Below are positions 1 to 64,000 of a stretch of DNA of 64,000 nt, piece by piece. The first letter of the stretch is position 1. Each line of letters starts with the position of its first letter. The stretch is from assembly GCA_964016885.1 (NCBI GenBank), contig OZ024742.1, positions 319,176,001 to 319,240,000 of the forward strand, given 5' to 3'. The notes beneath the pieces were generated by a model that saw only the letters and a program-made list of their open reading frames with translations, made no database searches and was not told where the DNA came from. Position numbers and translations under genes: made by a program. The DNA comes from Eledone cirrhosa. Taxonomy: Eukaryota.

Positions 1-52
1 CTCACCAGTCTTGCCTAAATAAAATAAGAGATGGCAATTCAACAATTCTTAC

Positions 53-164
53 CACAATAGGAGTCCCATGTAGACATTTTGATGAGGTTATCACATTAAA
101 TTGGCAGGCTATTGTAAGAGAAAGGCCAAGGAATTTCAGTTTGGGATGATGCTGAAGGAACTCT
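53..164 (-). CDS. ZYG11: ZYG11-family protein, internal coding exon (L-EFLQHHPKLKFLGLSLTIAC...TPIV)
   Basis: tttcag acceptor at 167-165 and gtaag donor at 52. The 112 nt complete the phase-2 codon left by exon 10153-9288. FLQHHPKLKFLGL resembles the ZYG11B segment FIQQRPSMQFVGL after the LRRs (recalled similarity, not a search). Confidence 0.8.
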
Positions 165-520
165 CTGAAAAGAAAAAGAAACCAGCAATATATGAAGACA
201 ATAGACATTTATGTCATTGGTTTTGTATTGCACACAGGCTTAGAACAATTTCTGACATCAGTACATGAACCAATCAACCATCACAACTGTGTATGTCATG
301 GAATATAGTATCAAATGCCAGGTTGTAAAAGTAGAGTAAAATGTACAACAGTGAATATAACTAGTGCATATGTATTTTCAATAACCAAATATAATTGTTT
401 CTACGTTTGGCACAAGGCCAGCAATTATCCAGTGCATTACTGGTACTTTATTTTATCGACCCCGTAAGGATGAAAGGCAAAATGTCAGCGATGATGAAAC
501 TGTTTTAGTTTCAATATAAA

Positions 521-2170
521 AGTAAACCCCTATACTTAGCTTTTGTCGACTTGGAGAAAGCCTTCGACAGAGTTCCCCGTTCCATTATCTGGTGGGCTCT
601 TAGAAAACTAGGTGTTGATGAATGGCTTGTGAGAGCTATACAAGCCATGTATAAAGAAACAGTCAGCAAGGTTAGAATTAACAACGAATATAGTGAAGAG
701 TTTAGCGTAAAAGTTGGTGTTCATCAGGGCTCCGTTCTTAGCAACCCTACTATTTATTATTGCCCTTCAGGCAATAACAGTGGAGTTCAAGACCGGCTGC
801 CCATGGGAACTCCTATACGCAGATGATCTAACGCTCATAGCTGAATCAATGGCCGAACTAGAGAAGAAATTCCAAACATGGAAGCACGGCCTAGAATCAA
901 AAGGCCTTAAAATTAACCTGGCTAAGACTAAAGTTCTAGTTTGTAGGAAGGAAAATAGGGCGTCGGTCCCATCCGGGAAATGGCCATGCTCAGTGTGTAG
1001 GAAAGGAGTAGGTAGAAACTCCATTTTATGTCCCAAATGCAAAGTATGGGTGCATAAAAGATATAGTGGAATCACAGGTAAGCTAACTAAGAACATAGAT
1101 TTTACATGTGGCCAGTGCTCTGGTGCAATAAGTAGCAGCAAGTGCCCACAAATACTAGCTCTTTCAATTGCACAGAGGGTTCTATAGAAATAGTGGACAG
1201 CTTCCGTTACCTGGGTGACAAAATCAGCAGTGGGGGAGGGTGCTCTGAAAGTACAGTAGCTAGAGTCAGAAATGGATGAAAAAAGTTCAGAGAGCTTATA
1301 CCACTATTAGCCGCTAAAGGGTTCTCCCTAAAAATGAAAGGCAGGCTGTATGATGCCTGCATATGAACAGCAATGTTGCATGGCAGTGAGACCTGGGCAT
1401 TGTGTGCAGAGGATATACGCAGACTAGAGAGGAACGAAGCTTGCATGCTCCGCTGGATGTGTAATAGTAATATACGTGAACGGCAAAGCATTAACGAACT
1501 AAGGGAAAAATTAGAAATAAGAGGGATCAGATGTTGTTTACTCGAGAGAAGGCTATGTTGGTATGGTCACGTGATGCGCATGAAAGACGACAGCTGTATA
1601 AAAAAGTGCAGGGCAATAAAAATAGACGGTAGCCACGGAGTAGGCACCCCCAGAAAAACCTGGGACGACTTGATAAATTCCGACCTCACACACTTACACC
1701 TCTCCAAGACAATGTCACTGGACCGAGATCTTTGGCGGTACTCAGTAATAGAGAAGACCCGCCTTACCTAAATACAAAGTAAAACCTACTACAGTCAGTA
1801 GGTACCTCTAACAAAATACACCCCCGTCCCACTACCCCCACCCCATCCACACCGCCCCTTTCAATGTAAAGTTATGTTGGTACCACAACATCCAGGCCGA
1901 AACAAATGAGGTCGTGTAGGTGTCACGACAAAAAAACACACAGTCCACGCTGTAATGTGGCCGTGTAGGTAACACGGCAGTAAAAACCTCCCAGTTCCAC
2001 ACTGTAAATGTGGTTGGTGTTAGGAAGGGCATCCAGCCGTAGAAAACCCGCCAGACAGTCCTATGCGAGCAAGACAACCACTCTTGCCTCAAGTGGGAAA
2101 ACTCCCGTCCAAACCCATGCAAGCGTAGATATGGACGTTAAACGATGATGATGATGATGATGATGATGAT
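521..2170 (+). mobile_element. 5'-truncated, decayed RTE-clade LINE (RT C-half, PHD-like finger, C-terminal domain, 3' UTR, (GAT)n tail)
   Basis: KPLYLAFVDLEKAFDRVPR, GVHQGSVLS, LLYADDL, LHGSETW and RRLCWYGHVMRM...PRKTW are present. Frameshifts near ~745 and ~1150 and stops near 1277 and 1363 disrupt the ORF. It ends in gacgttaaac(gat)n at 2133-2170. Confidence 0.92.
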
Positions 2171-2232
2171 ATCCCAAATAAAATCTCTTACCAAGTAGAT
2201 ACAAGTATAGAGTTTTTGTTATTAACCTTTTA

Positions 2233-2448
2233 TTAACCTTTTAGCATTTACATTACTCTATATTTACTATTTTATTTTCACGGTAAAGGCTTTACCTCAC
2301 ATAATATCGAAGCTATGAGATTTTGATATTATTTATTTTGCGAACAATACGTTAACATCAGTATGAGTAGCTGGTTACGGCCGGTTTGAACAGAATGAGG
2401 TGAGAGAATTCTGGCAAGATATAGCTGGTTTAAATGATAAAGGGTTAA
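2233..2448 (+). mobile_element. piggyBac-type TTAA MITE, copy 1
   Basis: TTAA-CCTTTTAGCATTTA ... TAAATGATAAAGGG-TTAA; ~215 bp; five copies in the window. Confidence 0.8.
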
Positions 2449-2814
2449 ATAGATTATTGAAACAAACATAGACACAAGGTCTCAAATGATGATGGGTACA
2501 ATAAATTAGAAGAGTATTTTATTGAACCCTAAAAGGATGACAGGTAACACCTACCTTGGCATGATCTCAGCTTAGAATGTAAAGGTATGCAACTTAATCC
2601 TGCAAGGTATTATGCCTGTCACTCTACAAATTCTGCAAATCCACCATCATTTGTGAACAATATTGACAATCAACCTACACTTGCAAATGATGTACTGATA
2701 TATAGGCAGAATAGGAATAGAAAATGAGATTGTGTGATGTTCATGTTTACTTCACGAGTATTAGTGATGTAAGTAATCAAGTGAAATTGCCGTAAGGAAA
2801 TCAAAGCCAGGTCA

Positions 2815-3032
2815 CAGACTTGGCTCACTAGAACCTTACTTTTAATTTATAACACACACATAAATAGGGGCTATATCTACACCTTAGTGTAGTGGTCAGT
2901 TCGTGGAAGGTCATGTTTGACTCACAGCAGACTTCGCTCAGTAAAACCTTATCTTTAATTTATGACACACATATAAATAGGGGTTATATCTACACATTAG
3001 AGTAGTGGTCAGCTCCTGGAAGGTCATGTTTG
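2815..3032. repeat. Tandem duplication of ~114 bp
   Basis: cagactt(g/c)gctca...taaataggg...ggaaggtcatgtttg occurs twice, at ~2815 and ~2929. Confidence 0.85.
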
Positions 3033-4989
3033 TGATATTCATGACTTCCCAAAAGACATTAAAATTCAAAGTGAAATACTGAATTGAAGTAGATTGAAAG
3101 AAATGGTGCTGTATAAGAGTCAGTGCAATGTATGATTAAATTACATTCCCTTTGCATTCAGAGTTCAAATCCAGCTGAGGATCAACTTTAACTTTTACAA
3201 GATTAACAAACTATACTAGTATTGATACACCTGACTAGGGGAAGAGAAGTAATTTAACTCTTGCAGGCCGTCTCATGGTAGTGAAATTGACACAGATGAT
3301 GTTAAGCTTGAAATTCTACAGGCTAAAGTTCTGGAAGGTGAAGGATTTGGAAAAGCATTTCATTTGACGAGGTTAAGATATAATAGAAAGGACAAAAAGG
3401 AAAAGTATCGGTAGAACATATTTTGTTAGCTCAGATAAGTAGAGATTACTGTAGCAATGAAAGAAGAAACAATGAAAAAACGGCATCAATGAGCTGTAAA
3501 TGTTGATGGATAAAGACTTGCAAATCAGAAAACTTAAATTTGATTACATACTCCATACCCATAGATATTACCTGGACTTTATGATACTTTCCATTACAAA
3601 CTTCACACAAGTGTCAATAAAGTGCTGTGGCTAACTAGAAGGAAATGTAAATACAAGTCTACTCCAGTGCCATACCTCTCTAAGTAAATCGATTGGATTT
3701 TACATCAGTTTTTCCATGCTGAAGGCATCCCTGCACCATACTTCAATCATGCAGAATATTTGACATGAAATAGTGACATAGATTTATACAACTAGCTGGT
3801 TCCGTGGTTGGTATATGTGTCTGACTTATGTACAGATTTTTGAGAAGGGGAAACAAAGAAGTATAATAATAATAATAATAATAATGAAAATATTGTGTAC
3901 AGTGCTCAGGTGCACAACTCATCAAAAGTGTATGTATAGTACATAGGGTAATGTACAAACGTCAGGAAAATGAACAGTGCATGAGTCATGATATACACAT
4001 GTGTGCATGTGTATAGAAGGAGGACATCAGGTGTAGTTTTGGCGAATTTCGGGAAGCATGAGGGTTTTAAAGGATGCAGTGTCTCGGCAGCTAACAACTG
4101 ACGCAGGCAGTTTGTTCCATGCTTCAGCAACTCTAATGAAAACCAAATTATTCCTTTGATTCGCCCAATAACTTTAATGCTAAAAGTTGGCAAATCTTTT
4201 TTAATGATAAAATATTTCTGGTGTAATGAATAACAAAAAAGCAAACTATATATCAGATTGGTACACATCTACAGTTAATTGAACCTAATATATTACTGAT
4301 AAATGTATTATCAACAGCTATAGGGTTGAAAGGCAAACATCTATTCAGGTGGAGTACATCATTTAATGTACATTTTCCTGGCTACGCTGTAGAGAAACAA
4401 AATTAAATACTACAAGATGTTTCTGTTACTGCCATTTTTCAATAATAAAAATGATAATCTAATCCTACCAAGATCAACTTTGCCTTTCATCCTTCCAGGA
4501 CTGATAAAATAAAGTACCACTCAAGTACTGGGTTGGTTTAATCAACTCTGTACTTCCATCAAATTTGCTAGGTTTGTGCCTAAATTAAAAATCAAAAATG
4601 AAAATGATGAATATTTTTTTTTACATTGGTACAAAAATAATCATCACTATCACCACCATTTCCAACATCATCATCATAATCATTACTATCATCATTATTG
4701 TTATACTTTTTCCATGCTTGTATGAGCAAGATGAGATTCCCTGATGCCAATACACACTTTATTTTTTAAGTTTGGCATATACCGCAGGCATTCATAAAAC
4801 ACAACACTGCAGGGTGTATTTTTTATGATGAACAATGTGTTTAGCTAACAATAGTAGTGCACTTGCCTTTACTGATGTTGAGATGGAAGAGGCATGAAAA
4901 TGCTACTATGAGAAGATACTGAAAGAGGAACATGTGTAGAAGAGAGTGCCTACCCTATGTAAATAGAATAGTAGTTAAAGTTGACAGCT

Positions 4990-5560
4990 ATATAATTGAA
5001 ATGGCCATTAAGGTTATGACTGCAGAGAAATGTGTAGGACAATCAGTGGTAGTTGTGAAATTGCTGAAAATATCTGATAAAGTAGGACACATGTAAGTCA
5101 CTAACACTGTCAATGAAGTAGTACTAGGGAGGTATAATCCCCAGTTACTGATGCAGGAGCTTTAAAGTCAATAAGTGTAATGGAGATGTTCAAGAAAGAA
5201 GCAACTACAGGAGCATTAAATTGGACCAAGTTATGAAAGTGGCACAACTAATTAGGAAAAGAATTAGTTTAGATGAGATGCAGTTTAGGTTTGTGCTTGG
5301 GCAGTACTCTGTAATAGTACAAGCAAAACGTCTACAAGAGTAGTTTGTAGCAGAGTAAGCTACTATATCCAGCATTCATTAACCTGGAGAAAGCCTTTGA
5401 CAGGGTACCACACTGAAAATTAAGTGTAGCTGGATGGTTTGTGAGAACTGCGCAAGCCATCAAGAGAGATGTCATCAGTAAGCAATGTGTTCAGCAATGA
5501 ATTCCGCAAGGAAATTAATGTGCAGGTGGGTGTTCATCAGGAATCATTTCTCACCCACTC
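4990..5560 (+). mobile_element. Highly decayed RTE RT fragment
   Basis: aactacaggagcattaaa, gatgagatgcagtttaggttt, aacctggagaaagcctttgacagggtacca and gtgggtgttcatcagg correspond to NYRGIKL, DEMQFGF, DLEKAFDRVP and VGVHQG. Confidence 0.7.
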
Positions 5561-5599
5561 CTATTTATTTTCCACTACCTTCAGCTTTATCATTTGGAT

Positions 5600-6520
5600 A
5601 TCAACATCAAATATTTCTAATTACTCTAGTCTCCCTTTCCCACTCCTTTACATCCATCTGCTTCCTCTACAGCTCTCTAAACTTTTCAACCACCAATAAT
5701 TCTTCCTTCAACCATATCTCTTCTTCACCAAGGATATCTATCTCACTTCGCCCCTCCCAGAAGTTATCATCCTCACTGACTTACAACTTACACGCACAAC
5801 TCTTCTTGGCTCCCACACTCAATCCATACTGATGCTTTCAGGGCTGAAACAAAATCTCTTGCAATCCTCAACTCTCAACGTCAACTAGTTTTATCTTCCT
5901 ACTCACCTTCATAACTTACAGACACACCAACACCCTTAATTTCTTTCTTACACCCAAATCTAGCCCCTACCATAACATGACTATCATCAACCCTTAGAAA
6001 CTAGATGACTTTTACCTAGCACTACCATTCCTGCAATAATCTGAATTACGAAGAATGCATCCATTCATCACACAACCCATAAGATCTTCCATCTTCCAAA
6101 CTGCAGCTGGTCCTTTATACAAAGGATTTCTGCAAACTTTGCAGAATCCTCTTTTCCTATAAATTCTCAACCATGGTGATTCTGTAAGCAGTACTCTTGT
6201 GGAGAAAGTCTGCACATGTGCACCCTGCTTTGTATCCAACTCCATACACTAGATATATCTCCAAAACTGTCTCTATCCATTCCACCAAACTCATTATCAC
6301 ATGCACATAAACACCAAATGCAAAAGTTCCCCCAGTCACTTCAAACTAAGATAGCCACTAGTCTTGACAATGTGCTGTTCATTACTCTCAAACAATGTTC
6401 TCCAAAGATAGCCCCTATCCTCAATCTTTATCTCTCTATATATAGAGAGATATGTCTTGATCTTTGGAAATGCAGTATAATGTATCCCATTCCCAATAAA
6501 GACAAAGGTATTTTACTCAT
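5600..6520 (+). mobile_element. Decayed CR1/L2/Jockey-like LINE ORF2 fragment
   Basis: C/T-rich segment ending LKQCSPKIAPILNL...WKCSIMYPIPNK, similar to the pre-RT motif LK.CA.ELAPIL...WK.A.V.PIPKKG. Confidence 0.45.
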
Positions 6521-6704
6521 GAACATACACTATTTTTAAAGGTACCTAAGACTACATTATCCAATGTATCCTTCCTTTTTTAAGATAGTAGTGTGTTGTT
6601 TAATGGAAATTTGAGCGCTATTACTAGAGGATTGAGTAACTGTATAGCAACTTCCGCATTGCCTCATCATAAGTATGACCTTTTGAATATTTCTTTCTTC
6701 TTTT

Positions 6705-6995
6705 TCACCCACTTATTCCTTAGAGGGTCGTGGGTCATGTCAAAGGCAACCATCTCTGACTGATCTGGCTGGATCCCCAAGCATGACCAACAAAGCTCAT
6801 TGATGTTACCCAACCATCTTGCTCGGGGTCTATTCCTGGGTTTCCTGCTGGTTGGTTTTGCTCATAAAATCGGTCCAGCGATTCTTTCTTGAGACATTCT
6901 AGCCATATGCCCATAGTATCAGAGCTGCGATCGCACAATTCTGATAAGTAATGGCTCTACCTGGACTGACTCTCTGATCTCCGAGCTACGCACTT
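6705..6995 (-). mobile_element. 3' fragment of a second RTE-like LINE family; second copy ~12170-12380
   Basis: Two similar copies. The minus-strand frame reads MPQERIAGPIL*AKPTSRKPRNRPRARW, the typical RTE C-terminal R.RGRPR.RW motif. Confidence 0.6.
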
Positions 6996-7417
6996 TGATT
7001 TATTGCCATTTTTTGAAAACTAAAACTTACTTGCATTCTATGTTGTCAATGTTCTTGGCACATTGTAAGATAAATTTCAAGCTATGTAAAATTCTTTCTT
7101 CTCTACCTATGAATAATTTCATATGCATATACCCTCAAGTAATGATAAAGTTTAAGTATCAGACATAATGAAAGAGACCTTAATCTAAATTTGAACTTAA
7201 ATAAAGGACCATAACTCTATGCTGTAAAGCATGGTGTCTGATGCTCTACCAATACTGCCAATCCACCGCCCTGAGAAATTATACAACCCAGTGGTATCTA
7301 CTTGGTAGCTAAGTGATGGATTTGACTTAAAACATCCTGTATACCACATGAAACCACATTAGCAAGATATTCTTGAATAGTACAATGCAGCACCATGACT
7401 GCATACCATTATATAAT

Positions 7418-7610
7418 TAGACCTGCCAACCTCTAAAACCCAAATGGGGAATACCATAAAAAAAGTGCCCCAAAACGGGGAGAAATGAGGCAAAATAGGG
7501 AGATTTTACATAATGAAAGCTATACCCATTTTCACCAGAGAAGACATCACTCACCCACCTCAAAGTGGGAGGGTGATCTCCCTGTCGGACGGGGAGAGTT
7601 GACAGGTCTG
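7418..7610. mobile_element. Small MITE, superfamily uncertain
   Basis: TIRs TAGACCTGCCAAC / GTTGACAGGTCTG; flanking direct repeat TATAAT. Confidence 0.65.
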
Positions 7611-8050
7611 TATAATCAAAGTGTTTACTTTAGCTCACTTCAAATTTTGTCCACTGGTAAACATACTATAAACATTAGAATTAACAAGCCTGTTTTTATC
7701 TATGCTAAATCATTACAAGATATTAAGGGTTAATTTAGCAGTGCTGGTGATAGAATGTAAACTGTCGACTTCTCGGATTACTGTCCAAGAATCTATGACA
7801 TCAAATAGCCATCAATATTATCAGAATTACTATAGTACTGTAATACTTTTGCTTTGTTTTTGTTTTTTAATAGTCTTTCCAGAAAGGATATTACTTACTT
7901 GGTTATTTAGTGCTAACTGAGTAAGGGGCTCAAAGAAACTTTCCTTACTCAAATTGTTATTGCTCGTGAGTATATACTTTGTATATACTCAGTAAGTATA
8001 TACTTTGATTACTTAACCATAAAACTATATTGAATACTATCTCCATGGCC

Positions 8051-8266
8051 TTAACCCATTAGCATTTAAACCGGCCATATCCAGCCAGAATTCTCTCACT
8101 TCTTTCTGTACAAACCAGCCCTAACTGGCCACTCATATTAATGATAAAGTATTGTTCTCAAAATAAATAACATCAAAATCTTGTAGCTTCAATATTATCA
8201 GAGATAAAGCCTTTACAACAAAAATACAATAGTAAATATAGAGTAATGTAAATGGTAAAGGGTTAA
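8051..8266 (-). mobile_element. piggyBac-type TTAA MITE, copy 2 (inverted)
   Basis: Reverse complement of copies 1 and 3; TTAA at both ends. Confidence 0.85.
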
Positions 8267-8295
8267 ACATCTTTTTTTTTCTTTTTTTTCCACAG

Positions 8296-8590
8296 ATGTT
8301 ACACGCTACCATAGTGTTATTACAGCTTATCACAGTGAGGTGTAACACACTACCACATCTGTGTTACACACTACCACAACTGTGTTACACACTACCACAA
8401 CTGTGTTACACAGTACCACAGTGGTATAACACACTACAATAGTAGTATTACATACTACCACAACTGTGTTACACAGTACAATAGTGGTATAACACACTAC
8501 AATAGTGGTATTACACATTACCACAACTGTGTTACACAGTACAATAGTGGTATAACACACTACCATAACAGTACTATAAACTACCATAAT
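8296..8590. repeat. 21-bp minisatellite (GTGTTACACACTACCACAACT variants), ~14 units, in a ZYG11 intron
   Basis: Directly visible; it produces the periodic ORF VVVCNT at 8330-8587. Confidence 0.9.
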
Positions 8591-9287
8591 GGTTGGATAG
8601 TCTGTAAGTGTTGTATCACTCCTTAAATTCTCATCTTATGTCATCTGTCTGCAAAACCCTGTTATTAAATCTGACCTAACAATTTCATACATTGGTCTAC
8701 ATTGGTCTACCTCTATTACTGGTACCATCCTAAACCAACACAACCATGATTCACCTACAAAATCCACTCATAATATGTTAATACTCATACCAGCTGGTGC
8801 TTTTAAAGCCCAGTTATATCTTAGTTAATCTGTTTTCAATCTTTCTTAGAAGTTTACACTACATAACCAAAACATTATACACAACTCATTCCTTCTAATT
8901 GTTGTATGTCCTCTACATCATCACTGTTTTACATCCATGTTTGTCCTGTTGTGGGCAATGCTAGGTCAGGTGACCATATCTTGCACATACAGAACTGATT
9001 TGAGCTTGGTTTCTACAACTGGATTGCTTTTCCTAGCACCAGCCTCATTTACAGTGAGTACAGGGTGCTTTTTGTCATGTTGCCTGCATGACCACTTTAC
9101 CGTGTGGACAGGGTGCTTTTTGTTGTGTTGCCTACATGACCACTTTACAGTGTGGACTGGGTGCAATGAAATATATATATACTGTATATTTCATTAACAC
9201 AGGAAAATATAATACAAAATCTAAAAAAAAAAAAAATTTTAATAAAAATCTCATTGCAATTGTAATAAAGAAAGTTGTAATACTTAC

Positions 9288-10138
9288 AATAATATCACTT
9301 CAGATATTTCTTCCTTTCCAGATATATCTAAAGAGGTTAAATTTGGTAGACAAGTTTTACGCACAAGCAGTTCTTGTATTCTAAATCGTGTCGGTATATT
9401 GACAAATGTCTGTGCATCGATATCAGATACATCGAGGTGGGTCAGCTTAGATAGTTCACATAATATCGACACAAACTCATCATTATGTGATGCTCGCAAA
9501 TTGTACATAGACAAGCAACGTAACCGATCTTTGCATTTCCTTAAGGGAGAAATGTCATTGATAGGAGTCCCTGATATGTCAAGACTTTCAAGAGTCGGCA
9601 ATTCTTCAACTATTATTTCAAGTCCATGTTTATTGAATTCTGTGTTACTAACATTGAGGCTCTGTAAATTTTGAAGTTTTGCCAATGATATGACCACACA
9701 AAACTTGCTGCTACTAATAAAAGTACTATTACTTACATTCAACAAACGTAAGTTAGAAAGTGTCCACTCTCCAAGACAGCCAATAACATCATTTACAGCC
9801 ACTGATTTCAAACCAGTTATTTCCAGTTCAGATATTTTATGTGACTTTAGTATCCGTAGGCCCTTTGTCGTGAGCTGGGCATCACGAATTGACACTCGTT
9901 TCAAAATAGAAACACTTGGATCAAATAAACTTAACGTTTCATCATTCAGTTTACCCTTCTCACATAAACTCTGCAGAATCTGCTCTGATAACTTTCCATG
10001 GAAACAAACATCTGGATCTTTGAATACAAGCTTCCGGTTGCTTTTCTCCACTCCAGGTTGCACCTGACATAGGTTACCGATATTGTCACAAATAAAATCA
10101 ACACAACAGTCTTGGAGGCTGTTAGGAGTATCGTACAT
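9288..10138 (-). CDS. ZYG11: ZYG11-family (zyg-11 homolog B-like) CRL2 substrate receptor, first coding exon: VHL-box plus LRRs
   Basis: ORF 9284-10201 with ATG at 10138 (MYDTPNSLQDCCVDFI, a VHL/BC-box-like PxSLxxxC motif). LRRs include LQSLNVSNT, LESLDISGTPINDISPLRKCKDRLRCLSM and LTSLDISG. Acceptor ttttttcag gives exon start 10153; donor TT|gtaagta at 9287. Confidence 0.9.
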
Positions 10139-11638
10139 GATGTCTAGTGAAAACTGAAAAAAATTAGAAACAAGAATTAAATGGTAGTTACAAAGAAACA
10201 TTGGAGACTAAGTTAAACTATATAAGACAGGTTATCATTTGTAAACCTATTACAATATTAAACTGCTACTGTCATTAATAATCAAATCAACATACAAAAC
10301 CACATAGCCATGACAATTTTGTACCTGTTTTCATATTAAGTGTTGTACTTTGCACAGTTTTGGCAAGGTTTTACTAGCTGCATTCCCATCCTATCACCAA
10401 CCACTTTTCAGCATGGACTAGATGTATTATTCATGCCACCAGCACTCGAGAGGTTATCTTACCATACTGAAGGATCCTCTCTACCCTGTATTTGTTTTTA
10501 TTCAGAGTAACTGTTCTCCTAGATAGGTTGCCTTCATTTTGGCTTACGAAACCCACATCAACCCTGTGTTTATATATTTTTGATACTTTACATTTTCTAA
10601 GTTCTATTGATAAACCAATTAAAATTATTTAAAGTATTTTTTAATTATAAAAGCAAACCCTGATTTAGTATCAGTAATTTGTTTATACAATCAATTTTTT
10701 CTTTATATATATGTTCCTTCCATTATTATAATCTATTAAGCTTTTTGATATCATATTACCTGAAACCACCTACCCAGGATTTGATACAAAACTACTCATT
10801 CTAAATCCATCCATCATAATTATATTTTAAGAATATTTTGTTTAGTAATGTTCTAATTTTCCAGTTATTAATGAAAGGGTTAGTAATTTTTTTAATTCCT
10901 ACAAATATCTGAATATTTTCAAAATTAATTGAAACACATAGGCAGTGTATTTCATAAGAAATACAGTGACAAAAGGAATAATGCCAGTATTAGAAAACTT
11001 GTATTATGTTGCCCTGATCCAACAGACTTATAATAAAAAGTGTTTGTCACAAATATCCTGTTTATTTTTAAGACAATATATATATAGCACTGCTTTCTCC
11101 AAAGAGCCATGACATTGTTTAAGATACTAAGGTGTGATTTGAGTGAAATTTGGCTGCTACTTGTAGTAGGTCAAGCAATCACGTAGGGGCTCCCTCACTG
11201 GTTCATGAAATTTTATTGGGCTGATTGTGGCAATGATGAAAATTATAATTTATTTAAATTCTTCCTGTGTTTTACTTTTAATTGATTTATCTTTTACATT
11301 ACAATTCTTAATGTGTAACTTACTTAATAAGTAATAATTGTTTCTACTTTTGGCACAAGGCCAGCAATTACCCAGTGCATTACTGGTACTTTATTTTATC
11401 GACCCCATAAAGATGAAAGGCAAAGTTAACCTCGGAGGGGAGTAATAATACTCAGCTTTACTAAGGTAAATCAATGAAACAGATTAACCGAGTGAACATT
11501 TTGGAGTAGGGTAAAATATGATATTTGCTGCTCAACTTGTTTGGATTGTGATTGCAGAAGATAAGGCCAATATGGAATCAACTGGTACAAGGATAGTTTG
11601 GGGAATTATTATACTGAGAGGGCAACCCAGCACAGAGT

Positions 11639-11854
11639 TTAACCCGTTAGCATTTAGATTACTCTATATATACTATTGTATTTTTGTGGTAAAGGCTTTA
11701 TCTCACATAATATTGAATCTAGGTGATTTTTATGTTATTTATTTTAAGAACAATACCTTAACATTGGTATGAGTGTCCAGTTATGGCCGGTTTGAACAGA
11801 GAGAGGTGAGAGAATTCTAGCCAGATACAGCCAGTTTAAATGCTAAAGAGTTAA
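11639..11854 (+). mobile_element. piggyBac-type TTAA MITE, copy 3
   Basis: TTAACCCGTTAGCATTTA ... TAAATGCTAAAGAGTTAA. Confidence 0.85.
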
Positions 11855-14800
11855 GGGATTCACAAGAAATTAATGATGTGGCTTTTTTGCTAAGCATTAT
11901 ATTTTGTAATTTTTCAGGAAAAAAAAACAGTTCAGTATTGTTGTTGATTAGATCTAGGTTAGTTATGATTGAATAGATCCATATGAAAGACATTCTAACC
12001 ATGACCTTCTCATCTCTTTGTATATCAGAAGCTACATTGTTCAATGTATCCTTCTTTATTTGATATGGGAGGTGTGATTTGAGGGAGATTTGGAAGCTGT
12101 TTCAAGTAGGTTGAGTAATTACTTAGAGGCTCCTTCATTGGTTTCAGATTTGTGGTGATATTTAATACTTCTTCTCCCACTTAATCCCAGGAGGGTCATG
12201 GGGGAAGAGTCCTCAAACACTCCTTCCAGCAAGTCCTGTCAGAAGCAACCGCCTCCAACTGATCCGGCTGGATCCCCAAGCGAGACCAGCCAAGCTCATA
12301 GATGTTATCCAACTAACTTGCTTGGGGTCTACCCTTGGGTCTCCTGCCGGCTGGTTTTGTCCGTAAAATCTGTCCAGTGACATTCTAACCACATGCATAT
12401 AGATAGTATCATATATATTTACAGAACATAAATATTTACAAGTCCAATAACAAAGATAATTGGAAACAATTTTCTGCTGCAGTTCAGTTACAGTTAACCA
12501 GAAGTAATAATACTTGGATTCATACAACAGAATGTTATTACAAAGCATGATGCTATTACGATAGAAGTGAAATAACCAACTGGATATGGTATTTAATTAT
12601 TAAATTATAGTACTCCAGATCAAATCCACTCTAGGCAATGTTGTATATGTACAAATGATTTTATATGCTTCAGCTTGGAAATAAAATGCACTTTACTGCT
12701 AAATCAAGCAGGGGCTCTATATCAAAGAAAAAAAATAATATGATAGGACCCTGGTCTGAAACTTGTCTCTACTTCATCTGACATATAACACTATGTTCTC
12801 CTCCTACTGATTTAGTTACCATGCATACACTCCAAATCTTTCAAGCAGAAAAGATGTTCCCATCCTATCAAGTAAGAAATCTATCCATAATTCAATCAAT
12901 CAATCACATGAAACAAGCGCCAAGTCTTGACACAGTCAGATGTCTACATTTACCTTATATCCTCAAATATAAGCCGACCCTATTTTATATGAGAAAAAGG
13001 CAAAAAATTGAACCGTTTATAAGATGAGGCAGGTAATCAACACATTATGTTTAGATGGTGCAGTTTTGAAATTCTCATGAGCAAATTATATATTTATGAA
13101 GTATTAATATTTAAAATTTCATTTAGAGTATAGTTTTTGTTTCACATAATGATTTTTTTTTCAAATTTACGACTGTTTTGAAGGGCATATTTATTCAAAA
13201 CACATTAAAAACAGCAGGAAGTACGAATTTCACGTCAAGATTGAAACAGGTGTAATATTTACTGCCAAACTGAAACCAGTATAAAATTCACCTTAAAATT
13301 TTAGCACCTTATTTACTTAGTATTTTGAAATGACCCCCCCACCACCACCATTTTGCCATCGCTTTTTTTGTCATATTTTTCAGCTTATATATGCAGTATC
13401 TCACATCAATGGAAACCGGTCAAATAGCCCACATCAAATACTACAATTTCAATGGAGAACATCTGATTTATATTATAAAAAGAAGGCAAGAATTTAAATG
13501 TTCACCATCTAAGTTACATGGACTTTGACTTTAAAACTGAAATAAATATAGCACAACGGTTCAGAGAAAGTATTATTGTAACCAATAACAAATACAAATT
13601 CGAGTATAAGCAGTGAATTGGCAGAGTTATTAGCATGTCGTATAATACGCTTTGCAGTATTAGTTCTGGCTCTGAGTTCAAATCCTACTTGAATCAACTT
13701 TACCTTTCATCCCTTTGTACTGTGGTTTTGACTCTTCCTCATTTCTTCTCTATCACTTCCTTTCTTCTTCCCTGGAAGAAATTAGTTGCGTTCCAACCTG
13801 GAGAGGGATGGGTTCTGTCAGGTTTAAAGAACCCAAGAATGTTCACAACCGGTGCCCTTGTACCTCCATCAGGAGTTACATGTCCATACATATGAACTAA
13901 AGTAAAACATAACTCTTAAAAGAGAAAGACCAAGTCAAATGAGAAACTGTAGAATAATGTTACAGTTGCAAAACAACTCCTGAAACTGATTGGGGAGAGG
14001 GAGAACCATAACTTACTGAATAGTGCTAACCACCACTTTGATCCATGTAAGTAACCCAGTTAGAAGTTGATAATAAATGGGCTAGTAGATTTAGCAGCCT
14101 CCTGAAGTATTTCTCACAAGAGCTGGGTGCATGTTGTATCAGGTAACAAGTCTCCACTGAAAAATCACTTCTATATGTACCCACTAACAAACAGCAACAC
14201 AGTGCAAGAGAAGCTGTAACAGGAAACAGCATATCAAGAACCTGATCCAAAGTGGCTTTACCAAAGGCACTGAAAGCCAAGTTATATTAAAATGGGTAAC
14301 ACTAAGTTTACTACAAAACATACAGAAATGTTTGGATGGGCATTAGCATCAATGGAAACATCACTTGTGTCCTACCACCCCTAGTTGTAGACAACACACA
14401 ACTAAAACCTTCAAAGCTGGAACTTATATATTACTTTTCTTTTATTTTTACAAGGTAGCTTTGACAGAAACAGCAGTGCCCATGGCCTTCATAGGTTCTC
14501 TGAGACCAGAGAGATTAATACTGTTGATAGCTCTGTTTATATTGTTGCAGGTCTTGTCCTTTAGGAAAAAATATGAGCAGGAATTGAGTTCCAAAAGACC
14601 AATGTTCTGGGCAGGAAACTGAAGATAGTGGTTAGTGTGGAGCATGGAACAGTTTCAACACAACATAGGTGATGGGAAAAGGAGAGATGAGTGAGTCAGA
14701 AGTGTCAGTGGGAGATGGCATGAGTTTGACAAGCTCCAAAATGGTAGAAGAGACAGCACATCTGTGGGCCTAAGGATGGAAAATGTCAGAAAGTGATGAG

Positions 14801-15859
14801 GCCTCGCAATCACTAATGATCTTTTCTGCCAAACTAACATCTACAACACTGAAAAACTGCATCCCAAAAACTAGCTTTCTTCAAAGCCAGAAAATATTTC
14901 AGCTGTCAAGAACTACTATTTACAAAGCCCATCAAATGAAGATGTAACATGTTTTGAATGCCTCATTGCAATTCAAGTGGTAAACCACTGAATGGCAGAG
15001 TGTACAGAACAGTTACTGGACCAAATTAGAACATAAATGAACCTCCTCAACATAGTATAGACTGCATAATAAACATTGGATTTATTCTTTAAAGTCAGAA
15101 TGTACTTCAGCTCCTAAGTTACTAAATCTCTACAAGATTCAAGTGAGATGCCCAATGAAATATTTCTCCCACACCTAGGTCAGTGCATCCCAGACCATAT
15201 CCAGAAAAAGGCCACCTGACTGTTAGTGATTCACTCACCACCCTGTCACCCACTCTGCCTCTTTTAATGCAACTATACTGGTCTCATCTCCTTTGAGCTG
15301 ACTAATCTCATGTGGCCTCATAACTCATTTCTCCTCTCATCAGCCATATTGTGTCTGCTGCCCACCACAAAACCAATACAACCAATTTTTCCTCCTGAAA
15401 ATGTCATCATTCTTGAATTTCCTCCCAGCCAATGTTCTTTTTTTCCTGCAATCAATGACTCGCAGTTTTTCATGAGGAACATCGACCCTATTAACTTCAT
15501 CTGTCTAACAGACCTCTAGACCAATCCAATGAGAAAACTGAAAGGCTCAATTTCTTTTGTATCAATAGAAAGGTGCACATGTGTCAGTGCATCAATAGAA
15601 ATTCTGTGCATGTTTGTGTGTGTAGCGGTGTGCCACCAGTTGCAACAATGACTGCACCAGTTGTTCAATTAAATGGAACAGCTTGCTTGTAAAATTAACT
15701 TGTACATGTCTGAGCATTTCACAGACACGTGTATCCTTAACATAATTTTCAGAGAGATTCAATGTGACACAGTGTGACATGGTTGGCCCTTTGAATTACA
15801 AGTAAAGTCCATCAAATGAACTTCCAAACAGTTTCCGTCCATCTAGTTTCACTCACAGG

Positions 15860-16132
15860 CAGAGGTGTAACTAGGGTATAGCAAGCATGGCATGTGCCAT
15901 GGGCGCATAAGAGCAAATATTAAAGTCAAATAAGCCTCTTCGGAGAGTGAAAAAAGAAACTCTTTCAGATGTATGATCTGTCTCTGATTATCATGAGTGA
16001 GAACACTATGGTGACTGGACCATTAAGCTATATATATAAATTATTAGGCCTCCATAGGTAAAAATACAGTACTGGACATGGGCGCAATTTCACTGCTGGT
16101 GATAGGCGCTATTTTCCCTAGTTATGCCTCTG
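15860..16132. mobile_element. hAT-type MITE with 17-bp TIR and 8-bp TSD, nested in a SINE
   Basis: TIRs CAGAGGTGTAACTAGGG / CCCTAGTTATGCCTCTG; flanks CTCACAGG (15852-15859) and CTCACAAG (16133-16140). Confidence 0.85.
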
Positions 16133-18174
16133 CTCACAAGGCTACACAAGGATATGGTAAAAGACATTTGCCCAAGATGGTACACAGTGAGATAGAACCA
16201 GGGAATTAGTGATTGCAAAACAAATTTCTTAACCATTCAGCCATGCTGTGCTTTCACCAGCGGCAATGGGGAACATTGTCACAACAGAAAAATGGGTGTG
16301 CATATGCGTGTGTGTACCGGCATCAATAGTGTGTGTGTATTTTAGTATCAATAGAAAAGTGTGTTTATGTCAGCGTCACTAAAAAATGAATGTGTGTAAT
16401 GATGGAAATAGATATCTCTTTACAATATAGCTATCCTTAATGTTAGTGGTATTCAACGGTGGCCACACCACCGATAGCTCAAACGTAAATCATTAAAATC
16501 AGCTGTTACTTTTTCTCCTTAAATCATACAGCATAAATTATTGCTATAATAATTTTTTTTCTGCCCTAGGCGGTCAAAATTGCACCACACACACACACTC
16601 ATATATATATATATATATATGGAACAATCTGAAAAGCCAAGTTTTGGCGAAACTTCGGGGTCATTGTCAACGCTCTAATAATGCATTGTTGACTACACCT
16701 GGTATTGAATCTTTTGTTCTGTTAATGTTTATTGTCTTTATATGTTTAAATTTACTTTACACACACATACATCCAAGTGGTACACATTTTATTAACATAG
16801 GCGAAAGACGAACTGGCGATAACTCAGCCATAAACACGATTCCGTTAGCCATGTATTACCACAGGCTCGTATCGTTTACGTTGTCTATACTTCCTTGTGA
16901 TAATAATGAGGAAAATTTTAATTGCTTAAATCAGACAGACATAAAGCTTTATTGTACTAGTGAAGTGGCATAGTCGATTAAATCCACCTCAATATTTTAC
17001 ATGTACATATGAAAGGATCATTCATATACACAAGTCGACGCTCGACACCGTTAGAATAAATTTAATTCTTATGTACAAGATCAGAGTTTAGTCGATGAAA
17101 TCGAACATAATATAGTTACCCATACTGATTCTATCGACCCTGGAGTGGCGAAAGACAATGTCAGTAGATGGTTGTGGAATTTGAAACCAAAACATGAGAT
17201 CGCGAATTAGGAAATACCTGAAAGCATTAAGTCAGCTCGTCTTTATAATGATTTGTAACGTATTAATAAATAATTAATGATTTCTAACATAGACACACAA
17301 TCATTATTGGGGAGGGAAGTAATCGATTTAATCAACTACGCCAGCGCTGGTCTGGTAATTATAATGACAATTGCTTTTACATAACCAGGAATCTTGTGAT
17401 TGTTTAGTAAAGGGGTTATATAAAGATGAGGTGTTTAACAAAAATTAGGCGATGACACCCCCCCCCCCCCAAAAAAAAAATACGACATACAATGGGAGGG
17501 GGATCTTGTTTCATGTTTTGTTTTGAATTTCTAACAAGAAATATGTTATTCTATCAAGTTATCGGGATAAATATACACGAGAAAAAGTCTGCACATTTTA
17601 TAAAATCACATAAGGTATATACATATATATATACACATATTTGTCATTTACTACATGCGACATACTATCGTTAGTCAGCTTAGAGAGAGAGAGAGAGAGG
17701 GAGAGAGCGAGAAGGCTAGCTGAAATTGATTTATTTTTGTTATTTTACATGACAAGAATATTTGTACTTTAACACACACACATAGAGATTCGTTTAACTT
17801 TCTAAAAAGCTTTCTTCCCAGTTTATGATATCGTTAGTCGATTGAACGTGTCTATGTCTTCCTATTTCTTTTCAAAATCATGCCGGGGTCCCCTTTCCAT
17901 GGCATCCCTCCGGGGTCAATGACATCTACCAGACAAGTACAAGGCTGGTATCGATTAAATTTAACATAGCCCTCTTCCGAAAATCGTGGTCATATGCCAA
18001 TATATTATTATACATAAAGTGACATTATATAACAGCTGATTGGAGGATTTGCTCACACAGCAAATATATACTTTAAAAAACCAACAATAGTAAATAATAA
18101 TAATAATAAAATTAGAAGTTGGAAAAAAAGATCGCGAAAAAACTGAATAATATTTTTTCCTCCAGTTTACTTAC

Positions 18175-18360
18175 CAGCTCATTTTTCGATTGGGTTTGGT
18201 TTTATATATTATTTGTGAGATTATTATTGTTTTGCAAAATGAATCCAATCCTGTTGAGTCGTAAAAAAAACACAGAGGAGCAAATATAATTCATAAGTAC
18301 AGTGATGGCTTCTTGCAGCGGTCTTAAGGGAAAGACGTCCCACCAACATTACTTCCGTCT
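18175..18360 (-). promoter_or_regulatory. Probable ZYG11 first (5'-UTR) exon and promoter
   Basis: Consensus donor CTG|gtaagta at 18175/18174, an Ets-like CGGAAGT at ~18351-18357 and GCCAT (YY1-like) at ~18305-18310 on the minus strand, in a TE-poor, CpG-richer patch. The TSS is inferred. Confidence 0.55.
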
Positions 18361-18889
18361 TAACAACCACTACGCAATAATCAGCACTTCTCACTCGTAA
18401 CTATCATGCAGCACACATACAATCTCAGTGACACATCACACATGGATATGTATTTGTTTGTGTGTGTATGTGCGTATATGATTTCTAGAGAGCGAGAGAT
18501 GTAAAGATGTGTACGGTGCTGTTTTTACTATTTTTACAAGGTAGGAAAAGACCAAAAACAACAATATGATTAACACCGTTCCAAGAAATCTCTTTTTCGT
18601 ACACGAAATGAATTAAACAAAGGCATGCTAATAGAAAATGACTTTTAGAAAACATTACAAAAATCAAAGATCTATTTTTCATATTGCATCTAATGAAATC
18701 TAATATAGGCACAAGGCCAGAATTTCTAAAAAAAAAGTATGATCGATTCACCCGACTTTAACACTTCATTTGTTTTTATTTAATCCTGGAAGGATGTAAA
18801 ATAAAATCGACCTCAGAGGTCATTGACCTCTGACAGAAAACGATATCCATATGTGCATTCATCTATGTGCCTGCACGTTCATCCGTGTT

Positions 18890-19490
18890 TGGAAAACGGA
18901 TTGAATTGCAATCTAAGGACTCGCCCACCCTAACGCTAACTCTAACCGCCTGTAGGAAGGGAGGTCGTAGGTAGACTGACAGGGAAGGTAAACTGTATGT
19001 AGCAGCTACACTGTGGTTATTTGTAAGGATGCACACGAATTGTATGCTTTCAAATACTTGGTAGGCTCATTTAAAGTAGTTGATAGCTTTTGTTACCCAG
19101 GTGCCCTAATAAGTAGCAAAGGAGATGAAAAGTTTAGGAAGATATTCAGGAAATGCTTCTCTCTCATGGTAAAGAACAGATTGTATGATGCTTATGTATG
19201 AAGTGCCATACTGCATGGTAGCAAGACCTTTGAACAAGGAAGATTTGTAATAGCCAGAAAGAATTGAAGTGAGCATGTGTAATGCTAGTGTGTGTGAATG
19301 AGAGAATTGGATATAAAAGGAACAATGTAATGTGCAAGAGAGAAGACTACACTAGTCCAGGCATATAATGTGTGTGGGGGATGTCAGTTGTATAAAAAAG
19401 TGTTAGTGCTGAATGTGGATGGAACTTGTGGAAAGGAGAGACCAAGGAATACATGGGACAAACTGGTGAAGACTTATTTCAACTATAAAG
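18890..19490 (+). mobile_element. Highly decayed RTE C-terminal fragment
   Basis: VVDSFCYPG, RLYDAYV, ctgcatggtagcaagacc and ggagagaccaaggaatacatggga parallel the element at 1190-1700. Confidence 0.68.
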
Positions 19491-21637
19491 AACAGTCATT
19501 TATTGGTAACAAGTGATTCTAGAGAAGACTTGCCAAGGATAGAGGTTGGGCTGTATGTCATTAAGTTTCTCACCCAATATCCTCCTGTTAAGTCCCCATC
19601 TGCTGCCCTATTTCTTACCTGTTACTCTATTCAATATACCACCCATTCTCACTTATCATCACCCATCTCTGTTGCTATCCATCACTTGCTCTCTCCTACC
19701 ATGGTGCAACTTTATTGCTATCTCATCATGCTGCTCATGCTTTTTTCTATTCAACCCCCACCAACAGCCAGCATATGACAACCGCTATTTATCTTCCTCA
19801 CTTAGGATACTATCATACTGTTTCACCCATCACGCTCACATCCTTGTTCATTCTCTTGGTCATCACCCTTCTATTCATGCTCTTGGTCATGTTTGCCTTG
19901 AAAGAATAGATACAATGGAGAGAGGACTCTTTAGTCTTGCAGTGGACAAGGCAACTTCTTTAGTATTCATGCCAATATAAACTGCACTCACTAAAATGGT
20001 TAGTGATCAAACAAAAATAATGTAGAGTAAAGAGAATCCTTTAGACTTGTTGAGGCCATGACAACCTCTTTAGTGCTGGAACCACAATAAAATCCACTCA
20101 GTAACCTCTGTATAGTAGTTGATATTAGGAAGGACATCCAGTCATAGAAATGAAACATCTAGGAGGGCAGTAACTCTGAGTTAAAACTGAATTAGACAAT
20201 GATAGTCTATCCAAACCATGTCAACATAGAAGGTGATGTAAAGCAATGATGCTGATATATCGTCATTACTATTTAACATGTTTGCCATGCTTGCATGGGT
20301 TAGACAGCTGTTGTGTGTTGAAGCCTGACCAGTCAGGTGACTAGGTCCCGCTCAGATGCTTCATTTTGGCTTGGTTTCTACAGATGGACACACTTTACAG
20401 CAACATGGTTTCTATGGCTGTATGCCCCTTTTAACCCCAACCACTTTACAGCATATACTGGGAGCATTTTATCATGACCTTTCAGAGTGAACTGTGTGCT
20501 TTTGCCATGGCACCAGCACCACCTCATTTGACCCCCTATTCATTAGTATGGCTGGGAAAGCATTGGTAGAGGTTGGGACTGGGGAGATGTGTACAGCCCT
20601 CACACTGCAGGTAAGGGAAGTGTTGGGTCACAGAGGTGACCTTGAAGTGAAGGAATCGTGTCTGACATAATGTGAAAGTGTGCCTGGCTTCCCTTCATGG
20701 CCTAAATGTGTGTCAAGATAAGGCATTTATATGCTACATGCAGTGGTGAAGGGGGAGATGTTGGATCATCAGGGTAGCCTGGGAGTGTGTCTGGCTTTGC
20801 ATAGTAGCTTGGGTTGGACAGAGAAAATGTGTTGGGGAATGGGGAAGGCAAGGGTTCGACAGGGAAAGTGAATCAGTCAAGAGCTCCTAGCTTTCCATGC
20901 TAGCATAGATTGGATGAAGGAGTCAGGAGTATATCAGTAAGCAAGGATCTACAAATTGTTCTATCTCTTTGCTACTTCAGGTTTAGGGTGGGGAAAGGAA
21001 TCAGAGGCATGCTGGCAGGGAATTCAGCAGTATACTGGCAGGTGGGGGTGAACCTGAATGTTGTATCATCTCTCTGCTTCGGAGTTTAGGGTAGAGGGAG
21101 ATAGGTAGTGGTTGGAGGAGTGAGGAACATACTGGCAGGTAGGAGCGATTTTCCTTGTGCTTGTTTCATCTTGCATACATGGGAAGAAAAGTCCCCTGTA
21201 TTACGGAATATCACCATTTTTCTTGATCCTGGTTCATCGCTTTTGTGAGGTTCAGTTACTTCATCTCATGTTTTTCTAGATCTTCCTCCTCCAAAAATTC
21301 CTTTGACTATATTTATACATGCACCACCATCCTCATCATTGACTTTATAAGTAATTAGCTTGTGCCCTATGTCACTAGATATTTTAATCATCTCAGTACT
21401 ATCTCTGGCAGGTCCCTCTAATGGGTAATTGATTAAGTGACTGCCCAGTTTCCTGAAGTTAATACTGCAAATGGCTAGGTCATTTGCATCATAGAACTCC
21501 TTCCTCATTCTTTATACCATATCCATAGCCCCCATATATGTTTGAGAAGCCTTCTTGGTTCATTTCAACATGTCCATTAAAATCACTAGCAGTTATAATA
21601 AGCTCGTTATTCTTTGTTTGTTCATTATAGATGTATT

Positions 21638-21940
21638 ATGACTGAATGATTAAGGAGTTTCCTTTGCAATCATCAAGTCCCAGGTTTGATCCCACTGTGT
21701 ATCAACTTTGGTGAATGTCATTTACCATAGCATCAGGTTGACCTATGACTTGTGAATGAAATCGGGTAGACAAAAGTTGTTTGGCAGTTCATCAAATGGA
21801 CTGTACCTGTAATTCAAAGGGGGCTTAAGTTAAAGGTACATGTGTTTGTGGAATGCTCAGCCACTTACATGTTAATTTCATGAGCAAGCTGTTTCACTGA
21901 TCGAACAACTTGAACACATTGTTAAAACCGCTGGAGGTCT
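21638..21940 (+). mobile_element. tRNA-derived SINE family C. Other copies ~15640-16246 (-) and 62021-62130 (+)
   Basis: Head atg(g/a)ctgaatg(g/a)ttaag...ggtt(t/c)...cccactg...ttgggcaa(g/a)tgtc shared among the copies. Confidence 0.62.
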
Positions 21941-22779
21941 ATTCTACTGTTATCCATTATCAAAGCAGTCTGCAGAAGAACTTTTTTAAGATGGTAGGAT
22001 GTTATTTGAAGGAGGAAATTTGGTTGCTATTTCTAGCAGAGTTAGTGATTGTGTAGTAAACCCCTTGTTGGCTTGAGGATATTTTAGTAAATATAGGATA
22101 TAACTAATAAACTACAATATATATTCATTTCACACATAAATGAAATAAACACAAATATGACTCTTACTGAGAAACTATAAATGAGTGATTAGATGATATA
22201 TTGGCTTCAGTCAAATATGTGATGTTCATGCATTTCTCCAACTCCTCACTTGCATTAATGAAGTGACAACAACCATTCAAAACTGGTAGTAGATATGCTT
22301 CTACTATGATACTTGTGTAAATGTGGGATAGGCCATGTTTATATACTACTCTAGTTCTTTTTTTTTTATAGCTAATCTTAAATTTTGTTTGAGCCATTAA
22401 GTTTTTTTTTTATGTAGGATAGGTTTTCAAAACATTAATAACACAATTTTCAATTTTTTAAGTAATGATATTAATTGGTGTATGCTTCATATCTTGTCTA
22501 AAATTTTCTCTTTGCCTTTCTCTTCCACATATCAATCTCATTACCATCAATATTATGTCTATTTTCCCACAAATATCCCGATATCTAAAAACCTTTACCA
22601 TCTCAAAGGTAATCAATAAGTTTCTATAAAAGTCTAAGTGTTTTAATAAGGAGTTAAATTCCTGGCAAACCGAGTATGTAGCTTGATTTTAATTCAGAGT
22701 TGTAGTCAACTTAACTTACTTAACAATTCAAGGTATTGTGTCTATGAAAGGAATAAATATGAACTTTCTTGCCAGATTT

Positions 22780-22987
22780 CCCTTTAGCATTTTCATTACT
22801 CTATATTTACTATTATATTTTCATAGTAAAGGCTTTATCTCACATAACAACGAATCTACGAGATTTTGATACTATTTACTTTGAGAAAAATACCTTAACA
22901 TCAGTAGGAGCGGCTGTTTACAGTCGGTTTGAACAGAAAGAGGTGAGAGAATTTTGGCTGGATATGGCCGGTGTAAATGCTAATGGG
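22780..22987 (+). mobile_element. piggyBac-type MITE, copy 4 (TSD decayed)
   Basis: CCCTTTAGCATTT ... AAATGCTAATGGG with the same internal sequence. Confidence 0.8.
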
Positions 22988-23184
22988 TTTGTCAATGTTT
23001 CTATTTTCATCTTTCCCTGAAGGCTGTGGGCACAACTGATCCCCTAAGACCAAATCCTTGAACAAACAAAAAACATCCAACTAAATGACAACTAATATTT
23101 AGTAAGGTTCCTTTAGCTTCTGAGGTCAAATCCTACTTAAGACTGATTATGCCTGTTTTCCTTCAATGAAATAATTTGTTGTCA

Positions 23185-23460
23185 TATGGCCTAGTGGTTA
23201 AGGTGTTGGACTTATGATCGTAATATCATAGGTTCAATTCTTGAACTGAGTGGTGCATTGTATTCACGAGCAAAACACTTTATTTCACATTGCTCCAGTT
23301 AACTTAGTTGAAAATGAGTACCAACAATAGCTGGGAGTTGATCCTTGGATGGACTGTCATATTGTCCAGTGGGGAGTCTTGTACTCTCTGTCACTTCACA
23401 CTAATGAAACTAGAAACAGCCGCTCGATGAGCCTCCGGGCATGGGGCAGATTTCAACTTA
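23185..23460 (+). mobile_element. tRNA-derived SINE family B. Other copies ~30091-30365, 34243-34360, 62350-62560
   Basis: Box A tggcctagtggttaagg, box B ggttcaattc, body gagcaa(g/a)acactttatttcacattgctcc...aaatgagtacc. Confidence 0.72.
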
Positions 23461-25279
23461 TTTTAGCATGTACTTGAAGAGTCATTTCAAATCACTTCAC
23501 TTTCCCACAAATTTGTTGTCTTTTGTGAATGTTAAAAATTAATTCCGAACGTAAAGGGCCGTAACTCTATGCCGCAAAGCAAACTATTTTTTTCCCTTGA
23601 TAATTGAATCAATGATGTGTTGGAAACAAGCCACTCCAAAAAGAATTTAAGTAAAGTGGTAAAGCTTCTTATATCTAACTGAAACTTGATGATAACACAA
23701 AGTTTATGAAGACACCCAACTTGTTCAAACTGTCATGAGAGAACTGTAAGGACATTTTCAAAACTCTTAACCTAAAATTTCTGTTCTTGAACTGTCATTG
23801 AGGAGTTGGGAGTGGCATCGAGCCATTCATATCCAAACAGATGATTGGATCTGAATTGATGCACTCCATTTTTGATTAAAATAAGAGCCATAGCTCAAGA
23901 CGGTAAAATTAGGAAACAATCATAGAAAAGTTAAACTGAACATAAAATTAGCAGGACTCAAGATTATGAATAATAATAATAAAAAAAAGAGTGAGAGGAT
24001 AGATATGTATGGCAAGAAGACATTTGGAAGTTTCTATGAGACAGCCTATATAGGACACTGACAAGACTTGTGGCCAGAATATCATCACAGTATTGAGATC
24101 ACCCAACTCCGTAAAATCTCATCACACTTGTCATATACACATGCCATACTTTCCCACCCCTTTAAAACCCACATCATACTGCTTATTACTCTCCCCACAA
24201 AAAACCATCTCACTTGAGAGAGCTCTTGAGACAGACTGATAATCTTCCTTGTGTTGCTGCCACAATAAAATGCACCCAGTACACTTTGCAAAGTGGTTGG
24301 TGTTAGAAAATGACTTCCAGCTGTAGAAACTATGCTAAAAGGATTCAATCATGGCATAACAACCTCTCTAGTACTGAAACCATGAAAAATGCACTAACTA
24401 CACTCCGTAAAGTGGCTGGTGATTGGAAGGACATCCAGCTGTATAAACCATGCCAAACAAAAAATTCCTCAGTTGTGTCAAGGGCACAACTCCTCTAGTG
24501 TTGGTACCACAGGAAAATGTATCAACTACACTCTGTAAAGGGTTGATAACAGGAAGGACATCCAGTTAGAAGAAACTTTCCTAGTGCTGGAGCCATGATA
24601 AAATGCACCCACTACACTCTGTACAGTGTAGATGCAGCCCATGGCCCATCTGCGAAAACAATAGCTCTGACTAAGTACTGACTTAGTGATGATCTACCTA
24701 AATCCTGCTAGCATGGAAAACTGATGTTAAACGATGATGATAAAGTATGGGTTGACATCAGGAAAAGCATCCAGCCATGGAAAAATTGTCTGAAAAAGCT
24801 TCATCCAACTCAAGCAAACATGAAAAATTGGATATGAATGTGAACATTGTAATATCTTGGACATATATTATATAGTTCTATTGGTGCAATGATCTGACCC
24901 GATACCTCAGCCTCACATGGCAAAGATAGGAAGCAATGGAGGTCAACCAAAGGTTCCTCCAACACAAATGAGGTCCCAGATTGGGACAGATTTAAAGAAA
25001 TTTGTCACTATCGCAGCAACTGAGAAAACTTGACCAAGCCACAAATGAATTGTTTGGTTTGGTTGCACGAAAATGGTCAGCAACAAAATTATTGGGCTGG
25101 AAGATATGGTTAAGGATTGAGAATGATGGAGAGGAATTGTTCATCACATATTTGCTGAGGCATCATGAGGATGACTGCTGTGTTCTCATAGTTTACATTT
25201 CACATTGTCAGCAATATTTAGGTCCAAACCTAATGTTTCTAGTTTATAAAAAGCAGCTTTATTGTAATTTCCTCTGATA

Positions 25280-25590
25280 ATTTATTAACAATAAATACTT
25301 TTTATTAACAAATAAATGTAAAATTACACACACACATACACCAGGTCCGAACACAGAGAAACGAAACTCCCACTCATCGTCTCCGTTTCTCCTGCCCTCG
25401 CCATCTCTCACTATTATGATCAAATGGGGGCCCACGCGCTGGCCACCCCAGACAGAATAAAGAAGGCGTTTCAACAGAGGATGGTGAGGGACATGCGCTG
25501 GAAGAGCCACTCCAGCTTCCGAGGCGCACACGTGCAGCTAGCCAGCTCTGCGTTGATTGTGGTGAGGTGGGAGGTGGCCCTAGGACTAAA
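25280..25590 (-). mobile_element. 3' end of a CRE-like (restriction-like endonuclease) non-LTR retrotransposon, decayed
   Basis: Minus-strand translation PRATSHLTTINAELASCTCAPRKLEWLFQRMSLTILC*NAFFIL resembles the CRE-clade C-terminal motif (GP.A..FL..LG.RL...TGDPRE..FLFQRLS.AIQRGNA..IL). It is followed by a short UTR with AATAAA. Confidence 0.6.
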
Positions 25591-25924
25591 AAGAAACACA
25601 TATTACAATCCTCTTCTCAAAATGAAGGTTATCTCAGAAGTACTGGGAGGCACTTTGTTGCACTTATTTTAAAAACATCAGTTGCTATTGAAAAAGGCAA
25701 ATCATGTTCTTTGATATATTCCACATGCTTTTGTAAATATGGCACTGAAATATTTTCTCATTGAGTTTGAGCTTAGTTTTTCTCACCTTAAACTTTTCAC
25801 TATCAATGAATCACTGTATATTTCTTTGTCAATCTTCACCTCATAGTCAACGCTATATGTTATCATATTTTAATTAAATTGCTATAAAATTATATTTACT
25901 TTATCTGAATATTATTATCATGTG

Positions 25925-26485
25925 GTGTCAGCCAGTGCCGGACTCCGAAACTGCAGTTCCGCTGTGAGATGGGTTCGGCATGGCCGACTGGCCTGTTCCT
26001 CCTCATAGTGAAGTCACGCGGAATCCAATACCTGAACTTAGGGTCTGCTGTGTGAACGGTACGGCGCGGCCAATTGGGTGTCCGTCCTCATAGCGGTGCT
26101 AACTAGTCCCAGGCTGCCAGAATCCAGTTTCGTATTGAGAAGTGTTCATTGCGTGGGAACTGCCCGACTTTGAAACTGGAGTGCCGCTGTGAGACTGCGC
26201 AATCAACTGGCCTGTCCCTCCTCATAGTGGTGCCATCCAACGCCAGGCTCCAAAACTGTGGTTCCGCATCTGTCACTCGTTATAGTTGTCATCCAGAACT
26301 GGGTCCCAAAACTGTGGCTACGCTGTGAGATGGGTTAGGCTCCTCGTATCGGTGCCATCCAGTACCGGGCTCCAAAAGTATGGTTCCACTGTGCGACATG
26401 GCCAACCCTTGTCAGACGTACCTCCGGTCGTGAAAGACCCGTCTAACCGATGCAAGCATAGAAAAACACGTTAAACGATGATGAT
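25925..26485 (+). repeat. Degenerate GC-rich tandem repeat (~65-75 bp units) ending in the RTE-type tail
   Basis: Recurring ccag..ccgg(g/a)ctcc.aaact..ggttccgctgtgaga...ctcctcatag.ggtg; terminates in cgttaaacgatgatgat. Confidence 0.6.
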
Positions 26486-26489
26486 AAAG

Positions 26490-26700
26490 GGCGGTGGATT
26501 GACAAAATCGTTAGAGTGTTTGATAAATGCAATGCAGTATTTGTTCGGGCCCTTTATGTTCTCAGTTCAAATGCCGCTGAGGTTAACTTTGCTTTTCATT
26601 CTTTCGGGTCGATAAACTAAAGTACAAGTAAAATACTAGAGTCAATTTAATCGATTTTCCTCTCTCCCTCAAATTGCTGAATTTGTGCCTAAATATGAAA
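26490..26700 (+). mobile_element. tRNA-derived SINE family A (best copy). Related copies ~4465-4590, 13612-13720, 30036-30525, 39325-39535; short reverse variants at 392-482, 11335-11435, 28688-28795
   Basis: Box-B-like GTTCAAATCC followed by aactttgcctttcatcc..gtcgataaaataaagtacc..ggccttgtgcc, repeated across the window. Confidence 0.7.
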
Positions 26701-27799
26701 TCATCACTATTATTTATAAAGACGGCAAAATCCTGATATTTACATGTTGAAAGGATTTATAAACTCGGATAAGATTCTCGCTGTTTTAAGTATACATAAA
26801 GACATTTATATAATTTTTTTAGTCATCTCCGAGAAGATAAATTAACATTCCGACTCGAATTGCCTCCAAAGGACAGCAAGCTCAAAAGCCGGATGTCTGA
26901 ACACCCCCAATATTTTCTAAAGAAATAATGTTTATTTTTTAAAGTATATAACATATTTAAATGAATATAAAATACATTTAACGAGGGTAGTATTGTTCGA
27001 TTCAATATACTTGAACAGATTGTTGTATAAACAATGCAACAACAAATACTGCCACTAACTAAAAATGCAACGTCGTTCGTTTTTGTACAGTATTCTGTAT
27101 TTCTTTCGAGTTTACGACTGTGATATAAAAGATTGCTCATATGTCTTACATAATTAGTAATATTAATTTTAACGAGTATATAATCAGCAGAAAAAATTGA
27201 GTGTATCTAAAATTCAATTTAGGCTTACATTTTAAAACCCTTTATCTTCTATACACCGAATTTACAGGAAATAGAGAATAAAATAAAAAACAAAACAAAT
27301 CAGTTTAAATATATTCAATGAAAATAAAGATTTGGTTATTATGCGGTGAAGAAAAACGATTTCTGAAGGAGCTGAAGACAGCGCTGGCCGAAACACCAGT
27401 GGTCACCTCATTTAGCAGCTCACCAACTTATCTTATTTTACCAATATCTTCGTAAAACACGCTGTTGTCCGTATTACGTTTTCAAATATAAGAAAGGACA
27501 GATAGTATTGTTTATATCATGCACCTCAATATATATTTAGATCATTTCTTTCTTTTTGACTCAAATTATAAGTTCGTGCATCCCTTTTAATATACGACTT
27601 TTTCATATACTGTATGAAAACGTGTTGATGTTAAGACAGTGACAAAGTTGGGTGAAAAGGTGATATTAAAGATATTAAGATTATATATTCAGCTTATATT
27701 GACTTTAGAATTGATGTCTTAATCCCAAGTATAATTAAATTAGCAGAAAATAACTTTTTTAATATTTGGGGGTTGGTACACATTTTCAACAGCGTATTT

Positions 27800-27840
27800 A
27801 AACCGGAAGTTGTACTGTATATGAATTTCCGTTTCCGTTT
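27800..27840 (+). promoter_or_regulatory. TPR proximal promoter with Ets-like motifs
   Basis: CCGGAAGT at ~27803-27810 and TTTCCGTTTCCG at ~27826-27837, 60-90 bp upstream of the ATG at 27896. Confidence 0.5.
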
Positions 27841-27895
27841 TCAATCTAGTCATATTGACTATTGAATGACGGTTAATGCATGTCGTACTTTCACC

Positions 27896-28046
27896 ATGGA
27901 TGAATTTCGACGCTTTTTATCTGATTGTAAATGGTTAGACAACTTAGCTCCAAAAATCACATCTGAAATAGAAAGTTTTCTAAGTTCATTGCAAGCTAAA
28001 GCAGATGATTGGAAAGAAAAGTTCGAAGTCCATCGTTGTAGTTGCG
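27896..28046 (+). CDS. TPR: Nucleoprotein TPR coding exon 1 (151 nt)
   Basis: Kozak-like caccATGG; MDEFRRFL...EKFEVHRCSC; donor G|gtaagt. An in-frame upstream ATG at 27866 is an alternative start. Confidence 0.85.
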
Positions 28047-30759
28047 GTAAGTCATTGTTTTGGAAAGCTGATCTGAATTTATATTTCGCAGAACTTGAAG
28101 GAATGAAATAAAATTGTGATTATTTTTTAAATCATTAGATGAGTATTATTGTTAGTATTAGTAATAATTAAAACATTACTGTTATTATAATTTATGTTGT
28201 ACATATCGACAATAATTTCCACTATTACTTAAAAGTAACCAAACTTATTAAAATAAAAACCTCTTAATTTTTTTGTTTTATACAGCTTATAATTCCTATT
28301 TCGCGGTCTTTGAGTATAGCGTACCACTTTTATTTTCTCAAACTTTATCTACTAATAGTTTGTGGAGGGGAAAGATGAACATTTTTTATGTTATCCTGTA
28401 CTGTTCCCACCTAGTTTTGTCATGGGATATTTTTGATGTAATTAAATGTTTTGTGCTTTTATTTAAGATCGGAGAGAGTGATTATATGAGATGGTTTCGG
28501 AATTATTTTTTGTTAAGATGGGGAGAAAGTTTAGGAAGATTTGCTTGTGATTCTAGCACGTCTAGTGACTATAGAAACTCTTCGATTTAAATATTAATAC
28601 TTATTTTTTTACGAGAAACAATTTCTTATAGTCTTTTTCGGGAGATAAAACTACAGATTCTTCGTAAATTAATAGTATCAATAATAATAATTGTTTCTAC
28701 TTTTGGCACAAGGCCAGCAATTATCCCAGTACATTACTGGTACTTTATTTTTTATCGACCCCGTATGGATGAAAGACAAAGTTAACCTCGGCGGGAATAA
28801 TAATAATGCTCAAGCAATCAAAAAAAATCTTGAAATGTTGGGTCAGTGCTCAACCAACCACCATGGTCATGTGTGTTATTGTATCATCTCCACTGAACTT
28901 TCAAGTAACTATTGAAAAGTTTCTATTTTTCGTGGCTAAAGATCAAAATGACGGTTTGACAAAATCCCTAACGTTATTTTCAATATATAATGATCAAATG
29001 CATTTAGGAATAATAATCAGATATGTATAGCCATCCCAGCTGTGTGCTACAAACTATACTTAATTAATGGATCATAATGTGAAACTAATGTTCTCTCCTG
29101 TGCTGTGAAATATTGTGGCAGGTGGTTTGAAAGAGCACTGCACACTCCACAGCCAGTTGTATCATGACTCTGGATGATTGGCAGAATAATAAGTGAGGGA
29201 TAAAAATAAGGATGGAAAGAGTCAGTGACATCCTGAGTTGTTTGTGTAAACCGTGAAAATTTCATTAATTGAAAATGATTTTGATTGCAACACGACAAAA
29301 GGTGCCCAGCCCACACTGCAAATTGGTCGTGTAGGTGTCATGACAAAATGCACCCAGTACTCACTGTAAATATGGTTGGCGTTAGGAAGGCATCCAGCTG
29401 TAGGAGCCAATCCCAAATCAGCTCTGCAAGAACAAGACATGGTCATCTGACCTAGCATTTCTCACAACAGGACAACTCGGCTAACCCTTGCTGGCGTGGC
29501 TCTGTCTCATCTTCATGAGGTTCAGTTTTTGTTTTGTTATTCTTCATGACTCAAACATACAGTTTTAAAGAAGGGGAGTTAAATAAATATCTTAACAAAG
29601 GAGAATTTGACATAGAACTGATTAAAAGGATATGGTATTAGAATAGAATTGTTAATGTTTCCTTTAGCAATACATGTAAATGCTTCAATTCATCTATCTA
29701 CTGCATAAGAAATATATTTCACATCCCCACAGAACTTTACTCAATACAGATTGGTGTCTTAGAAATTAATAAATTTATTTCTAATCTAATTAACACCATA
29801 AACTCAAAGTATTAGCCATTAAAAGCTATTCTGAGATTTAGGAAGTATTTGCATAAAATTTAGTCTCTGCTGTGGAATATTAAAACATGGAAAGCACTCG
29901 GTAACCCCTGTAAATTTAGATGACACCCAGAGAATGGAGACATTTTATCACAGCAGCCTTGATATTAAATTTTTCCTCATCTCTAACCCATTGTCTTTTC
30001 TTAACATTTATTACTGTCATAATAATCACCTCAAGGGCCATGGATTAGCTCAGTTATTAGTACATCAGACAAATGTCTTGTAGTATTTATTGTGGTCTAG
30101 TGGTAAGGGTGTTGGACTTATGATCATAACATCGTGGGTTTGATTCCTGGGCTGGGTTTTGTGTTGTGGTCTTGAACAAAACACTTCATTTGATGTTGCT
30201 CCACTACACTCAACTGTAAATGAGTACTAGCAATAGCTAGAGGATTAACCCCGCAATGGACTGGCGTCCTGTCCAGGGGAAAGTCTTGTACTTTCTGTCG
30301 CTTCAGGCCATGAAACTGGAATAAGCACTGGCCTAACGAGCGTTCTGGCTTAAGACAGACTTTAGATCTTAGATTTTTTTTTTTTTATGTTCTGAGTTCA
30401 AATTCTGCTGAGGTCAATTTCACCTTTTATCTTTTCAAGGGCAAAAAAAAATAAAGTACCAGTAAAGTACAATCAACTTTTTCATCCTCATAAATTGCTG
30501 GTTTTGTACCTAAATTACAAATCATTATAGTCATCTCTTGGGTTGTTTTAATGATTCCAGCCTTTGAATTAGAGTTATTGTATCCTCATTGTCAAGTGGG
30601 TTTCCGTGGTACTTTGAATAGAGAATAAAGAGCAGGAGAGGGACATTGTTGCTGATAGTAAATTATATGTTTATGTATGGAATTTATGAATAATGCTTTG
30701 AAAATGTGACAGTTTTTATTTACTATAAAATCATGTTGTATATTTTCTCTCTATTTCAG

Positions 30760-30864
30760 AGCAACAATATTTTGAATTAGAGAAACAATTGATCACAGCA
30801 AACACACAATTAGAAGCCAAAAACGAATCTTTGAAGGAATTAAATGAAAACCACGAGAAGCTTG
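30760..30864 (+). CDS. TPR: TPR exon 2 (105 nt)
   Basis: tttcag acceptor; EQQYFELEKQL matches the conserved TPR N-terminal EQQYFEIEK motif; G|gtgagt donor. Confidence 0.93.
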
Positions 30865-31171
30865 GTGAGTTCTGTTGAATGACTTAATATATAATAAACC
30901 TGGATGTTTTCTCATTTTATGTTTATGCTTTTAGATGAGAGGTTAGTTTAAGAAAAGTTCCATTTCTAATAATTCATATATCCAACCTTTGCTAGCAGGG
31001 AAAAAAAACTTTTATTGATGGTGATGTATAAATTGTGTTAGAATATTTCTTGGAAAAATGGTTACAAAAGAAGCAGAAAGCCTCTTAGAATTTTTGCATG
31101 ATTTTATTGGTTGAATTCCCTTCTTGTACTGGATTTTGATTCTTGATGACAAGTTTTACTGAATGTTTCAG

Positions 31172-31245
31172 AAAGCAAATTTAAAGAATCATCTACGAAA
31201 TTAAAGGCGCTACAAAGTGAGCATGAAGATTATCTCACCTCAAAG
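31172..31245 (+). CDS. TPR: TPR exon 3 (74 nt)
   Basis: tttcag / AAG|gtatgt; (E)SKFKESSTKLKALQSEHEDYLTSK; phase 1 to 0, consistent with neighbours. Confidence 0.85.
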
Positions 31246-32878
31246 GTATGTAACGTTTATTAAAACCTTGTTATTTAGTATACAAGTTAATCTTAACATC
31301 TTGTGCCACATTAAACATTAAAGTCTTTCTTTTAATACTACAAATGATCACAATGATTTATTTATTAGTAACAGTGCTATAAACATTTAAAATAGCAAAC
31401 TTGTTGTTTATACATTTATTGCACAACTTGGTAGTCAATAAAATACTGTAAATTGATGAAGATAATTTAGTCATGTATAACACATACATACACACATTAA
31501 GGAATTGGCATTGTGGTGCTAATTTAAATGTAATATCTTTATTCACTAATAAAATGAAATGTACCCAGTTCACTCTGTAAAGTGGTAGTGCTGGTGCCAG
31601 AAAAGAAAATTGCAGCCAATACACTCTAGAAGGTGGTTATCATTAAGAAGGGCATATGAGAAAGTTGAGGTCACTCAGACCATGACAACCCATCCAAACT
31701 ATGCCAACATGGAAATAAGGTATGGCACGATGATGATGAACATTATCTTACCTGAGGATATTGTTAACTAACTTGAGGACTGCCCTGATTGAGCAAATGA
31801 TTAGCCCATTCATTACCATATTGCTAATGAATTACTCTGCACAGTGAGTTGCTCCAGGTAGAGCTGCTACTTCTCTGAATTGAAAGATCACAGCTCCGAT
31901 ACTACAGACATGTGATCAGAATCAGAGAGGACTCTATCCTCACAGCCTGTCCAGGAAGAAGTGGGTGAAGAAGCAAAAATTAGTAAATAATATAACATTT
32001 TCATTATAAAGCTGATGTTTGGAACATAACCTAACAAAAATGTCTTCAATATGAACACTTTAAAATATGAAGTCTTGTATATAGAACAAATACCACTCTC
32101 AGGTAGTTTAGTATCAAGAGTTAAATGGTGTTCAAATAATCACCAAATCATCTTTCTGTATATCTTGAACTATGTTATCTAATGTGTTGTTTCTTTTTTA
32201 AGATGGTAGTTGTAATTTGAGGGAGATTGCCTTTTACAATTTATAACACGTCTCTTGTGAGCGCATACTTGAAGATGTATAATTGTAGTCTCAATTTTAT
32301 AAATATGACCCTTTATTAAGATATCTGAATAAAAGAGATTTTTTTTTAATAAGAAAATATACATATAAAAGAGTATATGACTGATGACTGTATAAATTAT
32401 GGTAATGTTCTTATATTCATGTAACATACATGCTCATAAAAACATTGTCATTCTGTTCATAATGGCCAAAATCGAGATGGATATTGTAGAATATTACCCC
32501 CACCTCTCTCTCTCTCTCTCTCTGATTAACTCTTTTGGTACCAAATCATTTTAAGTGCCCCTTGTTCTATGATTCAAAACTTTGTTTTTAAGTGTTTAAA
32601 TGTATCTAAAAATCGTCCATCATAATTTTATGTAAGAATTGTTATGTTCCAAATGCCAGCTTAATAATGAGAAAGTTATTTGACTAAGCCCCTCTAGATT
32701 CTTGATTATTTGAAAATCATAAGCATTGTCTTTCATGAGAAATATGGTAATGAAAAGGTAAAAATCCTAAATCTATCAGGTTTGAAGTTTTTGGGGTGGC
32801 TTTTTTACAGTTTACATTAGTGTACAAATTGTTCTTAAATATTGGACACTTAAATATATTTAATGTTTTATTTTGAAG

Positions 32879-32975
32879 ACTCAACTTAATAAATCAAATG
32901 AACAATTGGAAGCTGAGAAAAAGGAGTTGGCCATATTATTAGAGAAAAGATCAACAGAGGTTGATCGTCTGAATG
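32879..32975 (+). CDS. TPR: TPR exon 4 (97 nt)
   Basis: tttgaag / G|gtaagc; TQLNKSNEQLEAEKKELAILLEKRSTEVDRLN, coiled coil. Confidence 0.88.
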
Positions 32976-34535
32976 GTAAGCTTGGACCAGTTTTCATATA
33001 ATTTCATTCATAGAAAAGATGCAGTATACATACACACAAAAGACCATTTATTCAGAAGAGTTTTCTTCAGTTACAATAAAAGAAAAAAAATTTGTATTGT
33101 TTCATATCATTGTTCTATATATGTTATGTCTATTTGGTTTGGAATCTCTGTATTATAAAGGGTTGGTACTCAGGACATCTGGCCATAAATGTTGGATCAA
33201 AAAATTTCCCTTGATGACTCTACAGCTTGTCATGGGATTTGCAAAGCTAACCCCTCTTTAGCTGTGAAAATAGCCTTAAAAAGCTTGTTATAACTAATTT
33301 TCATAAGATTTTGTTGCTCTTCATTCAACCAGCTGCTTTTCACTCAACCAGGCAAACGTTGTTGACAGTGTGTCTTGCTGAGATGTACAAAACAATGGCT
33401 TTCAACGTATGACCATGGAGTTAGCAGTTCAACACCTTTACCATACAACCATTATGCTTCTGTTATAATGAGATTTCATATCTGCTGAACTCTCTATTGA
33501 CTCCTGGAATTGCATATTAACTACATTTTTATGGTGTGAACCAGATGAGAAATATATTTTCTCTTGGATACTTCATCAGTTTATTGCTGTCTAGAAGATC
33601 TAAGACTTATTGTTGATAGATAGGTGAACTGAAGCCATGTAAAATAAAATGTTTTGTGTACAGTTGATGTAAATTTGAACCTATGATATATGTAGTTCAA
33701 TACTATCGACACCATAAGTTATTGGAGTAGAGGCATTTTGTTCTATTTTTAGGAAAATTCCATCTGTCTAATGAGCAAATATTTTCTTGGAATATATTAA
33801 CTCCAAGCTGGTTTCACATTGTAAAGCCACATGTTACACACATCTCTCATTCACTCCCTCCATATTTCATGCTGAACTCTCTGCCCAATCATTGCTTCTC
33901 TTGTCTATATCCATTTTCAACTCCCCTTTTTGCTTTACTCACCGAAATTTATATACATCATTTATACTTTATTCACTTATCATAACACTTTAGATATCAA
34001 TCCATCCAAAACAGCCTCCACTATATGAAACAAAACTGTCTATTTTATATGGTTCTGATTTAAATTAAAATCTTCCAACTTCATTTTATATATGAACCTT
34101 TTTTATACCATCCTAATTGAGTGGATGGGAGATATGTGTACTGCGAGGTTTATTTCTTTGCAAATTAAGAAGTATGTGGCGCATTGCTTCATGGAGTGTT
34201 TTTGCAAGAAAGAAAATTTAAACTAGATGTCCGATTGTGAAGGCACATGGCTTAGTGGTTAGAAAATTGGATTCACAGTCGTGAGGTTGCGAGTTCAATT
34301 TCCGGACCGGGTGGTGTGTTGTGTCCTTGAGCAAGACACTTTATTTCACGTTGCTCCTGCCAGGAGTTGCGACCTGTAGATAGTATCAACAATGGAAAGA
34401 TCAATGGAAACATTGTTTTCTTTGTCTGATTTGACGAGGTACCCCACTCGGCAAGCGAATGAGGTCTGGGATATTGTCGATTGGTCAGAGTGATTAAAAA
34501 TGGTAATTAATTAAAACTCATGTCTTATCTTTCAG

Positions 34536-34639
34536 GAGAGTATAAAGAATTATCAGAGAAATTCTCTGAAGCTAATCGATTAAAATCTGAAGCTCTTTCA
34601 AAAGTTGAGGAATTCAACAGTCAAGACATTGTTGCTAAG
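34536..34639 (+). CDS. TPR: TPR exon 5 (104 nt)
   Basis: tttcag / AAG|gtgaat; (G)EYKELSEKFSEANRLKSEALSKVEEFNSQDIVAK. Confidence 0.87.
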
Positions 34640-34942
34640 GTGAATTAACTTTTCCATTTTTTTACTTCCCCATCCTCCTTTTATTTATATTTCTTTAATT
34701 AATCTTTTAATTTACTTTTGGACAATTATGTTCTGAGTCCTTGAATCCTTCCAGAACCACTAAAATACCAGTAAATATCTTCCTTGCAAAAAAAAAAATC
34801 CAGATCCTAGACATCACTTAACTAACAAGTAAAAGGATAAACAAATATTGTCATAACCTATCTTACAGATGTTTCTGTTTCATCTTTCATTTTTTAAATA
34901 TACTTTTTAAAATCATTTTGCCTTATTTCTTTGTATTGTTAG

Positions 34943-35056
34943 TACCAAAAAGAAAGATATTCTGAAGAAATTAAGCAACTGAAAAAACAAGTTGAATACC
35001 TCAATGGTGAACTGGAGAAGAAAATCACAGACCAACAGAATATTGTTAAAGATAAG
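34943..35056 (+). CDS. TPR: TPR exon 6 (114 nt)
   Basis: gttag / AAG|gtactt; YQKERYSEEIKQLKKQVEYLNGELEKKITDQQNIVKDK. Confidence 0.87.
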
Positions 35057-36112
35057 GTACTTCTATATACTTTTTTCTTTCTATGTATCCCAGTCAGTGA
35101 TGCTGTACTGTTATTGTTTAGGCCAAGGTCAGCCCTCATCAAGGTATTTCAAATGTGACCATCCAGGCTTTTTTCTAGACATACTCTAGCCATGACTACA
35201 TATATCCTGCTTTTTTTTTAATGTTTTATTTGTCAGAAACAATTTTCTTAAAAACTGCCTGATGGCTTTTCATGGACACTCTGAAACAAACAAACATATT
35301 AGTAGTTTTCAAGAGTAACCGTGGGAATCTATTCAAATGGAGCCTTTTTACAGTTGCTCAACTTGCTAGAAATAACAACTAAATCTCTCTGACATCACTC
35401 CTATTGTTTTTTTAAAAAAGGAATGTTGTCCTAGATAATTGTCTGGGGGGAAATGATCTGCTGAATTAGGCTCGTCTTAGAATAAACAACAACTAGTGTC
35501 ATATTACAGTTTGAATCCTGAAGATAAAATTCATTACATCTTTTATATATGTTGGTGACATGACAAAAAGCACCCAACCCACACTGTAAATGTAATTGGC
35601 ATTAGGAAGGGCATCCAGCCATAGAAACCAAGCTAGAAACAGTTCTGTATAAGCAAGATATGATCACCTGATGGGACTTGTTTCGCAGCAGGACAACTCA
35701 TCTAACCCATGCTAGCATGGAAAATGGACGTTAAACGATCATGATATATATACACACACGCACGCTCACTGATTGAATTCTGTCATGTTTTTATCCACTA
35801 GGCCATGGACAACTTGTGTATGGCTTGATGATGCACAGGGTTTAAACCGGCAAGAATTTTGTTACTTTACAAAAATTAAATAACTAAAAACATAAAAATT
35901 AAATGAATAGCTACAGATATGAAATGAGTTGTTCACTCAAGGCATTGGTTAATCTGAGGATATAGAAGTTACTTGCCTAAGATGCCACAGAATTATTTAA
36001 TAAGGAAGTTTTGAAGAGTAAAAAGACAAAAACTTAATAATAAGAACAACAACAATAATAATAATAATGTTTAATGTCTCTCTTTATCTGATTTAACCTT
36101 TCTTTATTTCAG

Positions 36113-36163
36113 ACTGCCCAGCTTCTTAAAGTTCAGTCTCAGCTTGATATGAAAATAGATGAG
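36113..36163 (+). CDS. TPR: TPR exon 7 (51 nt)
   Basis: Long polypyrimidine tract ending tttcag / GAG|gtaact; TAQLLKVQSQLDMKIDE. Confidence 0.82.
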
Positions 36164-36639
36164 GTAACTATTACTATTTAAGTGTAATAATTCTATTGCT
36201 ATTGAAGCAAAATGGTTACAAATTGTTTCGTGTGATTAAGCCATAATTATATGATGCATAATACATGTGCCAAGCCTTCTACACTCTATGGAAAAGGCTT
36301 CAGCTATCAAAATAGTACAAAGTAGGCTCGATCTTGAATTCATGCAGTCTTTATCTTGATATAATATTAGTGCATTTTACTTTAAATAAAGATGACAGCT
36401 GGGTTTATTTTTATTACTACAAATTACATTTGTCTGCACCAACCTTCTCTTCATTTCTACCTATTCACTGTCCTCACTTTTGATACCCTGCCCTCACCAG
36501 CTAAATATCCCGCACACCTCATCCATGTCGAACTTGTTAACTTGTTTCCTCCTCCAAAATCCTCGCCCCTGATATACCTCACCTGCCCAACCCATGCATA
36601 CAAGCACGAGAGCTGGACATGCTCTACATCTGATCTCTC

Positions 36640-37050
36640 ATAATGTTGTCGACACAAAAAGCACTAGGCCCACTCTGTATGTTGATCCGGTGCCACAACA
36701 AAAGTACCCAGTCCATCCTGTAAGGTGGTTGTGTTGGTGACATGAGAAAAAACACCCAGCCCACCCTGTAATTCAGTCATGCTGATGACAACAAAAAGCA
36801 CCTAGTCCACCCTGTAATGTGGTCATGCTGGTGACATGATAAAAGCCACTCAGTCCACCCTGTTAGATGGTTGTTTTGGTGTCACGATAAAAAGCACCTT
36901 GTCCACACCGGGCATTAGGAAGGGCATCCAGCTGTAGAAACCAAGTCAAAATCCATATGACCAAGATGTGGTCTTTGGTCATGACTTGTCTCATAACTTG
37001 ACAACCCGTCTAACACATGCAAGCGTGGAAAAATAGACAAATGATGATGA
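36640..37050 (+). mobile_element. RTE-tail repeat with tandem ~45-bp subunits. Related copies ~8916-9165 (-), 20040-20260, 20270-20520 (-), 24250-24840, 29290-29500, 31550-31740, 35550-35745, 37640-37835, 38175-38450, 63270-63430
   Basis: Shared aaaagcacccag..cacactgtaa..gtggttggcattaggaagggcatccagc..tagaaacc..catgc..gcatggaaaa..gacgttaaacgatgatg; the same sequence ends the RTE LINE at 1990-2170. Confidence 0.75.
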
Positions 37051-37292
37051 ATGCTTGTAAGCAGGTGCAGAAGCAAGGATGGACCAAGATATATATATTT
37101 TTTTCAAAAGTATTCTTTCTAGTTCTTTTACAGTCTCCAAATATATTTGGAAAGACCCATCAAACATCTCCTTTCTTATCCTCTATTTATCATTTATAAT
37201 TAAAAGTAAAAGCATTGTTGTTCTTGATTATTGAAAGTATTCATCTATTGCAAACATTGAATTTTACATTTATTATATTTTTTCTCTGGAAG

Positions 37293-37385
37293 ACAAGTCT
37301 ACTGAAAGAAAATATTGAATCATTGAAGAATGTAAATAATGATCAGAGAAAGAAGATTGAAGAATTTAACCAAAAACTCAAAGAT
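37293..37385 (+). CDS. TPR: TPR exon 8 (93 nt)
   Basis: ctggaag / GAT|gtaagt; TSLLKENIESLKNVNNDQRKKIEEFNQKLKD. Confidence 0.87.
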
Positions 37386-38493
37386 GTAAGTTTTATTGTT
37401 TTATATGGTTTGAACTACTTTCTATAATTTTATTTATACCCTTTGAATATCTTCTTCCAGTTTTAGTTCATATCATTTGGATGAATTTTATTTAAATCTT
37501 TGTACTATTTTTCTAATAAGAATATACTGCCTTTGTATTTTTCAATTATTAAAGCAATCAAGAATTACAAGCATTATGTTGAAATAACTTTCAACTTAAT
37601 ATAAGACAAATATCTAACTACTGAAATCTAATTTGATGCAATGAAAAAGTACCCAGTCCAACCTGTCAGTTGGTCGTTTTGGTCCCATGATAAAGAGCAC
37701 TCACTCCATGCTGTAAATGTGGTTGGCATTAAAAAGGGCATCCACCAGAAACAGTTCTGTATGAGCAAGATACAGTCACTGATCTGACTTGTTTCATGCT
37801 AGTGTGGAAAATAGATGTTAAATGGTAATGATGGTTATCTTTTACGTAACAATGGGATTTCAGTCCAAGATTTGAACACTGTTTCAGTTGGGTTGGTGTT
37901 TCAAGGGTTAAATAGCTACGCACAATTATATTAGTATGGTTTGAATAGCTTTCCACAGTTATATTAATATCACTATATGTTGTTTGGAGACCTTCCCACC
38001 GTTGAGAAAAATATTACTTTCGTTTGTGATTATTGATTCTTGTTTGTTTCTTTGTTGAGCAAATGTGTCAGTTATTGTCGGAGGTGAGGACAGACATCTT
38101 AGTTATTATGTGGGAGCAACTAAACAAACTTGAGTGTATCTAAGATTAATTTATATAGAACTACATTATATAGTACTGATACCATAGCAAAAAGCACTCT
38201 CTCCACTCTGTAATGTGGCAGTGCTGGTGCTACAATGAAAAGCATTCAGTCAAACTTATAAGGTGGAAGTTCTGGTGCCACAAAAAATACTTTCAGTATA
38301 CATTGTAAAGTGGTTGGCATTAGGAAGGGCATTTAGCCACAGAAGCCAATTTAAAAATAGTACATATGTGCAAGATGTGGTCATCTGACCTGACTAACCC
38401 CTAAAAATTCCAATCTGTTTTACCCATAGATGGTGATGGTGGTGATGATCGTTGCTTAGTTTATTAAAATGTTTTGTTTTTTTTGGTTTTAAG

Positions 38494-38574
38494 GCCCGTG
38501 ACGATCAGATCAAAGCTGAATTCCAGTTCCAACAAGAATTGCAGTCACAAACGAAACTGGTGAATCTCTACAAG
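38494..38574 (+). CDS. TPR: TPR exon 9 (81 nt)
   Basis: ttttaag / AAG|gtgaga; ARDDQIKAEFQFQQELQSQTKLVNLYK, matching the conserved F..EL....KL..LYK pattern of Tpr/Mlp1. Confidence 0.92.
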
Positions 38575-39575
38575 GTGAGAATTTTTTTTTAAAAGAAAAT
38601 TAATTTTTTCAAAACATTTCATGTAGAAATATAAATTGGCTGAATTGTCAGCATTTTCTTTGATGGTGTTGCTATGTGTGCATTTGTTTTATATTTGTTG
38701 GTGTGGGTTGCCTACAGCAAAGAAAAACAATATAGCATGTCTTCATTAGTTTATATCACACAAGAGACAACATTCTCAAATCAGATTTGATGGCTTCTTT
38801 CTAGGTCTATTTTGTACTACAAAAATATTTCACTATCAAGTCATGATATTTTCTCTTGTATTTTCATCCATACGCATCCATACCTGCATACATCTGCTCC
38901 TCCTTTTCATGCTCATACACTTTTCTGACTCACGTATACTCTGTTTCATGTAAGTTAACATCACACTTATTCCTCTTCAGTCTGTCAATACTCTGCATTT
39001 TGTTGTTGTATATGCAATTGATATAGGTCTATTTAATCAGGACTAGTGGGAATATAAGCCTGCAAGCAATCAACAAACCATTCAGTATAACTCTATATGA
39101 TCATTTGACCTGCTAAAAATAGGTCTGAACCTGCAACTGAACAATGTTATACAGAGATTTAGCATTGAAAACATGGACTCTCTATTTTAAAAACAAATTA
39201 GATATTGTGTTAGTTTGATAAAGTTTCATACTATAGGTCTTTGTAAGCAGACAGATTAGAATATTTCCACAGCAAGAAAACTTAGTATTAAAAGGCTTTT
39301 GTAAAGATATCTCATATGTGATTTGGTAATTGCCAGAATCGGTAGAGCATCAGACAACATTTTTCGTGGCATAGTTACGACCCTTTATGTTCTGATTTCA
39401 AATCCTGCCGATGTTAGCTTTGTCTTTCATCCTTACAGCATAGATAAAATAAAGTACCGGTATCATTGGTCGACTTAATCAACTTTCCCTTCCCCCCCAA
39501 AAAATTTTTGGCCTTGTGCCTAATTCGGAAACCATTATTTTCTACTTATGTTTGTTTTTTTTATTCTGTAAACAG

Positions 39576-39663
39576 GGTTTATCTGAAGATTCTGAAACTA
39601 AGATTAAGGAACTGTCTCGTGCTGTTTCTGAGTTACAGAACATGCTCAAGGAAGCATCTGAAA
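39576..39663 (+). CDS. TPR: TPR exon 10 (88 nt)
   Basis: aacag / A|gtaaag; GLSEDSETKIKELSRAVSELQNMLKEASE. Confidence 0.88.
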
Positions 39664-39729
39664 GTAAAGAAGACTTTATTATTATTCTGTGTATTAAAAA
39701 TTGTCTAGCTTGAATTCTGTATTGTTGTG

Positions 39730-42700
39730 CTGTTGTGTGTGTGTGTATGTGTGTCTGTTGCTGTTCTGTTGTGTGTGTCTGATGCTGTTCTGTTGTGTGT
39801 GTTTGTTGGTGTTCTGTTGTGTGTGTCTGTTGCTGTTCTGTTGTGCGTGTCTGTTGATGTTCTGTTGTGTATGTCTGTTGGTGTTCTGTTGTGTGTGTCT
39901 GTTGGTGTTCTGTTGTGCGTGTCTGTTGATGTTCTGTTGTGTATGTCTGTTGATGTTCTGTTGTGTATGTCTGTTGGTGTTCTGTTGTGTATGTCTGTTG
40001 GTGTTCTGTTGTGTGTGTCTGTTGGTGTTCTGTTGTGTATGTCTGTTGATGTTCTGTTGTGTATGTCTGTTGATGTTCTGTTGTGTGTGTCTGTTGATGT
40101 TCTGTTGTGTGTGTCTGTTGGTGTTCTGTTGTGTATGTCTGTTGGTGTTCTGTTGTGTATGTCTGTTGGTGTTCTGTTGTGTGTGTCTGTTGATGTTCTG
40201 TTGTGCGTGTCTGTTGATGTTCTGTTGTGTATGTCTGTTGATGTTCTGTTGTGTATGTCTGTTGATGTTCTGTTGTGTATGTCTGTTGGTGTTCTGTTGT
40301 GTATGTCTGTTGGTGTTCTGTTGTGTGTGTCTGTTGATGTTCTGTTGTGTATGTCTGTTGCTGTTCTGTTGTGTATGTCTGTTGATGTTCTGTTGTGTAT
40401 GTCTGTTGCTGTTCTGTTGTGTATGTCTGTTGATGTTCTGTTGTGTGTGTCTGTTGCTGTTCTGTTGTGTGTGTCTGTTGCTGTTCTGTTGTCTGTGTCT
40501 GTAGATGTTCTGTTGTGTGTGTCTGTTGATGTTCTGTTGTGTGTGTCTGTTCTGTTGCTGTTGATGTTCTGTTGTGTGTGTCTGTTGATGTTCTGTTGTG
40601 CGTGTCTGTTGCTGTTCTGTTGTCTGTGTCTGTAGATGTTCTGTTGTGTGTGTCTGTTGATGTTCTGTTGTGTGTGTCTGTTGCTGTTCTGTTGTGTGTG
40701 TCTGTTGCTGTTCTGTTGTGTGTGTCTGTTGCTGTTCTGTTGTGTGTGTCTGTTGCTGTTCTGTTGTGTGTGTCTATTGATGTTCTGTTGTGTATGTCTG
40801 TTGATGTTCTGTTGTGTATGTCTGTTGATGTTCTGTTGTGTGTTTCTGTTGATGTTCTGTTGTGTATGTCTGTTGGTGTTCTGTTGTGTATGTATGTTGC
40901 TGTTCTGTTGTGTGTGTCTGTTGATGTTCTGTTGTGCGTGTCTGTTGATGTTCTGTTGTGTGTGTCTGTTGATGTTCTGTTGTGTGTCTGTTGATGTTCT
41001 GTTGTGTATGTCTGTTGTTCTGTTGTGTATGTCTGTCGATGTTCTGTTGTGTATGTCTGTTGATGTTCTGTTGTGTATGTCTGTTGATGTTCTGTTGCGT
41101 ATGTCTGTTGCTGTTCTGTTGTGTATGTCTGTTGGTGTTCTGTTGTGTATGTCTGTTGGTGTTCTGTTGTGTATGTCTGTTGCTGTTCTGTTGTGTGTGT
41201 CTGCTGATGTTCTGTTGTGCGTGTCTGTTGATGTTCTGTTGTGTGTGTCTGTTGCTGTTCTGTTGTGTATGTCTGTTGTTCTGTTGTGTATGTCTGTTGA
41301 TGTTCTGTTGTGTATGTCTGTTGATGTTCTGTTGTGTATGTCTGTTGCTGTTCTGTTGTGTATGTCTTGCTGTTCTGTTGTGTATGTCTGTTGCTGTTCT
41401 GTTGTGTGTGTCTGTTGATGTTCTGTTGTGCGTGTCTGTTGATGTTCTGTTGTGTATGTCTGTTGATGTTCTGCTGTGTATGTCTGTTGATGTTCTGTTG
41501 TGTATGTCTGTTGCTGTTCTGTTGTGTATGTCTGTTGGTGTTCTGTTGTGTATGTCTGTTGATGTTCTGTTGTGTATGTCTGTTGATGTTCTGTTGTGTG
41601 TGTCTGTTGCTGTTCTGTTGTGTATGTCTGTTGATGTTCTGTTGTGTATGTCTTGCTGTTCTGTTGTGTATGTCTGTTGCTGTTCTGTTGTGTGTGTCTG
41701 TTGATGTTCTGTTGTGTGTGTCTGTTGATGTTCTGTTGTGTATGTCTGTTGATGTTCTGTTGTGTATGTCTGTTGATGTTCTGTTGTGTGTGTCTGTTGC
41801 TGTTCTGTTGTGTGTGTCTGTTGCTGTTCTGTTGTGTTTATCTGTTGATGTTCTGTTGTGTGTGTCTGTTGATGTTCTGTTGTGTGTGTCTGTTGCTGTT
41901 CTGTTGTGTGTGTCTGTTGCTGTTCTGTTGCTGTTCTGTTGTGTGTATCTGTTGATGTTCTGTTGTGTGTGTCTGTTGATGTTCTGTTGTGTGTGTCTGT
42001 TGATGTTCTATTGTGTATGTCTGTTGATGTTCTGTTGTGTATGTCTGTTGATGTTCTGTTGTGTATGTCTGTTGATGTTCTGTTGTGTATGTCTGTTGAT
42101 GTTCTGTTGTGTATGTCTGTTGCTGTTATGTTGTGTATGTCTGTTGATGTTCTGTTGTGTATGTCTGTTGATGTTCTGTTGTGTATGTCTGTTGATGTTC
42201 TGTTGTGTGTGTCTGTTGGTGTTCTGTTGTGTGTGTCTGTTGCTGTTCTGTTGTGTATGTCTGTTGATGTTCTGTTGTGTGTGTCTGTTGCTGTTCTGTT
42301 GTGTGTATCTGTTGCTGTTCTGTTGTGTGTATCTGTTGATGTTCTGTTGTGTGTGTCTGTTGATGTTCTGTTGTGTGTGTCTGCTGCTGTTCTGTTGTGT
42401 GTGTCTGTTGCTGTTCTGTTGTGTGTGTCTGTTGCTGTTCTGTTGTTTGTGTCTGTTGTGTATGTCTGTTCTGTTGTGTGTGTCTGTTGCTGTTCTGTTG
42501 TGTGTATCTGTTGCTGTTCTGTTGTTTGTGTCTGTTGCTGTTCTGTTGTGTGTGTCTGTTGATGTTCTGTTGTGTATGTCTGTTGATGTTCTGTTGTGTG
42601 TGTCTGTTGATGTTCTGTTGTGTGTGTCTGTTGCTGTTCTGTTGTGTGTGTCTGTTGATGTTCTGTTGTGTGTGTCTGTTGATGTTCTGTTGTGTGTGTC

Positions 42701-45700
42701 TGTTGATGTTCTGTTGTGTGTGTCTGTTGATGTTCTGTTGTGTATGTCTGTTGATGTTCTGTTGTGCGTGTCTGTTGATGTTCTGTTGTGTATGTCTGTT
42801 GCTGTTCTGTTGTGTATGTCTGTTGCTGTTCTGTTGTGTGTGTCTGTTGATGTTCTGTTGTGTGTGTCTGTTGATGTTCTGTTGTGTGTGTCTGTTGATG
42901 TTCTGTTGTGTGTGTCTGTTGCTGTTCTGTTGTCTGTGTCTGTAGATGTTCTGTTGTGTGTGTCTGTTGATGTTCTGTTGTGTGTGTCTGTTGCTGTTCT
43001 GTTGTGTGTGTCTGTTGCTGTTCTGTTGTGTGTGTCTGTTGCTGTTCTGTTGTCTGTGTCTGTAGATGTTCTGTTGTGCGTGTCTGTTGATGTTCTGTTG
43101 TGTGTGTCTGTTGCTGTTCTGTTATGTGTGTCTGCTGTGTGTGTCTGTTGATGTTCTGTTGTGTGTGTCTGTTGCTGTTCTGTTGTGTGTGTCTATTGAT
43201 GTTCTGTTGTGTATGTCTGTTGGTGTTCTGTTGTGTATGTCTGTTGCTGTTCTGTTGTGTGTATCTGTTGATGTTCTGTTGTGTGTGTCTGTTGATGTTC
43301 TGTTGTGTATGTCTGTTGATGTTCTGTTGTCTGTGTCTGTTGCTGTTCTGTTGTGTGTGTCTGTTGCTGTTCTGTTGTGTGTATCTGTTGATGTTCTGTT
43401 GTGTGTGTCTCTGTTGATGTTCTATTGTGTATGTCTGTTGATGTTCTGTTGTGTATGTCTGTTGATGTTCTGTTGTGTATGTCTGTTGCTGTTCTGTTGT
43501 GTATGTCTGTTGCTGTTCTGTTGTGTATGTCTGTTGCTGTTATGTTGTGTATGTCTGTTGATGTTCTGTTGTGTATGTCTGTTGATGTTCTGTTGTGTGT
43601 GTCTGTTGGTGTTCTGTTGTGTGTGTCTGTTGCTGTTCTGTTGTGTATGTCTGTTGATGTTCTGTTGATGTTCTGTTGTGTATGTCTATTGATGTTCTGT
43701 TGTGTATGTCTGTTGATGTTCTGTTGATGTTCTGTTGTGTGTGTCTGTTGCTGTTCTGTTGTGTGTGTCTGTTGCTGTTCTGTTGTGTGTATCTGTTGAT
43801 GTTCTGTTGTGTGTGTCTGTTGATGTTCTGTTGTGTGTGTCTGTTGCTGTTCTGTTGTGTGTGTCTGTTGCTGTTCTGTTGTTTGTGTCTGTTGTGTGTG
43901 TCTGTTGATGTTCTGTTGTGTATGTCTGTTGATTTTCTGTTGTGTATGTCTTGCTGTTCTGTTGTGTATGTCTGTTGCTGTTCTGTTGTGTGTGTCTGTT
44001 GATGTTCTGTTTTGTGTGTCTGTTGCTGTTCTGTTGTCTGTGTCTGTAGATGTTCTGTTGTGTGTGTCTGTTGATGTTCTGTTGTGTGTGTCTGTTGCTG
44101 TTCTGTTGTGTGTGTCTGTTGCTGTTCTGTTGTCCGTGTCTGTTGATGTTCTGTTGTGTGTGTCTGTTGCTGTTCTGTTATGTGTGTCTGTTGATGTTCT
44201 GTTGTGTGTGTCTGTTGCTGTTCTGTTGTGTGTGTCTATTGATGTTCTGTTGTGTATGTCTGTCGATGTTCTGTTGTGTATGTCTGTTGGTGTTCTGTTG
44301 TGTATGTCTGTTGATGTTCTGTTGTGTGTGTCTGTTGATGTTCTGTTGTGTGTTTCTGTTGGTGTTCTGTTGTGTATGTCTGTTGATGTTCTGTTGTGTA
44401 TGTCTGTTGATGTTCTGTTGTGTATGTCTGTTGATGTTCTGTTGTGTATGTCTGTTGATGTTCTGTTGTGTATGTCTGTTGCTGTTCTGTTGTGTATGTC
44501 TGTTGATGTTCTGTTGTGTATGTCTGTTGCTGTTCTGTTGTGTATGTCTGTTGATGTTCTGTTGTGTATGTCTGTTGATGTTCTGTTGTGTATGTCTGTC
44601 GGTGTTCTGTTGTGTATGTATGTTGCGGATCTGTTGTGTGTGTCTGTTGATGTTCTGTTGTGCGTGTCTGTTGATGTTCTGTTGTGTGTGTCTGTTGCTG
44701 TTCTGTTGTGTATGTCTGTTGTTCTGTTGTGTATGTCTGTTGATGTTCTGTTGTGTATGTCTTTTGCTGTTCTGTTGTGTATGTCTGTTGATGTTCTGTT
44801 GTTTATGTCTTGCTGTTCTGTTGTGTATGTCTGTTGCTGTTCTGTTGTGTGTGTCTGTTGATGTTCTGTTGTGCGTGTCTGTTGATGTTCTGTTGTGTAT
44901 GTCTGTTGATGTTCTGTTGTGTATGTCTGTTGATGTTCTGTTGTGTATGTCTGTTGATGTTCTGTTGTGTATGTCTGTTGCTGTTCTGTTGAGTATGTCT
45001 GTTGGTGTTCTGTTGTGTATGTCTGTTGTTGTTCTGTTGTGTATGTCTGTTGATGTTCTGTTGTGTGTGTCTGTTGCTGTTCTGTTGTGTATGTCTGTTG
45101 ATGTTCTGTTGTTTATGTCTTGCTGTTCTGTTGTGTATGTCTGTTTCTGTTCTGTTGTGTGTGTCTGTTGCTGTTCTGTTGTGTGTGTCTGTTGCTGTTC
45201 TGTTGTGTGTGTCTGTTGATGTTCTGTTGTGTGTGTCTGTTGATGTTCTGTTGTGTATGTCTGTTGATGTTCTGTTGTGTATGTCTGTTGGTGTTCTGTT
45301 GTGTATGTCTGTTGCTGTTCTGTTGTGTATGTCTGTTGGTGTTCTGTTGTGTATGTCTGTTGCTGTTCTGTTGTGTATGTCAGTTGATGTTCTGTTGTGT
45401 ATGTCTGTTGCTGTTCTGTTGTGTATGTCTGTTGATGTTCTGTTGTGTATGTCTGTTGTGTATGTCTGTTGGTGTTCTGTTGTGTATGTCTGTTGTGTAT
45501 GTCTGTTGCTGTTCTGTTGTGTATGTCTGTTGATGTTCTGTTGTGTGTGTCTGTTGATGTTCTGTTGTGTATGTCTGTTGATGTTCTGTTGTGTATGTCT
45601 GTTGATGTTCTGTTGTGTATGTCTGTTGATGTTCTGTTGTGTATGTCTGTTGGTGTTCTGTTGTGTATGTCTGTTGCTGTTCTGTTGTGTATGTCTGTTG

Positions 45701-48700
45701 TTGTTCTGTTGTGTATGTCTGTTGATGTTCTGTTGTGTGTGTCTGTTGCTGTTCTGTTGTGTATGTCTATTGATGTTCTGTTGTGTATGTCTGTTGGTGT
45801 TCTGTTGTGTATGTCTGTTGGTGTTCTGTTGTGTATGTCTGTTGGTGTTCTGTTGTGTATGTCTGTTGCTGTTCTGTTGTGTATGTCTTTTGATGTTCTG
45901 TTGTGTATGTCTGTTGGTGTTCTGTTGTGTATGTCTGTTGCTGTTCTGTTGTGTATGTCTGTTGATGTTCTGTTGTGTGTGTCTGTTGCTGTTCTGTTGT
46001 GTGTGTCTGTTGCTGTTTTGTTGTGTGTGTCTGTTGCTGTTTTGTTGTATGTGTCTGTTGCTGTTCTGTTGTGTGTGTCTGTTGCTGTTCTGTTGTGTGT
46101 GTCTGTTGCTGTTCTGTTGTGTGTGTCTGTTGCTGTTCTGTTGTGTGTGTCTGTTGCTGTTCTGTTGTGTGTGTCTGTTCTGTTGTGTGTGTCTGTTGAT
46201 GTTCTGTTGTGTGTGTCTGTTGCTGTTCTGTTGTGTATGTCTGTCGATGTTCCGTTGTGTATGTCTGTTGGTGTTCTGTTGTGTATGTCTGTTGGTGTTC
46301 TGTTGTGTATGTCTGTTGATGTTCTGTTGTGTATGTCTGTTGATTTTCTGTTGTGTATGTCTGTTGGCGTTCTGTTGTGTATGTCTGTTGATGTTCTGTT
46401 GTGTATGTCTGTTGATGTTCTGTTGTGTGTGTCTGTTGATGTTCTGTTGTGTGTGTCTGTTGGTGTTCTGTTGTGTATGTCTGTTGGTGTTCTGTTGTGT
46501 ATGTCTGTTGGTGTTCTGTTGTGTGTGTCTGTTGATGTTCTGTTGTGCGTGTCTGTTGATGTTCTGTTGTGTATGTCTGTTGATGTTCTGTTGTGTATGT
46601 CTGTTGATGTTCTGTTGTGTATGTCTGTTGGTGTTCTGTTGTGTATGTCTGTTGGTGTTCTGTTGTGTGTGTCTGTTGATGTTCTGTTGTGTATGTCTGT
46701 TGCTGTTCTGTTGTGTATGTCTGTTGATGTTCTGTTGTGTATGTCTGTTGCTGTTCTGTTGTGTATGTCTGTTGATGTTCTGTTGTGTGTGTCTGTTGCT
46801 GTTCTGTTGTGTGTGTCTGTTGCTGTTCTGTTGTCTGTGTCTGTAGATGTTCTGTTGTGTGTGTCTGTTGATGTTCTGTTGTGTGTGTCTGTTCTGTTGC
46901 TGTTGATGTTCTGTTGTGTGTGTCTGTTGATGTTCTGTTGTGCGTGTCTGTTGCTGTTCTGTTGTCTGTGTCTGTAGATGTTCTGTTGTGTGTGTCTGTT
47001 GATGTTCTGTTGTGTGTGTCTGTTGCTGTTCTGTTGTGTGTGTCTGTTGCTGTTCTGTTGTGTGTGTCTGTTGCTGTTCTGTTGTGTGTGTCTGTTGCTG
47101 TTCTGTTGTGTGTGTCTATTGATGTTCTGTTGTGTATGTCTGTTGATGTTCTGTTGTGTATGTCTGTTGATGTTCTGTTGTGTGTTTCTGTTGATGTTCT
47201 GTTGTGTATGTCTGTTGGTGTTCTGTTGTGTATGTATGTTGCTGTTCTGTTGTGTGTGTCTGTTGATGTTCTGTTGTGCGTGTCTGTTGATGTTCTGTTG
47301 TGTGTGTCTGTTGATGTTCTGTTGATGTTCTGTTGTGTATGTCTGTTGTTCTGTTGTGTATGTCTGTCGATGTTCTGTTGTGTATGTCTGTTGGTGTTCT
47401 GTTGTGTATGTCTGTTGATGTTCTGTTGTGTGTGTCTGTTGATGTTCTGTTGTGTATGTCTGTTGGTGTTCTGTTGTGTATGTCTGTTGATGTTCTGTTG
47501 TGTATGTCTGTTGATGTTCTGTTGTGTATGTCTGTTGATGTTCTGTTGCGTATGTCTGTTGCTGTTCTGTTGTGTATGTCTGTTGGTGTTCTGTTGTGTA
47601 TGTCTGTTGGTGTTCTGTTGTGTATGTCTGTTGCTGTTCTGTTGTGTGTGTCTGCTGATGTTCTGTTGTGCGTGTCTGTTGATGTTCTGTTGTGTGTGTC
47701 TGTTGCTGTTCTGTTGTGTATGTCTGTTGTTCTGTTGTGTATGTCTGTTGATGTTCTGTTGTGTATGTCTGTTGATGTTCTGTTGTGTATGTCTGTTGCT
47801 GTTCTGTTGTGTATGTCTGTTGATGTTCTGTTGTGTATGTCTTGCTGTTCTGTTGTGTATGTCTGTTGCTGTTCTGTTGTGTGTGTCTGTTGATGTTCTG
47901 TTGTGCGTGTCTGTTGATGTTCTGTTGTGTATGTCTGTTGATGTTCTGCTGTGTATGTCTGTTGATGTTCTGTTGTGTATGTCTGTTGCTGTTCTGTTGT
48001 GTATGTCTGTTGGTGTTCTGTTGTGTATGTCTGTTGATGTTCTGTTGTGTATGTCTGTTGATGTTCTGTTGTGTGTGTCTGTTGCTGTTCTGTTGTGTAT
48101 GTCTGTTGATGTTCTGTTGTGTATGTCTTGCTGTTCTGTTGTGTATGTCTGTTGCTGTTCTGTTGTGTGTGTCTGTTGATGTTCTGTTGTGTGTGTCTGT
48201 TGATGTTCTGTTGTGTATGTCTGTTGATGTTCTGTTGTGTATGTCTGTTGATGTTCTGTTGTGTGTGTCTGTTGCTGTTCTGTTGTGTGTGTCTGTTGCT
48301 GTTCTGTTGTGTTTATCTGTTGATGTTCTGTTGTGTGTGTCTGTTGATGTTCTGTTGTGTGTGTCTGTTGCTGTTCTGTTGTGTGTGTCTGTTGCTGTTC
48401 TGTTGTGTGTGTCTGTTGCTGTTCTGTTGTGTGTATCTGTTGATGTTCTGTTGTGTGTGTCTGTTGATGTTCTGTTGTGTGTGTCTGTTGATGTTCTATT
48501 GTGTATGTCTGTTGATGTTCTGTTGTGTATGTCTGTTGATGTTCTGTTGTGTATGTCTGTTGATGTTCTGTTGTGTATGTCTGTTGATGTTCTGTTGTGT
48601 ATGTCTGTTGCTGTTATGTTGTGTATGTCTGTTGATGTTCTGTTGTGTATGTCTGTTGATGTTCTGTTGTGTATGTCTGTTGATGTTCTGTTGTGTGTGT

Positions 48701-51700
48701 CTGTTGGTGTTCTGTTGTGTGTGTCTGTTGCTGTTCTGTTGTGTATGTCTGTTGATGTTCTGTTGTGTGTGTCTGTTGCTGTTCTGTTGTGTGTATCTGT
48801 TGCTGTTCTGTTGTGTGTATCTGTTGATGTTCTGTTGTGTGTGTCTGTTGATGTTCTGTTGTGTGTGTCTGCTGCTGTTCTGTTGTGTGTGTCTGTTGCT
48901 GTTCTGTTGTGTGTGTCTGTTGCTGTTCTGTTGTTTGTGTCTGTTGTGTATGTCTGTTCTGTTGTGTGTGTCTGTTGCTGTTCTGTTGTGTGTATCTGTT
49001 GCTGTTCTGTTGTTTGTGTCTGTTGCTGTTCTGTTGATGTTCTGTTGTGTATGTCTGTTGATGTTCTGTTGTGTGTGTCTGTTGATGTTCTGTTGTGTGT
49101 GTCTGTTGCTGTTCTGTTGTGTGTGTCTGTTGATGTTCTGTTGTGTGTGTCTGTTGATGTTCTGTTGTGTGTGTCTGTTGATGTTCTGTTGTGTGTGTCT
49201 GTTGATGTTCTGTTGTGTATGTCTGTTGATGTTCTGTTGTGCGTGTCTGTTGATGTTCTGTTGTGTATGTCTGTTGCTGTTCTGTTGTGTATGTCTGTTG
49301 CTGTTCTGTTGTGTGTGTCTGTTGATGTTCTGTTGTGTGTGTCTGTTGATGTTCTGTTGTGTGTGTCTGTTGCTGTTCTGTTGTCTGTGTCTGTAGACGT
49401 TCTGTTGTGTGTGTCTGTTGATGTTCTGTTGTGTGTGTCTGTTGATGTTCTGTTGTGTGTGTCTGTTGCTGTTCTGTTGTGTATGTCTGTTGATGTTCTG
49501 TTGTGTATGTCTGTTGATGTTCTGTTGTGTGTGTCTGTTGATGTTCTGTTGTGTGTGTCTGTTGGTGTTCTGTTGTGTATGTCTGTTGGTGTTCTGTTGT
49601 GTATGTCTGTTGGTGTTCTGTTGTGTGTGTCTGTTGATGTTCTGTTGTGCGTGTCTGTTGATGTTCTGTTGTGTATGTCTGTTGATGTTCTGTTGTGTAT
49701 GTCTGTTGATGTTCTGTTGTGTATGTCTGTTGGTGTTCTGTTGTGTATGTCTGTTGCTGTTCTGTTGTCTGTGTCTGTAGATGTTCTGTTGATGTTCTGT
49801 TGTGTGTGTCTGTTGCTGTTCTGTTATGTGTGTCTGTTGATGTTCTGTTGCTGTTCTGTTGTGTGTGTCTGTTGATGTTCTGTTGTGTGTGTCTGTTGAT
49901 GTTCTGTTGTGTGTGTCTGTTGCTGTTCTGTTGTCTGTGTCTGTAGATGTTCTGTTGTGTGTGTCTGTTGATGTTCTGTTGTGTGTGTCTGTTGCTGTTC
50001 TGTTGTGTGTGTCTGTTGCTGTTCTGTTGTGTGTGTCTGTTGCTGTTCTGTTGTCTGTGTCTGTAGATGTTCTGTTGTGCGTGTCTGTTGATGTTCTGTT
50101 GTGTGTGTCTGTTGCTGTTCTGTTATGTGTGTCTGCTGTGTGTGTCTGTTGATGTTCTGTTGTGTGTGTCTGTTGCTGTTCTGTTGTGTGTGTCTATTGA
50201 TGTTCTGTTGTGTATGTCTGTTGGTGTTCTGTTGTGTATGTCTGTTGATGTTCTGTTGTGCGTGTCTGTTGCTGTTCTGTTGTGTGTATCTGTTGATGTT
50301 CTGTTGTGTGTGTCTGTTGATGTTCTGTTGTGTATGTCTGTTGATGTTCTGTTGTCTGTGTCTGTTGCTGTTCTGTTGTGTGTGTCTGTTGCTGTTCTGT
50401 TGTGTGTATCTGTTGATGTTCTGTTGTGTGTGTCTCTGTTGATGTTCTATTGTGTATGTCTGTTGATGTTCTGTTGTGTATGTCTGTTGATGTTCTGTTG
50501 TGTATGTCTGTTGCTGTTCTGTTGTGTATGTCTGTTGCTGTTCTGTTGTGTATGTCTGTTGCTGTTATGTTGTGTATGTCTGTTGATGTTCTGTTGTGTA
50601 TGTCTGTTGATGTTCTGTTGTGTGTGTCTGTTGGTGTTCTGTTGTGTGTGTCTGTTGCTGTTCTGTTGTGTATGTCTGTTGATGTTCTGTTGTGTATGTC
50701 TATTGATGTTCTGTTGTGTATGTCTGTTGATGTTCTGTTGATGTTCTGTTGTGTGTGTCTGTTGCTGTTCTGTTGTGTGTGTCTGTTGCTGTTCTGTTGT
50801 GTGTATCTGTTGATGTTCTGTTGTGTGTGTCTGTTGATGTTCTGTTGTGTGTGTCTGTTGCTGTTCTGTTGTGTGTGTCTGTTGCTGTTCTGTTGTTTGT
50901 GTCTGTTGTGTGTGTCTGTTGATGTTCTGTTGTGTATGTCTGTTGATTTTCTGTTGTGTATGTCTTGCTGTTCTGTTGTGTATGTCTGTTGCTGTTCTGT
51001 TGTGTGTGTCTGTTGATGTTCTGTTTTGTGTGTCTGTTGCTGTTCTGTTGTCTGTGTCTGTAGATGTTCTGTTGTGTGTGTCTGTTGATGTTCTGTTGTG
51101 TGTGTCTGTTGCTGTTCTGTTGTGTGTGTCTGTTGCTGTTCTGTTGTCCGTGTCTGTTGATGTTCTGTTGTGTGTGTCTGTTGCTGTTCTGTTATGTGTG
51201 TCTGTTGATGTTCTGTTGTGTGTGTCTGTTGCTGTTCTGTTGTGTGTGTCTATTGATGTTCTGTTGTGTATGTCTGTCGATGTTCTGTTGTGTATGTCTG
51301 TTGGTGTTCTGTTGTGTATGTCTGTTGATGTTCTGTTGTGTGTGTCTGTTGATGTTCTGTTGTGTGTTTCTGTTGGTGTTCTGTTGTGTATGTCTGTTGA
51401 TGTTCTGTTGTGTATGTCTGTTGATGTTCTGTTGTGTATGTCTGTTGATGTTCTGTTGTGTATGTCTGTTGATGTTCTGTTGTGTATGTCTGTTGCTGTT
51501 CTGTTGTGTATGTCTGTTGATGTTCTGTTGTGTATGTCTGTTGCTGTTCTGTTGTGTATGTCTGTTGATGTTCTGTTGTGTATGTCTGTTGATGTTCTGT
51601 TGTGTATGTCTGTCGGTGTTCTGTTGTGTATGTATGTTGCGGATCTGTTGTGTGTGTCTGTTGATGTTCTGTTGTGCGTGTCTGTTGATGTTCTGTTGTG

Positions 51701-54700
51701 TGTGTCTGTTGCTGTTCTGTTGTGTATGTCTGTTGTTCTGTTGTGTATGTCTGTTGATGTTCTGTTGTGTATGTCTTTTGCTGTTCTGTTGTGTATGTCT
51801 GTTGATGTTCTGTTGTTTATGTCTTGCTGTTCTGTTGTGTATGTCTGTTGCTGTTCTGTTGTGTGTGTCTGTTGATGTTCTGTTGTGCGTGTCTGTTGAT
51901 GTTCTGTTGTGTATGTCTGTTGATGTTCTGTTGTGTATGTCTGTTGATGTTCTGTTGTGTATGTCTGTTGATGTTCTGTTGTGTATGTCTGTTGCTGTTC
52001 TGTTGAGTATGTCTGTTGGTGTTCTGTTGTGTATGTCTGTTGTTGTTCTGTTGTGTATGTCTGTTGATGTTCTGTTGTGTGTGTCTGTTGCTGTTCTGTT
52101 GTGTATGTCTGTTGATGTTCTGTTGTTTATGTCTTGCTGTTCTGTTGTGTATGTCTGTTTCTGTTCTGTTGTGTGTGTCTGTTGCTGTTCTGTTGTGTGT
52201 GTCTGTTGCTGTTCTGTTGTGTGTGTCTGTTGATGTTCTGTTGTGTGTGTCTGTTGATGTTCTGTTGTGTATGTCTGTTGATGTTCTGTTGTGTATGTCT
52301 GTTGGTGTTCTGTTGTGTATGTCTGTTGCTGTTCTGTTGTGTATGTCTGTTGGTGTTCTGTTGTGTATGTCTGTTGCTGTTCTGTTGTGTATGTCAGTTG
52401 ATGTTCTGTTGTGTATGTCTGTTGCTGTTCTGTTGTGTATGTCTGTTGATGTTCTGTTGTGTATGTCTGTTGGTGTTCTGTTGTGTATGTCTGTTGGTGT
52501 TCTGTTGTGTATGTCTGTTGTGTATGTCTGTTGCTGTTCTGTTGTGTATGTCTGTTGATGTTCTGTTGTGTGTGTCTGTTGATGTTCTGTTGTGTATGTC
52601 TGTTGATGTTCTGTTGTGTATGTCTGTTGATGTTCTGTTGTGTATGTCTGTTGATGTTCTGTTGTGTATGTCTGTTGGTGTTCTGTTGTGTATGTCTGTT
52701 GCTGTTCTGTTGTGTATGTCTGTTGTTGTTCTGTTGTGTATGTCTGTTGATGTTCTGTTGTGTGTGTCTGTTGCTGTTCTGTTGTGTATGTCTATTGATG
52801 TTCTGTTGTGTATGTCTGTTGGTGTTCTGTTGTGTATGTCTGTTGGTGTTCTGTTGTGTATGTCTGTTGGTGTTCTGTTGTGTATGTCTGTTGCTGTTCT
52901 GTTGTGTATGTCTTTTGATGTTCTGTTGTGTATGTCTGTTGGTGTTCTGTTGTGTATGTCTGTTGCTGTTCTGTTGTGTATGTCTGTTGATGTTCTGTTG
53001 TGTGTGTCTGTTGCTGTTCTGTTGTGTGTGTCTGTTGCTGTTTTGTTGTGTGTGTCTGTTGCTGTTTTGTTGTATGTGTCTGTTGCTGTTCTGTTGTGTG
53101 TGTCTGTTGCTGTTCTGTTGTGTGTGTCTGTTGCTGTTCTGTTGTGTGTGTCTGTTGCTGTTCTGTTGTGTGTGTCTGTTGCTGTTCTGTTGTGTGTGTC
53201 TGTTCTGTTGTGTGTGTCTGTTGATGTTCTGTTGTGTGTGTCTGTTGCTGTTCTGTTGTGTATGTCTGTCGATGTTCCGTTGTGTATGTCTGTTGGTGTT
53301 CTGTTGTGTATGTCTGTTGGTGTTCTGTTGTGTATGTCTGTTGATGTTCTGTTGTGTATGTCTGTTGATTTTCTGTTGTGTATGTCTGTTGGCGTTCTGT
53401 TGTGTATGTCTGTTGATGTTCTGTTGTGTATGTCTGTTGATGTTCTGTTGTGTGTGTCTGTTGATGTTCTGTTGTGTGTGTCTGTTGGTGTTCTGTTGTG
53501 TATGTCTGTTGGTGTTCTGTTGTGTATGTCTGTTGGTGTTCTGTTGTGTGTGTCTGTTGATGTTCTGTTGTGCGTGTCTGTTGATGTTCTGTTGTGTATG
53601 TCTGTTGATGTTCTGTTGTGTATGTCTGTTGATGTTCTGTTGTGTATGTCTGTTGGTGTTCTGTTGTGTATGTCTGTTGGTGTTCTGTTGTGTGTGTCTG
53701 TTGATGTTCTGTTGTGTATGTCTGTTGCTGTTCTGTTGTGTATGTCTGTTGATGTTCTGTTGTGTATGTCTGTTGCTGTTCTGTTGTGTATGTCTGTTGA
53801 TGTTCTGTTGTGTGTGTCTGTTGCTGTTCTGTTGTGTGTGTCTGTTGCTGTTCTGTTGTCTGTGTCTGTAGATGTTCTGTTGTGTGTGTCTGTTGATGTT
53901 CTGTTGTGTGTGTCTGTTCTGTTGCTGTTGATGTTCTGTTGTGTGTGTCTGTTGATGTTCTGTTGTGCGTGTCTGTTGCTGTTCTGTTGTCTGTGTCTGT
54001 AGATGTTCTGTTGTGTGTGTCTGTTGATGTTCTGTTGTGTGTGTCTGTTGCTGTTCTGTTGTGTGTGTCTGTTGCTGTTCTGTTGTGTGTGTCTGTTGCT
54101 GTTCTGTTGTGTGTGTCTGTTGCTGTTCTGTTGTGTGTGTCTATTGATGTTCTGTTGTGTATGTCTGTTGATGTTCTGTTGTGTATGTCTGTTGATGTTC
54201 TGTTGTGTGTTTCTGTTGATGTTCTGTTGTGTATGTCTGTTGGTGTTCTGTTGTGTATGTATGTTGCTGTTCTGTTGTGTGTGTCTGTTGATGTTCTGTT
54301 GTGCGTGTCTGTTGATGTTCTGTTGTGTGTGTCTGTTGATGTTCTGTTGTGTGTCTGTTGATGTTCTGTTGTGTATGTCTGTTGTTCTGTTGTGTATGTC
54401 TGTCGATGTTCTGTTGTGTATGTCTGTTGGTGTTCTGTTGTGTATGTCTGTTGATGTTCTGTTGTGTGTGTCTGTTGATGTTCTGTTGTGTATGTCTGTT
54501 GGTGTTCTGTTGTGTATGTCTGTTGATGTTCTGTTGTGTATGTCTGTTGATGTTCTGTTGTGTATGTCTGTTGATGTTCTGTTGCGTATGTCTGTTGCTG
54601 TTCTGTTGTGTATGTCTGTTGGTGTTCTGTTGTGTATGTCTGTTGGTGTTCTGTTGTGTATGTCTGTTGCTGTTCTGTTGTGTGTGTCTGCTGATGTTCT

Positions 54701-57700
54701 GTTGTGCGTGTCTGTTGATGTTCTGTTGTGTGTGTCTGTTGCTGTTCTGTTGTGTATGTCTGTTGTTCTGTTGTGTATGTCTGTTGATGTTCTGTTGTGT
54801 ATGTCTGTTGATGTTCTGTTGTGTATGTCTGTTGCTGTTCTGTTGTGTATGTCTGTTGATGTTCTGTTGTGTATGTCTTGCTGTTCTGTTGTGTATGTCT
54901 GTTGCTGTTCTGTTGTGTGTGTCTGTTGATGTTCTGTTGTGCGTGTCTGTTGATGTTCTGTTGTGTATGTCTGTTGATGTTCTGCTGTGTATGTCTGTTG
55001 ATGTTCTGTTGTGTATGTCTGTTGGTGTTCTGTTGTGTATGTCTGTTGATGTTCTGTTGTGTATGTCTGTTGATGTTCTGTTGTGTGTGTCTGTTGCTGT
55101 TCTGTTGTGTATGTCTGTTGATGTTCTGTTGTGTATGTCTTGCTGTTCTGTTGTGTATGTCTGTTGCTGTTCTGTTGTGTGTGTCTGTTGATGTTCTGTT
55201 GTGTGTGTCTGTTGATGTTCTGTTGTGTATGTCTGTTGATGTTCTGTTGTGTATGTCTGTTGATGTTCTGTTGTGTGTGTCTGTTGCTGTTCTGTTGTGT
55301 GTGTCTGTTGCTGTTCTGTTGTGTTTATCTGTTGATGTTCTGTTGTGTGTGTCTGTTGATGTTCTGTTGTGTGTGTCTGTTGCTGTTCTGTTGTGTGTGT
55401 CTGTTGCTGTTCTGTTGTGTGTGTCTGTTGCTGTTCTGTTGTGTGTATCTGTTGATGTTCTGTTGTGTGTGTCTGTTGATGTTCTGTTGTGTGTGTCTGT
55501 TGATGTTCTATTGTGTATGTCTGTTGATGTTCTGTTGTGTATGTCTGTTGATGTTCTGTTGTGTATGTCTGTTGATGTTCTGTTGTGTATGTCTGTTGAT
55601 GTTCTGTTGTGTATGTCTGTTGCTGTTATGTTGTGTATGTCTGTTGATGTTCTGTTGTGTATGTCTGTTGATGTTCTGTTGTGTATGTCTGTTGATGTTC
55701 TGTTGTGTGTGTCTGTTGGTGTTCTGTTGTGTGTGTCTGTTGCTGTTCTGTTGTGTATGTCTGTTGATGTTCTGTTGTGTGTGTCTGTTGATGTTCTGTT
55801 GTGTGTGTCTGTTGCTGTTCTGTTGTGTGTATCTGTTGCTGTTCTGTTGTGTGTATCTGTTGATGTTCTGTTGTGTGTGTCTGTTGATGTTCTGTTGTGT
55901 GTGTCTGCTGCTGTTCTGTTGTGTGTGTCTGTTGCTGTTCTGTTGTGTGTGTCTGTTGCTGTTCTGTTGTTTGTGTCTGTTGTGTATGTCTGTTCTGTTG
56001 TGTGTGTCTGTTGCTGTTCTGTTGTGTGTATCTGTTGCTGTTCTGTTGTTTGTGTCTGTTGCTGTTCTGTTGATGTTCTGTTGTGTATGTCTGTTGATGT
56101 TCTGTTGTGTGTGTCTGTTGATGTTCTGTTGTGTGTGTCTGTTGCTGTTCTGTTGTGTGTGTCTGTTGATGTTCTGTTGTGTGTGTCTGTTGATGTTCTG
56201 TTGTGTGTGTCTGTTGATGTTCTGTTGTGTGTGTCTGTTGATGTTCTGTTGTGTATGTCTGTTGATGTTCTGTTGTGCGTGTCTGTTGATGTTCTGTTGT
56301 GTATGTCTGTTGCTGTTCTGTTGTGTATGTCTGTTGCTGTTCTGTTGTGTGTGTCTGTTGATGTTCTGTTGTGTGTGTCTGTTGATGTTCTGTTGTGTGT
56401 GTCTGTTGCTGTTCTGTTGTCTGTGTCTGTAGACGTTCTGTTGTGTGTGTCTGTTGATGTTCTGTTGTGTGTGTCTGTTGCTGTTCTGTTGTGTGTGTCT
56501 GTTGTGTGTGTCTGTTGCTGTTCTGTTGTCTGTGTCTGTAGATGTTCTGTTGATGTTCTGTTGTGTGTGTCTGTTGCTGTTCTGTTATGTGTGTCTGTTG
56601 ATGTTCTGTTGCTGTTCTGTTGTGTGTGTCTGTTGATGTTCTGTTGTGTGTGTCTGTTGATGTTCTGTTGTGTGTGTCTGTTGCTGTTCTGTTGTCTGTG
56701 TCTGTAGATGTTCTGTTGTGTGTGTCTGTTGATGTTCTGTTGTGTGTGTCTGTTGCTGTTCTGTTGTGTGTGTCTGTTGCTGTTCTGTTGTGTGTGTCTG
56801 TTGCTGTTCTGTTGTCTGTGTCTGTAGATGTTCTGTTGTGCGTGTCTGTTGATGTTCTGTTGTGTGTGTCTGTTGCTGTTCTGTTATGTGTGTCTGCTGT
56901 GTGTGTCTGTTGATGTTCTGTTGTGTGTGTCTGTTGCTGTTCTGTTGTGTGTGTCTATTGATGTTCTGTTGTGTATGTCTGTTGGTGTTCTGTTGTGTAT
57001 GTCTGTTGATGTTCTGTTGTGCGTGTCTGTTGCTGTTCTGTTGTGTGTATCTGTTGATGTTCTGTTGTGTGTGTCTGTTGATGTTCTGTTGTGTATGTCT
57101 GTTGATGTTCTGTTGTCTGTGTCTGTTGCTGTTCTGTTGTGTGTGTCTGTTGCTGTTCTGTTGTGTGTATCTGTTGATGTTCTGTTGTGTGTGTCTCTGT
57201 TGATGTTCTATTGTGTATGTCTGTTGATGTTCTGTTGTGTATGTCTGTTGATGTTCTGTTGTGTATGTCTGTTGCTGTTCTGTTGTGTATGTCTGTTGCT
57301 GTTCTGTTGTGTATGTCTGTTGCTGTTATGTTGTGTATGTCTGTTGATGTTCTGTTGTGTATGTCTGTTGATGTTCTGTTGTGTGTGTCTGTTGGTGTTC
57401 TGTTGTGTGTGTCTGTTGCTGTTCTGTTGTGTATGTCTGTTGATGTTCTGTTGATGTTCTGTTGTGTATGTCTATTGATGTTCTGTTGTGTATGTCTGTT
57501 GATGTTCTGTTGATATTCTGTTGTGTGTGTCTGTTGCTGTTCTGTTGTGTGTGTCTGTTGCTGTTCTGTTGTGTGTATCTGTTGATGTTCTGTTGTGTGT
57601 GTCTGTTGATGTTCTGTTGTGTGTGTCTGTTGCTGTTCTGTTGTGTGTGTCTGTTGCTGTTCTGTTGTTTGTGTCTGTTGTGTGTGTCTGTTGATGTTCT

Positions 57701-60510
57701 GTTGTGTATGTCTGTTGATTTTCTGTTGTGTATGTCTTGCTGTTCTGTTGTGTATGTCTGTTGCTGTTCTGTTGTGTGTGTCTGTTGATGTTCTGTTTTG
57801 TGTGTCTGTTGCTGTTCTGTTGTCTGTGTCTGTAGATGTTCTGTTGTGTGTGTCTGTTGATGTTCTGTTGTGTGTGTCTGTTGCTGTTCTGTTGCTGTTC
57901 TGTTGTCCGTGTCTGTTGATGTTCTGTTGTGTGTGTCTGTTGCTGTTCTGTTATGTGTGTCTGTTGATGTTCTGTTGTGTGTGTCTGTTGCTGTTCTGTT
58001 GTGTGTGTCTATTGATGTTCTGTTGTGTATGTCTGTCGATGTTCTGTTGTGTATGTCTGTTGGTGTTCTGTTGTGTATGTCTGTTGATGTTCTGTTGTGT
58101 GTGTCTGTTGATGTTCTGTTGTGTGTTTCTGTTGGTGTTCTGTTGTGTATGTCTGTTGATGTTCTGTTGTGTATGTCTGTTGATGTTCTGTTGTGTATGT
58201 CTGTTGATGTTCTGTTGTGTATGTCTGTTGATGTTCTGTTGTGTATGTCTGTTGCTGTTCTGTTGTGTATGTCTGTTGATGTTCTGTTGTGTATGTCTGT
58301 TGCTGTTCTGTTGTGTATGTCTGTTGATGTTCTGTTGTGTATGTCTGTTGATGTTCTGTTGTGTATGTCTGTCGGTGTTCTGTTGTGTATGTATGTTGCG
58401 GATCTGTTGTGTGTGTCTGTTGATGTTCTGTTGTGCGTGTCTGTTGATGTTCTGTTGTGTGTGTCTGTTGCTGTTCTGTTGTGTATGTCTGTTGTTCTGT
58501 TGTGTATGTCTGTTGATGTTCTGTTGTGTATGTCTTTTGCTGTTCTGTTGTGTATGTCTGTTGATGTTCTGTTGTTTATGTCTTGCTGTTCTGTTGTGTA
58601 TGTCTGTTGCTGTTCTGTTGTGTGTGTCTGTTGATGTTCTGTTGTGCGTGTCTGTTGATGTTCTGTTGTGTATGTCTGTTGATGTTCTGTTGTGTATGTC
58701 TGTTGATGTTCTGTTGTGTATGTCTGTTGATGTTCTGTTGTGTATGTCTGTTGCTGTTCTGTTGAGTATGTCTGTTGGTGTTCTGTTGTGTATGTCTGTT
58801 GTTGTTCTGTTGTGTATGTCTGTTGATGTTCTGTTGTGTGTGTCTGTTGCTGTTCTGTTGTGTATGTCTGTTGATGTTCTGTTGTTTATGTCTTGCTGTT
58901 CTGTTGTGTATGTCTGTTTCTGTTCTGTTGTGTGTGTCTGTTGCTGTTCTGTTGTGTGTGTCTGTTGCTGTTCTGTTGTGTGTGTCTGTTGATGTTCTGT
59001 TGTGTGTGTCTGTTGATGTTCTGTTGTGTATGTCTGTTGATGTTCTGTTGTGTATGTCTGTTGGTGTTCTGTTGTGTATGTCTGTTGCTGTTCTGTTGTG
59101 TATGTCTGTTGGTGTTCTGTTGTGTATGTCTGTTGCTGTTCTGTTGTGTATGTCAGTTGATGTTCTGTTGTGTATGTCTGTTGCTGTTCTGTTGTGTATG
59201 TCTGTTGATGTTCTGTTGTGTATGTCTGTTGGTGTTCTGTTGTGTATGTCTGTTGGTGTTCTGTTGTGTATGTCTGTTGTGTATGTCTGTTGCTGTTCTG
59301 TTGTGTATGTCTGTTGATGTTCTGTTGTGTGTGTCTGTTGATGTTCTGTTGTGTATGTCTGTTGATGTTCTGTTGTGTATGTCTGTTGATGTTCTGTTGT
59401 GTATGTCTGTTGATGTTCTGTTGTGTATGTCTGTTGGTGTTCTGTTGTGTATGTCTGTTGCTGTTCTGTTGTGTATGTCTGTTGTTGTTCTGTTGTGTAT
59501 GTCTGTTGATGTTCTGTTGTGTGTGTCTGTTGCTGTTCTGTTGTGTATGTCTATTGATGTTCTGTTGTGTATGTCTGTTGGTGTTCTGTTGTGTATGTCT
59601 GTTGGTGTTCTGTTGTGTATGTCTGTTGGTGTTCTGTTGTGTATGTCTGTTGCTGTTCTGTTGTGTATGTCTTTTGATGTTCTGTTGTGTATGTCTGTTG
59701 GTGTTCTGTTGTGTATGTCTGTTGCTGTTCTGTTGTGTATGTCTGTTGATGTTCTGTTGTGTGTGTCTGTTGCTGTTCTGTTGTGTGTGTCTGTTGCTGT
59801 TTTGTTGTGTGTGTCTGTTGCTGTTTTGTTGTATGTGTCTGTTGCTGTTCTGTTGTGTGTGTCTGTTGCTGTTCTGTTGTGTGTGTCTGTTGCTGTTCTG
59901 TTGTGTGTGTCTGTTGCTGTTCTGTTGTGTGTGTCTGTTGCTGTTCTGTTGTGTGTGTCTGTTCTGTTGTGTGTGTCTGTTGATGTTCTGTTGTGTGTGT
60001 CTGTTGCTGTTCTGTTGTGTATGTCTGTCGATGTTCCGTTGTGTATGTCTGTTGGTGTTCTGTTGTGTATGTCTGTTGGTGTTCTGTTGTGTATGTCTGT
60101 TGATGTTCTGTTGTGTATGTCTGTTGATTTTCTGTTGTGTATGTCTGTTGGCGTTCTGTTGTGTATGTCTGTTGTGTATGTCTGTTGATGTTCTGTTGTG
60201 TATGTCTGTTGATGTTCTGTTGTGTATGTTTGCTGTTCTGTTGTGTATGTCTGTTGATGTTCTGTTGTGTATGTCTGTTGGTGTTCTGTTGTGTATGTGT
60301 GTTGCTGTTCTGTTGTGTATGTCTGTTGATGTTCTGTTGTATATGTCTGTTGTGTATGTCTGTTGCTGTTCTGTTGTGTATGTCTGTTGATGTTCTGTTG
60401 TGTATGTCTGTTGCTGTTCTGTTGTGTATGTCTGTTGATGTTCTGTTGTATATGTCTGTTGTGTATGTCTGTTGCTGTTCTGTTGTGTATGTCTGTTGAT
60501 GTTCTGTCGT
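39730..60510 (+). repeat. ~20.8 kb minisatellite array, 24-bp unit GTTCTGTTGTGTRTGTCTGTTGVT, with ~6.3-7.0 kb higher-order repeat, inside TPR intron 10
   Basis: Directly visible. Length/24 gives roughly 860 units. Rare variants recur at a fixed long period, e.g. GCGGAT at 44625, 51639 and 58398. Confidence 0.98.
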
Positions 60511-60773
60511 GTCTTCTTTGTCAGGTTTAAGCATACGTTATTTAATAATTGTATACATGTAAGCTGCCATCATATGAGTGCTATTCATTCTGTTATTTGC
60601 CTGTATATTAGTGGTACTTTCAGAATCTGTGAAGATTGTTCTGCATACATACATGTAGCTTTTGTGTTTTATTTTTATGTAGAATAATTTTGTAGGTATA
60701 GGACTTTGAAGCTGCTCTGAAGCTATATAGTATATTATATTGTTTTTTTTTAATGTTTTTTTTTTGTATTTAG

Positions 60774-60842
60774 ATCAAACCAAACTGGAAGCTTCGAAGG
60801 ATTTGGAAAAAACAAAATATTTGCAACAGCTTGAGATTAAAG
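60774..60842 (+). CDS. TPR: TPR exon 11 (69 nt)
   Basis: T-rich tract ending tttag / G|gtaaat; (N)QTKLEASKDLEKTKYLQQLEIK; phase 1 matches exon 10. Confidence 0.82.
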
Positions 60843-61079
60843 GTAAATTTCCTTCAGACTTTTATTTTATTTGTGGTTCCTTTATCCATTCTCCATACAT
60901 ATTTGTTGATATCTAGGTGACATGCTCTATTTGTCATTTAATCGAAAATTACCAAAGAGTCATCTGGAATAACAAATCGAAGATCATATTTTAAATTTAA
61001 AGTATCTTATTTGTTTGTAACTTGTATCTTATTGCTTTTTTATCATTTTAACCACCATATCCTATACTTTTCTTTCCAG

Positions 61080-61145
61080 ATAAAAGGATAAAAAATCTCG
61101 AAAATGAACTCCATAATGCTAATGATCTTCTCTCGAAGACAAAAT
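61080..61145 (+). CDS. TPR: TPR exon 12 (66 nt)
   Basis: tttccag / T|gtaagt; (D)KRIKNLENELHNANDLLSKTK, with the conserved ELxNANDLL motif. Confidence 0.9.
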
Positions 61146-61838
61146 GTAAGTTGTCAGAATAATATTTTGTGATAGTTTACCAAACATTGAAGCACTGTAT
61201 TTTTTTCTTAAGTCGGTGATTAGGTATGCATGGGCGTAGATTAAGTAAATATATAAACTCTTATCTCGGCCGCAGTATATTGGATTATGTTGAAGAATGT
61301 GTTTTAGTCCTCCTGTAAGTCTTTACATTTATATAATCAGCACAAAAGTAAGAGTTTCATAATAGATGAGTTGTTAAGAAGTTTAAAACCCAATTGTATT
61401 CTGGCTTTGAGATCATAGAAATTTTAAAGATACATTTTCGTGTAGGTGTCAACAAAAAGCACCCAGCCTACACTGTAAAGTGCATGCTAACTTGAAAAGT
61501 GGACATTAAACAATGACGATGATGATGATTTTTATTTCTCCAAAATCAATAAAATGAATATCAAATCAAGTAGAATAAACTTTGCTTTAGTATTAAAGCA
61601 CGAAGTTAACTGAGTGTTTATATATGTTCGCTAAGTCGCTAATGAGTTGAGATATCACCTATTGCTCTCTAGTTAACAACACTGTAATAGGCTAGCATTC
61701 TATCCACTTCAAATTATGAACACTTAGCATGTACTCCATCTTTGACTAAACTGATTTTATAATGACTTTCCAAGTGTTTTTTTTAAATTAATAAACTCAT
61801 TTAGTTGATTATTATTACTATTGTTTATTTGTATGTAG

Positions 61839-61936
61839 TGGGAAGTCGAGAAATGTCTGCTGAAAGTATAGCATCACTTTCACCAACGGCTGCTGCAACT
61901 AGTAAGCTGCTCAAGTCTGGCATGACATTAACACAG
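61839..61936 (+). CDS. TPR: TPR exon 13 (98 nt)
   Basis: atgtag / CAG|gtaact; LSPTAAATSKLLKSGMTLTQ, a hallmark Tpr/Mlp motif. Confidence 0.95.
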
Positions 61937-62924
61937 GTAACTCCCATATCTTTTCTCTCTCCCCCTCCCTCATTATGAGAAATGTCCACATTTTAAAACA
62001 GATTTCATTCTAGGTAGGGACATGGCTATGTGGTTAAAAAGATTGCTTCCCGACTGTGTAGTTCTGGGTTCAGTCCCACTACATGGTACCTTGGGCAAGT
62101 GTTGTCTATGGTGTTGAGTTCTTGTGAGTGGAATTTACTGCTGTGTGTTTAAGTCTGTTTTGTTTCCTCTTGTCTTTAAAATGTTTGTTGCATGACTTTG
62201 TTCTGTAACTTAGTGGTTCAATAAATAAAGATCAATAAAATAATCATCAAACTAGCCGTTGTGATTGACTAAGGCCATTAAGGCATGTCCACAGTCCAAT
62301 GAGGGAAACCACTAAAAGAATTCTGTTATAAATATATGGGTATGATGAACTCACATGAGGTTGTGGGTTTCATTTGAGGGCCAAGTTGGATGGTGTGTCC
62401 TTGAGCATGACACTTCATTTCACATTGCTCCGGCCCCCTCAGCTGAAAGCAAATGAATGCCAGTCCCACCCAGTGTAGCGTCTAGCACTCCCAGTTGCTT
62501 AAAGCCAGAGAAGCCAAGATAAGCTCTAGCCTGTTGGGCCTCAAAGCTTTAAACAGACTTGAACTTTTGATACTGAGCCACCCAAAGCTGCCTCTGTTTT
62601 TATGAAACACATCCACCCATTTTAAAGACTTCCTACTTTCAAATTTTGTTATATTTCCAATGAAATACGCTGTTTACAAATTTCAATTATTATTTTACCT
62701 TCCAGTGTAATTTTATATAACATTTTGTCATGTTACAAATACCAACTTAATGAAACTATTATTTTAGTAAATGCTTACCAAATTCCTCATTAATTAAAAT
62801 ACAAAGTATTTCATTAGAAATATTGTAACAAAAAGTTTAAAAATGATTGCATATAAAAACATTTGTGTATAACTGGTTGATGTGTTGGGTTTTCTCTATA
62901 TCTTCCCTTGTTCCACATTGCTAG

Positions 62925-63122
62925 ATCTACAATGAATATGTGCATGCCATTGACGAGCTACAGCTGGAGAAGGAGGAAAGTAAAAGGCTGCAGAGTTACT
63001 TGGATCAGATCATGCAAGAAATCGAGGAAAAAACCCCCATATTAAGGCAACAACGAGAAGATTATGAACAAGCCTTACTCACTATTACACAGCTTACTCA
63101 CAAATTGGACACAGCTATGTTG
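62925..63122 (+). CDS. TPR: TPR exon 14 (198 nt); gene continues beyond the window
   Basis: gctag / TTG|gtaagt; IYNEYVHAIDELQLEKEESKRLQSYLDQIMQEIEEKTPILRQQREDYE, conserved in TPR. Confidence 0.95.
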
Positions 63123-63600
63123 GTAAGTTTTTGACTGATGAAATCAGTGGCTGGGAATTAGTTATTATTATATTGTTGTATATTATTGTTCAACCATAGA
63201 AGTGTGGTATTCATAATGAAAATAGATGATATAGAGTAGAAAGGACTATTCAGTTTTGCCAAGCACACAACAGCCTCTTTAGTGTTGGTACCATGATAAA
63301 ATGCCTCAGTACACTCTGTAAAGTGGTTGGTATTAGCAATGGCATCCAGCTATAAAAACCATGCCAAAATGTGGAATGTAGTCTCGGATTATAAAGATCT
63401 GTTTCAAATGCAGATGTTAAGGATGATACCATATTTTAGACTGCAGAATATTTAAATCACGTAAATGTGGTGTCATAGATGAAAAATACATTAAAATCAT
63501 TGATATTTCTAGTGTGGAAGAACAAGTGACTTTCAATCTTCAGCTGTGTCTTATTGATATTTCTAGTCATGATTGTATGGAAGAAAACTAACTTTCAATC

Positions 63601-63800
63601 TTAACTCTTTAGCATTTACATTACTCTATAGTTACTATTATATTTTCATGATAAAGGCTCTACCTCTCATAATTATCTCACATAATATCGAATCTATGAG
63701 ATTTTGATATTATTTATTTTGAGAACCATACCTTAACATCAGTATGAGTGGCCAGTTACAGCGGTTTGAACAGAAAGAGGTTTAAATTCTAAAGGGTTAA
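63601..63800 (+). mobile_element. piggyBac-type TTAA MITE, copy 5 (internal deletion)
   Basis: TTAACTCTTTAGCATTTA ... TAAATTCTAAAGGGTTAA. Confidence 0.85.
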
Positions 63801-64000
63801 GCTGTGTCCTAGAGATTAAAAGATGCTTATTTTTCTTCTGTATGATCATGAAGTAGCATCTGCTTTTTGTAGATGTTTTTATTTTCAATTAGGTCAAATG
63901 GCATCTTTTCTTTAGGAGACATTATAAAAGAATAGTAATTGATAAAGAAAACAATAGTATAAGACGAAATTTAGATTTTTGGTTTTCATTTTCAAGGAGG

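Follow-up and report, generated by a model that had tools for sequence, protein, structure and literature searches.

The host gene and its tenth intron

Intron 10 of a cephalopod TPR gene is 21 kb long and consists almost wholly of tandem repeat, which raises the question of how such an intron arose and whether the repeat does anything for its gene. A sequence-only reading of the window (the whole 64,000-nt stretch of DNA analysed, G000:C3:319176001-319240000, within a 3.0-Gb assembly) had taken it for a rare housekeeping-gene case of satellite intron gigantism, akin to that of Drosophila Y genes.

The plus strand of the window carries 14 exons between positions 27866 and 63122, the 5' part of the gene, which were read from the sequence as one open frame of 479 aa with AG/GT ends. 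Exons 14 and 13 are 59% and 47% identical, respectively, to P0001, whose source name is nucleoprotein TPR; the homolog search with exon 14 gave one match among 21 candidates. PF07926 has a single match in the genome (36.5 bits, above the cut-off), which is on the TPR strand, 28 kb beyond the window. PF07926 and the TPR homology together place the gene with TPR/Mlp1/Mlp2 and, judged from these matches, the host gene is TPR, as the earlier reading had it. It is single-copy in the genome assembly. TPR continues for at least 75 kb past the window, where its exons are candidates matched by eye to P0001, and the whole gene appears to exceed 110 kb.

Intron 10 (39664-60773) is flanked by exon 10 (39576-39663, 88 nt, single copy in the genome) and exon 11 (60774-60842, 69 nt), all on the plus strand. 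It is a GT-AG intron of phase 1 and 21,110 nt, with its GT at 39664 and its AG ending at 60773. Both this length and its rank as the tenth intron had been predicted, and they are borne out by the 14-exon open frame and by the position of exon 10 in a contig of the public run X4 (see below). The other 12 introns among exons 1-14 measure 237-2,713 nt. A range of 0.2-2.7 kb had been given for the remaining TPR introns; it is correct within the window and too narrow beyond it, where an intron of about 9.8 kb lies between candidate exons further down the gene. Two further intronic minisatellites, likewise placed by candidate exons, were found in TPR past the window: a 60/120-mer of about 1 kb (L010:3379-4335) that ends about 20 nt before its acceptor, and a 23-mer of 3.1 kb (L016:489-3614) that ends shortly before its acceptor.

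Elsewhere in the window, the minus strand holds a 307-aa open frame (9287-10207) with Zer-1-like leucine-rich repeats (PF25013, E 1.9e-15). This frame is likely to be a large exon of a ZYG11/ZER1-like gene arranged head to head with TPR. Translations of the plus strand at 509-1768, inspected by eye, contain broken pieces of a LINE-type reverse transcriptase, and similar pieces occur in TPR introns and at other loci. Short diverged tandem repeats were seen at 8299-8593 (21/63-mer) and 36700-36906 (48-mer); 48-mer repeats come back across the genome sample described below.

A locus-specific 24-bp minisatellite

The array occupies positions 39748-60512 (20,765 nt; period 24, 863 copies, 85% match), which is 98% of the 21,110 nt of intron 10. 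It begins 84 nt past the donor and ends 261 nt ahead of exon 11, and the intron minus the array measures 345 nt. These values agree with the earlier estimates of about 20.8 kb for the array, about 330 nt for the array-free intron and about 260 nt between the array and the acceptor. The start had been put about 70 nt past the donor; the array is preceded by a TG-microsatellite-like lead-in (39720-39747, plus strand). This lead-in was recognized from its sequence, and of the intron parts in which (TG)5+ runs were counted, just the 5' flank has one. The TG-rich lead-in is likely to have been the seed from which the array originated.

No N occurs anywhere in the window. The 835 anchor-to-anchor intervals of the array fall into 64 unit types, five of which are dominant. 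Among the 60 types inspected, no foreign sequence or TE was found and all are variants of the repeat, in keeping with the earlier remark that no TE interrupts the array. The 24-mer itself is composed of two subunits of 13 and 11 nt that have a common 7-nt core.

A genome-wide search for the unit, which had been proposed as a check, was run with a 34-nt pattern. It returned 526 exact matches (a search of this kind would miss diverged relatives of the unit), and all 526 are in this array; there were 0 matches on the reverse strand and 0 for a control pattern. As the pattern is confined to the array, the array likely arose in place. Minisatellites, or VNTRs, have units of roughly 10-100 bp arranged head to tail. 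The TPR array has a 24-bp unit arranged head to tail at one locus, interspersed unit variants together with internal duplications, and a position within a spliced intron. Based on these results, it is a locus-specific minisatellite rather than a satellite family, and the term satellite, used for it previously, was dropped. Two other candidates were rejected: a multi-locus satellite family, because every exact match to the unit pattern falls in one array, and a coding role, because the reading frames of the array contain low-complexity repeats only, with 14-176 stops.

Three blocks and the growth of the array

The array had been described as a single 24-bp tandem array. It is not homogeneous and is made up of three near-identical blocks on the plus strand: block 1 at 40049-46390 (6,342 nt), block 2 at 46391-53415 (7,025 nt) and block 3 at 53416-60174 (6,759 nt). 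These are preceded by an unduplicated head (39748-40048, 301 nt, marked by singleton 15-mers) and followed by an unduplicated tail (60175-60512, 338 nt). Prefix and suffix lengths define a 22-nt microhomology at the first block junction (46369-46390), and the same junction occurs again at about 53394-53415. In the array, 324 15-mers have exactly three copies each and form 87 clusters, 29 to a block, and 29 rare variants are common to all three blocks. Exact repeats of at least 300 nt account for 95% of the bases.

In pairwise alignments, the blocks are separated by 14 indel events, one clean substitution (at 57515, private to block 3) and three further mismatches at indel edges. Most of the indels measure 11, 13 or 24 nt, and the 11- and 13-nt steps equal the two subunits of the 24-mer; longer ones measure about 110, 251 and 275 nt. 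The 275-nt insertion (49462-49736), which is private to block 2, copies the block start from about 3.1 kb upstream (diagonals 3102 and 3923). Because one substitution in 20,148 nt contrasts with 29 shared variants in about 6.7 kb, the array of about 7 kb would be far older than its triplication. It is likely that this array was copied twice, and recently. The recent expansion proposed earlier is supported for the last growth step, which looks recent. Before the triplication, intron 10 would have been about 7.3-7.7 kb long, shorter than the TPR intron of about 9.8 kb downstream.

We consider it probable that TPR intron 10 is filled by a 24-bp minisatellite confined to one locus and arranged in three near-identical blocks of about 7 kb, and that this minisatellite is spliced out through the normal sites, with two kb-scale tandem duplications as its likely recent history and the role of a tolerated passenger, not a regulator, as its likely present state. 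In this scheme, a TG-rich microsatellite behind the donor would have given rise to the 24-bp unit of 13- and 11-nt subunits. The unit would then have been amplified in place to about 7 kb, gathering about 29 rare variants; this unit-scale growth, ahead of the kb-scale duplication, may have proceeded by slippage. Next, as is visible in the block structure, a segment of 6.3-7.0 kb underwent two rounds of head-to-tail copying, both at one 22-nt microhomology, the likely mechanism being unequal sister exchange or template switching. The aligned blocks indicate that they subsequently diverged, mostly by gain or loss of 11, 13 or 24 nt or of longer unit runs. The 14 indel events between the blocks suggest that the array is unstable. 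Polymorphism of its length is plausible; one assembled allele was seen, its copy number is that of the assembly, and the true length may be 14 or 21 kb.

Splicing and sequence signals

The junction 39663^60774, which had been named as a check on the predicted intron, is used. A 7,422-nt contig of run X4 joins these two positions and contains the end of exon 9, exon 10 (at 896-983 of the contig) and then the first 30 nt of exon 11. The place of exon 10 agrees with the summed exon lengths, and exon 14 is found with 0 differences where exons 11-13 predict it. None of the runs with matches is recorded as RNA; X4 was taken to be RNA because its contig covers exons only. X4 comes from one sample, other than that of X1-X3, whose allele length may differ. 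X4, the sole run with spliced cover, has just the normal junction, with the qualification that assembled contigs lose rare splice forms. Run X5 (organism B) had matches to exons 11-14 and to some stretches of intron, but no exon 10 contig. A 31-nt match of this run at 39715-39745 was rejected as chance, as it is TG-rich and the sequence upstream is unlike.

The sense strand of the array is 54% T/U and 31% G. AG is found 25 times in 20.8 kb (1.2 per kb, where seven other TPR introns have 52 per kb), AATAAA 0 times (compared with 14 in the same seven introns), and no ATTAAA or GTRAG is present on the array sense strand. The (UG)4 runs of the array number 311, and 10.2 kb of other TPR introns contain none; no (UG)5 run is present inside the array. 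When scored with crude, home-made matrices (from 29 donors), the 22 YAG sites of the array reach 2.8-3.2, values that the scores of real TPR acceptors (1.0-8.5) encompass. Just six donor-like sites attain the lowest real donor score; GTATGT hexamers number about 440, most of them scoring lower than real donors. A 480-nt piece of the array, one of about 43 such stretches, gave a fold centroid of -0.7 kcal/mol (z -1.57). Intron 10 is likely harmless, and the cause would be that its sense strand offers few processing signals and forms little RNA structure. TDP-43/CELF-type proteins, if bound to the UG-rich RNA, would further mask weak cryptic sites. Signal-poor tolerance is not a general rule, since the sense strands of two other intronic arrays, those of SPT6 and a CLAMP-domain gene (see below), are not UG-rich. 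At transcription rates of 1-3.8 kb/min, intron 10 would add about 5-21 min to a gene of more than 110 kb.

Long arrays elsewhere in the genome

The prevalence of such arrays was estimated from 80 evenly spaced, blindly chosen 10-kb windows, of which 67 are on the four largest chromosomes, hence over-weighted. Tandem repeats make up 25.8% of the bases in these windows. An array of at least 5 kb is present in 9 of the 80 (95% range 5-20%), and 6 of the 80 are filled. Eight arrays, namely seven of the nine long ones and one of 4 kb, were extended to lengths of 4, 14, 38.6, about 47, at least 50, at least 96, at least 102 and at least 142 kb. Gap-free examples include a 27/30-mer of at least 142 kb (G000:C1, about 19.93-20.07 Mb), a 71-mer of at least 102 kb (G000:C3, about 28.91-29.01 Mb) and a 7-mer of at least 50 kb (G000:C4, about 139.98-140.03 Mb). 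Kb-scale exact internal repeats occur in all seven long comparison arrays, with 22-84% of bases in repeats of at least 300 nt.

Two of the four arrays for which both flanks were seen are intronic. The larger is a 38.6-kb array with a 42-bp unit (G000:C1:39,996,806-40,035,436; L124, L038, L125-L127), located in a predicted SPT6 intron, with the SPT6_acidic exon on one side and, on the other, downstream exons that continue to the HTH_44 exon. It has about 20 interruptions, some of them repeated, and its unit presents an AG/GT acceptor-donor motif, similar to a recursive splice site, 684 times on the sense strand. The other is a 14.2-kb array with a 27-bp unit (G000:C2:298,001,879-298,016,086, minus strand; L073, L151) in a predicted intron between two CLAMP-domain exons. 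It begins about 118 nt past the donor, and its pattern is single-locus (43/43 matches). Both resemble the TPR array in being intronic and in having kb-scale internal duplications. They differ from it in that their units are unrelated to that of TPR, whose array is the cleanest of them. Around the 79-mer and 40-mer arrays, flank exon scans found no genes; these scans were weak, with 10 of 24 candidates in one list and none in the other Pfam-scanned. At about 30.009 Mb of G000:C12 (L113:9316-9444, minus strand), an ankyrin-like exon with a donor was observed 3.6 kb ahead of an array of at least 96 kb with a 52-bp unit, and this locus possibly holds a much larger array-filled intron.

The two intronic arrays in the 67 windows on the four largest chromosomes give a rough estimate of about 2,300 intronic arrays of such size on these chromosomes (95% range 280-8,400). 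Such introns are not a property of every housekeeping gene, since the nucleoporin genes Nup192 (matches spanning about 21 kb) and Nup84 (about 9 kb) are compact. The TPR array is unexceptional in this genome.

Comparison with human intronic VNTRs

The closest match to the TPR array is the VNTR in intron 3 of human CACNA1C, which is reported to have a 30-bp unit, common alleles of 5.7 kb and a longest type of 13-61 kb (PMC11118589). The same report describes kb-scale tandem duplications in it, one allele having a third copy with identical breakpoints. Both arrays are intronic and single-locus, with interspersed unit variants and kb-scale tandem duplication. The TPR array differs in that it takes up 98% of its intron, lies 84 nt from the donor, has an essential nucleoporin gene as its host and is represented by one assembled allele. 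The VNTR in intron 18 of human ABCA7 has a unit of about 25 bp in 11-330 copies, and its length is reported to be associated with aberrant splicing (PMC13747324). It is similar to the TPR array in unit size, intronic position and complex internal variant order, but is shorter than the 863 copies of TPR, whose contig has just the normal junction. No literature on the TPR array or on cephalopod intronic minisatellites was found in a search that lay mostly outside subscription journals.

Alternative explanations

If the animal carried a two-block array of about 14 kb, an assembler that stacked its two haplotypes would have produced a third block and made block 2 a chimera. False duplication is a known assembly error, and some details of block 2 are consistent with it: its early part is nearer to block 3 (block 1 differs from the other two at 6 sites, block 3 at 2), its later part leans less to block 3 (1 versus 2), and the longest exact match in the array (2,287 nt) runs across the block 2 end and the junction there. 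The shift from 6:2 to 1:2 is insignificant, however (Fisher p = 0.49), and unequal crossing-over in the animal itself would leave the same pattern. Contigs of the flanks show 3 differences from the assembly in 3,082 nt (X1) and 4 in 3,080 nt (X3), or about 0.1%, which predicts 6-8 allele substitutions over 6.3 kb where one was seen (Poisson P 0.003-0.015; with coalescent variance, P 0.21-0.26). The window is also free of N gaps. The 22-nt overlap is too short for assembler invention, so that at least one duplication is likely real. We regard stacked haplotypes as an unlikely source of the third block. That the whole array is foreign to TPR and reached its place between exons 10 and 11 by mis-scaffolding is scarcely credible. 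No single read was seen to span exon 10 to exon 11, and runs X2 and X3 provided no contig for the 5' flank (a filter may drop records). Nevertheless, there is no N gap, the array emerges gradually from the TG-rich lead-in and is bounded by a head and a tail of its own, the unit pattern is nowhere else in the genome, and 990-nt contigs of X1 and X3 continue past the 3' flank by 37 nt in the direction of the array.

A different objection is that the array is not a passenger, and that its nascent RNA, being rich in UG, either brings in dedicated RNA-binding proteins or slows the output of TPR in the manner of the Drosophila Y loops. The composition of the sense RNA (54% U and 31% G, with (UG)4 runs that are lacking in the other TPR introns counted) would suit such recruitment. 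Precedents are the repression of cryptic exons by TDP-43 via dinucleotide repeats (PMC5959245) and the service of Blanks and Heph to Y-loop genes (PMC6508621). As in kl-3, kl-5 and ORY, the polymerase crosses intronic tandem-repeat DNA in TPR (PMC6508621, PMC11207136), and intron 10 is filled with it. However, the Drosophila Y introns are described as megabase-sized, composed of simple satellites (AATAT, AAGAC) and spermatocyte-specific (PMC6508621, PMC11207136), and their genes as exceeding 4 Mb and taking about 3.5 days to transcribe (PMC11207136), whereas TPR intron 10 has 21 kb, a private unit and a broadly needed gene and is about 100-fold smaller. At 21,110 nt it is outside the range of hundreds of kb to Mb that marks gigantism of the Drosophila type. 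That two thirds of the array length is recent copy speaks against a long-established dedicated programme; (UG)5 runs are absent from the array, and similar arrays of unrelated sequence occupy other introns, the one in SPT6 being larger. The proposed kinship with Drosophila Y genes and the supposed rarity of the case were not supported, and a functional role of this kind is very unlikely. The preferred reading is that the minisatellite is tolerated in intron 10 and spliced out with it.

Significance of the array and its class

The TPR array alone matters little, as long intronic minisatellites with kb-scale duplications are known in humans and that of TPR is spliced out. Its three-block structure and its locus specificity are new. 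It is a clean example of a class that is seemingly widespread in this genome, and the genome-wide class is the better lead. A bolder proposal, which is possible but on the whole doubtful, is that there has been a lineage-wide explosion of private minisatellites growing by kb-scale tandem duplication, that these account for roughly one tenth of the genome and fill the introns of thousands of genes, including the essential genes TPR and SPT6, and that the TPR array segregates as alleles of 7, 14 and 21 kb. If thousands of introns carry private arrays of 5-100 kb, part of the genome size would be explained, such arrays would likely have been missed in short-read assemblies, and many natural length alleles would be available to assess the cost of a long repeat intron to an essential gene. 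Segregation of the TPR array at the three lengths would itself provide a natural test of the effect of intron length or repeat RNA on a housekeeping gene.

Arrays of another kind were also seen in the sample. Two windows on two chromosomes (L070 and L050) are filled by arrays of period 196 and period 1,723, apparently of shared sequence, and these perhaps represent a true multi-locus satellite family.
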